A stretch of DNA of 64,000 nt from Bispira polyomma (GCA_965649765.1 OZ287756.1:36208001-36272000); one strand, 5' to 3'. Numbered from the stretch's first letter, positions 1 to 64,000 are shown. Program-made: numbers and translations. The notes: generated from the letters alone by a model not told the origin.

Positions 1-780
1 CTCTGGAATGGTAGTATTGTTATAGAAGTAACATAAATCTTTTTATACAAGATAACTGTGCTATATACTCATGATAGGTCAAACACTCAGAGGGGTTTCT
101 TTTGAACTCTGTTACTTAGCAGACTGTTGAAATCACAGCTTCTCACTTGCTGAAGGATAGATTGGTCATTGATGACATGACCATGTTATTCAAAGGTCCA
201 AATCAAAGGAACAAGCTTCTTCTGATGTATGTACATCATACAGGTTTTGAGTGGGTGATAAAACCAGCCAGTTCCTGTGGTAAGGGTTGTAATAGATTGA
301 ATCATTCTATGTATAGCAGGTTCAATACTAACACCACTGACCTATACAATAAGTCAGGTGCAAACATTTGGACATTAAACTTGATATACTCACGGCTATC
401 TGAAGCTATATAATTATATGAACTGAACCAACTTTTTTATTATAAGAGCTCTGAACACATATGTTTGTGGCACTATCATGCAATACTGTGTGACATAGCA
501 CTTGCAATAGGAACTTTTTTTTTTTCCTTCTTGCATTCCAACATTATGTCAGTTGTAGTTTTGTATAGGAAGATGTGACCAATACCGAGTATGTTTGGCA
601 GTATCAAAAGACACGACAGAAGTAGGTAACTAGTGATCATTGTAAATGGCCACTTATTCAGTGATGCATGGTCTTCCAAATATTCTTCTGTATTAAAAAA
701 GACTAAATAAGTCTTCTGAATACATCATTACAGAACATACATATGCATAATGTACATTTAAAATTTCATTCATGGAAAAT

Positions 781-1015
781 TTACCTTTGCTTCTGCCGCC
801 ATGGAGGTTATGTTTTATCTGGTGTTGATTAGTTTGTTTGTTTGGTTGTCACCAGGATTACATACAAACTATCTTCTCAATGTACATTCCATTTGGTAGA
901 GGGGATAGGGCATGGGCCACGGAACAACCCATTAAGTGTATCAAGGTAGGAGGGCACTTTTAGGCACTCAAGCACCTTGGTCGAGGTATGTGCTCTACTA
1001 AGTTCCGTTTCAGTT
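781..1015 (+). mobile_element. Non-autonomous Helentron-associated (HINE/DINE-1-like) element, decayed
   Basis: Starts ttacc..ccgccatggaggttatgtttt, then a (gttt)n microsatellite and caggattac..gggcatgggccacggaacaacccattaa. Ends ttggtcgaggtatgtgctctactaagttccgtttcagtt. This layout is typical of invertebrate HINEs; related copies lie at ~12905, ~29545 and ~51120. Confidence 0.6.
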
Positions 1016-2244
1016 GTCTTGTCATACTGATTCTGTTATATAAGTTATACATCTAGCAGTAAATCAGGGATTTTGCTGACTTCTTCAAGCACTATTTACA
1101 GACTACTTTGTATACACTCCGCCCACAAACCCCACCTGTTAAATCACATCCTGTTTTCCTTTGCTGCTTCAGTGCCTGTACAAGACTAATAGGTAGTGAG
1201 ACTGAAGACTGATCTAAATCTAACATGACTAGGAAGTGATGCTGAAGACCAAGGGGATTGATAAAAGAAGCCTAATCATGCCTCCCTGTAGCCAGGAAAC
1301 CCTACACTGTCCAAGCAAAAACTAGCCAAATATCTACCATGTCAACCATTAAAGCCTGCTTAGCCCTCAATATTAATCCAGTGTTAACACACCAGATTTT
1401 GCTGGGAAAAGTCCTTTAAACACAGCAAATTTGGAAGGAAAAGTCCTTTTACTAGAGACATGTTACCACATAAAATGGAATTAAATTGATAAAGTTCTAT
1501 TTAGAGGTACGGCTGCAGTTTAAAATACATCATTGGTAGTCCAAAATCGACAAATTCATCCCTTACTACAAAACATGTGTATCTCCTTCCAGAGCTGCAG
1601 AAAAAAGTTAAACCCTGCAAATCCACCATTCATTCCCAAAACCCCCACACACCCCATTAAAATTGACTAGATTCAGACCCAAGCTCCAATTCACGTCCCA
1701 GTATATCACCTCAAACTACAACAATTAAAGTCCTGACTATATGTTTTACCTCACTCAATAGTGATGGTAATGTTGGTTTTTTGGTTGGTTTTTGCATTTA
1801 AAGTTTGCTCTTATGATGACATATTGGTGGTGATTCTCCTTATATGAGATATTTTTCTCCACCAATATCCGTTAAACAAGCACTCAGTCTTGCTTTAAAG
1901 TAGTTTGCAGACTAGCATGAGGTGAGCACTAGTGAGTGGTTTCATTGCTTTCACACAAAAAGTGCAGTGAGAACTTGTGAGTGAGATTTGGCATTACAGC
2001 ATGTACGTAAATGTATGCTTACTTAAATGCTGTTTTCTTTTTTTACTATATTAAGTTCAACACACACATTTTCTAATTTGCAGTGGGTTATGTAATCAAA
2101 GTAGCCAAGTAGTACTTTTTTAGGCTGCCATCTGGACACTAGGGCTGAATTAAAACAGCACCTTGGGGCGGTCACACTAGTACGGGCCTTATGTTTGGTT
2201 TCTACAAATTTAACTCTTCTTGTTGGTACTTGCAATGACCTTGA

Positions 2245-2547
2245 CCCTTTCAACACCTTATATTGTAGGCAAGCAGCCGTTGCCAATTATTACTCCCAGA
2301 ACCTATGGCTGTCGGAGAGCAGTTAAAAACACCCCCCAAAAATTATTTAATTTTCTTTCAATTCCTCGCAGTAGGAAATTATTAGTACAGCAGACTCCCC
2401 TGTATAAAAAAAATAATAAAATAATACAGGAAGTCGATATTTATTGCCGGAAGTAGTTTGTGGTGTGTGTTTTAATGACTTTTGCTATCTAAAACTTATT
2501 GCCAAAACAATTCCTTTATTTCCTGTTTTCTCCCAGTCGTGAAAGGG
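2245..2547. mobile_element. piggyBac-like MITE
   Basis: Termini ttga|ccctttcaacac ... gtcgtgaaaggg|ttaa: CCCT/AGGG terminal inverted repeat with a TTAA-type flank (left copy mutated to TTGA). Confidence 0.45.
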
Positions 2548-2811
2548 TTAAGAGTCTCCACTAGGTTGTTTAAGCAGTAGGTCCAGTCTGGACATTCTGT
2601 CCTCCTGGCCATGTTCCTCTGTTTGCAGACAAAGCATGAGTGTATTTTTTTCTTTATTTTTGCCAATGCCCCAGTGACTGAGATCACTCAACAGGTTCAG
2701 TTATCTGTATAATCCCTGCACTTAGTAATATGATTGAAGACTGCACCCATATGATGGAGTGGCTCCGCCTCCGAAACCACACGCCTACAAGCTGCTACAT
2801 CTCCAAACCTC

Positions 2812-3052
2812 CTGGAATGTATATCCAGCTCATACTCAACTCAAATCCGGAGTCTCTATAACTCTGCATACAGTAAACAGATCTAACGTTTGACTTCATA
2901 TTGGAATTCAGTGTTGAAAGTTCTATTAAAATGAATGGTCACAAGTATAGGTTTTTAATTTCCATATACAATTGCACAACAATTTCCATATGGGCCTATA
3001 TTTGAGTTGAGTATAACTTTAAGTATGACATTATTTTGACAATACCAGCCCA
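2812..3052 (+). mobile_element. Dispersed ~240-bp MITE family A, copy 1
   Basis: Core gaattcagtgttgaaagttctattaaaatgaatggtcacaagtataggtt, shared with seven other copies; aactca/tgagtt subterminal motifs. Confidence 0.6.
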
Positions 3053-5849
3053 AATGTTTATCAAGCTCTGGATTAAACTCAACATAATGGCATCCTTTTA
3101 CATACAGTTCCAAGTCATCATAAGGTTTGCTAATCAATTGCTTTTTAAGTGAGATTTTTAAATGACAAGTAAAACTCTAATCCACATTAGACTTGAGAGG
3201 CCAAGTTGTTTATAATTGTAGTGAATGAGTTCACCTGTCTAATGGTAACCTTTAGTTTGAGCCCAGTCTCCTAAACTATTGACTGTGTAATAATCAGGAG
3301 GTGACCTCTGATCTTACACATCTCCCCATACTCTAGAGGGCCAAAACAATACCACCATTACCACCATTACCTTTACTCAAATACACCATTTGGTATAAAC
3401 GGTACTGCAATTATAATGAGTATTTTCAGAAAAATGGTATACCCAAATATGTTTTTGGGTATAATTTAATTTCTCTGCAGATTTTTGAAAGGACTATATT
3501 TCTGCTCTAGTCTTTGCAAATACTGACTCCTTTTTCAACAGACATGCACAATAGAGTATATATTAACACTGTACACACTAATATTTAACTGTATTTAAAC
3601 GCATTCAAGATGAGTAGATCACCGCCATGTCAGCAAGACTACTGTGTGGATGAATATGTAACTTTAGATACACCTGACTATATGATGTTGTGTATCTACA
3701 TCCCTGAACGAATATGTCAGTCAAGTATGCCAAACTGCTTGTGACATCTGGTTCCTGAGGTCGAATCCAAACAATTTCTAGGCTAAAGTCGAAATAAGAC
3801 CAGATAATAATGTCGCACACTCCCTGGCAAATATACGACCAAATATGAAGTTCCTGTGGCAAGTGGTTTACTCAATATGGTCTGTGTAAGGCTGTATAGG
3901 ATAAGGTCATAACTCATAACAAGGTCAGAGGTCAAATTGACGCGCTAACTACATAATACATACTCATTTTACTAAATTTGAACTTCCTGCAATCCAACCC
4001 AGGCAATGACAATAGCCTTAAGAATTAATGGGACTGGCTCTAGACTAATAAAAATGTTATTCGTAAGAGATAGTTTTTTAATCTGGCCTTAATCTCTTTC
4101 TCATCTGACATAATGACTCTAGGAAGATGTCTCTTAAATGGTGACAAATTATCTGAATAAAAAGTGCCTGTAAACCTCAGAAGTGTATAAAAAAACCTAT
4201 AGCCATGTATATAAGAATATAAAATCCCATACAATAGGGTCTCTGTATAGCTTTATACTGACTGCATGATTACCCCAGTGGCCATCTGGATTATATACAA
4301 GTATATGCATATTAAGAACTAAACAGGGCCTTATTATATGGCTTGATAAGGGAGCTGTAAGGTGATATGCTCACTAAATACCCTGCTAGCTAAGATATTA
4401 TCAAAGAGGGCCATTCTTTGACTGTGTATTCAGACTGCTCCTCTCTGTCTGTATTACTGGTTCCTAACACTTTGACTTATTCCCCAGACTACTCATTTTT
4501 TACACCAGACTACCACTGAAAATACCCAGGCTTTACCCACGATCTTAACATACACCGATGACCCCACTCAGATCATTAATTAGTGCCTATTTGTTATTCA
4601 TTGACATATAGAAATTTTTTTTGCCACATAATAAAAATATCTCTATTGCTTGCAGCTTTAAATTCCTTCTATAAAAGGTCTCATTCATGGAAAATGGTCG
4701 AGTTTACAAAATACAGAAATCTTCTCCACTTCCTTTCTTATACAAGCACAAGGCAGCTGTTGTAAGTTGAACAATCTACAATGTATGGTTATATTTGTGT
4801 CAGGGATACACTAAATACCTATTTTATCTCCAAATCCCTTAGAAATGTAGTCATTTTTTGTAAGTTATTGACAATAAGTCATTAGTTAGGTAATAATATA
4901 AAATTTGCACAATTGTACTGTACAATACTTCACTTTGTTAACAAAACTATAGCACCTACTCATATATGTTATTATTTCCACAAGCTAACCCAATCTGAAT
5001 AGCCAATGCACTCTTGAAATAAAGGTACTGGTAACAGTAATAGTTAGGAATGCTGTATAAAAGCAGAGAACCAATGCTACATTTATTGTTTGGATTATCT
5101 TCCATGTGATACAGTAGTCATACGCTGATCAAATTCTGGCATGATTTTTATCTGTGGGTTCAACTGCTAGCATTCAATGTTTTACAGGACATGCAAATAT
5201 CTTCAAGTAGTAACACTTACAGACTAACCAGTCTACCTGGAAACACAAAGGGAAAGACGTCTGGAAAGGTAAAACTGTCCACCTGACAGGTTCAAACTTG
5301 AAATTAACCTCTTAAATATGGCAGTTTTAAGACAATAAAGAACTCAGGGACACTTCACAGCAGATTATAACTTGCTAGGTTGGGCATGCTGCAAATTAAT
5401 AAAACAGGTACAGTTCAACCACTTGAAGTCAAACTCTGTTGTCGATTTTGGTTTATGCTGAGAAAAATAACATAACACTAAAAGGAGCTTTTCTTTTGAA
5501 ATCTAATAGCCTGTTAAATGGAAATCCTGCTTAAACGGCAGTATTTGTTCTTGTTCCTTGAGATGTGACTAGAAGTGATTAAATTACATATAAATTTCCA
5601 ATCAAACTGCAATTATACCCATATTATATCAGCCCAGATCATAGAACATACCCCATAAAATGGATACCTAATAGCGTTATCTATTGGGTAACACAACTGA
5701 CACACTTTATGTTTCCAGACTTGGAGGCCACTCATATATGACTGATGACTAGAAGTCAAGGAGTTCCCATGTCTCTGCTGATAGCATTCATTGACACAAG
5801 GTCCCAGGGACACAGTTCAGACAAGTGGTCCTGGACCAGTAACCTCCAA

Positions 5850-6050
5850 CATTCTAAAGATTCTACTCTGACTCAACAGGTCAAATCTTAAGGTCTCAAT
5901 ATCTCTGGCCAGAGTGAGGTGAAGTCCAATCTGACTACATCATTGTATTCAGTCCTGAAAGCTCTTCTAAAGGAAATGGTTTTGTGTATAGGTTACTTCA
6001 ATACACAAAATTTACACATAGCCCTTCATCTGAGTTTGAGTGGAGAATAT
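5850..6050 (+). mobile_element. MITE family A, copy 2 (decayed)
   Basis: tattcagtcctgaaagctcttctaaaggaaatggttttgtgtataggtt ... tgagtttgagt matches the family core. Confidence 0.45.
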
Positions 6051-6739
6051 GAAACTGCAAGCTACACAGCCAATGGATCAATGATACTGTCAGCATCTGA
6101 TACCAGCCTAAAACCTCATTTGTCAAAAGAATTCTGTGACATATATATATGGTATACAGCAAAATTGCCCTCCTAGACAAATATATACACAAATCGAATA
6201 TATATCTCGGGGTAGGACAGTGATGATATAAGCTACTGTACTGGTTTATTTTAACAATGCTGACGTTGCACCAAAACTACTTGAGGTAATATAAAAATCT
6301 TTAATGATAAAACCTGCATGTACTACACCGTATATCATTATGAAAGTGGCCCATTACATAAACTGTAGTGACAAATTTGACCCCTTGCAAAAATTGTGAT
6401 GACGAAAGTGACGTCTGTGCCAAAAATGTGACGCAAGTGATAATAATAAAGGTGACATTTTATTGACCATTTTTAAGAGAAGAACATTTTTTACTTAGTT
6501 TATCAAAACAGTTGATGAAGAGGTCAGATCAACATTCACAAGTTTTCTGATGTACACCATGGCATTATAACAACGGATGAGTCAGGGAAACAAGCTCATC
6601 TGAGTAAGCAACACAAACTGGCTACAAAAACATCCTTCCTTTCCATTTTTACTAATTGAAACTTCTTGTAACAACACAAACATACTCATCACTTTTTATG
6701 CAGATACCACTGGTCTGAATCTTTTGCCTTTTTATTTGA

Positions 6740-7692
6740 TGTACAGGGATTTCTTTTCTTTGCCCACAGGACTTTTGCCCACAAGGAACTTTGCCCACAA
6801 CAATTTTTACAGGGGAGGAACTTTGCCCTCAATAATAATAAAATATTAAATAATAACCTTACAAAAAAGTTATTATTATTTTATTGAATTTATTGAATAA
6901 AATGTAAACAGTATATAATATCTACATTATCAAAACAGTCAACAGCACTTTGTACAGACTTCAGAAACAGTCATTAGCATTATAACATCATGTTTTTAGT
7001 TTAGTCTGATTGTGGCACCAACAGACTTCAGAAATTCTTCTAGTGTTTTCTAGCAAGGTGCCTTTGTCCAACTGGTGTAGCAAAAGCCATCATCCTGTTA
7101 TTTGCTTATTTTCCACATGAATCAGAAACTCTTCCCCCTAAATTAAGTCCACTTTTCCTCAAGCTCAAGCTCATGGAGGGATGATGGATCCTTAGGAAGT
7201 GCACCTCTCTTCTGTTCGTGGATTACTCGTTTTACAGATTCCATATTTGCAAGTGCAGCCCTGACTTCCACTGGAACATTATCTACATTGTCAGCAACAA
7301 TCTGGGATGGTTTACTTCTGGTAGCTGTAGCATGATCCTTCATAGTAGTTTTAACTTTAGCTACTTGCACTGTTTTCATCACTACTGTGGCTATGTTTAC
7401 TTTTACTTATCACACAGTTATCTAAGGTGAATAATAGGAAGCACGGAAGCTTTTGGTGAAGGTCAATTAATTGTTTATCTCTTTTGAAACTATTATGTCC
7501 TGAGCAATTAGGTTAGTTAGTTAGGTGAATAATAATTGCAATAAAAAAAGAAAATGTCTTTGTGGTGGGCAAAATTTGTGGGCAGAAGTCCTACCCTGTA
7601 AAAATGGTTGTGGGCAAAGTTCCTGTGGGCAAAGTTCCTGTGGGAAAAGTCCCCTGTGGGCAAAGCTCCTATGGGCAAAGTTCCTGGATTCC
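6740..7692 (-). mobile_element. Internally deleted Mutator-like (MULE) DNA transposon
   Basis: Long inverted termini built from repeated ctttgcccacagg / cctgtgggcaaag units (6758-6830 vs 7565-7692). Internal remnant ORF 7143-7382 (..LANMESVKRVIHEQKRGALPKDPSSLHELELEEKWT) resembles the region preceding the MULE DDE domain, and a C-terminal KTLEEFLKSVGATIRL remnant lies near 7000-7050. Possible 9-bp TSD tttatttga/tttatctgg. Confidence 0.65.
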
Positions 7693-10600
7693 TTTATCTG
7701 GGCAGACTATACCTAATGTACAATAGAATATGGTTGTAGTTGATAAGGGGAGTTAGAGGTTACCTAAACAGTCCTGTATGTGGGCACTGTATGTCAGTGT
7801 GTTACATCCTTTTATTTAAAGCAGACCATTATCTGAGTCATTATATTGATCTAAAGCATTTTATAAACACCCGGGTAATTAGGCACAATTGGGTCCTTTC
7901 TGCAACTATTTGTTGTACTCAACTCACATTGGTTAATCCCCTGGTTCAACAAATTAGAACAAAATGTACAACAAAGGCCTCTATTTGTAAACTCCTTCCA
8001 CACAACACACACTATTCAGCAGGACAATTCCCACACAAGTACTTCCACCAACACCACCATCTTTCCGTAATCCGATCATGCATCAGTGGAACATGCTAAG
8101 TCTCAAAATCCTCCACATCACAGAGATTTACTAAATGCTGTGTCTGTCAGGTTCTTATAAGTATCATAAGCTCATTACATCTACTGATCACAATGATGAA
8201 ACTTAGGGACCTACTTTAGGTTGAGCTATATAGTTGCTTGTAATTACACGGACTACTGCTCTACTTCCAGAATTAACTTGTAGTAAAAACAACAGTAGTT
8301 AGGGGAATAACCGTTCCTGACACTGGATGGCTGTACTTGGGCAATCAAGAAAGGTTACTTTTTGATTACCCAGATAGAGGTAGATAATTGTAGCCAGTAT
8401 AACTTTAATGCAATACAATACATGAAACAATTAAACCTTTTAGTAAAGACAAGGAGAGAGGGTGTCAAAGTCAATAAGTCCTTCCATTAGCCAGAGTTAC
8501 CACCACCATCAGGGGTCAGCTCAAACAGAGCCACCCTAATCTCTTTAAAAGGGTGATGACTACACCACCACACTACACCCTAGCAACCCCCCACTGTACA
8601 CCCTACTTGTATAAAAACCGAGCTCTCTAATCATGACTCAGCCACCATTATACATATATATCCACTCAGGGGTTTATCAGGTGTAATATCACAGCGCAAT
8701 TACAGCATTGTCTTTTTTTGTCCAAAAATAATTTCGGTGAGACACAAATTCTACCTCTTTGGGTGATTATCACAGCTTATGTATGGTTGACTTAAAAGCT
8801 TCAAATTAATTAGTTGTTTGTCCTTTGTATAGGACAAAAACACACGCCATTCTTTAATAGGTGATCATGTCATTATCTCTGAAATGGTCAGTTCAGGGTG
8901 TGTCTACTACTGCAAACAGAATCTTAGTTTTGTCAAATTAAATAATAAAGCTTACATGAGTCAAATACATACAAGACAAAGAAGAAAGGTATATTATATT
9001 TGAGGGGGGAATTTATGTGTAACTGGGCTGTTTATTTTAGAGTTTACAGAAAGTTTACATCAGAAAGCACATTCATTCAAACCGCAATATTTTACACAGA
9101 CTACAGACAACTAAGAGACTGGTTTGAAAGTAAATTGAAAACTTAATATAGTTTTTGTTTAATGAGCAAGTGTTCTTTTATGTTTGCAGTTATTGAAAAG
9201 ACGTACTTAACATTTGAGAGAGGCTGTAACACAAACAAACCACACCTGACATTCCGAGTGAAAGACTCGAGAAACTTTAGAAAAACTCTGACATTCATTA
9301 ATTGAACAACCTGTCATGGAATTCTTCTTTTGTCAGTGTTGACAAACATTTGCAGCATGCACACAACACCAGACTGTTATAATACGGCCAACCAGTCTAA
9401 TGATGTCATTTGGCCACATACCATGTTAATTACAATGTTACTTAACTGGGGTAATAACCCACTTAACACAGACATAAACATCGCTGATACATTGAGGATA
9501 AATAACTGCATGATATACAGCTACTAAGGGGAGACAACAATATTACAAAGACAGCATCAGATACTGAACTTCATCTCGTGTAAAAAAGTACATCAAGATT
9601 GATGAAGAATCCAACACAGATGCCCATCTTCACTTTGTACATGGTTACAGCTTAATATACAAGTCTCTTCTGTTCAGCAATTACATGTTTTGCATTTCAT
9701 GTATTTCATTTTTACTATAATTAGCATTTTATGAGCTTTCAAATTTAATCCAAATGAAAGGCATCAGTCTATCTATATAAGAATATACATATTAAGGTTT
9801 CACATTTTTTGACAACTGATTAGGCAGCATACTGGATCACTTCAATAGTTGCATGTTAAGGAATTCAATGTTGTTGATAAAATCAGTGTATTGACAAGTT
9901 TAGTTGTTTGTTTGAAACTGTTCACCTAATCCCATTACCAGCAGAAGTTACAAACTGACTAATTGAGTTTCAGAAAATAGATCATACAAAACATAATTTA
10001 AATTTTTTTAAAAGTATGCTCTTAAATCTAAAGTATACAAAAGTGCATTATAACTGTTTTGAAAGGAAGTTGGTAAAAAGATTATTTAGAGACCACTATA
10101 TTATGTTATAGATGCGTCTTTAAAGACCAGAAAATTAGGGTTCTTTCAAGGAATCAGAATTACTAGCATAAACCACAAAAGGAGGGCTTCAAGCACCCAG
10201 ACAAGTCTTAGAGAGAGGCATTACTCTGTGATGGATGTCACATCTAAAGTCTGCAGGCTTGGTTTTCAGAAAAAAAAACAACTTCTTTTCTCATAAATTA
10301 AAGGGAGAGAAATCTCTTCCTTTCTAAAGGTAACCCTTCCAGACAATACCCCTGTCTCTGTTCCTGTGAAAAGGAATTCCTGCTTTGTCCTCTTCTTAAA
10401 GTTAAAAAAAAATCTTTTGATGTAGTAAAAGATTTCTTACAAAAAAATCATCTGAACTGCTGATAATTTATGCATAGAAAGGGAGGTGGTTATCAAAACA
10501 AAAGTAAAAGAATTGGTTTTCTTTTAAATTGAAAAGAGTTCTGCTTTACGTAGTGTATGACAATCTTTGAGAAATAGCCAAAACACTAATAATATTATCA

Positions 10601-12063
10601 CGTCTCTAGTTCATATACCCTGAGATATGGATACGAGACTCTCAAAGAAATGTACATGTATATGAATTTCAATTGCCAAGCTTTTATATGAAGACTTTTA
10701 CTGATTGACTGTAACATTCACAAACCTCTATTAGTATTACACTCCTGTTATATTACTTAATGGTAAGTTAACTTGATAAATATTGACCACATTCTAGAAG
10801 AAGGCTGAAGCCTCTAATTTAGGTAATGTCCTCAAATGTAGTCACTAATTGGAGGGGATATAATCAATACCTGGGCTGTAATTAGTAGTTTACTGGTAAG
10901 ACTAGGAGGTCTAGTTACATCCTGTAAGAAGTAATATGATGTGAACTCAAATCAATCTCTACATTAAGACATTAAGGAACAACTAAATACACTGTAACTA
11001 TGGGAGAATCGTTAGGTATCGTTAGGCAACAAAGGGATTCAATATTGAAAACCTTGATTCCTCTTATAGCTTACAATTAAACCAAGTAATCTTCCAGTAC
11101 AGGTTCACCCCAAGGCAATATGGCTATACAGGAAGCGAACTCATTACACCAATTGTTTCTCAGCACTAAGAAAAAAGGCCGTCCTAGCCTTGCCTGTACC
11201 AAACATAAGTTCTAAATCCATTCAAAATTGTATTGTTTGTTAATTCCTGATGTTTATATGACTTCAGACAAATACAAAGGACTGCCGGTTAGTAACACTT
11301 GCTATGTGGTACCAACAGTTTAATAAGGTCTGCAGGATCCTTGCAAAGCAGCAAACATGATGATAGTGATATATATTGAAATGCTTATTACTATATAATA
11401 GCAGAATGGTCCATGAAACAAATCAAGCTTGCATCCTTTTCTATTTGAACACATTTGCCTTGCCTCACATATACTTGCCATGCCTCTCATATACTTGCCT
11501 TTTCAGAAATAGGCACTACTCACCGTAAATTATTTTGTAGCTTCTAAAGACTTGACTTGCATGACACATGCTAGCTTGCAAAGACCAATCGGAACCTCAA
11601 ACAGACAAGTGTGACCTGTGTGAAGTGCTTCATCATAGCCTGCAGCTGGGGAAGGCTAATAAGGCTGATTTTAGTGAACACCACAGTCAGGGAGACTGAC
11701 TCCTTGGCATACAAAGTAGTAAGGAAGGAAACCATCTTAACCTGCCTAAACCATCACACACCCTGTATATTAACCATAGGTCTTATACTTGAAACTTTTA
11801 TATCATCTCACAACATAGATTCTGCTGTATCTCTCAGTTCAATATGGCAGATCTGACTACATATATATTGCTCAGTGAAACCTCTATTAAACGAATGGGA
11901 ACAAGTCTAGATTATTCCTATTTAATAAGGAAATCTACTCGACAGGCGGAAGCAGTATCTGAGTTTAAGTTTTGAAGATCTTAAACGAGCAGAAAACCTG
12001 ATCTTCACCTCAAACTGGACTATTCCTATTTAATAAGATGCAGGGCACCCTACACCAATCAAG

Positions 12064-12093
<30 letters not shown>
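12064..12093. repeat. Poly-C homopolymer (30 nt)
   Basis: Seen directly; further C runs at 12118-12128, 49410-49431 and 58226-58243. Confidence 0.9.
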
Positions 12094-12094
<1 letters not shown>

Positions 12095-12904
12095 CGCAAC
12101 ACTGCTGTATCCTGACTCCCCCCCCCCCCATCCTCAATATATTTGCCATTTCCAGCCTAACAACTTCTGATTATCAAAGCTTTCACTACCCCAAATTAAG
12201 TTTTCAGCAACCCAAATGGAATCAGATAAACATGATTCCTTCCTTGACTTTAAGACCGCGTCACAACTTGGCATTTATAAGCTTATGACATCACTGCTTA
12301 CTTAAGTCTAGGCACTGGTAAATCTTTGCTAACACCAAGGTGTTTTGCTAATGTCCAGTCCTTTTTTACAAATATAGATATTTCAGATGAAAGTCAGTGA
12401 ACTTAATCTTTAGGGTTTGGAGTGGCTCACTGCCGACTAAGGCTGTGAATGATCAGAGACTGACTTGGAGCAGAGAAGGGGATGTGACTTTCTTAACCTG
12501 TCTCTTGTAATAGGTCAGCTGATTCATCTAGAACCACTAACCCTCCCTTATCTCCCTAAAAGAAAGGTTACAATCAATTTGAGATATAAAAAGACACAAA
12601 CAAAAAGCTTTTAAGTTCCTTAAAAATCTAGTTTTGTTATTATTTTGGGCAGAACGAGAAGGTTTCAGGAATAACTGGTTTGTTTTGACTAGCTTTTAAA
12701 AACTAAAAGCACATAAGAACATTCAGTAAAGTGCAAGCCTCCAATATTGGATACAAAAATATCTAGCTACAGACCTGGATCTCAAAAATCAACCGTCTGA
12801 TGGCAAGTCTAGAAGTGGATGAATAACTTATTTGACCAAAACACCCATTTGTTAGTAGTTATTGATGTATAAGGTTACTATAAATAGTCCTCAAAATACA
12901 CTTG

Positions 12905-13090
12905 TTACCAACTAATTTACACAATTAAATTAGCAATTTATTAAGATCAGCACCAAAATGTAACGGTTTGTTCCCCCTGACATACGTCCTACCCCTCCAC
13001 ACAGTTTGGTCAAAAATAGGCCTCAGTAGTTTTTGTGTGATACTGTTCAGAAACAAACCAACAGGGGCCAAAAGGTAACAGGTAATAATT
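12905..13090 (-). mobile_element. HINE-like element fragment
   Basis: gatcagcaccaaaatgtaacggtttgttcc..cagtttggtcaaaataggcctcagtagtttttgtgtgatactg..aaacaaaccaac is the reverse complement of the family at 781 and 29545. Confidence 0.5.
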
Positions 13091-15499
13091 ACAGTAGAAA
13101 TGAAAACAATAGGAAACCGTAATTCTAAGAGATTAGAAATGGGTTCATAAAATAATAATATTCAGACAATAGAAGTTCAGATCATAGAGGTTCTACTGTA
13201 TATGAACAAGTACAAGAAATCTATGGAAATATTGGGTTGTTTTCTGTTATAAAAGTTGTTGTGTGTCAATGTATCAACTACTGGATAGAGAAAGTTGATA
13301 TTGTACACTGCGACCAAATTGCTACTTACATGCAGAATACATATCAATCTGCAATTAATGCATGACATCTTATCAATCATGTACCACTTATGACCACTTA
13401 CATGCCTCCTCCCTTCCCCAACACCAACTTTGCTAAGAAGAAAGCTTCTCAACTAATATTACCCTAGGATTTTTAAATATCAGTCTATATGCTATTGTGC
13501 TTCAAAAGGTATTGACCTATTTCTATACATTGCCCCCATCACGCTGTGAAAACTTCTTTATAGGTATTAAGTAATTCAATGGCCAGTGTTATGTGGCCAT
13601 GACAATTAGATGATTGTCATTGTGGGAATCTTCTCTTGGTACTATAACTGTCACACCCTACAAGTGGGTGGTGGGTGAAATGATGTAAGAAACAAAAAGC
13701 GCCCCCGGGGCACAAAAACCCCCACGCACACCCAAAGAAACCATGATAAAGTAATTTTGCAACTCTGTATAAATATGCCTGTCATTATGTGTTTTTACCT
13801 ATGGCGGTTGTTATAAAATAATCATATGGAAATATTTGACAAAGAAAATGGTAATAAACAAGGTGGGCTATTGAAAACAGAGAGTGATTTAATGGGAAAA
13901 TTGTCTTTCAATTGATCCATCTGTATTTGCACCTGTGTGCTTAAAAACTAAGACATTCTCATCTCATATGCATCTTAAATAATACCCAACAAATTAAGGT
14001 TTCCTTCTTATATATTTAAAATTTTTTATGCAAAGGTGATAAAACAGGGACCGTGTCTTTAGATATCAAGCACTTTCTAAAGGCAGGAGAAAATGTCTAA
14101 TTAATGCTTCTATTTACTTGGATAAAAAATTAAAATTTGTTTAACTTTGTGATATATAATTTAAACACAAAACATGTTTTAAAAATAAGCAGAACCTCTA
14201 TCATCCAAACGATCATTACTTTGATGGTAATTTTTTTGAAACATGTTTTACAAAATAAGCAGAACCTCTATCATCCAAACTATCATTATGTAAATGATCA
14301 ATTTTTGAAACTACCACAATTTAATATTTTTCTTGTTGTTTTATACTAAAATGTCTCTTCTATACTTTATGCACCTTCTCTTATCAGAACACAAGCTTGC
14401 TCGCCCACCATTTCTGGATAATAGAGGGTCTGTCTGTCCACTCTACTAATTTCTACCTCTCACAAGATGAAATGCAGACAGGAAATTAACACCTAAACTT
14501 TGACATGATGTGTTTTTTTATTTGAAATTTGTAACAGTGTTATATTTCCTATTGAGTGGGGCAGAATTTCTGTCAATGTTTCCAACAATCTCGTTTAAAA
14601 CTTGAACAATTCTAATGGTTTGTACAGTGTTATATAGAGTTTTTAACTAGCATTTAGAATGGGACAGATATGGTGTCAAGAAGCACTGAAAGAATCTGAG
14701 GATATCAAATGTGTATCACACAAATTGCTACCTTTCATTATTCGGGATAGAAAGAATTGTTTCATTTTAGACACGTTTTATTCAATCACATAATGCTTTT
14801 CCACATGTTATATATTCAGTTACATGTATCAGGCTACGTTTTTTTATGTTATGGTGTCAAATAAAAAAAAAAATGAAATAGAATACATTAATTTTTCCTT
14901 TAACAAGATTTGAATTCTAAAGGTAATTTAAGCAATGCCATACACTTTAATATAATTTGATGTCATACACAAGAAAAGCATTTTAGCATAAAAATTTCAC
15001 AAACAATGAATTTATGTTATCATATCCAGTTAAATCCCCATAAATATTCCCATGCTTCAACTTATTCTAATCTAATTTGAATATGTTTCCACAAAACTAC
15101 AAAGATCACATACAATAAAAAATTCTTTGCCATTATTGAGACAGAAAGTCTTTTTAAATGTGCAGCTTCTTGAAGCAATTCATCGCAAAGACTTTGTCCT
15201 TGCTTTTTTTTTATCAATATGCGTGGTCTGAAAATAATTAGACCCTTCAGAAATTGGCTGTGAAAAAGATGTACCACACAATAGGTCCTAAATCTGTCAG
15301 GAGAATGATATTAATATATTATATCTGCCTTAGGAAGCAAAAATTAGATAATAGTTTTTCACAAGATACAAGTCTCATGCCAAAGTCTAGAATTTGTTTA
15401 CAAGAACTACACAGGGGGCACCCAACTTAAATCAAAGGACTTAAGCTGATTGACAATAATCTCAAAATATGTCCTGCTCTATCTTTATGTGCAAGAAAG

Positions 15500-15667
15500 A
15501 ATATCTCAAATCTGGCTACATATTCGAGTTCCTGGCTAAAAGCTCTATTAAAATAAATAGTAACAAGTATAGGTTATTTTTATCAATAAATAACTCCATA
15601 TATTATTAAGTGGCACATTTGAGTTTAAGCGGGAGTTTAAGTTTCGGACCTTTGATAAATACTGGCA
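15500..15667 (+). mobile_element. MITE family A, copy 3
   Basis: aaagctctattaaaataaatagtaacaagtataggtt ... tttgagtttaag ... aatactggc. Confidence 0.5.
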
Positions 15668-16329
15668 CATGTCTTGGCAGTGAAAAGATGATGCCTTTAC
15701 AAGAGGCAGATATATAGATGCTTGTGTTTATTGTATGTAAGTAGGGCTCATTAAGTCTGTGTTGTTTTCACAGTAATAAGAAACTTGTGATCAAACCTCA
15801 TCAGACAATGCTACTAACTGTGGCCAGCACATTTATCCTATACATGTATAGTTCAAGCAGCACTCTCCCTCCCCACACACAAACCACTGATGTTATATAA
15901 TATATGGGGACCTGTAGGTAACAGGCTGATACCCCCTCATATCACTTGAACAGCTTGTTCAAATATTGGGACACTTTTAAAGTATATATTATTAAAGAAA
16001 ACTAATAAATCTGATAAAAAATACCTGGCCAATTGGCAATAGAAAGGGTAAAAACACAGAACAAAATACATATTCAACTCTTATATGCATGATTTTCCTG
16101 TGGTAAATATTTATAAAGATAACAGATTACTGTCTCAAGTCTTGCACTAACTATAAGGCACAGACTAAAGGCCTTTGCAGATTAGAGCAAGGTGGTGTGT
16201 GTCAGTGAGGGGAGTAAATCATTTAGATTCCCATCTGTTTATAACCCTTTATATATGATGTGAGGTGAGTACTAGTAAGGTGACTAATTGAAATTAGAAA
16301 TTTTTGAATTTGTACTGAACCTTGTGTCT

Positions 16330-16535
16330 GGGTTGACATAATCTAGCCTAGAATTTAAGCCAAATCAATAAAAACTGGGCGAAATATTACTGGAATTTAG
16401 GTAAGTCGGGCAAACTTGTCACAAAAAAAACAATTTCAGCAAATATTTCCCACAATTTTACCAAAAACACAACGTTTTCTAGGTGGCAAATTTCAGATAC
16501 AGTGGCGAATTTTGGATTTTTTACTCTAACCCACC
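16330..16535 (-). mobile_element. ~200-bp MITE family B (inverted relative to the copy at 29161)
   Basis: ggtggcaaatttcagatacagtggcgaattttggattttttactctaac is the reverse complement of gttagagtaaagaatctaaaattcgccactgtgtctgaaatttgccacc at 29165. Both copies also share the internal cccacaatt..accaaaaac segment on the + strand, so orientation is ambiguous. Confidence 0.5.
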
Positions 16536-16699
16536 TGGCACTAGTCTGCAAATTACCTAAATACTACTTGCAAAATCTCATCCCTTCCCCTTTAAGACCT
16601 TAGTTGTTAGGATGTCTAAATATAAATATAAAGTACTTACAGAGTTGTTCAGACTCCAGTAGCTGTCCATGACTACCAGTCATTACACTTGTCCACCAC

Positions 16700-17625
16700 A
16701 GCAACACTACAGTGACTGATACAGCTGACATCCTTCCTACAATATATATAACAACACTACACTGACTGATACAGCTGACATCATTCCTACAATATATATA
16801 TAACACTACAGTGACTGATACAGCTGACATCCTTCCTACAACACATATAACAACACTACACTGACTGATACAGCTGACATCCTTCCTACAATATATATAA
16901 CAACACTATAGTGACTGATACAGCTGACATCCTTCCTACAATACATATAACAACACTACACTGACTGATACAGCTGACATCATTCCTACAATATATATAT
17001 AACACTACAGTGACTGATACAGCTGACATCATTTCTACAATATATATAACACTACAGTGACTGATACAGCTGACATCCGTCCTACAACACATATAACAAC
17101 ACTACACTGACTGATACTGCTGACATCCTTCCTACAATACATATAACACTACAGTGACTGATACAGCTGACATCCTTCCTACAATATATATAACAACACT
17201 ATAGTGACTGATACAGCCGACGTCCTTCCTACAATACATATAACAACACTATAGTGACTGATACAGCTGACATCCTTCCTACAACACATATAACAACACT
17301 ACAGTGACTGATATAGCCTAAATGCTTCCTACAACACATATAACAACACTACAGTGACTGATACAGCTGACATCCTTCCTACAATATGTATAACAACACT
17401 ACAGTGACTGATACAGCCGACATCCTTCCTACAACACATATAACAACACTACAGTGACTGATACAGCTGACATCCTTCCTACAACACATATAACAACACT
17501 ACAGTGACTGATACAGCTGACATCCTTCCTACAATACATATAACAACACTACAGTGACTGATACAGCTGACATCATTCTTACAATATATATAACAACACT
17601 ACAGTGACTGATACTGCTGACATTC
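16700..17625. repeat. 50-bp minisatellite, ~18 copies
   Basis: Unit aacaacactacagtgactgatacagctgacatccttcctacaatacatat; taacaacact recurs at 17241, 17291, 17341 ... 17591. It explains the repetitive minus-strand ORFs (MSAVSVTVVL). Confidence 0.95.
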
Positions 17626-18644
17626 CTGAATATAGCTCTAGATAAGCACATTAGAGACTGTTTGCAGAATATTAGGCACGATAAAAGTTGCACTACAGTG
17701 GAAGTATTGTACAAGTTTTAGTAACTAAGATTAAGTTTGATGAAAGTTCATTCTGGACGAAATCAGCAGTCATCAAATGGAAAAATCAGTTCAACATACA
17801 ACAATATAATGGTATGAATTTGTGCAAGTAAAAGTATGTGCAAATTAATTAAAAAAAATGTTGAGGTTATTCTAGTTCCACTATATATTCACCAAAATGT
17901 ACACACTATAGAGATAAGTACACAAGTACAAAAGGGGCTTCCTTAATTATGACATCACAATAAACTTCTGGTTTTCTTGCCTTAAAACAAATCCCTACTT
18001 ACAACTGAAGAGACAGGTATCTGCCTATTTAACAAACATGTACAGATATCATTTCACTTTTTATAGCCTCTGAGATTCCCTGATAATTATGTTTACAAAT
18101 ATTTCTGATTGAGTAAACAGATACCACATGCAGTCTCTGGCTCTTTATTTTCCTAAAGGGTTATTGCTTTCTGTTTTTCTGTTAAAGAACTCCATTAATA
18201 AGTTGAGCCTTGTAGCTGAAGCAGGAATTACAGGTTGTCAGAACAAGTGTGCTACAGTTGTCAATACAAAGAATACCTAGCAGGCTAGCCTGGTTGAGGT
18301 GTACAGTTTATCACAGTAAATATCTCTTACAGATTAGTGTACAGTATAACTATATGTAAGAGACTATATATTTTATCGATACAGAGAATTATCTCAGATG
18401 TAACTGATAAATATTTAAACTACAAAATGATATCACTTTAAAAATAAATAGAATCACAAGCAACAAGACATTTTTAGATAAAATTTCAAGCTTTAAAAGA
18501 TCCTCGATCTTTATAGATAGCCTTATTAATGGGATTAACCGGGACATGTTACCATTCATTCAAATAAAGCTTTCAGTGAGGAACTCAAATAAACAGTCTG
18601 ATATAAAATATCTTTACTATATTACTACATTACAATACACCAGT

Positions 18645-18878
18645 GGAGATATTCTGCCTCAAGCTCAGTTTATACTCCAGCTCAAATCTAAAAACAACAT
18701 ATCTCTAGCTAGTGTGTAGTTAAGTCAAATCTGATATTTGAATTCATCACTGAAAGCTCTATTAAAATGAATAGTCACAAGTGAAGGTTATCTCCATGTA
18801 CAAGATCTTACACATAGCCTTTAGTTGAGTTAGGTCTGAGTTCAAGCTTAAGGGTTTTTTTTTCGAAAATACAGAATA
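18645..18878 (+). mobile_element. MITE family A, copy 4
   Basis: atttgaattcatcactgaaagctctattaaaatgaatagtcacaagtgaaggtt ... ttgagttaggtctgagtt. Confidence 0.6.
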
Positions 18879-19114
18879 TGATAGATTTTGAGATTACTGT
18901 GAGTTTGGAGTTTAAGACATTTGCTAGAAGCCTGTACCAGGCTACTGTGTAGCTGATCCCATGCATCACTGCAATGTGTAGATTCTAGGAGAGCAGTAAA
19001 CAGGACCCAGTGATGTGTGAGACTGACAGGGAACTATGTGTACATTGACTCCAAGCATCTCTACCACTAACTACAATCTCCTCTGCTACAAGTATGGTTA
19101 AGATAAGACCTCAA

Positions 19115-19353
19115 CTCATATTCTCCTAAATAATCTCAAGCTTAAAACTCAGACTCAACTCCAGTGAAGACTATCATTTATCCCTCATATACAACATAAC
19201 CTGCACTCGTAACCATTCGTATTAAATGAGCTTTCAACACTGAATTCAAATATGCAGTCAGATTTCACCTTATTTCACTCTAGCCAGTGATATGGGGTCC
19301 TGAGATTTGAGCTTAAGTCTGAGTTGAACTCGACTATTTTGGAGAATTTGGCC
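19115..19353 (-). mobile_element. MITE family A, copy 5
   Basis: aaccattcgtattaaatgagctttcaacactgaattcaaatatgcagtcagattt is the reverse complement of the family core. Confidence 0.6.
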
Positions 19354-19821
19354 ACAGATATATACAGATTGGTGTGTCATTTATTATAGAGTGAGAGTTA
19401 AGATTGACAAGCCACTGTCAATACACACACAGGAGATGATCCCTTAAAGAGATAGATCTGTCTGCAACACCAACCTGATCAGTGATTACAAATACCACAC
19501 TACATCATGTAGACAGGAACATCGCCACAAACAAAACGGCTTGGCCAGTTTTACATTGGTTTGGTTAATGAGAATTTAGGAGCAAAACCTGTGTGGCCTG
19601 TCAATTTGTATCTTATAGCTAGTGTATTACAGGCAAAATATTACACAATGAACATGTCATACCCTACACAAACCTTTACAGTTTCACCGTATAATTTTCT
19701 TAGTTTTAACCAATTAGATTGCTTCAGACAGGTTAATCGGCCAATAAAATTGCCTCTTGCAAAAATATAAGAATAAGAATGTTTGTGACTACCAGTCTAG
19801 ATGATGGTGCATTCGTCTGTA

Positions 19822-19994
19822 CAGTAGACTCACTCTGTACAAGTCAAATGTCCAAGGGATTTGCTTACACTTTTAGCTATCTCCCACTTATGCCTAATGT
19901 ATAACAATAAGTTTTGAATATTGAGGCCAGTATATCAGTTCTAGTTATATAGAAATTTAACTTAGACTGGCCGTAGTGACAGAAGAGTCTACTG
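19822..19994. mobile_element. pogo/Tigger-like MITE
   Basis: ta|cagtagactc ... gagtctactg|ta: CAGT-type TIR with TA target duplication. Confidence 0.6.
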
Positions 19995-20528
19995 TATGTA
20001 TAAGTCCACCATTAAGTCTCTTCTTGTCTATGACATTGTGTAGAAGTAGCAGCTACAGTTTCTTACAATTCACAATATTGTGAAGATCTAGTACAAGCTT
20101 GGCAGTTTATCAAAGGCCAAGGGTCTACTTCTGGAGTAAGAGAGGGGAATCAATCAGTGCTCAGTGACCGGATCAGGCTTCTATTGACACCCTCAATCTA
20201 CTCAAGTGGTCTCCTTAAAAGGTTCTCACTGACACTCCTGCTGGCCAAATACACAGCAGCAGCATCAACCATGGCCTTGCCTTAGGCTTAACTCTGTATA
20301 TAACCATCACCTAATATAGGGTTCACGCACTGAGGGTAATATACTTGAGTAAGATACGCCATTGCCTACTGATGAGGACTCAGGCTTATCATCCAGGACA
20401 ATCCCTTTCAGAGATTGAGAGCTGTAGAGGATGATATATTGATAGAGCGCTATATAAATGCTCAATAATAATACTAAAACGCCCCAAAAATGTACTCAAT
20501 CAACAGAGAATACTCTTATACCCTATCC

Positions 20529-20740
20529 CTGTGGTGGCCTAGTGCTTCACAATCACTGGCTTCTCACTAATGTGGGCTTGAATCCTGGTCCTTCCTTGAT
20601 GTGGGGAAGTTTTGTCAGGTACTTGCTGTAGGTCAGTGGTTTAACAGTTGTTCCAGCACTGATTTCTTCCACTATTGAATCTGGTTATCGTGATATGACC
20701 TAAGCTCTTGAAAGTGATGTAAAATCCAACTAAATTCAAA
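20529..20740 (+). mobile_element. Old tRNA-derived SINE (V-domain-like), related to the 20996 family
   Basis: A-box gtggtggcctagtg, then acaatcactgg, a degenerate B-box ttgaatcc, a ggtcagtggttt..ttcttccac body and a gatatgaccta..gaaagtgatgtaaaatccaactaaattcaaa tail. It parallels the younger copy. Confidence 0.6.
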
Positions 20741-20968
20741 TGTATTCTATTTTTTATTGTTTGTGGTTTCTTTTGACCTACTGGTTAGGAAGTTGGTCTG
20801 ATGATCAGGAGGTATATGGTTCAACTCCTGGTAATACCACAATGGTCATTTAGGGAATAATATCCATAGACAAGATTTGAAAACTCCGTTGTCCACTGTT
20901 GACCACCAACTGGCTATGTATTAGGATCATGATTAATGGTGTAGCGATTGTTATGTGGCACTTTCAAA

Positions 20969-21587
20969 TAGAGGTGGGACGGTACCAGTTTTTGTGGGGG
21001 CCGCGGTGGCATAGTGGTTAGCAAGCATTGCGCTTTACAATCACTGGTCTCTCACCTCTGGGCGGCGTGAGTTCGAATCCCACCGATGCCTATGTGGGAA
21101 AGGTGGTAGTTCCTTACTGTGGGCCGCTGGTTTCTCTGCAGAACCTTGACCGACTGTATGTAGTGTTTCCTCCGGCGTTTCCAACTACCCGTCCCAATAT
21201 AACCTACTAAAAGGTACTAGAGTGGACGTTAAATATCCAAATTCAAATTCAAGTACCAGTTTTTGTAAGTCGGTGCAAAACCGTTCAGATTCCGGGATAC
21301 AGAAAATTTATTGTTTCTAATATCTCCCCAATAGAATGCAGCCTACTACAGGAATTAGAGTTTCGCCGAACAAAATAAATGTTCCCACTCGATGAAATCG
21401 CTAAAAAAAAATTATAAATTTGCAAAAATGTAGTATGACAGGTTATATTGTCTGAATATATTGTATCTGTTTATATAATTTGAGGTTCTGCCGTTTTATG
21501 TACATTGTATCGAAACACTGGTAGCAATATTTACTTTCGGTCGGCAAGTCATTTTGTCTAGATATCGGCAGTACCGACCCACCCCTA
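20969..21587. mobile_element. Non-autonomous hAT-type MITE interrupted by a SINE
   Basis: TIRs tagaggtgggacggtac / gtaccgacccaccccta; 8-bp TSD ctttcaaa (20961-20968) / cttttaaa (21588-21595). Confidence 0.75.
20996..21252 (+). mobile_element. Full-length young tRNA-derived SINE
   Basis: 5' gggggccgcggtggcatagtggtta (A-box), gagttcgaatccc (B-box) and a (aaattc)n tail; perfect 14-bp TSD gtaccagtttttgt at 20982-20995 and 21253-21266. Confidence 0.9.
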
Positions 21588-22429
21588 CTTTTAAAGATGC
21601 CTGGCACCAATGATGTGCGGTTAGAATAATTGACAATGCAATACAATGTGGATACACACTTCCATGTCATCAATTGACATTTTGTTATAATGGATTTTTA
21701 AGGAGTGTTAGTAATTACAATGCAATTAGAGCCTTATCTAAAGGCTACATCTAGACCTATAAAATGTGTGTGCATACTTTATATCTCAGATCAGATGGTC
21801 AATATTCTCACACACAACCACACAGACATACACACAGCAATGGAATGAATGGCTGAATTAATAAATTCACCACAACACAGAAAAAACACCGGATATTTTC
21901 ACTTGCAGTGAATTGTTACTAATCATCAAAATATTCCAATGCATGATTTGCCAATAACTTAATACTTGTAAATGTCACTGTCAAGTAGATTTACAGCCCT
22001 TATCATTGGTTTCTGTCATTGTTTCTGCAGCAGAGTTGAGAGATTGTGAAAAAATATGACATTGCATTTGGTTGTAACAAGTGTGTGTACTGACTAACAG
22101 ACAACTTATTACAGCCCATTAAACTTTACACATTGAAAAGCAGGCATCTGGCATCACATGGAAAATTACTACACAAAAATATAGGGAGGAAGGGGTAATC
22201 ACCCATAGTTACAACTTACAAACCAGCACACACTCTATATGTAGGTACCATCTGCGGAAAGATCATGCATACGGGTGATGCTGACAAAACATACATTATT
22301 CACCTGCATATAAACAGTGTGGTGACTTAACCACATTGGAATAGTGTATATACACCACAGAAAGTTCTTACTTATGTTCACATGTCTAACAAAGAGACCA
22401 CTATGTTATAAATTGATAAGTCTTCATAA

Positions 22430-22870
22430 GTGTGCTTTTCCATGCAGGCAACTTTCTGAGGCGATCAGGCGACGGCCGACGGCGATTCTACCAATTTCAT
22501 TGATTTATAACCAAGTGTTTCCATGTGAGCAACGCCGATAGGCGACAGGCAATGCCAGGCGATTTTTTCGGTACTAGGAGCGAAAAAAATCGCCTGGCAT
22601 TGCCCGTCGCCTTGTAAACATTGCCATTTTTTAAATAACTCAAAAATTACTAAAGGTATAAATTTAATGAAAATATGGTGAGAAAGCTTATTTTATCGGG
22701 TATATTGTGCTTTTTGTTGCATCAAAATCGGTTGAGAAATGGCTAAGATATTCAGGTATAAATACAGGTATCGATTTTTCTCAAATATTGTATAGAAACA
22801 TAAAAATTGAAAATCGCCTGTTATACGTCGGCTGGTCGCCTCAGAAAGTTGCCTGCATGGAAACGTTCAC
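22430..22870. mobile_element. PIF/Harbinger (Tourist-like) MITE
   Basis: ~45-bp TIRs (tttccatgcaggcaactttctgaggcga..cgacg / cgtcg..tcgcctcagaaagttgcctgcatggaaa); TAA on both flanks (22427-22429, 22871-22873); internal hairpin at 22540-22612. Confidence 0.8.
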
Positions 22871-22871
22871 T

Positions 22872-22942
22872 AAGGCCTCATAATGATAAAGGCCTTATAA
22901 TGATAAAGGCCTTATAATGATAAAGGCCATATAATGCTAAAG
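22872..22942. repeat. 17-bp tandem repeat, ~4 copies
   Basis: aaggccttataatgata repeated, starting directly at the MITE right flank. Confidence 0.85.
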
Positions 22943-23030
22943 TTTGAGTCATGTTTTCACTTTACTCCCTTTAACTTCAGCTTAAGACAGCTATTTATAG
23001 GATATTGACTTTACAAATATGTTTATTGTA

Positions 23031-23213
23031 CAATAGAACTTATATTATCCGAACATGTTAGAAGAGCAAGATTTTGTTCAGATATTAAAAGGTTCATAAA
23101 ATAGAAGAGCCTTTCTGTATAAAACGACAAGAAAACAAAATTGGAAGAGTGAAAATGAATTCATAACATTGAATATTTAGATAATAGAAGATTGGATAAT
23201 AGAAGTTCTACTG
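23031..23213. mobile_element. pogo/Tigger-like MITE
   Basis: ta|caatagaacttatattatcc ... ggataatagaagttctactg|ta; related pieces at ~13090-13200 and ~14190-14430. Confidence 0.6.
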
Positions 23214-23416
23214 TACAACGTAGTTATATAGGGTAGTCTCTCTGTTACCAGAACCAATACAGGTCCAATTTCTCTTTTACCGGAACCAGTTTTTTTCTTG
23301 ACCAAACATTCCAAAACATAAGCTTTAGATGAGGTATAAGTAGAAGATAACCACAAGTAGAACTAAATCTTGTGGATGATGGGCATATTTGAAATCTACA
23401 GTCTACTGTATGAGTA

Positions 23417-23586
23417 CAGTCAAACCCCTCTAAGTAGAACTCTAAAAGTGGAATTACCTGTTAAGTAGAAGTTCTGTTAATGTCCTATTGCTATATTTCT
23501 AATTCAAATTTACCATTAAGTAGACAGTCTGTTAAGTGGAACCATTGTTATGGTCCTTTTATATTCGACTTAACATGGTGTCACTG
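23417..23586. mobile_element. pogo/Tigger-like MITE
   Basis: ta|cagtcaaacccctctaagtagaac ... cgacttaacatggtgtcactg|ta, with internal taagtag(a/g)a subrepeats. Confidence 0.5.
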
Positions 23587-26364
23587 TAATTCTAAAGCCT
23601 TCAGCCAGGCTTCTTATTTAAATAACTTTCTATGTACCATTATACAAAGAAGCAATACTTTTGACTCTCTACTGAATGTGTGCATATGAGAAGTATGCCA
23701 CGCAAGAATAACCCCCGTTTTTCTGGAAGTAATTTTCAGCCCATTTTCTGACAATCATACTTAAAGCTACATAGCCCAGTAATTCATGTTGATAGTCATG
23801 CACTGTGTACTTTTCCCTGTTCCTCCTTGCCATAAATACCAGTGGCGCCACCACTGGCCATAAGCCTACAGGAAATCCACTTCCTGGCCGCTTTTATTTA
23901 AGACTTCCGACCGCTTCAAGAAATGTGCTTAACGCCAAAAGTACTGCACCCTCTCATTATATATTAGAAATCTTGTGCAATTACTTTTGAGAAAAAAGTA
24001 AATATATTTGAAAAAAGCCTCTTGAAAGAGTAACTAAAACAGGGACTGATCCTTAAGACTTCAATAAAAACGAGAACCTGGGCTTTACTTTTTGTCTGCA
24101 CAGGTAGATATAGTTCCCCAAGAGAGGGAAGGATAAGTATTACATAAGAGCATGGGTGATTACTACATGGCATGGCAGTTAACCTTTAAGCTGAAGGGAC
24201 CTGGTAGATTATTGAAGACTAAGCTACATGGAGTGCTTTGGCTGACAAGGAGAACTAACAGACAGGACTTGTCTAATCACTGAATATACACACTACTGGT
24301 ACCATTAAAGAAAAGAAATGTTTTTGGATGCAAGAAGATTATCCTTAATTGTGTTTACAAGAACAAAATATGAGTTACCAGGCCACACACCTGTCACCTG
24401 GCCTATACAAAGACATCGACTAGATCTACTTCAATTTAAAACAAAAATACATTCATAATATACAATGTAAACTTAATTTCTGGGCATTAGCAACTGTGAA
24501 CATATTTGCATTTTCTATTTTCATTTATCAGCTATCAATGATCAGATTTTACAACTATAGTAAGAGGTAAACAACTCCATGGGTTTTTTGTTAATGATAT
24601 ACACATATATTTTTTCAAGAACAACTTTGATAGTAGAGAACCTATAACCATAGAAAGCAGGAAGAAAGTTGGTTGCTAAAAAAAACAGTTTTCAATAGTT
24701 TAAAATTAGACTATAACAATGAGGGTATCAATAACACAATCTTTGTTAATAAATGCTGTCATGTGACTTCCCTTTTGTTGTACTAAACAAACAGATGATA
24801 TATTGAAGCATTGTTAATGAAGTTCCGACTATTATTGCTTCTTCCTCATTGGTTCATGTGTCATAATCAATTTGTTTTAATTAGATAAAACTTGAGTACC
24901 CATTGTGAGATGCATCTCAACAAGTGGCCGAAAAACTGGAGTCAAACAACAAACAGTGGTAAACAACAACAGTCTGACTCTGTAAACAGCACATAGACAT
25001 ACACACTACCTTCCAGAGGTTTAGCAGCAGAAATAAATGAGTTGGCAGAGAGTTCCTAGGCTGGGCCACTGGGCCACCCAACAGCTTAGTGCATTGATCT
25101 TCTAATTAAATCTTACACCATCTTGTATAAAAACTGTGCACCTCAGGGGGGAGTTTCCTATCACAACACCACCCCTTGCTATCTGCTGATGCATTCCTAT
25201 CTTTTAGCCATTACCTAGGCTTGCTATAAAGTAAATGTCACTTTGCTGTTGGGAGACATTTGGCATTAATCTTTGCTCAGAGAGCCAGGTGACTGAGGTC
25301 AGGGATATACTATAGATAATCAGGTCTATTTTACCCATCTCAGACATCTGTGAACGCTGGTTTTATTTACATCAACTGGTCACAGCTTGTAGAGGTATAA
25401 CAGGACAGGCTACTATACTTTATAACAGTCTTGTCATAAAAATAAATCAATGCTCCTCAGGGGTCAATGCATAGCATGTTAATAAGTGACCCACTGGCAG
25501 ATGCCAATTTAAAACATGTCAAGTTAGAAAACTGGGCAGTGGGACGATTTCAAAAGGTGGTACATAATGTGACACATAATAGGAGATGTCAATAACTTCC
25601 TAAAAGAATGACCTGAACACGGAAAGACGGAAATTTGGCTTCACAATTACTCTTATTAATAGTTGCTATCACTTAGGATACAGTTTGACAGATTATTAAT
25701 TGACCAATCACCTTTGATATACTAGGATGATCATTATATTGTAAAATTTCCTGAAGAAAAAATAGTCACTCCATTAGTGTTATGACAATTATTGACGATC
25801 AAACTTTGATTGATGGGTTTACTCTGGACACTGGGTTCCCTTTACACTATGGACACTTAGTAGATTTAAAAATAAACTTCTAAATATAGAAGCTGGGCTG
25901 ATTTCTAGCCTTTGATAATAGCTGTAAGAGTGCACCAGGATATCACAACTCAGAACATACAAATCCAGGAGAAAAGCCCCAAGGAGAAAAGCCTCATAGC
26001 TACTTCTAATTTTCCTTCAATCTTATATCATGCTACAAGTATATTCTTTTCAATTATTATTGGTGAATATTAGAAAATTATAAAGGGAAAAATATTCTTT
26101 GAAAATTGTTCAGAATGACCTTTTCACAAAAATGACTAAAGAGAACTAACTGCAAATCGCAAATACAAAACTACAAAATATTCACATTTGCAAAAGTGGT
26201 TTTCAGGGCTTTTAACCAAAACCAATTTAAGGCCTTTTCTCCAAAGGCCTTAAAATGGGGTAGGGCTTTCCTTCACAGATTCAAATTTGCCTGGGCTTTT
26301 CTCCATCTACCCAATGATACAGTATATGAAAGTTAACACATGGTTAAAGTTATTATTGAGCATC

Positions 26365-26600
26365 TGGGCTTGTACTTGCAAAATATATCAAAGTCAACAA
26401 CTCACACTCAACTCAAATCTCTGCTTTCCGTATCTCTGTAGCCTTTAAACATACAGTAAATCTGACTTCGGATTTGAATTCAGTGGTAAAAGCTCTACTA
26501 GAATTGATGGTTTGAAGTGTAGGTTATTTACATTTACAAGTACTTTCACAATAGCTTTTTTAAATTTGTTAAGTATGAGTTAATGACAATATGGGCCCTG
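26365..26600 (+). mobile_element. MITE family A, copy 6
   Basis: ctgggcttgtac..aactcaaatc..gatttgaattcagtggtaaaagctctactagaattgatggtttgaagtgtaggtt..aatatgggccc. Confidence 0.6.
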
Positions 26601-28089
26601 GTTCAGTGCCCTTCACCCCTAACTCCCAGCAAACAGTAACCTATGTCCAGACCACTATGGATGGAGGATCCAGAGTTCACCCCTGTCAGCCTTCTATCCA
26701 GAATGATCTACACAAGTGCTCTTCCATCAGCCTCTGGCTCTGAACTATTAAAGTCTGGAAACTGAGAGATTCACTGAAATATCATGAGCCAGAACCGGGG
26801 AGGGGGGAGGGGGCATACCACCTTGCTACTCAGTAAAAACTGCCTATGGGGGGAAAAGCTTTCTTCTGTAAATAACAAAATACTCATCCAGACTCTACTA
26901 CCCTGTGCGAAAGTCTACCTTTTCAGCTGCTTAGCAGTCTAATAATGTTCAGGAGGTAATAAGATGTAAACTATAGAAGATGCTCTGTTGTGTATTAGGG
27001 TACGGATTTGTACAGGAATCCCCATGTATCTAGTACTATGGCATACTTCACAGTGAGGGGCCGATGTAACTGTAAATACACTGGGCCTGCCACACTCCAG
27101 CTCAGTAAATGAACTTGTAATAATATTTGTGCTCTATCTTTGTTACAGTCATACTATCACTAACTATCCATCTCAGCTGGTACAACATCAAATTCCTGGC
27201 AGCTTTGCTATTCTTTTTTCTATCTTTTATTTAGACATGAGCCCGTATAAATATAGCATATCCAAACAGGTCTCAAAAACGAGATATCTCCCCCTATTAC
27301 TAACCCTACTCACTAGACTGGGTGTATATAGGGCCTGCTTGCTTGTTCTCCAAAAACTTCTCTGATCTCAACCAGTAAAGAGACTGCACACCTAGACAGT
27401 TACCATGGCAACATCAAACCGAGCCACTCTCCAGTGATAATTAAGCTAATTCCCCTTTTGAAAACTGGTTTCCAATCTCATTATGGCTCCTCCTCTAGGT
27501 TCTCCCTCCTCAGATACCAGCCTAACAACATGACTAGAGAAGCAGCCCCTCACTCAGACCCTCCCCCTCAGCATAGACCATGACACGCCCTCATAACTCT
27601 ACCTTTGATCTCCTCCTCGAGCTCCAACTTCAAAGAATTCCTGCCTTAGAAAACCTCCTCTACCTAATATATCTAATTTACTGCAGTGAAAAGGAGAAAA
27701 GAAATTATCTTTAAAATGGGTCAATACCACCTGATACACTCCTGCAGTTTATTAATCACAGATACAAAAAGTTCAGGTCACAAAGTCTTTGTATAATCCA
27801 CACAATTCAGCACACACTTAACTGTTCTCAGCTGTGTTCAAAGCTATTGCATGGACTTACTGCTGCACATATATAACATGTTCTTGTTTATGTGTGATGT
27901 CAGTGTGCTTGTTGTGTGTGCAGTGTTGTTATTAGGATATAATCCTTTTTTTGGCATCAAACAATGAGGTTTGTGTAACCCCCATTGCCACCACTTGTAC
28001 ATTATTACTCCACACACACACACACAGGCACAAACAGTGTTTTTATCCAGGGGAATATGCATCAGAGAGAACACAAGAGTGAAAAAAAA

Positions 28090-28313
28090 CTCATCCTTAA
28101 ACTCGTACTCAACTCAAATAGAGGCTGTATGTAAATCTGGGTACATGCAAGCATGCAAGTAATCTATACCGGTGACGATTCATTCAATAGAGCTTTCAAC
28201 ACTGAATTCAAATATGAATTTTAGATATACTTACTATATCCAGAGTTTTAAAGAATACAGATTTAAGTTGAGTATAAGTTTGAGCTCAGTAAATGTTCCA
28301 GAATACCAGCCCA
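28090..28313 (-). mobile_element. MITE family A, copy 7
   Basis: aatagagctttcaacactgaattcaaatatg ... gagtataagtttgag ... gaataccagcccag. Confidence 0.6.
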
Positions 28314-29160
28314 GATGATTTATTTCAGAGTGACTGAGAGAATCATCTGTCAGAGGGGTAATAATCCTGTCACTACTGCTACAACATTCACACATTGCTC
28401 ACTAGAATATGCTTAGAAGTTATAAGATACATGATAGAATAAGGTGTTGGCTATAACTAATCCAGATAATCCCAGAGTATAATCAGTAGCTAGTAAAGCC
28501 TAAATCATCTCCTTTTAGCATTAATTAGAGGTCTTCTTCAGTGTTTACAAGTATATAAAGATATAGTGTACTCATAGTCCAAATTCCAATGTATGAATGG
28601 AAACACTGGAAGATATACATATCATATACACCAGTGTTCATGATTGAAACAGGTCTGAATTTTTCTTTTATCTATATAACCACAGCACATCTGATTACAA
28701 TGACGATGAGATTATTAACCTATGGCCTAGATTAAGGTATCAAGTTTCCCTACTGCAAAGCAGTTTATTTTATTAATCAATATCTTATATGCACAAAGAA
28801 AATTGGTTTACGCAATCTGCCAATATCCCCAAGCTTGATGTTTTTTGTGTCAGGTTTTGCATGCAACAAAGAGAGATATTCTACACTTAGTGTTCACCTT
28901 AGGTTCAAAATATTACTCAAAGATTTGTTTTTATTACAACATCAATCCGAAATAACGCAATTGGGGTCTCCACAAATAATGATGCCGCTGTTTCAGATAC
29001 ACTTAGCAAAGATTGCTTTTCACTAACAACTAGTAAGACCAGCAGTCTCTCTTACAACCAGAAGTGCAAAAACCTGAAGATGTCTGACATTCTTCCCTCT
29101 GTGTTTTGTAACAGTGGATTGTCAATGGGTCAGTAGTGTAATGGCGCTTATTTCTTGTGC

Positions 29161-29380
29161 TAGTGTTAGAGTAAAGAATCTAAAATTCGCCACTGTGTCT
29201 GAAATTTGCCACCCCCTCAAATTTAAAACCAAATGAATATTAAAACTGGCGAAAAGTAACTGAAATTTAATTAAGTAAAGCAAAATAGTCGCAAGAATCT
29301 AAATTTCACCAAATATTACCCACAATTCTACCAAAAACGCACATTTTCTCAGTGGTGGCGAATTTTAGATTGCTTACTCC
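29161..29380 (+). mobile_element. ~220-bp MITE family B
   Basis: Inverted termini gagtaaagaatctaaaattcgccac / gtggcgaattttagattgcttactc; homologous to 16330-16535. Confidence 0.6.
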
Positions 29381-29544
29381 ATATAAAAACCTCCCCCATC
29401 TCTGTATTACAGTGTATTAGACCTTATCAAACTCAGACATCAGCATTTAGTCCAGCACTTGGTACAAGTCTCCGCATCACCTCATACTGCTCTAACTTAA
29501 GGTCATTTCCATTTTATTAAGTGCACTGTGCAATACTGGCATCA

Positions 29545-29695
29545 ATATGTCTACTTAGTTATGTTCTCACCCCTGTCTGTCTGTTCATTAGTAGGATTAT
29601 GCCAAAACTAGTGAACCGATTTTGACTGAAATTTGTGGAGGGCTAAGGCATGTGCCAAGGAAGAAACCATTAAATTTTGGTGCAGTTTCGGAATA
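29545..29695 (+). mobile_element. HINE-like element fragment
   Basis: ttatgttctcacc-(ctgt)n-tagtaggattatgccaaaactagtgaaccgattttg..ggcatgtgccaaggaagaaaccattaaattttggtgc. Confidence 0.6.
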
Positions 29696-31289
29696 ATGCC
29701 AAGTGTGATTACTAAGTACCTACTGTGTACTGTAATGAGTATTTAACTTAAAACCTAAAACCTACTTGAAAATGGGGGTTTCGATCAAAACCACCATTGC
29801 TATCTAATGGTTGACTGTCCGAGGTCTAGGTCTGTAATTAAATTAATAATATCTAATATATTGTTTCAAATCTTTTAATCAATTTTTCTATACACTAAAT
29901 TAGGGATTAAAAAAATCTAAAGGATCTAAAAAATATCATGATTTTCCCAAATAAAATCAGCTCAAATCTACCTTCTATATAATGCCTCCAGTTTATTAAA
30001 AGTATCCCAGTACTTCAAGTTTATGCAGTTAATCAAAATTATTTTTTTCTCATTTTAGAAGCCACTTAAAAAGATTGTTAGATTTTTTCTTCACCTGGAA
30101 AAAAGACATTAATAGGTTTTTTCTGTGCACTAAAACCTGGGACAAAGACCATACGCTATACAACAGCTCAGTAACAACTATTGTACAAACGTACATGGGT
30201 CTTAAAGAATCCAACAAGTTAACAGGTCATAATGGATATACTTAAAATAGAAATGTACATATGACAATACCCTTTTATATATGTTGAAATAATATATTAT
30301 GGTTTGTATATACTGTATAAGTGAACATATTAGCTGCAAGAAATTTTTTTACAAATGTACAATTTTTTGAAGAATTTCACTGGAAATAATTAATTCAGTA
30401 ATCCACTATTGCCTATTTTTTAAGATAAATACATGTAGTAACATATCAAGGTCCAACTTTTTCTGCATAGGAAGTATTTTTCACTATCCTAAGTTCCCAA
30501 ACTCATTTTGTTCAAATAGCTACACTTTAATTGCCCGTAAAACTGTCCATTTATACAGTAGTTGCACTGTCTCCATTGTGTGTGCTGTTTAAAATAACCA
30601 CTTCTTCTCACTGAGCAGAACCACTTTATTAAGACCTCAAAGGAGAAGTTCCCTTTGAATTGTTAAAAGACTTTCTCAGTTCACTACAAAACACTTTCTC
30701 TGAAAGGGAAACTTGCATTCAACTTACGATGCTTAAGATTTTTACATTTTTTTCGGTGTGTGTGTATTGCAATCTCACCATTTGTGCAGTCAAACGGCAG
30801 GGTCTATATATAATATATACATGTATATATATCTTAACTAATGTAACAGTTTGAATATATAACATGCGTCCCCTTTGACCATAAAAAAATAGAAATTCAG
30901 TGAAGTGGGCGAAGTTAAAAAAACGAAAATATTTAGACATATTTGTGTCAATCAGAAGTAGCTCTTGAAACAGGGTGAAAAAACGGATGAAGATGTTAAA
31001 ATTGTAGTAGTTGGAGAGGAGTTTTTAGCTGGAGATTTGCAGAATCTGAGAGATTTGTAGGGAAAAGTGGCCTGAATGGGGAGACATGTGCCTTTCCTTG
31101 CTGAAGTGGACACTTCAGTACACATGGAGTACAGCACAGAGATTTCCATACTGCTCCCCTAAACATTCCTATCATAGCCTTACAAAGTCTCTGGTCTCAC
31201 AAGCATTAAAATTAAGAATGGCGGTTGCATCACAGTGACTAAATACAGTAAAAGATTTGTTATCCATGCTTACTTTTTCTAAATACTTC

Positions 31290-31492
31290 ATAGTATGAAC
31301 TCATGTCAGTCTTCAGTCTATAAGAACCCAAACTCAGACTCGAGTAAAGGCTGTAATACTTGTGACCAGTCATTTCAATAGAGCGTTCAAGCTTGAATTC
31401 AAAGATACAGTCAAGTTTTTACTCTCTTTACCCTAGCCATATATAGTAAGACATTCGATTAAAGCTGGAGATTTTGAGTGAATCTGGCCACT
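31290..31492 (-). mobile_element. MITE family A, copy 8
   Basis: atacttgtgaccagtcatttcaatagagcgttcaagcttgaattcaaagatacagtcaag is the reverse complement of the family core. Confidence 0.55.
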
Positions 31493-34409
31493 GAATAAAT
31501 ATTTGAATATGTTATTTGTTGTATGTACATGTAACAATTCCTTTAGTTTCTAAAGTTTTACATTGCTCTACCAGATTGTTAAAATAAGGACTATAAGGTC
31601 CTACTGTATCATTTATAGATTAAACTACTTCAGTTAAAATTTAAGTTCTGGTTGATGTTTTAAAGGCAATGTATGTCCTGTTTTCCTCTAGAACAGAGAG
31701 ACCATAATGAACTTATGGAAAAACTAATTAAACATTTGGTGACTTAAACTTGAGCCTTTGAAAGGATTCTAATGGTGTTTTTATGTCAAAGAGTTGAGAC
31801 ATCTTCCAACGAAGTGAAGTGCATTCCAAGATTTCCTGACAGACCAATCGTTTAGCCCCCTTCCCGCCCTCATCCTCCTCTTCCCGATGTCATAACTAAT
31901 CTATCCGAGGCTACTGAGACTACTGACCATACATGTGTACTAGATGTGTCACACACGGGGACTCTCACAATGCTAACTAGCAACCAGATGGTCAAGGGGA
32001 TCATAGGGTATGCAGAGGTATGTCCTATAAAGACAGGATCTTAGTAAACTACAAGTCACATATGTAGAACCATCATATAAATAGCCTCTTACCAAAGCTA
32101 AAGTTTTATATAGAGTAATACACCAATTCTAATACTTAAGACAAAGTGATTCTTATAAACATGTTACAAAATACAAGTTATTAAAGTACAACCAAGATAC
32201 AAAAGACCTCACCAAGTGCAGAATATTTCTACACACTAATTTTAAGATTGAAACTTCGAAAGACATGGTTTTTTAATAAACTTGAAAAAAAGAGATTCGA
32301 GAATTGATAAAACACATACATACACATTTGTACTTTTAAAAACTTATATCATATTACTTTCATTGTTAATTGAAAAATTTGCAAAGAATATAATGCACAC
32401 AGGAGGTAATTGAGTAGATGACAGAGAATCAATCCCTTTCTTCTAAAATCTCGCAATAGTAATAAAAGGTTTTTATATCTCAATATTAAATTGCATTTGC
32501 ATGATAAAACACCCCATATCTTTAAATTTAAATTAATCTTCACAAATCGCAATACTGTGGTATAAAAAAAGTACACAAAAAACGTGTTTTTAAAAATGCA
32601 GAAAATCACTTAAAATTCTTTCATAATGCATTCATTAGTGGTGAAGTAATTGTTAAGATAAAAACTTTAGCGACTTTCACAAGTCACTCACTATCTCACT
32701 CAATGGGGTCTGTTTAAAAACGGGTGTGTTTTAAACCCTTCACAAGTCACTCGCTAGCTCCCTCAATGTGTTGTATTTGAAAAACAGATGTGTTTTAAAC
32801 CCACACTGCCACTAATGTCTGGGTGGGAAATGTCACCAACTCTTCACAGTTACTGTGCATCAGGGTTTTTTTACTAGTCTGTTAAATCACAGGGATGAAT
32901 ATAGAAAGCACACTTGAGGTTTTCAACAGCCCCACTTATCATGCAAGGAGTAGTATTACACAACAGTTCACCAGAGCTTGGCAAAAGTAACAATACAAAC
33001 ACAAATTGACACTATCGGATGACTTGATAGAAAACCTGTTTAAAACTCAATCATAAAGCCTGGAATTTACCTGTAGCTTTAAGACTCTTTATACATGAAA
33101 TTTGTTTGTATATGTATGTTGGAGATTCTGTTTATATGGTGTTAGACCAATCTCTTTTTGTCGCCAATAGACTGCTATTTTTTCAATTCCTGGATCGCTG
33201 ATGGAAACGAGTAAATAACATATTACACCAAATAATCTGTCCCTTTTCTCGATTCCACTGTCAAAATAACAGTAAAGAATCTTGCATAAAAGGGACAGAT
33301 TATTCGGTCAACTATGTGGACTTAACTTCCTAAACTGAATAAGGAGGATTCTAATTTTTGGTATAAATTGAAGCAAGAAATATAAACTCTGCAAAAAAAA
33401 TTTTGGCCAAGATTTATAAAGTAAATTTTTACGCCGAAAATTTGATTCTGAAACAAAATAAATGAATTAGATTTTTTCAGTTTTATGCACACATTTATTT
33501 CTTTTTCACACATTTAGGAACACGTTCAATGTGTCATTGTGATACAACACGAAAATTGCAGAAAAATAATGACTGTTGGAATATGGTGTACTACTATACT
33601 CTGGCCAGAGATATTGTGGAGAATTTATTATATGGCATCATTCACACTGAATGTTTCTGCCTTAAGTTGATGGCAGGATCTCTCACTACTTAATTATTAA
33701 AAGATTCCTTACAATGTGAATGATTATCCTAATAAATACCAAATGAAACCAATTGTTCAAATATTAATAAGAAACTCTATTAAACTAACAGACAAATTAA
33801 GTGCAAGTCTTACCTGTTTCCACAGACAGATGTATCCTTTTAAGGCAGTGACGTCTTATCTTACTACTTGGTTTTTCCTTTGTTTTATCACAGTAACTCC
33901 CAGTCCTAATTACACAGGACAAATACTTAACTACATCTTATCCAAATGAAAACCAATCTAATTATATGTTGTATTATATCACGTCATTGACATTAAGTTT
34001 AAATTTTCAGTAAGTGTTTATTACACTATTTAAATCATGTTGACAAAATATGGTGTTTGTCGAATACCTATGGTCACCATTTATTCCTTATATTTCTTTC
34101 AATGTTTTCCACAACTTATCACAAGTCCTTTGACCAACTTCCACATAAGAAGTTTAACTGCCTACTGACTTAACATGTTCACCGACTATATTATCAACTA
34201 ATCTCGTACCTGGAGTTATGCTGTTTAATGATCCACTTTCTCCTAGCTAAAGGTGTGTAGCACACAACACAATGGTCAAAAGAGTTGATCCACATGTTAT
34301 TAGAAAAGAAACTTCTCGCCACTTAAAGTATAAAACAGAACCAGTCACACACAGATCAATAAACAGTGAACGTTTTTCCCCAGGCCCATTGCTGACACCT
34401 AGCGGCAAG

Positions 34410-34460
34410 GTGCTGACTCAGATCGGTAACTCTGATTGGTTCTCCACAATGATTGACAGC
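34410..34460 (-). promoter_or_regulatory. Candidate promoter module: TALE (PBX/PREP) decamer + CCAAT box + AP-1 site
   Basis: TGATTGACAG at 34450-34459, ATTGG at 34435-34439 (10-nt gap) and TGACTCA at 34414-34420, in unique, relatively GC/CpG-richer sequence. Confidence 0.35.
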
Positions 34461-36253
34461 TGTATACCCATGACAGGGTGGTATATGTTCATTGTTCTTT
34501 GCACCTAGTGACCACTATATCATTGACGGCGGTGGTAAAATGGGAGGGGCTTCTGCGGTTTGTGTAGAAATCCTACACCTGGCTAAACAAACAATTGGTA
34601 AAACTCTCTATTTTGAGGCGATATCAAAAAGATTGCTAACAGGCTGTCTAGAAGACCAGTCCTTTGTTGACAAATGAGTCTTACTCTGGGTTCCTGGAAT
34701 GTAGAAGAATTCCAGTTTGGGGTTGATTTGTACTAATCCTGTGTGAACAGACGGAAATACCATATAGATTATTTTATCGGATAATGTAAAGGACACAAAC
34801 AAGTCCCTTAGAACTCGGCTTGCCTTTTGACAAAGCACCCAGTAAAAGAGCTAATTATATTTCCCCCCTATAGAAGAGTGGGGGTGAAATAACCATAGTA
34901 AATCTGTAGTATTGTATCACTATATACACTAAATAGCCACTTAAACTGACGAGAAGGCTCTAATACAATGATATATATAGCCATATATATTTGTATGTAT
35001 ATACAAAGAGGAAACTCTTAAATAATGTAGAAAATGGCAACTCCATTCAGTGTGACAAATTATGTTGAACGAATAGGGGCCAGCATGCCCATTTAATTGA
35101 ATTATTCCCTCCCCATTAACCATAGAATTGATATATGAATTATCAGATAATTCCCTCACTGTGGGTGATCATGTCTTCACTCAAAACCTATGAGATGTCC
35201 ACTCAAACCTGTTTGACCTCATACTCCAAGCCTCATTTCACCCTACATTAAAACACCCTCAGTATATAATTTGGTGACATGACAAATTGTGACAATTTGA
35301 ACCATTAAATATGAATTTCTGGTCTCTCTCTGTACAAAGTTTTAGTTTATTGGACATGACATTGAAAGAAAGCCACTGAAAGATGAGAAATATGTTCTAC
35401 TAGCTGAAGAAGTCACAGGTTGACCGAGGTACGCCGAAAAACTACCAGTATATTGGTTCTGAAAATGTAACAGAAAATTATATATATAAATAAAAACGTA
35501 CCAGGAAACAAAAAGTAATCACACATACGTATACACTGTTTAATGAATGAATAATACAAATGTTTGTCTCCTCTCAAACAACGGGTTATAAAGTACATTT
35601 CATGGCTATTACATTAACAAGTGTAGACCACATGCTGACTTGCTGTGGTTTTTAAAATACTTGAGACAAAGCCAGAGAGTCATAATTCACAAGTGGACAA
35701 TCCCATAAAACACATAGAATTCTACAAAATGAATAGTTGGTGTCGTTAAAAGTGTTGCACTTGTTGTCTTACTAAGTTTACCTGGAAATGTGTGTCTCAA
35801 TATAAATGACATACCTATATAATATTGAACAGACGACGGTTGTATACATGTATAAAACTTGCCTAAGTTTGGAATGATATCGCCATTCCATTAATCTCCA
35901 TGGCATGTGTTAAACACGGGGACGTTATGACTGCAACACGTATTTACTTCTATACACTATAAGATGCGAACACTTAAATACTGTGTTCAACAAATAAAAC
36001 CACGGCTATTCAAACCTGGATGATTCCAATTATGATATGGTTCAAATTCAGTATATATTTTTTAAAGATAATTGACCAAAACATCCCCACATCGTGTATG
36101 TGTTTTATACACAATACACTGTGTAGCTATTATGTTCACACATTTCAAACCAGAAGCTGAAACCAACTGTGACCATATCCATCCCATAGTGCTCGAACAC
36201 ACATCAGACCTGGAACAGGTATTTACAAAAGGTCTTAAAGTCATTTGTAACTT

Positions 36254-36420
36254 TCTCGTCGATGCCAATGTGGGAAAGGTGGTAGTTCCTTACTGTGGGC
36301 CGCTGGTTTCTCTGCAGAACCTTGACCAACTGTATGCAGTGTTTCCTACAGCGTTTCCAACTACCCGTCCCAATATAACATACTAAAAGGTGCTAGAGTG
36401 GACGTTAAATATCCAAATTC
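36254..36420 (+). mobile_element. 5'-truncated copy of the 20996 SINE
   Basis: Nearly identical to 21084-21250 (cgatgcc.atgtgggaaaggtgg ... gacgttaaatatccaaattc); TSD aagtcatttgtaactt at 36238-36253 and 36421-36436. Confidence 0.9.
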
Positions 36421-37075
36421 AAGTCATTTGTAACTTAAACTCAGTAATACTTACATCGATTTCCGTATACGTCAGAATGACATCGTCATGTTACCATTTA
36501 ATTAAACACAGCTTTCTACGATGACTTAAAATGTACGATCATGTTTGATATATAAATATACTGGCATGTTGTTTTTTCAATAAAGATAAAGTGGATCATT
36601 TATTGTGAGATTACTTTGATAATTACCACCCCCGATCTGCTGTTGAGAGTGTCCAGGTATCAATCTGTTCAGACCCTTGTTAGCCCCAATAAAAGTGCCC
36701 ATTAAACAAGCCACCCCCCTGGTTAGGTGTCAGACACCTTGTACCCCTGTCCAAGAGAGAGACCTTGACACCTTTAACCCCCAGTGACACCTGTCAGATC
36801 CTGGTCAGTGACGAGTGGACCAGAGATTGCAGGAGACAGACAATATTAGCCTGTACAAGGCTACTGGTCTGTGAAAAAGTTGTTTTTTTTTGTTTTTTTT
36901 TTGTTTTTTTTGTCCTCATTAACATTATAATTACATATCATACATTATTTTCATACATAGAAAACATCATTATAGTTTCTTTAAAAAAACCCTAAATTGA
37001 CCTAATACATAAATTGCATATGTTTACTTTTACACTAAATGACACATTTTGTCATTGAGGCAATTTACTTTTAGT

Positions 37076-40000
37076 TTACAAAGAGAAGATTGCCTCCCAC
37101 TTAGTCCAAGAAGTTTTGAAATTTTCTGCCTTATCCTGCAATTGATATATTAAAAATTCATTCAGACAAAGGATGTATGAACACATAAGAAGTGTTTATA
37201 ATCCCAAACTACAACCATCCACCCCAGTGTCAAGGCACTTTAGTCAGAAACAACACTCTGCTAAAAATATGGAGTTCAGTATTGTCCATTGGTTAGGTTT
37301 GGATAATAAGGCAAATAGTACAGACCGACGAAGACGTCAGGAACTGTACTATATTTGGTCCTTACCAACCCTCTACCCCAACTGGGATTAATGTATTTGT
37401 GTGATGAGGCCCTCTTATCTGGCACCCTTACCCTAGTGCCCCCTTATCCCTTTATATTAAAAATTCATCTTGGTAAAGCGCTTTTAATTTCAGTTTTAAA
37501 GCCTTCAAGGAGAGTCTTTCATTTTGATTGTTGGAATCGAAAATATATTTTTTTACCATCATAATTAAAGCATTCACAGGGACATTATTTTGGTCCTTCA
37601 GCTGGTACCCGAAGATTATTGTGAAGTCAGTAAAATTGACTTGAACTTTTAGGATTTTTTTTATATGTTCTGCGATAATTCTCCAAAATTTTTGTATTTC
37701 AGAACACTCGACAAACATGTGCGTCAAGGTTTCGTTTTCCATATTGCATCTGGCACAGTGTGCATTATCGACAACATTTAATTTTTTTAGATAGTTTCTC
37801 GTAGCTGTCAGTCTATAAATTATTTTAAGTTGAAACCAAGTCAGGCTATTATTAGTAATTGTCTTAAAGCAAATTCTAAATATTGCCTTCCAAGTGATAT
37901 CGTCAATGTTTGTTTTTAAATCATCATTCCATTTCAGTTTCATGTTATGGTTGTTTTTATCATTTCTATCTAAGCACCGATAAAAGTCTTGTGCGCCTTT
38001 GATAGATTTATACAAAATTTTCTAGTGACCAGGGAGAAAGGGTCTTTTAACTATATGACCTGTGTTTATCCTTTTTCTTTTGATATATTCTTTGACATTG
38101 AGTTTCATTTGATAATATTGTAAATAATTCTTGTTATCGAGACTGTAAATGTCTTTAAGTTCATCTAATGTCAAGAAAAATCCTGATTGATTTAAAACAT
38201 CAGAAATTATCGATATTCCACTTTTAAACCATTCTGGTAATATAAGGGTCACACTTGATATTTCACTATTAAACCATAAAGGGCTTGCCAGTGCCTCCTA
38301 GTCTGTAAGTGCTTGCTGGTTAATCAAAAATTCCCAGGCCTCAAAAACTTCTATCCAAAAATTGTTGGAAATTTTGTCTTTCACATACTTTAAATATGCA
38401 TTCCCAAAGATGTTAAAGTTTTCAATCTTTGCATGCATACTGGCTTTGAACAAGTCAATCCACGGGGAATTTGATCGAAGGAGTCTACGAAACCATGTGA
38501 CCTTAAGGGATTTTATATATTTTGTCAAATTTATCATTTTTAGGCCTCCAATATTGTTGTCCAGTAAAAGTACACTTCTGTTTAACTTGTCTGGTTTGTT
38601 ATTCCAAATAAATTTAAACAAGATAGAGTTTAACTGGTCCAATACAGATTCCTTTGGCATTGGTAGACTTAACAATATATGGTTAAGTTTAGCCAGTAGA
38701 AAGGTCTTTACAACTGTTATTTTACCCATCGGAGTCAGATTCCTTTTATTCCAGTAATTAATACTACCTTTGATTTCAAGAATTTTTGAGTGGTAATTTA
38801 ATTCTGGCATTTTATCCAAATCGACAGAGAAGATCAACCTCAAAAGGTCAAAACCAGTTGCTCCCCAATGGAATGAACCCTTAGACAGTTTATCATTAGA
38901 ATGTCTTTTCTTACCAATCCATATTAACTTTGTTTTATCAGTGTTGATCTTTAACCCGGAGATTGTTCCAAAAATTTCGAGTGTGTTTAAAGCTGCTTCA
39001 AAAGAAATATCAGTCCCATCCAAAAATAAGGTAGTATCATCAGCAAATTGTGTCAATTTAAATTCAGTATTATCTACAGATAAACCTTTAATTTTTAGAT
39101 CATTGTTTATTAAGAGACTTAAGACCTGGCCTGCTATTGTAAACAAAAAATAAGGTGAAATTGGGTCACCTTGTCTACAACCTCGTTGGATTTCAATGAA
39201 GTCTGACATAAAACCACTTTGCAAGATTGTTGCTTTGATATTATTATTAAAAAGGTGGATCCATTTTAAAAATTCTGGACTGAATCCTAAAAAGCTTAGT
39301 GTTTTGTACAAAAACTGCCATGAGATGGAATCAAAGGCCTTTTCAAAATCAATCAACATAAGTAGCCCTGATATGTCATTGCTTTCTGCATAATGCATTG
39401 GATCATACACTAAACGTGTGCATTCTCCTATATCTTCCTGGAACAAAGCCATTCTGACTATTATCTATCAAAAAATTCAAGACTGGTTTAATTCTATTTG
39501 CAATAGCGGCTGAGGCTAATTTATACACTACGGACAGCATTGATAGAGGACGCCAGTTTTTTAGATACTCTCTAGGTTTGCCTTTTTTTGGAAGGCAAGT
39601 AATTACACATTGTCTTAATGATAACGATAGAACACCTTTTTCAAAACTGAAGTTTAATGCACGTAATAACCAGTTCCCAAGTGACCTCCAAAAAACTTTA
39701 AAAAATTCTGAAGGAAATCCATCAATACCTGATGTTTTGTTGTTTTTCATATGTTTCAAAGCATTGCTTAATTCGTTGTAAGTTAGTGGGACTTCCAAGG
39801 ATTTGGACTGTTCTACAGTAAGCTTTTTTGCCCTATGAGCACCAAGTAATGTGTCAAGATTGATTTTTTCAAGTTGGTCATCTCTGGACTGAAATAGCCT
39901 ACTATAAAATGATTTTAATTCATTGAGGACCTCTTTCTGATGTGTCACCAGAACACCATTGGCTTTTATAACTCTTTTTACTGTCTTTTCGATATAGTTA

Positions 40001-41182
40001 TGATGTTCGAGAGCACAAAAGAATTTGGTAGGTCTTTCACCTTTGACTAGCCATTGAACCCGGGATCTTATCTTTTGACCTTTTATGGCCTTATTTCTTA
40101 ATATCTCAAGTTCTTGTTTTTTATCATTTATCAAATCCAAATTTTCAGGCATTTGACCTTCCAACGGTTCAATTTCTCTTACAAGCAATTTTTCAGCTGT
40201 GACGTTTTTACGTTTTGTCAAACTTGAATATTTAATGGTTTCTCCTCTTATTCTAAGCAGGAGTGTCTCCAGAAAAAGATCATCAGATATTGTTAATTGT
40301 TTTTCACTAACTGCGATGTCATAAAATTTTTCAACATTATACACTGGAATGGCATTTTTTAGTTCTTCTTCAAGAATATATTTGTTAATCAAGCACAAAT
40401 AGTCTTTATCCTTTAACAAAATCACAGTTTAGCTTCCACAAACCCCTTCCTCTTTGAAATTTATTGATTAAAATATGTAGTTGTATCATTGAATGATCGG
40501 ACCTGTATCCAGGTTTAATATCTACTGCACTTATTAAATCAGACAAAGATAACGAGACAATGATATAATCCAATCTGGCCTGTTTGATAGGATTTTTCCT
40601 GCGCCAAGTATAACACTTTATTTCTGGATGAAAATAGCGGAAAATATCAACCAAATTGTATTTTGTTATAGTATTTAAAACTAGATTTCTATTTTTTGGA
40701 TTGTTCAAATTGATGTAGTTGTAACTGTCCAAATCTGGGTCCAGGATCAAATTAAAATCCCCACACCAAATAACATAGTCTTGTTCAGATTTGTCTATGT
40801 AGTTTTCGACTGATGTAAAGAATGGCTCATTTTCTGTGTTGGGGGCATATATATTAATTAATCGGATCTTAATATCACTTATTTTCATATCCAGTATAAT
40901 CATGTTGGATTCCTCGTCCTTAATGACATTTAAAATTTCGTATTCAAAATTATTTCGAAGTAATATTGCAACTCCTCGCTCATTACTACGATCACCATTT
41001 AAAATTATATCTCCATCCCAACAATTCAAAATATTTAGTTCGTCCGATTTAACTAAATGTGTATCTTGTAAACACATAATATTCACCATTGTATCTTTTA
41101 AATAGTTTAGGACGTCATATCTCTTTTCCTTGTTAGCTAGTCCCTGGCAATTTAGGGATATTAACTTTAGTCTTTCTCCCAT
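37076..41182 (-). pseudogene. L1/Tx1 ORF2 (APE endonuclease - reverse transcriptase - CCHC), disrupted
   Basis: APE motifs ISLNCQGL, CLQDTH, NIYAPN, GDFN, RLDY, SDH. RT motifs NWRPLS, DFEKAFDS, GCRQGDPISP, QFADD. Zinc knuckle CARC..ETLTHMFVEC. Lesions: frameshifts near 40420 and 39430, in-frame stops at 38298 and 38022, and an insertion at 37162-37452. The true C-terminus DEFLIYQLQDKAENFKTSWTKWEAIFSL* ends at 37076. Start could be 41182 or 41200. Confidence 0.95.
37162..37452 (+). mobile_element. Penelope-like element 3' fragment (C-terminal half of GIY-YIG endonuclease)
   Basis: Translates RQRMYEH..PVSRHF..HS..MEFSI..RRRQELYYIWSLPTLYP/(+1 frameshift)TGINVFV*, the typical PLE GIY-YIG tail. 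Flanked by a 16-bp direct repeat tatattaaaaattcat at 37146-37161 and 37453-37468. Confidence 0.85.
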
Positions 41183-41759
41183 TCTATAATTATTGTACAT
41201 ATTAACCGATAACTATAAGTGGGGAGCCTCTACACGAATTGCTTCTAGAATAACCAAATGTTTCAAATGCCTCAGTTGTAAATGTGACAACACGTTATTT
41301 GCAATATCAGGATTATTTATGAGCTCACATATAATTCTTTCATACAGATATAAAATTAATTTCAACATATCTTGGCTTTTGGCACAATCCTTGTAATAAT
41401 ATACACATTTTTGAAGTGTTTTGAATGATACTTTTGCAGGTGACTACAACCCTATGGAACTCAACATATTCTATGTAGTAACAGTGTAACAAGCTTAATG
41501 TAATAGAGGACATTTGCACAAATTGATTAAAAATACATACACTTAAACATACAAAAATAAAAAACATAAATAGAGGAATAGTACTGACAGGAGTATATGC
41601 GAGTTACTGTGTAAAATATAGCCAAGCTAGGTTTCCTATCGGGCATTTTCAAATTAAAATGTCATACTAATCCTTTTAGAATTAAATTTATTGTCAACAT
41701 CAGTCCAACTTAATTGTATCTGAAGAAGCGTTAGTTAAATTAAATCACTAAATTATGGT

Positions 41760-44700
41760 ACAATATGTACTCTGAACCATTGTATTATTTATAAGCACTG
41801 TAAAACTATGTAGATACAATACTACCAGTCAGATTAAAGGCAATATAGATACAATATAGATACAGTTTGGTACAATACAACAAGTTAGGTAACAAGACAA
41901 TATATACTCTAAACCATTGTATTATGTATAGGCACTGTAAACTGCATAGATACAATGCCTTCCAATTGGGTTACAGGCAATATATACTTTGAAGCATTGT
42001 ATTATTTATAAGCACTGTAAACTACATATATACAATACCACCAATAGGGTTACAAGGCAAAATATACTTTTAACGTTTTCAGGTTACAAGGCAATATATA
42101 CTCTGAACCCTATTATTATTTAAAAACACCATCTACTACAAATAGTTTAGTTAGAATACCACCAGTTATATTACAAGGCAATTTTTTTCTCGGACCTATA
42201 GTATTGTTTGTGAACACTGTAAAAACGTAAAGATACAATGTCAGGAGTTGGGTTAGAAGGCAACATACATTCCAAACATTGTATTATTTATCAGAACTAT
42301 AAATGGCATAGATACGTTCTACCAATTAGGTTACAAGGAATGTATATTCCAAACCATTGTATTTTTCAAGCACTGTAATCTACATAGATACCATACTACT
42401 ATTATGGATACATGGCAGTATACACTTAGTCATTGTATTATTTGGAAGCACTGTAAACCACATAGACACAGTAACACCACTTATGTTACAAGGTAGTATA
42501 TACTCTAGGTTACAAGGTAATATATACGCCAAAACATTGTATTATTTATAGACACTGTAAACTACATAGACACAGTACCACTAACTAGGTTACAAGGCAG
42601 TATATACTTTAGGTTTCAAGATAATATGTACGCCGAAATATTGTATTATTTATAAACACTGTGAACTACGTAGACACAATACCACCAACTTGATTACAAG
42701 GAAGTACATACACCGAACTATTGTATTATTTATAAACACTGTAAACTACATACATATACTACCCCCAACTAGGTTACAGGTTATTACCGAACAATACCAC
42801 CAACTAGGTTACAGGTTATTACTGAACAATACCATCAACTAGGTTACAGGTTATTGCCAAACTATTGTATTATTCATAAACACTGCAAACTACATACATA
42901 CACAATACCTCCAACCAGGTTACAGGGAAGTATATACTCTGAACCATTATTATATTTATAAACACTGTAAACCACATCAGGTAGTTAGCTACAATACCAC
43001 CAACCAGGTTACAAGGCAGTACATATACGCCGAACCATTATATTATTTTTAAACACTGTAATCTACATAGATACAATACCACCAACTAGGTTACAAGGCA
43101 GTATATACGTCGAACTATTATATTATTTATAAACACTGTAAACTGCGTAGCTACAAATACCACCAACTAGGTTACAGGGCAGTATATATACGCCGAGCCA
43201 TTTTTTATTTATAAACACTGTAAACTACCTAGATACAATACCACCAACTAGGTTACAAGGCAGTATATACGCCGAACTATTGTATTATTTATAAACACTG
43301 TAAACTGCATAGATACAATACCACCAACTAGGTTACAAGGCAGTAAATACGCCAAGCCATTATACTATTTATAAACACTGTAAACTACCTAGATACAATA
43401 CCACCAACTAGGTTACAAGGCAGTATATATACGCCGAACTATTATATTATTTATAAACACTGTAAACTGCATAGATACAATACCACCAACTAGGTTACAA
43501 GGCAGTAAATACGCCGAGCCATTATATTATTTATAAACACTGTAAACTACATAGATACAATACCACAAAGTAGGTTACAAGGCAGTATATACGCCGAACT
43601 ATTATATTATTTATAAACACTGTAAACTGCATAGATACAATACCACCAACTAGGTTACAAGGCAGTAAATACGCCGAGCCATTATATTATTTATAAACAC
43701 TGTAAACTACCTAGATACAATACCACCAACTAGGTTACAAGGCAGTATATATACGCCGAACTATTATATTATTTATAAACACTGTAAACTGCATAGATAC
43801 AATACCACCAACTAGGTTACAAGGCAGTAAATACGCCGAGCCATTATATTATTTATAAACACTGTAAACTACATAGATACAATACCAAAAACTAGGTTAC
43901 AAGGCAGTATATACGCCGAACTATTATATTATTTGTAACACTGTAACCTACATGAGATAGTTATGTTTCCAGTCAATATATATTCTACACCATTATAATA
44001 TTTTTAGCATTGTGAGCTACCTGGATAAAAGTACAACCAATTAGGTTACAAGGCATGTATACTCTAAACCATTGTGTTATTTAGAAGCACTTTAGACTAC
44101 ATTGATACAATAAGGTTGATATAATCAGGTTACAATACCATATATACTCTAACCCACTGTGTTATTTATCAGCAATGTTATACCTAGATACAAGGCAGTA
44201 GGTTACAAGGCAATATATACTCCTAACTACTGCAGTATTTATAAGCACTGTTAATTACAGATAGATACTACATGTATATCATCAGTCAAGTTTCAAGGCA
44301 AGATGTACTTTAAACCGTTCTATTATTTATAAACACTGTAAACTACATAGATACAATACAACCAGTTTGGTTATGAGGAAGTATATCCTCTAAAAGATTA
44401 TATTATTTATAAACTACATAGATATAATACTACCAGTTAGGTTACTAGGAAATATATACTCTAAACCATTGTATTTTTTATAAGCACTGTAATCCACATA
44501 GATACAGTACCACCGATTAGGTTAAAAGGAATTGTATACTCTGAACCATTGTAATTAGGTTACAGGGAATTATATACTCTATACCATTGTACTAAAAAAT
44601 ACATCAGATACAGCAAATAGTTTAGATACAATACTACTTAGTAGGTTGCAAAGCAATAAAAATACTCCAAACTATTTTATTATTTATAAACAATTTTACT
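41760..44700. repeat. ~80-bp tandem satellite array inside the retrotransposon inter-ORF region
   Basis: Unit gccgaactattatattatttataaacactgtaaactgcatagatacaataccaccaactaggttacaaggcagtatatac. ggttacaagg recurs at 43251, 43331, 43411, 43493, 43573, 43653, 43733, 43815 and 43895. Homogeneous centre, diverged edges. Confidence 0.95.
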
Positions 44701-45254
44701 CTGTGTAATATTTATACATTACACATTAAACTACATTGACCATTTGTCAGATCAGCATTATGCACTATTTAGTTATTGTTCTTGCAATATATAGATTACA
44801 TACACATGTCTGATAAAGACCGTTGCAATCTAGACATAATAGTTTGTACATAAACTCAAATTGTCAACTTTTACTACTAAATAAACTGTATGTAAACCGT
44901 TTTCAAGTACTATTTATATTTAGATCGTTAAATTGTATTGCATAAACAATCAATTATATTTCAATTTTAAATTGCTGGTCGTTATACCTAAGATGAAACA
45001 TACAGGAAACTTCCTTTATATAATGCTACATTTCATTGACATGCAGACACTAATAGCATCTATATACACTTTAATTGTCTATGTTACTTTCCAGGCCTAT
45101 TGGTAATTAAATCCTCTATTTTAATCTAGTGTTCATTTCTGCTACCGATATATATATTACGTAAGCATGCTTGATAGAGATTGTTGTTATACAGACAACA
45201 GTATTACGTACATACGTGTACATATATAAATTATAACAAGATTGTATATGAGTC

Positions 45255-45830
45255 CCCAGTTATGTTACCAATTTCTGTAACAGTAATTATGACCACTAAA
45301 TATGTCTCGTTTTAATATTAATACTGTATTTTTTTAATTTTTTTTTTAAAACTACCATGTCTAATTACTGCAGACATCATTACTATATACATTAACTTTA
45401 ACATTTAAATTGTACTGCACAGTTATGTTACCAATTTCTGTATCAGTAGTTATGACCATACAATAGGTTTCGTTTTAGTTTTAATACTCTATTCTACAGC
45501 AAAATATTTTTTATACTACCATGTCTAATTAATGCAGACATCATTACTATGTACATAAACTTCAACATTTAGATTGTACTGCATAATTACGTTACTTGTA
45601 GCAGTGATTACGAGATCATTACTTTGTACATAAACTTCAACATTTAGATTGTCCTGTATAATTACGTTACCAATTGCTGTAACAATAATCATGACCACTA
45701 TATATGTCTCGTTTTGATTTTTATACTCTATAACAGAAAAACTTTTTTTTTTATACTTCCATTGTCTACTTAATGCAGACCATCTTAACTATGTCCATAA
45801 ACTTCAACATTTAAATCGTACTGCATAGAC
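45255..45830. repeat. ~160-180-bp imperfect tandem repeat, ~3.5 copies, in the inter-ORF region
   Basis: agttatgttaccaatttctgt at 45258 and 45421, with variants at ~45585 and ~45661; recurring tgcagacatcattactat..aacttcaacattta.attgtactgca. Confidence 0.85.
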
Positions 45831-45875
45831 ACAGTATCAAGGTTATATATATACATGATTACAACATATGTAATA

Positions 45876-46038
45876 CAGTTGAACCCCATCATGTTGATTC
45901 TCATAACACCTCCACTCAAGCAGGATTTCCAATTAACAGGGTAGATTTAAAAGGAAAAGGCCCTCATGGGACCTCAAATCTGTCTCCACATAACAGGAAA
46001 AAGGACTCAACAGAGCTCTACCTAAAGGGGCCTGACTG
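45876..46038. mobile_element. pogo/Tigger-like MITE within the retrotransposon spacer
   Basis: ta|cagttgaacccc ... ggggcctgactg|ta. Confidence 0.5.
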
Positions 46039-46473
46039 TACAACCACCATTGCTATATACTACATAATAAAATAATTTTAAATTGTACTACATAAACACA
46101 GTTCCAGAGTTGATTTGAGTTACCAGTTCAGCTGCCAGTTGAATCTGGCTTTTATTATGTCAATTTGTTTTAATGCTCAAATTAATGCGTTATACATTTA
46201 ACTAAATCTAATAAGTTGAGAACATTTCTAGAAATACTGCAAATAAGTTTGTTATGTTCATAACACTTGTTTACTATAAATTTTGGTGCGAGATAGATAT
46301 CTTCAATATAATCGATGCACAAACTTAAAATCATCACTTTTTCATTTAGAAAGACGTACAATTGTACAACAAATAGTAGTTATTTTGAAACTTCATTTAT
46401 TTTTCTTACTGTATTTATATAGGCAGTTCGTAGATTATCATATGATCATATGAAATGATAAAGTTGAAAGTCC

Positions 46474-47679
46474 CTACTTTAATGTCTGTCTCACTCTCAT
46501 TAACGTTTTGCCTGCGAAATTTTTGCCCTTGCACTTCTCTGGGTTAAATACACTATTACTGTGGAGTGAAACTCTACTTCCCCAGTATAAGTCTGTTGGG
46601 CTGGCCTCTACAAGCTGTGTATTACCTGTTGCTAGAAGAAATGCCTGTAAGTGTTCACTCTGACTAAACTTAGCATGCATAGCTTTGAACATGTATTCTT
46701 GCGCTACCTCAGTCCACTTTCCAGTGTTGAATCCCTCGACCTGCTTTCCAATATCTTTGGCTTCTTCTGGGTTTTTTACTTGTAGTATCCTGTTGGCTGC
46801 CACCAGATCCTTAAAGAACATTGCTTTGTTGTACATAAAACATTGTTCAGAGCTTGTAAACAAATGTTCCCCCTCCCTAAACTCTGCTGGATGATGGTTG
46901 CTAAGGGTCGAGTATTTACTGTAGTAAGCAGTTACTCCATTTTTTGTAGGACTGAATATCTTTTCAGGCTGGAGTTCATCATATGGTATTGAAGTGATAT
47001 TACTATCCTTGTATTCTTTTCCACCTAAGATGAAGCTATCAATACACAGTTTGGGTTTCATGTTTGGGCATACTTCCAATGACTTGAAGAAGGTTGGCAG
47101 TATTAATTTTCTACGTTTAATCACTTCTGCAGGGTAATCATCAAAGACACGGATGTTTCTGGATCTCAGTGCAACTTTCTGTTTCATGACATTTATCTTG
47201 TCCTTGAAGTAGTGGAATTTAACCAGGATCTGTCTGGGCTGGTCTCTCACTCTTGGTCCAATGAAATGGACTCTTTCGATATTTCTGGGAACCAGTTCAA
47301 TATCTACCTCACCCAAAAGTTTGATTGTATGGTCTTGTAGATTCACCTCTGGACCTATTCTACACCCTACACATTTCACATTGTTTCTCCTGCTATATGT
47401 CTCGTGTTGGATGATTTTTTCCTTCAATTCCATATTTTCTTTTTTAACTGATGATAGCTCTTGTCTAACTACCTGCAGATTCTGCTCTATTGTTGCTGTT
47501 TTTATTTCTAATTCAGTCACTTTTTTAATCTCATCCATAACATATTGTACTGAATGTTCAATAGTATCCAACTTCTCTAGTTTAGAATTTATTGGATCTA
47601 GTTTATCATCTAATATTTTGGTAATAGACATCACAATATCACTTTTTTCAACTGATCCTCTTGTTCCTTTTGCTGCCAT
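46474..47679 (-). CDS. Retrotransposon ORF1p (coiled coil-RRM-CTD, L1 Transposase_22-like) fused to a C-terminal NADAR (YbiA/DUF1768) domain, 401 aa
   Basis: aa ~20-95 heptad coiled coil. L1 ORF1 motifs YSRRNNV, IERVHFIG, PRQILVKF, VFDDYP..RRKL. aa ~249-401 NADAR motifs LSNHHP, SSEQCFMYNKA, PEEAKDIG, W..M..AKFSQ..L..LLATG, LVEASPTDLYWG, GKNFAGKTLMRVR. Uninterrupted, with a good start context (acgATGg). Confidence 0.93.
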   Translation of the reverse strand: MAAKGTRGSVEKSDIVMSITKILDDKLDPINSKLEKLDTIEHSVQYVMDEIKKVTELEIKTATIEQNLQVVRQELSSVKKENMELKEKIIQHETYSRRNNVKCVGCRIGPEVNLQDHTIKLLGEVDIELVPRNIERVHFIGPRVRDQPRQILVKFHYFKDKINVMKQKVALRSRNIRVFDDYPAEVIKRRKLILPTFFKSLEVCPNMKPKLCIDSFILGGKEYKDSNITSIPYDELQPEKIFSPTKNGVTAYYSKYSTLSNHHPAEFREGEHLFTSSEQCFMYNKAMFFKDLVAANRILQVKNPEEAKDIGKQVEGFNTGKWTEVAQEYMFKAMHAKFSQSEHLQAFLLATGNTQLVEASPTDLYWGSRVSLHSNSVFNPEKCKGKNFAGKTLMRVRQTLK

Positions 47680-47759
47680 CGTTATTAACTTTTACTCAAA
47701 GTTTTTTTTGAAAACTTGCTAATGCTCCACAGCAGGTGATATTTACAACTGAGCAATAA

Positions 47760-48365
47760 TCAGTCACTGGGTATTCTATCCCGAAAATAATTTGGTTCTC
47801 ATTTAATTATTTTAAACAAATTCAGTTGTCATACCTCTGTGGGTCTGGGTAATGTTCAATCCTTTTATATCAACTCAGTATTGGAGTTTTTATTGCATTT
47901 TACTGATAATGTTATGTCAAATAAGTTTCTTCTTTTCCGTAGTTAACAAACAATTTTCACACCTCTTGGACACTGGGTGATGTTCAATCACTTTATATCT
48001 GTCACTGTTCAGTCACTGGGTATTCTATCCAAACAATTAATTTGTTCTCATTTAAATATTTTAAAACAAATTTAGTTATCACACCCCTTTGGGCACTGGG
48101 TATTTTTTAATCCCTTTGTATTAACTTAATACTGAATTTTTAATTAGATATTACTGATAATGTTATTTTAAAAAAGTTTTCTTCTTTCCCATAATCAACA
48201 AAACAGTTTTCACACCTCTTGGACACTGGGTGATGTTCAATCACTTTATATCAATTCAGTACTATACTAGTATAGGTGCTATGCTTAGTCAACGTTTATA
48301 ATACATTTAGCTGATACTGGTATATCAACAAGGTTTTCTTCTGTTCCATAATCAACAAACAGTCC
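47760..48365 (-). repeat. Tandem ~250-bp monomers in the retrotransposon 5' UTR (candidate internal promoter)
   Basis: cagtcactgggtattctatcc at 47761 and 48010; ttttcacacctcttggacactgggtgatgttcaatcactttatatc at ~47954 and ~48207; partial further subunit to ~48365. Confidence 0.85.
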
Positions 48366-51119
48366 CTATTCACAGATTAATTATATTATTAATCACTTAG
48401 TAATACTATAGCAGGGCTATTCCCCTCTCAGTCAGAACAGCCAACACACATATATACTGTCAATGGGCGATATTATGGCATACTGATGATTTCACTCAGT
48501 TTTGCTGGAATTTCCTCCTCCATAAATGGAACATCTGGGGGGTAATTCTTGCAGTGATTATTATGTAGGTTTGTATTTGATGATAACAGGGGTAATATCA
48601 TTAATTTTGTGGTTTCTATTTACCTCAATTTTGCATGCGTCTTTTCCGTCTGCGAAAAAGTTAATAATAATATAAAGAGGTAATGTGTAACCAGCTGTGT
48701 ACACAGGAAATCTTTAATTAATGTATCCAATGTAATCTAACTTTTACAGTGCTTAATTTCTGTACTAGCAGATTCTAAGGCGCATGAGACAGAAAAATCT
48801 TATCGTAATTTTCAACTATTGGATGCACAGGGGTCATGGCTGTAGAGGCGTCTTAAATGGAACGGGAAGTTAAGATAGAAAAGCTTTGTTGGTGATCATA
48901 TAATCCTCTTGTAGTCATTATATTGTCCTAGTTTTAATAGAATGGTATTCGGGTGCTTTTGATAGTCAGTTACTTTTTTCTATGGCTATTTTAAAGATAG
49001 TACAAAAGTTAGTATATTAGATCAAGTTAAAATAAAATAAGTTAGAAGAGAAAATGCTTTCTGCTGTAGTGTACTATAATTAACTAAACATTGGGAAATG
49101 ACTTCTATTGTAATCCAGATACTATGGTGACCTCAACTATAGAAATACATTTAAAACTACATACTCATAGATTTGACAATTGAAATGCTTATTGTTTAGA
49201 AAATCATGGAATACGGTATAAGTGGTATACAGTCTAATTATCTGAGACTGTGGGTTAGTAGGTTAGACTCACCCACTTAGAAACACATAGGGTTCCTATG
49301 ACTGGACCTGGGTTTGATTCTAGCCTGAGGATGACAGATACAGACAAATAAATAAACATAATGTGTGAGGTAACAACCTAAACTGGTCGTCCTCTACCAT
49401 TGGGTTCTACCCCCCCCCCCCCCCCCCCCCCAGTGACAGGCTAAAGAATCCTGGGGAGGTTGACAACATAAGCCTGTGTCTTCAGACCTCTGCAGGTTTA
49501 CTGGGCCTTGTTCAAGATTGGCACAAGTACATCATTAGCAACCAAATCTCGAATAAATGCTGTTAATAGCCTGAAGTTAGTTATATAATCTAACTATCAT
49601 CTGTAGTTGGTTGCTAGCCAATTAAAGGGGTTGTTTTCATCACATTAAAACTGGTCGGAGCTTCTAATATTTTCAAATCATAGTTTTGTATATTAAGTAA
49701 TAATGTGTTGCTGTCAGTGGAAAACATAAGCCTCAACAAAGGTTACGTCCATCACCAAACAGGAAATGGGTGTTTATACATTGCAAAATTTAAAAATAAC
49801 TCAAAACTGTATATATGCCCCTCTGCTAATATTGCTAATATGTTCAACATCTGATTCATATTTTTGCTTATATTGCTAATATATCTAACGATAACCAAGA
49901 TAAACAATAGAATCAAGATACCAATAGTAAAAAGTTCAATCATTTTTTTGGTGCCCATTTGTCATTGTGCAGAAACTCTATACAATTCCCCTCACGTCAT
50001 CGACTGTGATCTAATAGGCAGATCCTTGTGGCTTGTGGTAATAAGACACATGTCTAGTAAAGTTTCACCACCAGTCAAGTTCTAATTACACTTGTAAATG
50101 TAATATAAAGACCTGTACAGACGGGTGACTCCAGAGAGAGACATGGGAGCTTCTCCAGGCAGAGCTCTCTAGTAATTGGCTTGTCACAAACTGATCCCCT
50201 GCTAGTGGCATTGTTCTCTGAACAGCCTTTGTCCACACAATGGGTTTTAGACTAGATCAGACCAAATCTCTCCACGGTTTAATTGAGTATATCATCGAGT
50301 CCAGATTCCCATCTATTTTTGGCCTGGTATCATTACAGTTTTTGTATTTATCTTCTACTCCTCTTAGCTGTGAAGGTTGTCCAAACTTTAAGTTTCTACC
50401 ATCATAACAAACATTTCACTGAATTACTTATCTTGATACATACGTCAATAACAAAATAGAATCTCAGTATAAATGTACCTTAGAATCCACTTTAAAGGAG
50501 ATTAAGTACTATAAAAGTTTGATTAGACTAGGGTTTAAACCTCCACCATGGCGTCACAAATCTGAAAGATCTGTGTTTTAGCTACATAGTACTAGACCTG
50601 TGAAAGTTACAGTATATCAAAAAGTAAATAATATTTTTTTTGTCAAAACACCAATATCCTAGTAGAATCTACATGAGTAGTTGGCGAGGTAGAATCCTAT
50701 AATATAAATATTCAACAGGTTTTGGTAACCGTTTCAATTATTTGTTGTTAGACATGTTTTTAGATACGTTCCATACGATTCCCTTACGTATTTCATTCCG
50801 TTTAAATTTTATTACCCACATTTTGAATACTGGTAGGTTGCATTCGCTTCATTATATCCATTCAAGACACGTCATATATTTTGTCGAATGCACCAATCGT
50901 TTTAGCGGAGATTGTCGAAAATGGCTCCAAACGTTCATTTTGAATTGATAGATTTTCTTCTCTTCACTTCTCTTATGTTTTACTTACACAAGTATACGTT
51001 TATATACATTCAATGAGCAAAATTCCTATTAGATTCGTTTTTATTGCGTTTTACCTTCAGTTTGTGAAGTTTTGGGCGTAATCAAAAGGTAAGCCCAGTG
51101 TGACGATGGCTTAAGTACT

Positions 51120-51265
51120 CAGTTCTTACTTTGCTGAATTCGAATCTGCACCCAAATTAACTGATCCCCTGCGCTAGCCCTACATCAGTTTGGTCAAGAT
51201 TGGTTCAGTATTTGTGCTACCAAACAAATAAACTAGACAGAAACATAACCTTCTTAGCAGGGAGA
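51120..51265 (-). mobile_element. HINE-like element fragment
   Basis: gaatctgcacccaaattaactgatcc..cagtttggtcaagattggttcagta..aaacaaataaac..aaacataaccttcttagcag is the reverse complement of the family at 781. Confidence 0.55.
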
Positions 51266-54200
51266 ACACTAAACTTCACTTGTACGATATTGCAAGGACA
51301 TGTATTTGTAGATATGGTTTGGTTGGTGTCTGGTGTTGTAATTTGGCATAGGGTGACATGAATGTGTACACATATTTAACAGTTATTAAACCTGAGAGTC
51401 TCCATATTGACTCCGAATCCTTACTTGATTTTTAATGAATAAAAATGAAATTTTCTTAAAAAATATCTAGTAATGCTAAATATAGCTTTTTGTGTCCGTC
51501 GGGCACAATTTATATACTACTCACTACATAAGATTCAAGTCTAATCACATATGTGTAAAAACGATATTTAGGTTAAAATATTTAGTATAGTGTAGTATAG
51601 ATGTTACATGATGATACAATATTTTTGATATTGGTCAGTTGGCTAGATTCCAGAACACTCTCTCCAAATAGCTCTATAACTTCTAATTATGGGTTCTCAC
51701 TGACTTTAATTCGGGGTTATTTGTGGCGTTTCTCATAAAGGGACGCACGCGCTCGATTTGCATGATTTCCAAATTATGGTAATTTCCTGCTTGTGTAACA
51801 TACGAGGAAACAATAGTTTAGCTGCTTGCTCGGTGAAAACAAAGTGGGTGAGGTGGATTTCATGTGGAAATAGTCGAGTTTGACATCTTAATAATACCGG
51901 GAAAGCCGTGCATTGTCTGCCTCAGAAGATGGATGGGTCCTAGGACAGTAACGCCGAAATGTAGGCGAGTGTCCAGCACTCGGAAATGGGGCGGGTCTTC
52001 AGTGGCGAAAGACAAATGTGTTTGTATGCAGGATGGTCATGGGGCTTGTCACGTGATACAGGCGATATACTTCTCCTTCTGCCCCATATTTCATGTGTGG
52101 GACAATTACTAATTAAGAAAAGATGACACTTGTCCTGTCAGGCAATGCACAATGAGATAGAAGACTGTATAAGCCAAGCTGCCTCTGGGTAAAGTGCTGG
52201 CAGCATGTGTTCTCATCTGGTGCATATTTAATATACACAGTTATGCAAGAAAAAACACTGCATGGATCGGTCCATCGTCAACCAAGTACATTAGTAGCAC
52301 TTTTTAATATCAGTTTATAATTATTTTACATTGTCAGTTGTTTTCTCAGCATTTTTAGTAAGCAGCATGAACATGTATTTGGAAGATCAGAATACTGATG
52401 TAAGTAGGTCCACAGAATTCTATATATTATGATTTTGGGAACAATATGCTCGATTTTTAACAGATTCTGATAACATTTCATCACACATGTCGATGGAAAA
52501 TGGTAACCTACTAGAAATAACAAGGATACCTTCCTTTTTGCCATGATCTTTCTACAAATCTTGACATTTGATCAGAGATATTTTTGCAAGTCATGTGACA
52601 TCTGCAAAGCCCAAGGGCTTTGTCTGACACAAACCCAATCACAGGTAATTTCGGTAGTCTAGGAAATGTGATTTACAACAGCAAAAAAAACAAAACAACA
52701 AAAAAAAAAAACAACAGCTACACAGAGTGAAAAAATTAACATGCAAGTGAGAGGCAGAGAGGGCTGTCTTCATTAGAAGGCAGAAAACCCTCGCCACAGA
52801 AAGCTTTGATATATTCCTTAACACTGAATTAGATTTGCTCACTGCTTTTGTGTTCTGTCACCTCGAAACTCAAACTCCTAACCTTTGTACTTGTCTCCTA
52901 TAAACGTGTACAGTTTTTAAATGTAACATTCAGAAAGAACTATCAACTTTGTTGTACTAATTGGTTTGAAAGACTCTATATCCTCTGTGAAAAAAAATTA
53001 TTGCTAAACTTGAATTAATTTATTTTAATTGGTTTCATCTATACTGTTCGTTACAGCATCACTTATTAGACATAAGACAGACACATAATATTTGACATTG
53101 CTACTGGATCAGAACATTTTGCAAGCATTTGAGGTGGTGTTTTTTTAGCAATTTGGGTGACAGAAGAGTCGCATGCCTTAAATACTGTAGCAGGTTGAGG
53201 CTATTTCCTTGAGGGATTAAGGCGGGGATCTGTAGAAATGACACAAGATGTGACAGTGTCTCCACTCCTTATTGCGAGGCCTTCTGTGACAAATCTAGCC
53301 TGACAAAGGCGCAGATTGAAAAGGGTTATTATAATAATCATTTATCATGCGTGATAACTTCGATCTTTAAGCAGAATTTAGTTTGACTGTATACTATGAA
53401 CTATATATTGACTATATAATGAAATATATATTGACTATATAATGATTAAAGCTGATTAGTTTAGTTCAATAAACTCTTGCTTAAAACTCTTTAAACATAT
53501 ATCTTTAAGGTTGACTATGTGCTAATCTTTGTGCGTGAAAGTTAACTTAACTGGTGACCATTATTTTAAATATATTAGTGCTTGCAAATTCCACGCTGAA
53601 TTCATTTTTTTCAGATATTTTTTATAAATATTTATTGTCAGCTGGAATATGAACACATTAGAATTGATTTGAGTGTAATTTTAAACTTGAGTCTATTTTT
53701 AGAACACGTAGCATTATATTTGTTTTGACACTGTAGTTAGACGTTGCTACAGCTTGGTTGTCTGGATCACATTAATTTAACAGAAACTCAAACACCCATG
53801 AGTACATTTAATGAATACCTCTGTCTGTACTTATGCAGCACTGAGTAGTTATATTAGGGAATAGTACAAATGAATACTTAAAGGCAGGCACTTAAACAAC
53901 TGAGGATGGTCAGACTATACTTTGTTAAAACAATTACACTATGCAAGGTTTAGCCTTAGAAAGACTAATTCTGTGGTAACGTCGTTTACTTTAACCCCCA
54001 CTGCTGGAATCTTTCTCATTATCAAGGCCTTTCTTTTTTCAGCTTTTACATTTTTTTTGTCTCCAGCAATGTTTTTTTATGATGCACCATATGGGGCGCT
54101 TTTTCTGTTCAATTCCGACACTATGAAATTGCACAATTTTCTAGAAGAAGAAACTGCTTGAAAGGATGCTTTAATTTGCATAAGGTCTGCATGGCTGGGT

Positions 54201-55406
54201 CTAGAGGGGGTTGGGGTGGGGGTGGTAGCTTTGATTTAACCAATAACCTGCCCCTGTCTCAGGCATGTGTGTCTTATAAGGTTATGTGTTTAGGAGTTCA
54301 CCAGTGTCCTTTAAAAGTCTAAATTCACTAAATACCAGACAAATATTGAAGTATCTAAAGATAAGGTCCTCAAACAGTTAAATATTGCACAACTGTATAT
54401 ATTAAGGATTAGTTTTTTATCAGTATATTTCCCAAATTTATTGTGTAATTTTGTTTTCAATAACATAATTTGCCACTGCAGTATTTTGCTGCTTTCTAGA
54501 GAAAGTGACTATACAATTTAGTATTGGCTTTAATACAGGTTACAGCAGAGAATGGCAGACCTAATTCCCAGGTCACACCTACATGTACAATCACCTCTAC
54601 GGTTGAACCTTGCATTCGAAATAGTGGCCAAGACATGATAATTTTTGGTTGAAATGTTGAATATGATGTCAAATTCCTGTAACGCAAGGACATTAAAACA
54701 TATTGGCCGGTTCATAGAACTAATAAAACTCCCAAGACAAGAAACAAACATTTTCTGGTTCAACTTTTGAGCTCAGAACAGCGCCATGGCTTTACAAAAC
54801 ACTGTGACTGTAATCGGAAAGAGACATCTCAAAACATTGCTCATGATCTTACAATGGTTCCCTGTCATGACCGAATGCAGGTTCTTCATTCATAAACATT
54901 GCATAATAATTTCACGAACATTACTAATCATTAGCAGTTAGGACAGTACTTCCTTTTTTCGTTGATGCAAACCCATAGAAACATGTCCGGAGTTGAACCG
55001 GTTGTTTATGAGTTGAGAAATACAGACTATTTGCTACAAGGGTAATATAAGATATAAACAAAGTGGCAAACCGGAATGGTGTGTGATCTGGCCATAAGGG
55101 AGGGGTTGTCCATACCAAAACCAAAAGTGGCAACTATGGTACATCCCCTGCCTCACATCTAAGTAGGTAAGTTTAATACACTGTCCATTTGTTTGACAAT
55201 TACAAAAGGAAAACTGACATAGCATGATTAGGTTTGTTAACAACTTTGAGTCACATCCAGCCTTATTTTACGATATGGATTACAATGGGATGCTGTTTCA
55301 CCTCATAACTTTCACCTCATAACAAGTTTTAACAAATCATAATATTCAGAAAGGAACAATAATAATGTTTAATTGATTATTCTTTGGTTGCCCTTATTTT
55401 GTCTGT

Positions 55407-55998
55407 AAATGAAATGAAATTAAATAGGACATTTTGTTATAGCGCACTTATACAACACCGGGCTGTTTCAAATGCGCTTCCACTGTGGGCGCTGAGGCTT
55501 GCTTGAGGATGACCATTAGCAACACCCCATAAGATCTTTAATCTGTCACTGGAGATATTGCTCAGTGACAGAGGACCGCCATTTAAAGTGGTCATCCGAG
55601 CTACTAGGTAACTTGTGTTTACATCTTGCCCAAGGATGTTATCCCACCAAATAAAACTAGCGGCCAGTACCGGGAATAGAACTGGGGATCATTGTCGGGC
55701 ATCCTTTTTCTTTTATGGTTTTGTAAGTTTGCTATGTCAAATAGAAATTTGTAAAGCTCTTTTGTAATGTAAAAATTAGTAAAATCTTTATTTCAATGTA
55801 GTATGGTACAGACTGACAAAAAGTGTATTTTTTACAGGAACAACAAAAAAGTGTCTTTTGTTTGTAATCATATATTATTGTATTGTACAATGTCTTACTG
55901 TTTTGTGTTACTGTCTTTGTACTGTTATTTGTCTTAAATGTGTAAACCAAAAAAATGAATAAAAAAAGACCAACACCCTAACCACTAGACCACGGGGG
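55407..55998 (-). mobile_element. tRNA-derived SINE (second family), head interrupted by an insertion
   Basis: Minus strand: A-box gtggtctagtggttagg, B-box agttctattcc, tccttgggcaag, ttaaatggcggtcc..ttaaagatc, then an aagcgc..agtgcgctataa..(atttc)n tail of L2-partner type. Confidence 0.75.
55696..55967 (+). mobile_element. Short polyadenylated retro-insertion (probable LINE 3' UTR fragment)
   Basis: T/TG-rich 270-bp segment ending aaaaaaatgaataaaaaaa that splits the SINE A and B boxes; no clear TSD. Confidence 0.5.
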
Positions 55999-58379
55999 AT
56001 CAAGGAACCATTTCTACCAGAAGTTAAACATCTGAACTGATCTAGCCCATTGATTCTATATTACTGTAACAAAAAGACACTGTACAAGGCACACCTAAGT
56101 TACTCAAGATAAAGGTGTTAGTAATGTTCATAGGACAGCTATTGCTGTCATTTAGAACACTGCACTAGAACTATGCTGCAATCCATCATTCTCTTATATT
56201 TTGGTCAAATTAAGTTTCATTTTATCGTTCCTGCTGAATATTAATCATTTCCCAGTGTAGTTCGGCATATTTCCTTCCATCAATGCTGATAATGACAACT
56301 TTTCAGGCAGTTACCCATCATCCCATAGGAAATGTAGTGGCTCAAGATGAAACAGGAATATGATTTCATTAAACATTTCATCTTAAACCAATAACTGCCA
56401 CCCCGTGGCGAACTTTTCACGACCCCTTGATTAAAGGAAATGATTTTTATTGCTTTATTAGCTAATACATCACCTGAATTGCTGTGGAGGATTATAATTT
56501 ACCGCCAAATTACCATAAATAAGATCCCACCCATATTGAAGATGTTCTTTGTGTTCTTAATCCTGTGATTCATTGTGATGGGGGCCCTTTATGGGGTTTT
56601 CGTGCGGCGCCTCAGCAAGGGTACTGACAAATTGGTGGTACAAGTGTGTCACAATGTGTGTGGAGGGTTTGTGATGAATCTCTGAGATGTCTGTGTTTTG
56701 TGACAATACATACACTTAACACAGTGTATATACATTGTATAGAGAGACCCGGGGAGGCCTGTAAATAATCGAGAATCTCCCAGCTTGACCCACTTGACAG
56801 GTTGGTCTTATACCAGTGTGACATCACAACTGTTACATGACTATTCACAACTATTCACAAACTGTATATCAGTGAAAATGTTTGTTGGATGAAAATGTCC
56901 TTAATTTACAATTTAAAATAAGTTCTTTGTAATTTGAAGGGTGTATAAGTGATGGTGAACGACCCAGCCAGATATACTTAGTCTTAGCGGTGTAACATCA
57001 CAAATGTCACATATGTACAGTCTATTTTATTTTAAATACAACACTAGAGACAAATATAGCTTGGAGCAAATTTCACTAATTTACCAGTGAAGTTTACTAG
57101 AATTAATTTTCACTATTGGCTATTTATAGTTAAAACATAAGAAATCCATCCACATTTCCATTGTAAGTGGAAACTAACTTAAACTCTAGAAATGACTAAA
57201 TGAGTAATAAACTAGCCATTTGAGTATTGTTGCACCTTAGAATCCGAGATTAAGCAGCACTTTGGAAATAATAGACTACACATTGATATATTAGTGTTAA
57301 AAGTCTATAGACAATATTTTACCCAGCCAGTCTACTGTGTGACAAAGGTACGTTAAAGTGTTAATGTGTACTACACGGGTACACTATGATTATCGCCTCT
57401 ATCTATCTATACACAGTCATCATGCATTCCTAGAAGACTAAACTAAATTTTTCACGGGTGCATAATCCGTTCCTGGTAGGATGTCTGTCCGTCAGTTATT
57501 GAATATTTTGCATGTAGGTATAAACTAACAGGGTAGATACTAGATACAGTATGATAGAATTTTGACCGGGATAATTTAACACCACTTTTCAAGACTTCCC
57601 GAAAGGCAGTGAGAGTGCATTATGATTTTCTTATATTTTCAACGGAATAACTGAGGGCTAAAAATCATAGGGTAACACTTATATTATATACCAACAAGGG
57701 ACTGTGAGCTAGTTTACTTTGAAAACATATTCTTAGTTCATTGGGGTGTTAAGATTTGTTTCGAAAGTGCATTTTGAGTAGTGTAAAAGGGACAGTTTTC
57801 TGTTCATCCTTTAAATGGTTAAGATACGATGGGGTGCAGGTCAATTGTACTATCCATGTTTCAAGTTAGTTTTCACATAAAATGCTTGACACCTTTTTCA
57901 AACAAAAGTAGTCAGGGATTTGAAAGTTAGATTTCACCTTTTTAGACATTTTGTATCTATATTTATAAGTTGTTTTGTAAGCTTTTATGGCATCATATGA
58001 ATTAAAATTGTATGTTTAAAACTCCACCATGACATTTGGTCATTTACTTACAAATGCTCGAGAATACCATATGTCTGTGTACTCCAGACCGAGTTTTCTG
58101 CCCTCAAAAATGCTTTAATTTACTGATGGTTCGCATGACAAGGGACAGTGTTCTTTACTTCAGAAAATTGTTGTTGTATATTATTGTGATTTGTATTGTC
58201 AAATATTTCAGGTTTTACTTATAGACCCCCCCCCCCCCCCCCCGCTTGTGTGCTGTAAGAGTACATTGATGTTGCCCAATCTTACCAGATTTTTATTGAT
58301 GTGTCTCTGGTGAAATATCAAGTTATATGAATACTCAATGCATTCCTAATGTACACAGGTATAAAAGCCGGCGTCCTAC

Positions 58380-58770
58380 ATAGTCGACTGAGAAAAAAAC
58401 AACAAGGGGTTTCAATCGTCATTGTTGAGACAGTATAAAGACACCAAGGAGACACAAGATGGGACAGCTATGAGACCACCTTGATTCAGTATTGAGACAA
58501 GGATAGGGCAGCAGTACGTCAAATGGAAAACACTGATAAGACAATAATGTGAGTTTTGTACGACATTGTCACAACCAAATTTAAATGGGCCAAAGTAAGG
58601 CAACAGTAAGCTACAAGCAGGGGACATGAAAGAGGTTTGTCGTACTGTTGTCCTATCCTGGTCTTAATGTGGTCTCATCGCTATCCCATCTGTGTCTCCT
58701 GTGTGTTTTCATACTGTGTCAATGATGGTGTGGGAAGAACCCTGTTGTCTTTATTTTCTGGTCGACTGCA
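58380..58770. mobile_element. Fold-back (long inverted repeat) non-autonomous element
   Basis: agtcgactgagaaaaaaacaacaagggg / ccctgttgtctttattttctggtcgact; gagacacaagatgggacagctatgagaccac / gtggtctcatcgctatcccatctgtgtctc; aggatagggcagcagtacg / cgtactgttgtcctatcct. Confidence 0.7.
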
Positions 58771-61399
58771 CACTATCACTGGAGACAATCATTAACAAGT
58801 TGTCGTTTGGTGAATTGTTTCTGATTAATGACTGTATTTCTGCCATTACACATTGCACAATTACTTACATACACATTATAATCACACATTCTATCAATGT
58901 ACCATATATGACCAAGTTTGTTCTTAAGATAAAACTGACTCAATGTATACTCATATTCTGTCAGATTATTCTTTTAGATATTAATTGTGATATGCACCAC
59001 ATAGGATGTCTGGACATCGATTGTGGTGCTGTAGAGTTAACATTAATATTTAACATATTGTAGAAAAAGCTTTATTTAAATATATATATTTGAAAATACA
59101 AACTACTATTATTTCATAATGAGGTTTCAATAAAGATTACTTAAACACTTGGAGTAAGTATACTTGTTTAGCTATTAACTTTTTACTCTCAGACCATTTT
59201 TACACATTACAGGTCACATGCCCTTTGAGGTTTGAGCGATGACCTTGCTCTAAAGAATTTTTGCTACAAATATGATGAAGTAGTCTATATGTGCAATATC
59301 CTGGTCTGTCCCGTTTTTAACCTTTTATCTTGATCTCATTTTTACTTAAAAATCACGTGTAATATGTCCATATTTGTTACAACATTTGTTGTGGGTAGAT
59401 GTATAATGTCCCTTTGTGATCATTTTGTCCATCGACCTCAGAGTAACCATCTTTACCAACAAAATCTTTCTTTTTTTTTCTGTCACATTAATGATTCTCA
59501 GGTTTTCTCAAGTTTTTTTTGTTACACATGTACTATATTTATTAGAAGATTTGAATGCTTTTGGATAGATCCCATTCATTTATTTATTGTAATTATATTA
59601 ACCTGTACCCTTTGACATCTCTGATGTTATTTTAAGTTATTGCAATAATAACTAGCTATGGTGATAATTGTACCTCATGGTTTTTCATAAAATGTCAGGG
59701 CTAGACTTGGTCTCACCATAATGATATATCATATTTTTCTATGTATTTACCAAATGTGGACATCGTGATATTTGAGAAACAATACCCCAGTTATCCAAAT
59801 TGTATTTTTCTACAGGAGAGGACAACTTCATGCGATGAGAACAGCATTTCAAGTAATTGAAGATCCAATGTATAATGGTGTGCATATAATGAATAGCATG
59901 ACCTCAGAGTTATGACCTTGGAGTTTGACTTTGTTCTTAGCCTGGTCTAGGTCATATCTGGAGAACCAGTTACCAGACCAGGTTTATATTTAGTGTACAT
60001 AAGGTCATAAACTAGTGTAGTTTGACTAATAACATAAGTGACCTTAAAGGGCTATGGTTGTGTAAGATAATGGGCTAACTTCAGTTTGACTAGGACATAA
60101 CATATACATTTGATACAGCGCAACTTATATACAGTGATAACATTTCAAATACGCTGGACATAAAAGTAAGTTTGTATGTGTAGGCATAGTTATGTGACAT
60201 CAGAGTCTGACATCAAAGTTATGAACTTGATATCAAAAGTCTTGTCTGACCTTAAGGCTGTGGTGGCCTAGTGGTAAGCAGTGTTTACATACAATTGCTT
60301 GGCTTTTAACTGAAGATAATAAATCAAACTGCTATCTTTATTTCGAAAAGTATATTAAGTACTAGTATTGGCCATAGGCTATAAGGCTCTGGTCTACCGG
60401 TTTAAAGGTGAAAGGTGGTGGTGACATTGTTGTCGGGGTATAAATGTATCCTTTATCAAAATTCCAAATTTGTATTATGTCTTCTACACTATTATACCAA
60501 CACATATTTTGTTCCTAAAAGGTGAAAACTAGGTATCTTAATAAAGATCGTAATAAAAAAAAGTTATAATAGCATAATTTAACTATTCTAACATATTTAA
60601 CTGGTATTCTTGGGGTTAATAGAAACTTAATAATACACTGTGTGTTGGAACTACTTCGTATAGATTTCTAGAATCCCAAGCTCTACATGTGAGGGTTCAC
60701 CTTGTCTGCAAAATATGGCAGACATGATTAAATCAAATTCGTATTGATATCTTATACCAACAAATAATTAAACAATGAAAGGTGTTAATTTTAACAATAA
60801 TTAGGGGTTAAAAGAATGAAATTTTAAGTAATCTAATATATTAAGTTGTAGTGTACTGACAATAATGTTGTGTTGCATAAAAATCACAAACTGTAAACAT
60901 AGACACAAAAAGGACCCCTATTATATACATGGGTACATGTATATTGTGTGGAAACCTCTAGTTTACAAATTTCATATAAATTTATAGGTTCTAGTTTATG
61001 GGAACACATAACAGTTGCCCTTCCTCCTACTTAAAGAGATATACTGGTAATGATCTTTAGAAACACTGTCGTGGTAAAATTTGGACACCACTTGTATATA
61101 TTTATGGCATGTGGTCCTTAAAATTAAAAAAAACCCATGCTTGACATACAGTTATAGATGTCAGTCATATTTTATGTACACTGTTTCCCCCCTTTAAAAA
61201 TAACCATGATCTCTTCTAAGAATATGCCAATGAATCCCAGACAACAAAAATAATATACAGTAAAACACTGCCACGGAGGAAATGTTCACCAGGAATTCAT
61301 GTTAACTAATATATCACATCAATGTTATAATGTTTACTTCTGTGGCCACACAATTGATGACCGGGCATCCTCTGTGGTGCACATCCTAATCAGTATTCA

Positions 61400-62990
61400 A
61401 AAGAATAGTCCGATAGAAGAAAAAGTTTTGTTATCAGAGTTCAGTCATGATCAACAAATGAATGTTAAGGCCGAAAAGTGAGTTGATACAGATGTGTTTG
61501 ATCTTTTTCCTGAAGCATATAATCCTTGTTTCAGTGTGAAAACTAGTAGGGAAACTATTTCACTCAGCAGGTGCTGCAACTATGAATTATTTTGAACCAG
61601 CAAGTTTTTAGGGTAAGAAGTCAGAGGTAGAGAGACGTTTTCCTCTAATAGAATTACTGAGAGACAGTATAGATGATAAGTAAGTTGCTGCACATGGGCA
61701 GAAATGAGGATATTTACCGTGAATTTAATACGGAACTCAATAGGCAGCCAGTGCAATTTTCAAGCAGGGGTGTTGTATGTGAGCCAGCAAGACACACGAT
61801 TTTGCATAGGTTGTTTTGAATTTTTTACAGCTTGGTTATTTGCCGCTGTCCAATTCCATACAGTAGTAAGTTGCAGTCATCAAGTGGACTTGACACCAGA
61901 GCATTTACAACTGCAACAGCATTTTCCAGAGTTAGATGCCAACAAATCCTACGAGAGTCATGAATGTTGCAGTAGCAGGATCAACAGATGTTTGAAACAT
62001 ATTGATTGATGGAGAAACAGACAAGTGACTCTCAGAGTTTTGACACTATCGGCAGAGAGAGTGCTGTTGGTGGAAATAACTTTAGAACACCTTTTAGAAA
62101 TTTTGTTTAGTCAGGATTCAATTTTAATTTAGAATAATTTATCCAAGATTCGATTGATGTGAGGCAGCTATTTAGCTGTTCCAGGACATGGAAATAATTT
62201 GTGAAAGCTAGAGAGCAGTACATTTGTGTATAATCTGCATAAAAGTGATGGCTGATATTGTGGTGCAAGGATATTACCTAGTGGAGTTGTGTACAGTCAA
62301 AAAGAAGGGGCCAAGGACAGAACTCTGTAGGATACGGAACAGGAGATGACTTTGCTCTGTTGACCCTGATGATTCGATCACAGCATTCTTGATAAGATTC
62401 AATCCCTTGAAGAACTGAGGCTGATAGACCAAACCAAAAAAATAAGACATTCAGAGAGCATCTTGTGATCAATTGTGTCGCATGTGGCAAACAAGACGGT
62501 GGTAGTTAGGACAACTACATCATTTATATCCAAGACCATGGTGATGTCATTGTTAATTTTTAGTAGTGCTGTCTCAGGTAAATGAATTTTTTTTGAAGGC
62601 TGATCGGTGTGTGTTTCCTATATGGTTGGTAGGGAAGTGCAACAGCTTTCTCGTCCGTAATTTTTAAGGTTATTTCTGTCTAAGTTTGGCTTTTTGAGTA
62701 GAACAATAACATTAAGAGTTCGGAAAGACTTTAGGGCAGCCCTCCTGAAGTGAGTAGTGTATTATGTTTGTGGTTAGAGTTACTAGAATATTTGCACAAT
62801 CCTTTAGTAAGGAAGCGGGTATTTGGTATTCTGAACTTAATTAAGGTAGTTGGGTTGTGTGGTGGAGTTTGGATATTGAGAGAGGTGGGTGGTTTAAAAG
62901 CCATACAAATTTTATTAATCTTTCTAGAAATCTTTTTTTCAAAACATATTAGCTGCTTCAGTAAGGCTGTTACAGCCTGCTATAACAGGA
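61400..62990 (-). pseudogene. Heavily decayed L2 (CR1-group) LINE reverse transcriptase and 3' region
   Basis: Colinear minus-strand remnants: ETALLKINNDI (~62545-62578), DTIDH (~62465-62480), SVLGPLLF (~62300-62325), HFYAD (~62232-62250), LDDCNLLLYGI (~61850-61885), KLHWLPIEFRIKF (~61720-61760). Confidence 0.8.
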
Positions 62991-64000
62991 TCTGTAACTT
63001 TATGGAGGATCTTATTAACAGAGTACCATAATTACCTGGAGTCGGCCCTGTTTCTGGAGATAAAAAAGTCACAATGATTTTTTTAAAAGTTTGACAGGAC
63101 CCTATTATAGTGGTTGACAACAACTGTTTTCTATGAAAATTTAAATCTGTATAAAGTATTTGGAACCAAAGATTATAAATACTTCATACCACAACGTCCT
63201 AATGCTGAATGCTACCACTCTCAATCTGTGCTAGAAGAAGCTTACCTGGCATCTGTATGGCCAAAAAAACTACAAGTATGACTCTTGTGATTCTTTCACA
63301 GAATAATTTTATATTAAGGAAAGACATTTTTTTCAATTTATGTGTGTCTGGACTGAATAAGTAAATTACCATATTCTAGTAAAGCAAATATTTTTGGAAG
63401 TAGTTCTTTTTTGAAAAGTGTAATGTCAACAGATATAATCATGTAGAATACACATGTATAGCACATAATAAAAGATATTGAGCACATTGTTTGTGTATGT
63501 TTACTGAACTTTATGGCCCACTGTCTTGTTCTATTCCAGTTTAAATTATTCAGCTGGAATAGACAAAAAACATTGGTCTCAAAAGCTATTGACCAGTTAC
63601 TTATAATCAAGGAGTAGTATGGACATAGGAGAGAATATGTTTAGATATAGGTGACTTCAAACTGGAAATCTTCTAAAATTTATACGACAAAACAGTCTGA
63701 ATAAAGCGTTTGTTTTTTGTAGATAATGGACTTGGCAGCTCCAACCTTCAAGGGATTATGCAAGTTCAGGACATTTCTGACTCATTTTAATGAATGTTGT
63801 ATTAATGTGTTTGTTTCAAAGTCAGGTGATGTTAATCGTATTGTTAAATGGTGTACCTGGTCCGACAATTAACGTCCATCAAGTATTTTTGTTACCATTC
63901 TATGCCCATAGTACATATTCAAGACATACAGGTCATGGTGGCAAATCTTTCATTTTTAGAAACTAGTTGACTAGAATAATTAGATGACTGACTTAAACTT

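Follow-up and report, generated by a model that had tools for sequence, protein, structure and literature searches.

The locus raises the question of whether an ORF1 carrying a NADAR domain and an ORF2 lying 5.3 kb away on the same strand belong to one retroelement, and whether the repeat-filled stretch between them travelled with it. In the window (the whole 64-kb stretch of DNA analysed here), both ORFs are enclosed by a 15-bp target site duplication (TSD; Table 1). This duplication is genuine and bounds a full-length LINE of the L1/Tx1 type that includes ORF1 and ORF2. A sequence-only reading had proposed it with a single CpG/TpG mismatch, and its positions, its contact with the tail, the distance to ORF1 and the GG start were all reproduced. 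The two copies are identical at 14 of 15 positions, with TG/CG as the sole mismatch; the match extends on neither side, the sense strand of the element begins with GG, and 968 nt separate the end of the right copy from the ORF1 ATG downstream (47679). Allowing at most one mismatch, the 15-mer has exactly two matches in the 64-kb window, namely the two TSD copies, and none of 100 shuffles reached three matches at two mismatches or fewer. By chance, 2.6e-4 such partners would be expected within a 3-kb search zone, or 2.4e-3 within 27 kb. Between the ORF2 start and ORF1, no other candidate partner reached 11 nt, and the TSD flanks held neither a repeat common to other parts of the 64-kb window nor an Rfam family at the site. 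The insertion point had been read correctly as TT/AAC (TT/AACT in full); its likeness to TT/AAAA amounts to 4 of 6 bases at a single site, which is weak evidence.

Table 1. Features of the element and its insertion site, in window coordinates.
Feature	Position	Strand	Details
TSD, 3' copy	36867..36881	-	GTCTGTGAAAAAGTT; adjoins the tail
Poly(A) tail	36882..36911	-	C-interrupted, three A-runs of 8-10
True 3'UTR	36912..37075	-	~163 nt, without AATAAA
Displaced final ORF2 codons and stop	37076..37145	-	ORF2 profile positions 1243-1269, E 0.056
Nested insert	37162..37452	+	291 bp, antisense to the LINE; perfect 16-bp duplication 37146-37161 / 37453-37468
ORF2, main part	37453..41200	-	APE endonuclease, RT, zf-RVT
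Inter-ORF spacer	41201..46473	-	5,273 nt
80-bp tandem array	41761..44739	-	~3.0 kb
164-bp repeat	45257..45831	-	~3.4 copies, ~80-84% identical
Decayed MITE-like insert	45876..46038	-	163 bp, TA both sides, CAGT...ACTG ends
First AATAAA past ORF1 stop	46396..46401	-	
ORF1	46474..47679	-	401 aa, open; coiled coil (aa 7-96), L1 ORF1p-type RRM and CTD, C-terminal NADAR
YbiA-family NADAR domain	46477..46944	-	PF08719, E 3e-39
5'UTR	47680..48647	-	968 nt, GG start, 251-bp dimer (47760-48252, ~84% identical)
TSD, 5' copy	48648..48662	-	GTCTGCGAAAAAGTT

The TSD dates only the outer ends of the element, and therefore does not on its own prove that the spacer moved with them. Of the earlier proposal that ORF1-NADAR, the spacer and ORF2 moved as a single 11.8-kb unit, the enclosure of both ORFs stands, whereas the length moved in the original insertion was at most 11.46 kb, because 307 bp inside the element are a later addition. 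The point that its length is beyond the usual 6-8 kb for L1 also stands, the element being larger than known L1s; mammalian elements, the longest vertebrate L1 group, reach at most 9,646 bp among those surveyed in the available text of PMC5381506.

The traits of the L1 superfamily present here are an APE-RT ORF2, a coiled coil-RRM-CTD ORF1 upstream on the same strand, a poly(A) tail and a TSD; intact ORFs are the trait that is absent. The 5'UTR is presumed to carry an internal promoter. In a structure search, the predicted structure of ORF1 (pLDDT 92) matched the fold of human L1 ORF1p (2YKO/2YKP/2YKQ, E ~3e-7), and Foldseek matched ORF1 to the NADAR structure 8BAU (E 3e-12); the PF08719 score was 135 bits against a cut-off of 35.1. 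In the 8BAU alignment, E278, K285, K308, E358 and D363 correspond to E43, K50, K75, E125 and D130 of the P. nicotianae NADAR (residues from PMC11543638), and catalytic positions are kept in the relatives (E278 in 161/161, K285 in 153/161, E358 in 159/161 and D363 in 144/161). The ORF1-NADAR fusion recurs in 141 of the 150 best family representatives (50%-identity clusters), so that the family comprises at least 141 clusters at 50% identity. On these sequence grounds, namely the in-frame fusion to an L1-type ORF1, the retained catalytic residues and the commonness of the fusion, the NADAR domain is genuine cargo of the LINE, as had been suggested. This copy's NADAR may itself be impaired, because it departs from family-conserved residues at positions 369 and 383. 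A CCHC knuckle was absent from the window ORF1 and from all 194 relatives, and branching in a NADAR-domain tree was too weak to place the origin of the domain.

ORF2 contains PF03372, PF00078 and PF13966, with the APE N-terminal to the RT, and the best solved-structure matches of its RT side were human L1 ORF2p (E 2e-36) and then R2 (E 5e-12). This copy is dead, with two frameshifts (near 40415 and 39430) and two TAG stops (38298-38300 and 38022-38024) in ORF2; together with the insert, these mean that the description of the element as retrotransposition-competent fits its parent only. The nested insert, which was absent from the sequence-only reading, and its duplication make up the 307 bp added after the LINE insertion and break the ORF2 C-terminus; because of this interruption, much of the apparent 3'UTR is not 3'UTR. 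The insert codes for 75 aa that resemble a GIY-YIG C-terminus (PF01541 on 26% of members in an Atlas lead of 0.91; a Pfam search of these residues returned no family) and are possibly Penelope-like. Near-invariant residues are changed at 7 of 196 positions, against a median of 1.7% in intact relatives, and the two stops, the residue changes and a simulation give a rough estimate of ~1-2% decay since insertion. No further ORF1 or ORF2 remnants were found in the 64-kb window; a match near 52700 proved to be a simple A-rich repeat and was rejected.

The spacer contains no ORF longer than 87 codons, 127 sense ATGs and 5 sense AATAAA motifs. Most of it is likely to have moved with the element, because the divergence of its repeats and MITE-like insert (15-40%) far exceeds the ~1-2% decay of the copy, a search for nested-insertion ends came up empty, and one related ORF1-NADAR and one related ORF2 lie on contigs of the same size. 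The outer units of the 80-bp array are mostly 55-85% alike (15-45% different) and the 164-bp units differ by ~16%, with no detectable relationship between the two units. The array core (43097-43902) is 86-100% alike, with 160/322-bp higher-order repeats, and the youngest units, which are 98% identical, may have arrived after the LINE insertion. Tc1/mariner-type MITEs are recognised by a TA duplication and terminal inverted repeats. The inverted ends of the MITE-like insert agree at 14 of 26 positions (12 differ), and its relatives lie at ~5411 and 23417-23586; the age of the insert rests on these imperfect ends and on 64-70% identity to two other copies. Compared over its full length with one relative, it scored no better than the best shuffle. 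Only two TA-flanked MITE-type elements occur in the 64 kb (163 and 170 bp), and they are mutually related.

Among relatives, an ORF1-NADAR protein 44% identical to the window ORF1 (P0010) and the second-best of 995 full-length ORF2 matches (P0051) each form a single-member, single-contig cluster, and both contigs measure 8,925 bp. P0051 falls within the window ORF2's 22-row clade (SH-aLRT 99, in a quick tree of relatives without named references). The chance of sharing this size is 0.3-5% for close matches and 53% for some match over all 49 ORF1-search matches. The P0010-P0051 link consists in equal contig sizes only and gives an upper bound of ~3.9 kb of non-coding sequence, not a spacer length. 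For P0025 and the L009 contig (both 35,655), linkage was not confirmed in the part examined, and no ORF1-contig size match occurred among the 120 partial ORF2 matches listed. No second spacer-bearing copy was seen, and NADAR was found in none of 25 LINE loci from an RT scan of bacterial and archaeal genome records. Three of these loci have a NADAR-less ORF1, with ORF1-ORF2 gaps of ~190, 377 and 519 nt, and are distant from the window element (37-41% on the best RT segment). Six upstream regions of RT-scan LINE loci showed no clear likeness to the window spacer. A bivalve LINE library (PMC10294476), available as only ~400 nt per record, did not contain three short motifs of the window, which at this coverage is no evidence either way.

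We consider it fairly probable that this is a full-length invertebrate LINE of the L1 superfamily with a mostly pre-existing spacer, placed by one target-primed reverse transcription event and later affected by decay and a small second element, with the ORF2 and NADAR roles proposed below. The insertion would have copied an RNA of ~10.7-11.5 kb already holding most of the spacer. The spacer would have belonged to the parent lineage for a long time, evolving largely neutrally, and could gather tandem repeats and a MITE because ORF2 was not reached by scanning from ORF1. Its 127 AUGs exclude simple re-initiation. L1-type ORF2p prefers the RNA from which it was made, and internal initiation, within the 0.56 kb of unique sequence immediately 5' of ORF2, is for this reason the most likely route, tentatively held; an internal promoter is a weaker candidate, and splicing or some other route would each be rather unlikely. 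Neither an IRES nor a promoter came to light, and Rfam gave only a single chance match. Splicing from a donor-like GTAAGA at 46409 to a branch-point/acceptor-like site at 41720 would remove 4.7 kb and leave a typical spacer of 0.58 kb; the pair is kept as a lead only, because 5 kb of sequence should contain motifs of this kind by chance and because a spliced RNA should have displaced the unspliced form. The first AATAAA past the ORF1 stop, likewise only a lead, could end an ORF1-only RNA of ~2.27 kb, and early polyadenylation would possibly supply extra RNA of this kind.

A different history, which we regard as improbable, has the LINE inserting with a spacer of at most ~2.3 kb and the 3-kb array of 80-bp units, maybe with further parts of the spacer, arriving later in a Helitron/Helentron-like or similar passenger. 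This copy demonstrably took up one nested insertion, and bivalves commonly harbour non-autonomous elements that carry repeats; a passenger of the rolling-circle kind would not create a TSD, and an old array in a recently moved passenger would also appear old. The array stops sharply at 41761, 0.56 kb before ORF2, is T-rich on the sense strand where the ORFs are A-rich, and an 8,925-bp contig fits a spacer of only ~2.7 kb if its UTRs are as in the window. However, the array fades gradually towards 44.7 kb, its unit has no other copy in the 64-kb window, and the sequence around it shows no TSD, terminal inverted repeat or other bounding repeat beyond chance (direct repeats of up to 9 nt, against typically 10-11 in shuffles, and inverted repeats of up to 10 nt). 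Even without the array, a spacer of 2.3 kb with other old repeats would remain, twice the longest vertebrate L1 spacer surveyed in the available text of PMC5381506. A one-off chimera, in which the RT began on an ORF2 RNA and switched template to a half-L1-like ORF1-NADAR RNA whose 3' extension was long, would suit two observations: 7 of the 17 best ORF1-NADAR relatives sit on contigs that, at 1.4-2.8 kb, have no room for ORF2, and there is an AATAAA after the ORF1 stop. Early polyadenylation, or assemblies breaking at repeats, would yield short contigs as well; neither an internal tail nor a junction was seen; ORF1 and ORF2 stand at similar distances (~50%) from their closest relatives; and P0010 and P0051 share a contig size. 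Together, these points make such a chimera quite improbable. A half-L1 (HAL1) has ORF1 only and no ORF2 inside its TSD; this identity was rejected, since ORF2 lies inside the same TSD as ORF1. The 5.3 kb between the ORFs and the one TSD mismatch could also be read as a chance 15-mer match beside a neighbouring gene or separate element, but with a probability of ~3e-4 for the match, an N-terminal half that folds like L1 ORF1p, and intronless ORFs on the same strand in the right order, coincidence is exceedingly improbable.

Returning to a single full-length insertion, ORF1p trimers would coat the element RNA and so hold a NADAR glycohydrolase on it. We lean slightly towards a predicted role in which NADAR strips host-added ADP-ribose from guanines of the element RNA or nascent cDNA. 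We are not aware of any host transferase that targets LINE RNA. NADARs take ADP-ribose off guanine in both DNA and RNA (PMC11543638; PMC11833690), shellfish CARP-1 makes the guanine-ADP-ribose linkage (PMC11543638), and counter-defence has been proposed for NADAR in animal RNA viruses (PMC9503650). There is an appreciable, lesser chance that the structure is the same and the domain instead clears ADP-ribose/riboflavin-type metabolites, processes RNA ends or adds RNA binding. YbiA acts on riboflavin intermediates and the physiological targets of stand-alone NADARs are unknown (PMC11543638), in-vitro activity is no predictor of in-vivo rescue (PMC11125620), and RNA processing is suggested in the available text of PMC12477816. 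Tested NADARs were, however, inactive on ADP-ribosylated RNA phosphate ends (PMC11833690), the near-invariant catalytic residues oppose a pure binding role, and the fact that RNA viruses and retroelements have captured NADAR repeatedly is in keeping with conflict.

The clade is probably Tx1, judging from the published NADAR-Tx1 link (available text of PMC12477816); target-sequence preference occurs in many, not all, Tx1 members (PMC4494074). Tx1 LINEs of Crassostrea gigas in Repbase have already been described with a YbiA-family NADAR in ORF1, which they, like the window element, combine with an L1/Tx1-type ORF2 (available text of PMC12477816, which states neither their spacer length nor their ORF1 layout); the published coverage found of the fusion is one paragraph. 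In the first 400 nt of the oyster L1-Tx1 consensus S.glomerata_21 (PMC10294476), inspected by eye, a CCHC knuckle comes first and NADAR motifs follow; the whole consensus is only ~4.9-5.3 kb long. These features point towards an ORF1 of another type and a short spacer, whereas the window element has a coiled coil-RRM-CTD without a knuckle and a 5.3-kb spacer. According to the same library, L1-Tx1 elements are widespread in molluscs and consensus lengths are 1,786-9,087 bp (L1 mean 5,851), full-length copies not having been systematically sought. Vertebrate L1s share the type II ORF1 (CC-RRM-CTD; PMC4120745), the APE-RT ORF2, the tail and the TSD. In the available text of PMC5381506, their spacers are likewise AT-rich and sometimes repeat-bearing, with an IRES proposed, NADAR is not mentioned, and spacers reach at most 1,032 bp. 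NADAR hydrolases (8BAU, E. coli YbiA 2B3W, DarT1 antitoxins, viral NADARs) have the fold and catalytic E/K/E/D set seen here, while the window NADAR, a putative hydrolase, differs in its fusion to an ORF1p predicted to form RNA-coating trimers and in having no transferase partner in the element. Accessory domains were also captured by LINE ORF1s with esterase or PHD, where the domain differs (PMC4120745), and a NADAR by the Ectocarpus Gypsy Pol-NADAR, where retroelement class and position differ (available text of PMC12477816).

What is new is a multi-kb, repeat-filled spacer, ~5 times the longest vertebrate L1 spacer surveyed in that text of PMC5381506; literature outside subscription journals and Repbase Reports yielded no account of multi-kb L1/Tx1 spacers. 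Repeat annotators would break up such elements, labelling one part a 'gene', another a satellite and the rest a truncated LINE. Whether ORF2 is translated from dicistronic L1 RNA via an IRES or re-initiation is an open question (available text of PMC5381506). Here, the 5.3 kb and 127 AUGs between the ORFs exclude scanning, so that ORF2 needs scanning-independent expression and the element is a clean test substrate for its translation. The large ORF1-NADAR family, its near-invariant catalytic residues and the action of NADARs on RNA predict an assayable host ADP-ribosylation defence against LINEs. A giant (>10 kb) L1/Tx1 lineage with a heritable spacer, scanning-independent ORF2, an ORF1p that is an active ADP-ribosyl-guanine eraser, and NADAR captured more than once (CC-RRM-CTD and zinc-knuckle) is a doubtful but consequential possibility. 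If true, it would mean that a LINE has an enzymatic counter-defence, and would suggest that invertebrates possess a hitherto unrecognised defence that ADP-ribosylates transposon RNA or cDNA.

The LINE is read on the minus strand and, in the structural features tested, works like an element of the L1 superfamily. Its 968-nt 5'UTR contains a 251-bp dimer and is followed by an intact ORF1 of 401 aa, in which Pfam placed a NADAR domain at residues 254-401 (E 3e-39). The predicted ORF1 model (pLDDT 92) matched the structures of P. nicotianae NADAR (8BAU), E. coli YbiA and the human L1 ORF1p trimer, and ORF1 thus reads as a coiled coil-RRM-CTD protein with NADAR fused in frame. ORF2 carries APE endonuclease, RT and zf-RVT domains (Pfam), and its closest solved structures are those of human L1 ORF2p. 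The copy is dead, since two frameshifts and two TAG stops interrupt ORF2 and a nested insert separates its last codons from the rest; about 163 nt are true 3'UTR. Atlas clusters suggest that the host is an annelid or mollusc, with very few of their members labelled. The 75-aa frame of this insert had no Pfam hit and gave a GIY-YIG lead in Atlas, a protein cluster resource; we take the insert to resemble the 3' end of a GIY-YIG, Penelope-like element. Membership of the Tx1 clade, as defined in PMC4494074, is probable.

The sequence-only reading had proposed that a 15-bp TSD bounds ORF1-NADAR, the spacer and ORF2 as a single 11.8-kb unit. Both 15-mers lie where it placed them (36867-36881 and 48648-48662), differ by a single TG/CG change and stop matching at both ends. 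A C-interrupted poly(A) tail directly adjoins the first, and the second is found 968 nt from the ORF1 ATG, on its upstream side. At up to one mismatch, the 64-kb window has no other such pair (expectation 2.6e-4 for a 3-kb zone); at two mismatches the 15-mer had three hits in the window, a number reached in 0 of 100 shuffles. Had a partner lain between ORF2 and ORF1, the insertion would have been of ORF2 alone, truncated at its 5' end; that interval has no alternative of at least 11 nt. The TSD is real; the size of the unit has to be trimmed, as the stretch between the TSDs measures 11,766 nt and no more than 11,459 nt of it can have arrived in one insertion. The likeness of the TT/AAC site to the L1 preference is only 4/6. 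The tail consists of three A-runs, each C-bounded, a pattern that resembles the AAC with which the target begins and may reflect primer slippage as reverse transcription began. No AATAAA lies ahead of it.

Coordinates of the element and of other repeats in the window
Feature	Window positions	Orientation	Remarks
LINE	36867-48662	-
Inter-ORF spacer	41201-46473	-	5,273 nt
Poly(A) tail	36882-36911	-
Nested insert in ORF2 C-terminus	37162-37452	antisense to LINE	291 bp; perfect 16-bp duplication
MITE-like family, TA-flanked, CAGT...ACTG	5411-5570; 23417-23586; 45876-46038	+; +; -	three diverged copies; right end at 5411 not clear
Dispersed repeat, ~200 bp, ACTCAA...TTGAGT inverted ends	2826-3040; 5899-6036; 15506-15578; 18679-18862; 19135-19326; 26398-26581; 28079-28278; 31356-31414		at least 8 copies, ~70-80% alike
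163-bp direct repeat	21084-21246; 36260-36422		96% identical, 15 kb apart; young; one copy ~450 bp from 3' TSD of LINE
50-bp tandem array	16702-17623		18.6 copies, 91% matches; unrelated to LINE
Inverted pair made up of 15-16-bp subterminal-like repeats	6758-6832; 7576-7686		possibly ends of a 0.9-kb DNA transposon
Palindromes	22540-22612; 33218-33317		73 bp; 100 bp

Because the nested insert shows that later additions lie inside the TSDs, the duplication alone is no proof that the spacer moved with the element. The spacer has no ORF above 87 codons and holds 127 sense ATGs and five AATAAA. Its repeats comprise an array of 80-bp units spanning 3.0 kb, a 164-bp unit present about 3.4 times, and a MITE-like piece of 163 bp, whose two relatives elsewhere in the window have local scores of 89 and 69 (99th percentile 35). 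Decay within the copy itself amounts to about 1-2%, with two stops and changed near-invariant residues in ORF2 (7/196, versus a median of 1.7%, range 0-4.7%, in intact relatives). Likeness is mostly 55-85% among the outer 80-bp units and about 84% among the 164-bp units, and the ends of the MITE-like piece agree at 14/26; being more diverged than the copy, these repeats appear to predate its insertion. Only the array core is young (5 differences per 322 bp), and later growth may have added as much as about 0.8 kb to it. The bounds of the array showed neither a TSD nor an inverted repeat above the chance level, although a rolling-circle passenger would leave none. Outside the window, an ORF1 relative (P0010) and an ORF2 relative (P0051) are single-member clusters on contigs of equal size (8,925); when the 49 hits of the ORF1 search were compared with the 240 listed ORF2 hits, no other contig size was shared. 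P0051 was second of 995 full-length ORF2 hits and falls inside the window ORF2's 22-row clade (SH-aLRT 99, quick tree of 55 rows). Shifting lengths put the chance of a size match at 0.3-5% for the 13 close relatives and 53% for all 49. If the contig is one element, it has about 3.9 kb of non-coding sequence, which fits a multi-kb spacer and gives no spacer size. As evidence against a joint move, NADAR was absent from all 25 LINE loci retrieved from genome records, three of which, distant from the window element, have inter-ORF gaps of 0.2-0.5 kb. On balance, we consider it likely that most of the spacer moved together with the LINE. Among the fetched loci, L007, L008, L009, L010 and L023 (filed as bacterial MAG) contain several intact LINE ORF2s that all point the same way and are spaced 6-10 kb apart; these records are likely to be host DNA carrying LINE arrays, either tandem or target-specific.

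NADAR had rightly been taken for genuine cargo: the in-frame ORF1 fusion is common to many relatives and its catalytic residues are kept. A word search with ORF1 returned 49 relatives; 13 show 43-51% identity across most of their length, and several belong to 5-11-member clusters with contigs of 0.25-2 Mb; in a profile search, the RRM/CTD region and NADAR occurred together in 141 of the best 150 representatives (50% identity). Residues E43, K50, E125 and D130 of 8BAU, shown to matter in the passages available from PMC11543638 (whose numbers run two below the chain numbering in our alignment), correspond to ORF1 E278, K285, E358 and D363. These are kept in 161, 153, 159 and 144 of 161 aligned relatives, counts favoured by the choice of relatives by whole-protein similarity. 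The window ORF1 departs from family-conserved residues at 11/59 positions, two in the C-terminal half of NADAR. The fusion is already known: passages of PMC12477816 describe several C. gigas Tx1 families whose ORF1 bears a YbiA-family NADAR, a domain of unclear role, and report it from Ectocarpus Gypsy Pol as well. The oyster L1-Tx1 consensus S.glomerata_21 (about 4.9-5.3 kb; PMC10294476 file 25, seen in part) appears by eye, in its first 400 nt, to have a CCHC knuckle at the start and NADAR motifs behind it; a knuckle of this kind was found in 0 of 194 relatives. This by-eye reading hints that two ORF1 types carry NADAR, the published kind with short spacers (for ORF1 types, see passages of PMC4120745). 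Eight proteins (P0290, P0291, P0294, P0296, P0303, P0326, P0332 and P0337) have 3-7 tandem NADAR domains without the ORF1 region, and, of those tested, three group near the ORF1-fused NADARs in a weak tree.

In standard L1 biology, ORF1p coats the RNA, and copying by ORF2p starts at the tail once this enzyme has nicked the target; for this LINE, only the ends are observed. Transcription driven by the 5'UTR would give an RNA of about 11 kb, coated by ORF1p, from whose tail ORF2p would copy after nicking the target, leaving the 15-bp duplication. With 127 AUGs in the spacer, ORF2 is out of reach by scanning. Since ORF2p of the L1 type prefers its own RNA, and the long RNA was the one copied, internal initiation within the unique 0.56 kb ahead of ORF2 (12 ATGs) would be the simplest route; an internal promoter or splicing may serve instead. 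IRESs were predicted in 32/36 long vertebrate spacers in the available part of PMC5381506, and none was detected in the window element. Of the 17 best ORF1 relatives, 7 lie on contigs of 1.4-2.8 kb. The AATAAA after ORF1 would yield a 2.27-kb RNA, within that range; assembly breaks would account for such contigs as well.

As for NADAR, all family members tested strip ADP-ribose from RNA guanine and not from RNA ends (passages of PMC11833690), and likewise from guanine in DNA (passages of PMC11543638 and PMC11125620), a linkage made by shellfish CARP-1 (PMC11543638); a role against host transferases has been put forward for viral NADARs (PMC9503650, in part). Fusion to the RNA-coating ORF1p would hold the eraser on its substrate, and NADAR may act on the element's RNA.

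The spacer of 5,273 nt contrasts with inter-ORF spacers of at most 1,032 bp in vertebrate L1 (PMC5381506, in part), and among curated bivalve LINE consensuses the longest is 9,087 bp in the portion of the PMC10294476 supplements available. Gastropod LINEs are treated in PMC11203168, whose available passages do not mention NADAR. The papers listed by our literature search included no report of a multi-kb L1/Tx1 spacer; Repbase entries, outside that search, may record one. The spacer is probably, not certainly, intrinsic to the element; the cargo of this LINE was known already, and the spacer is its unusual part.
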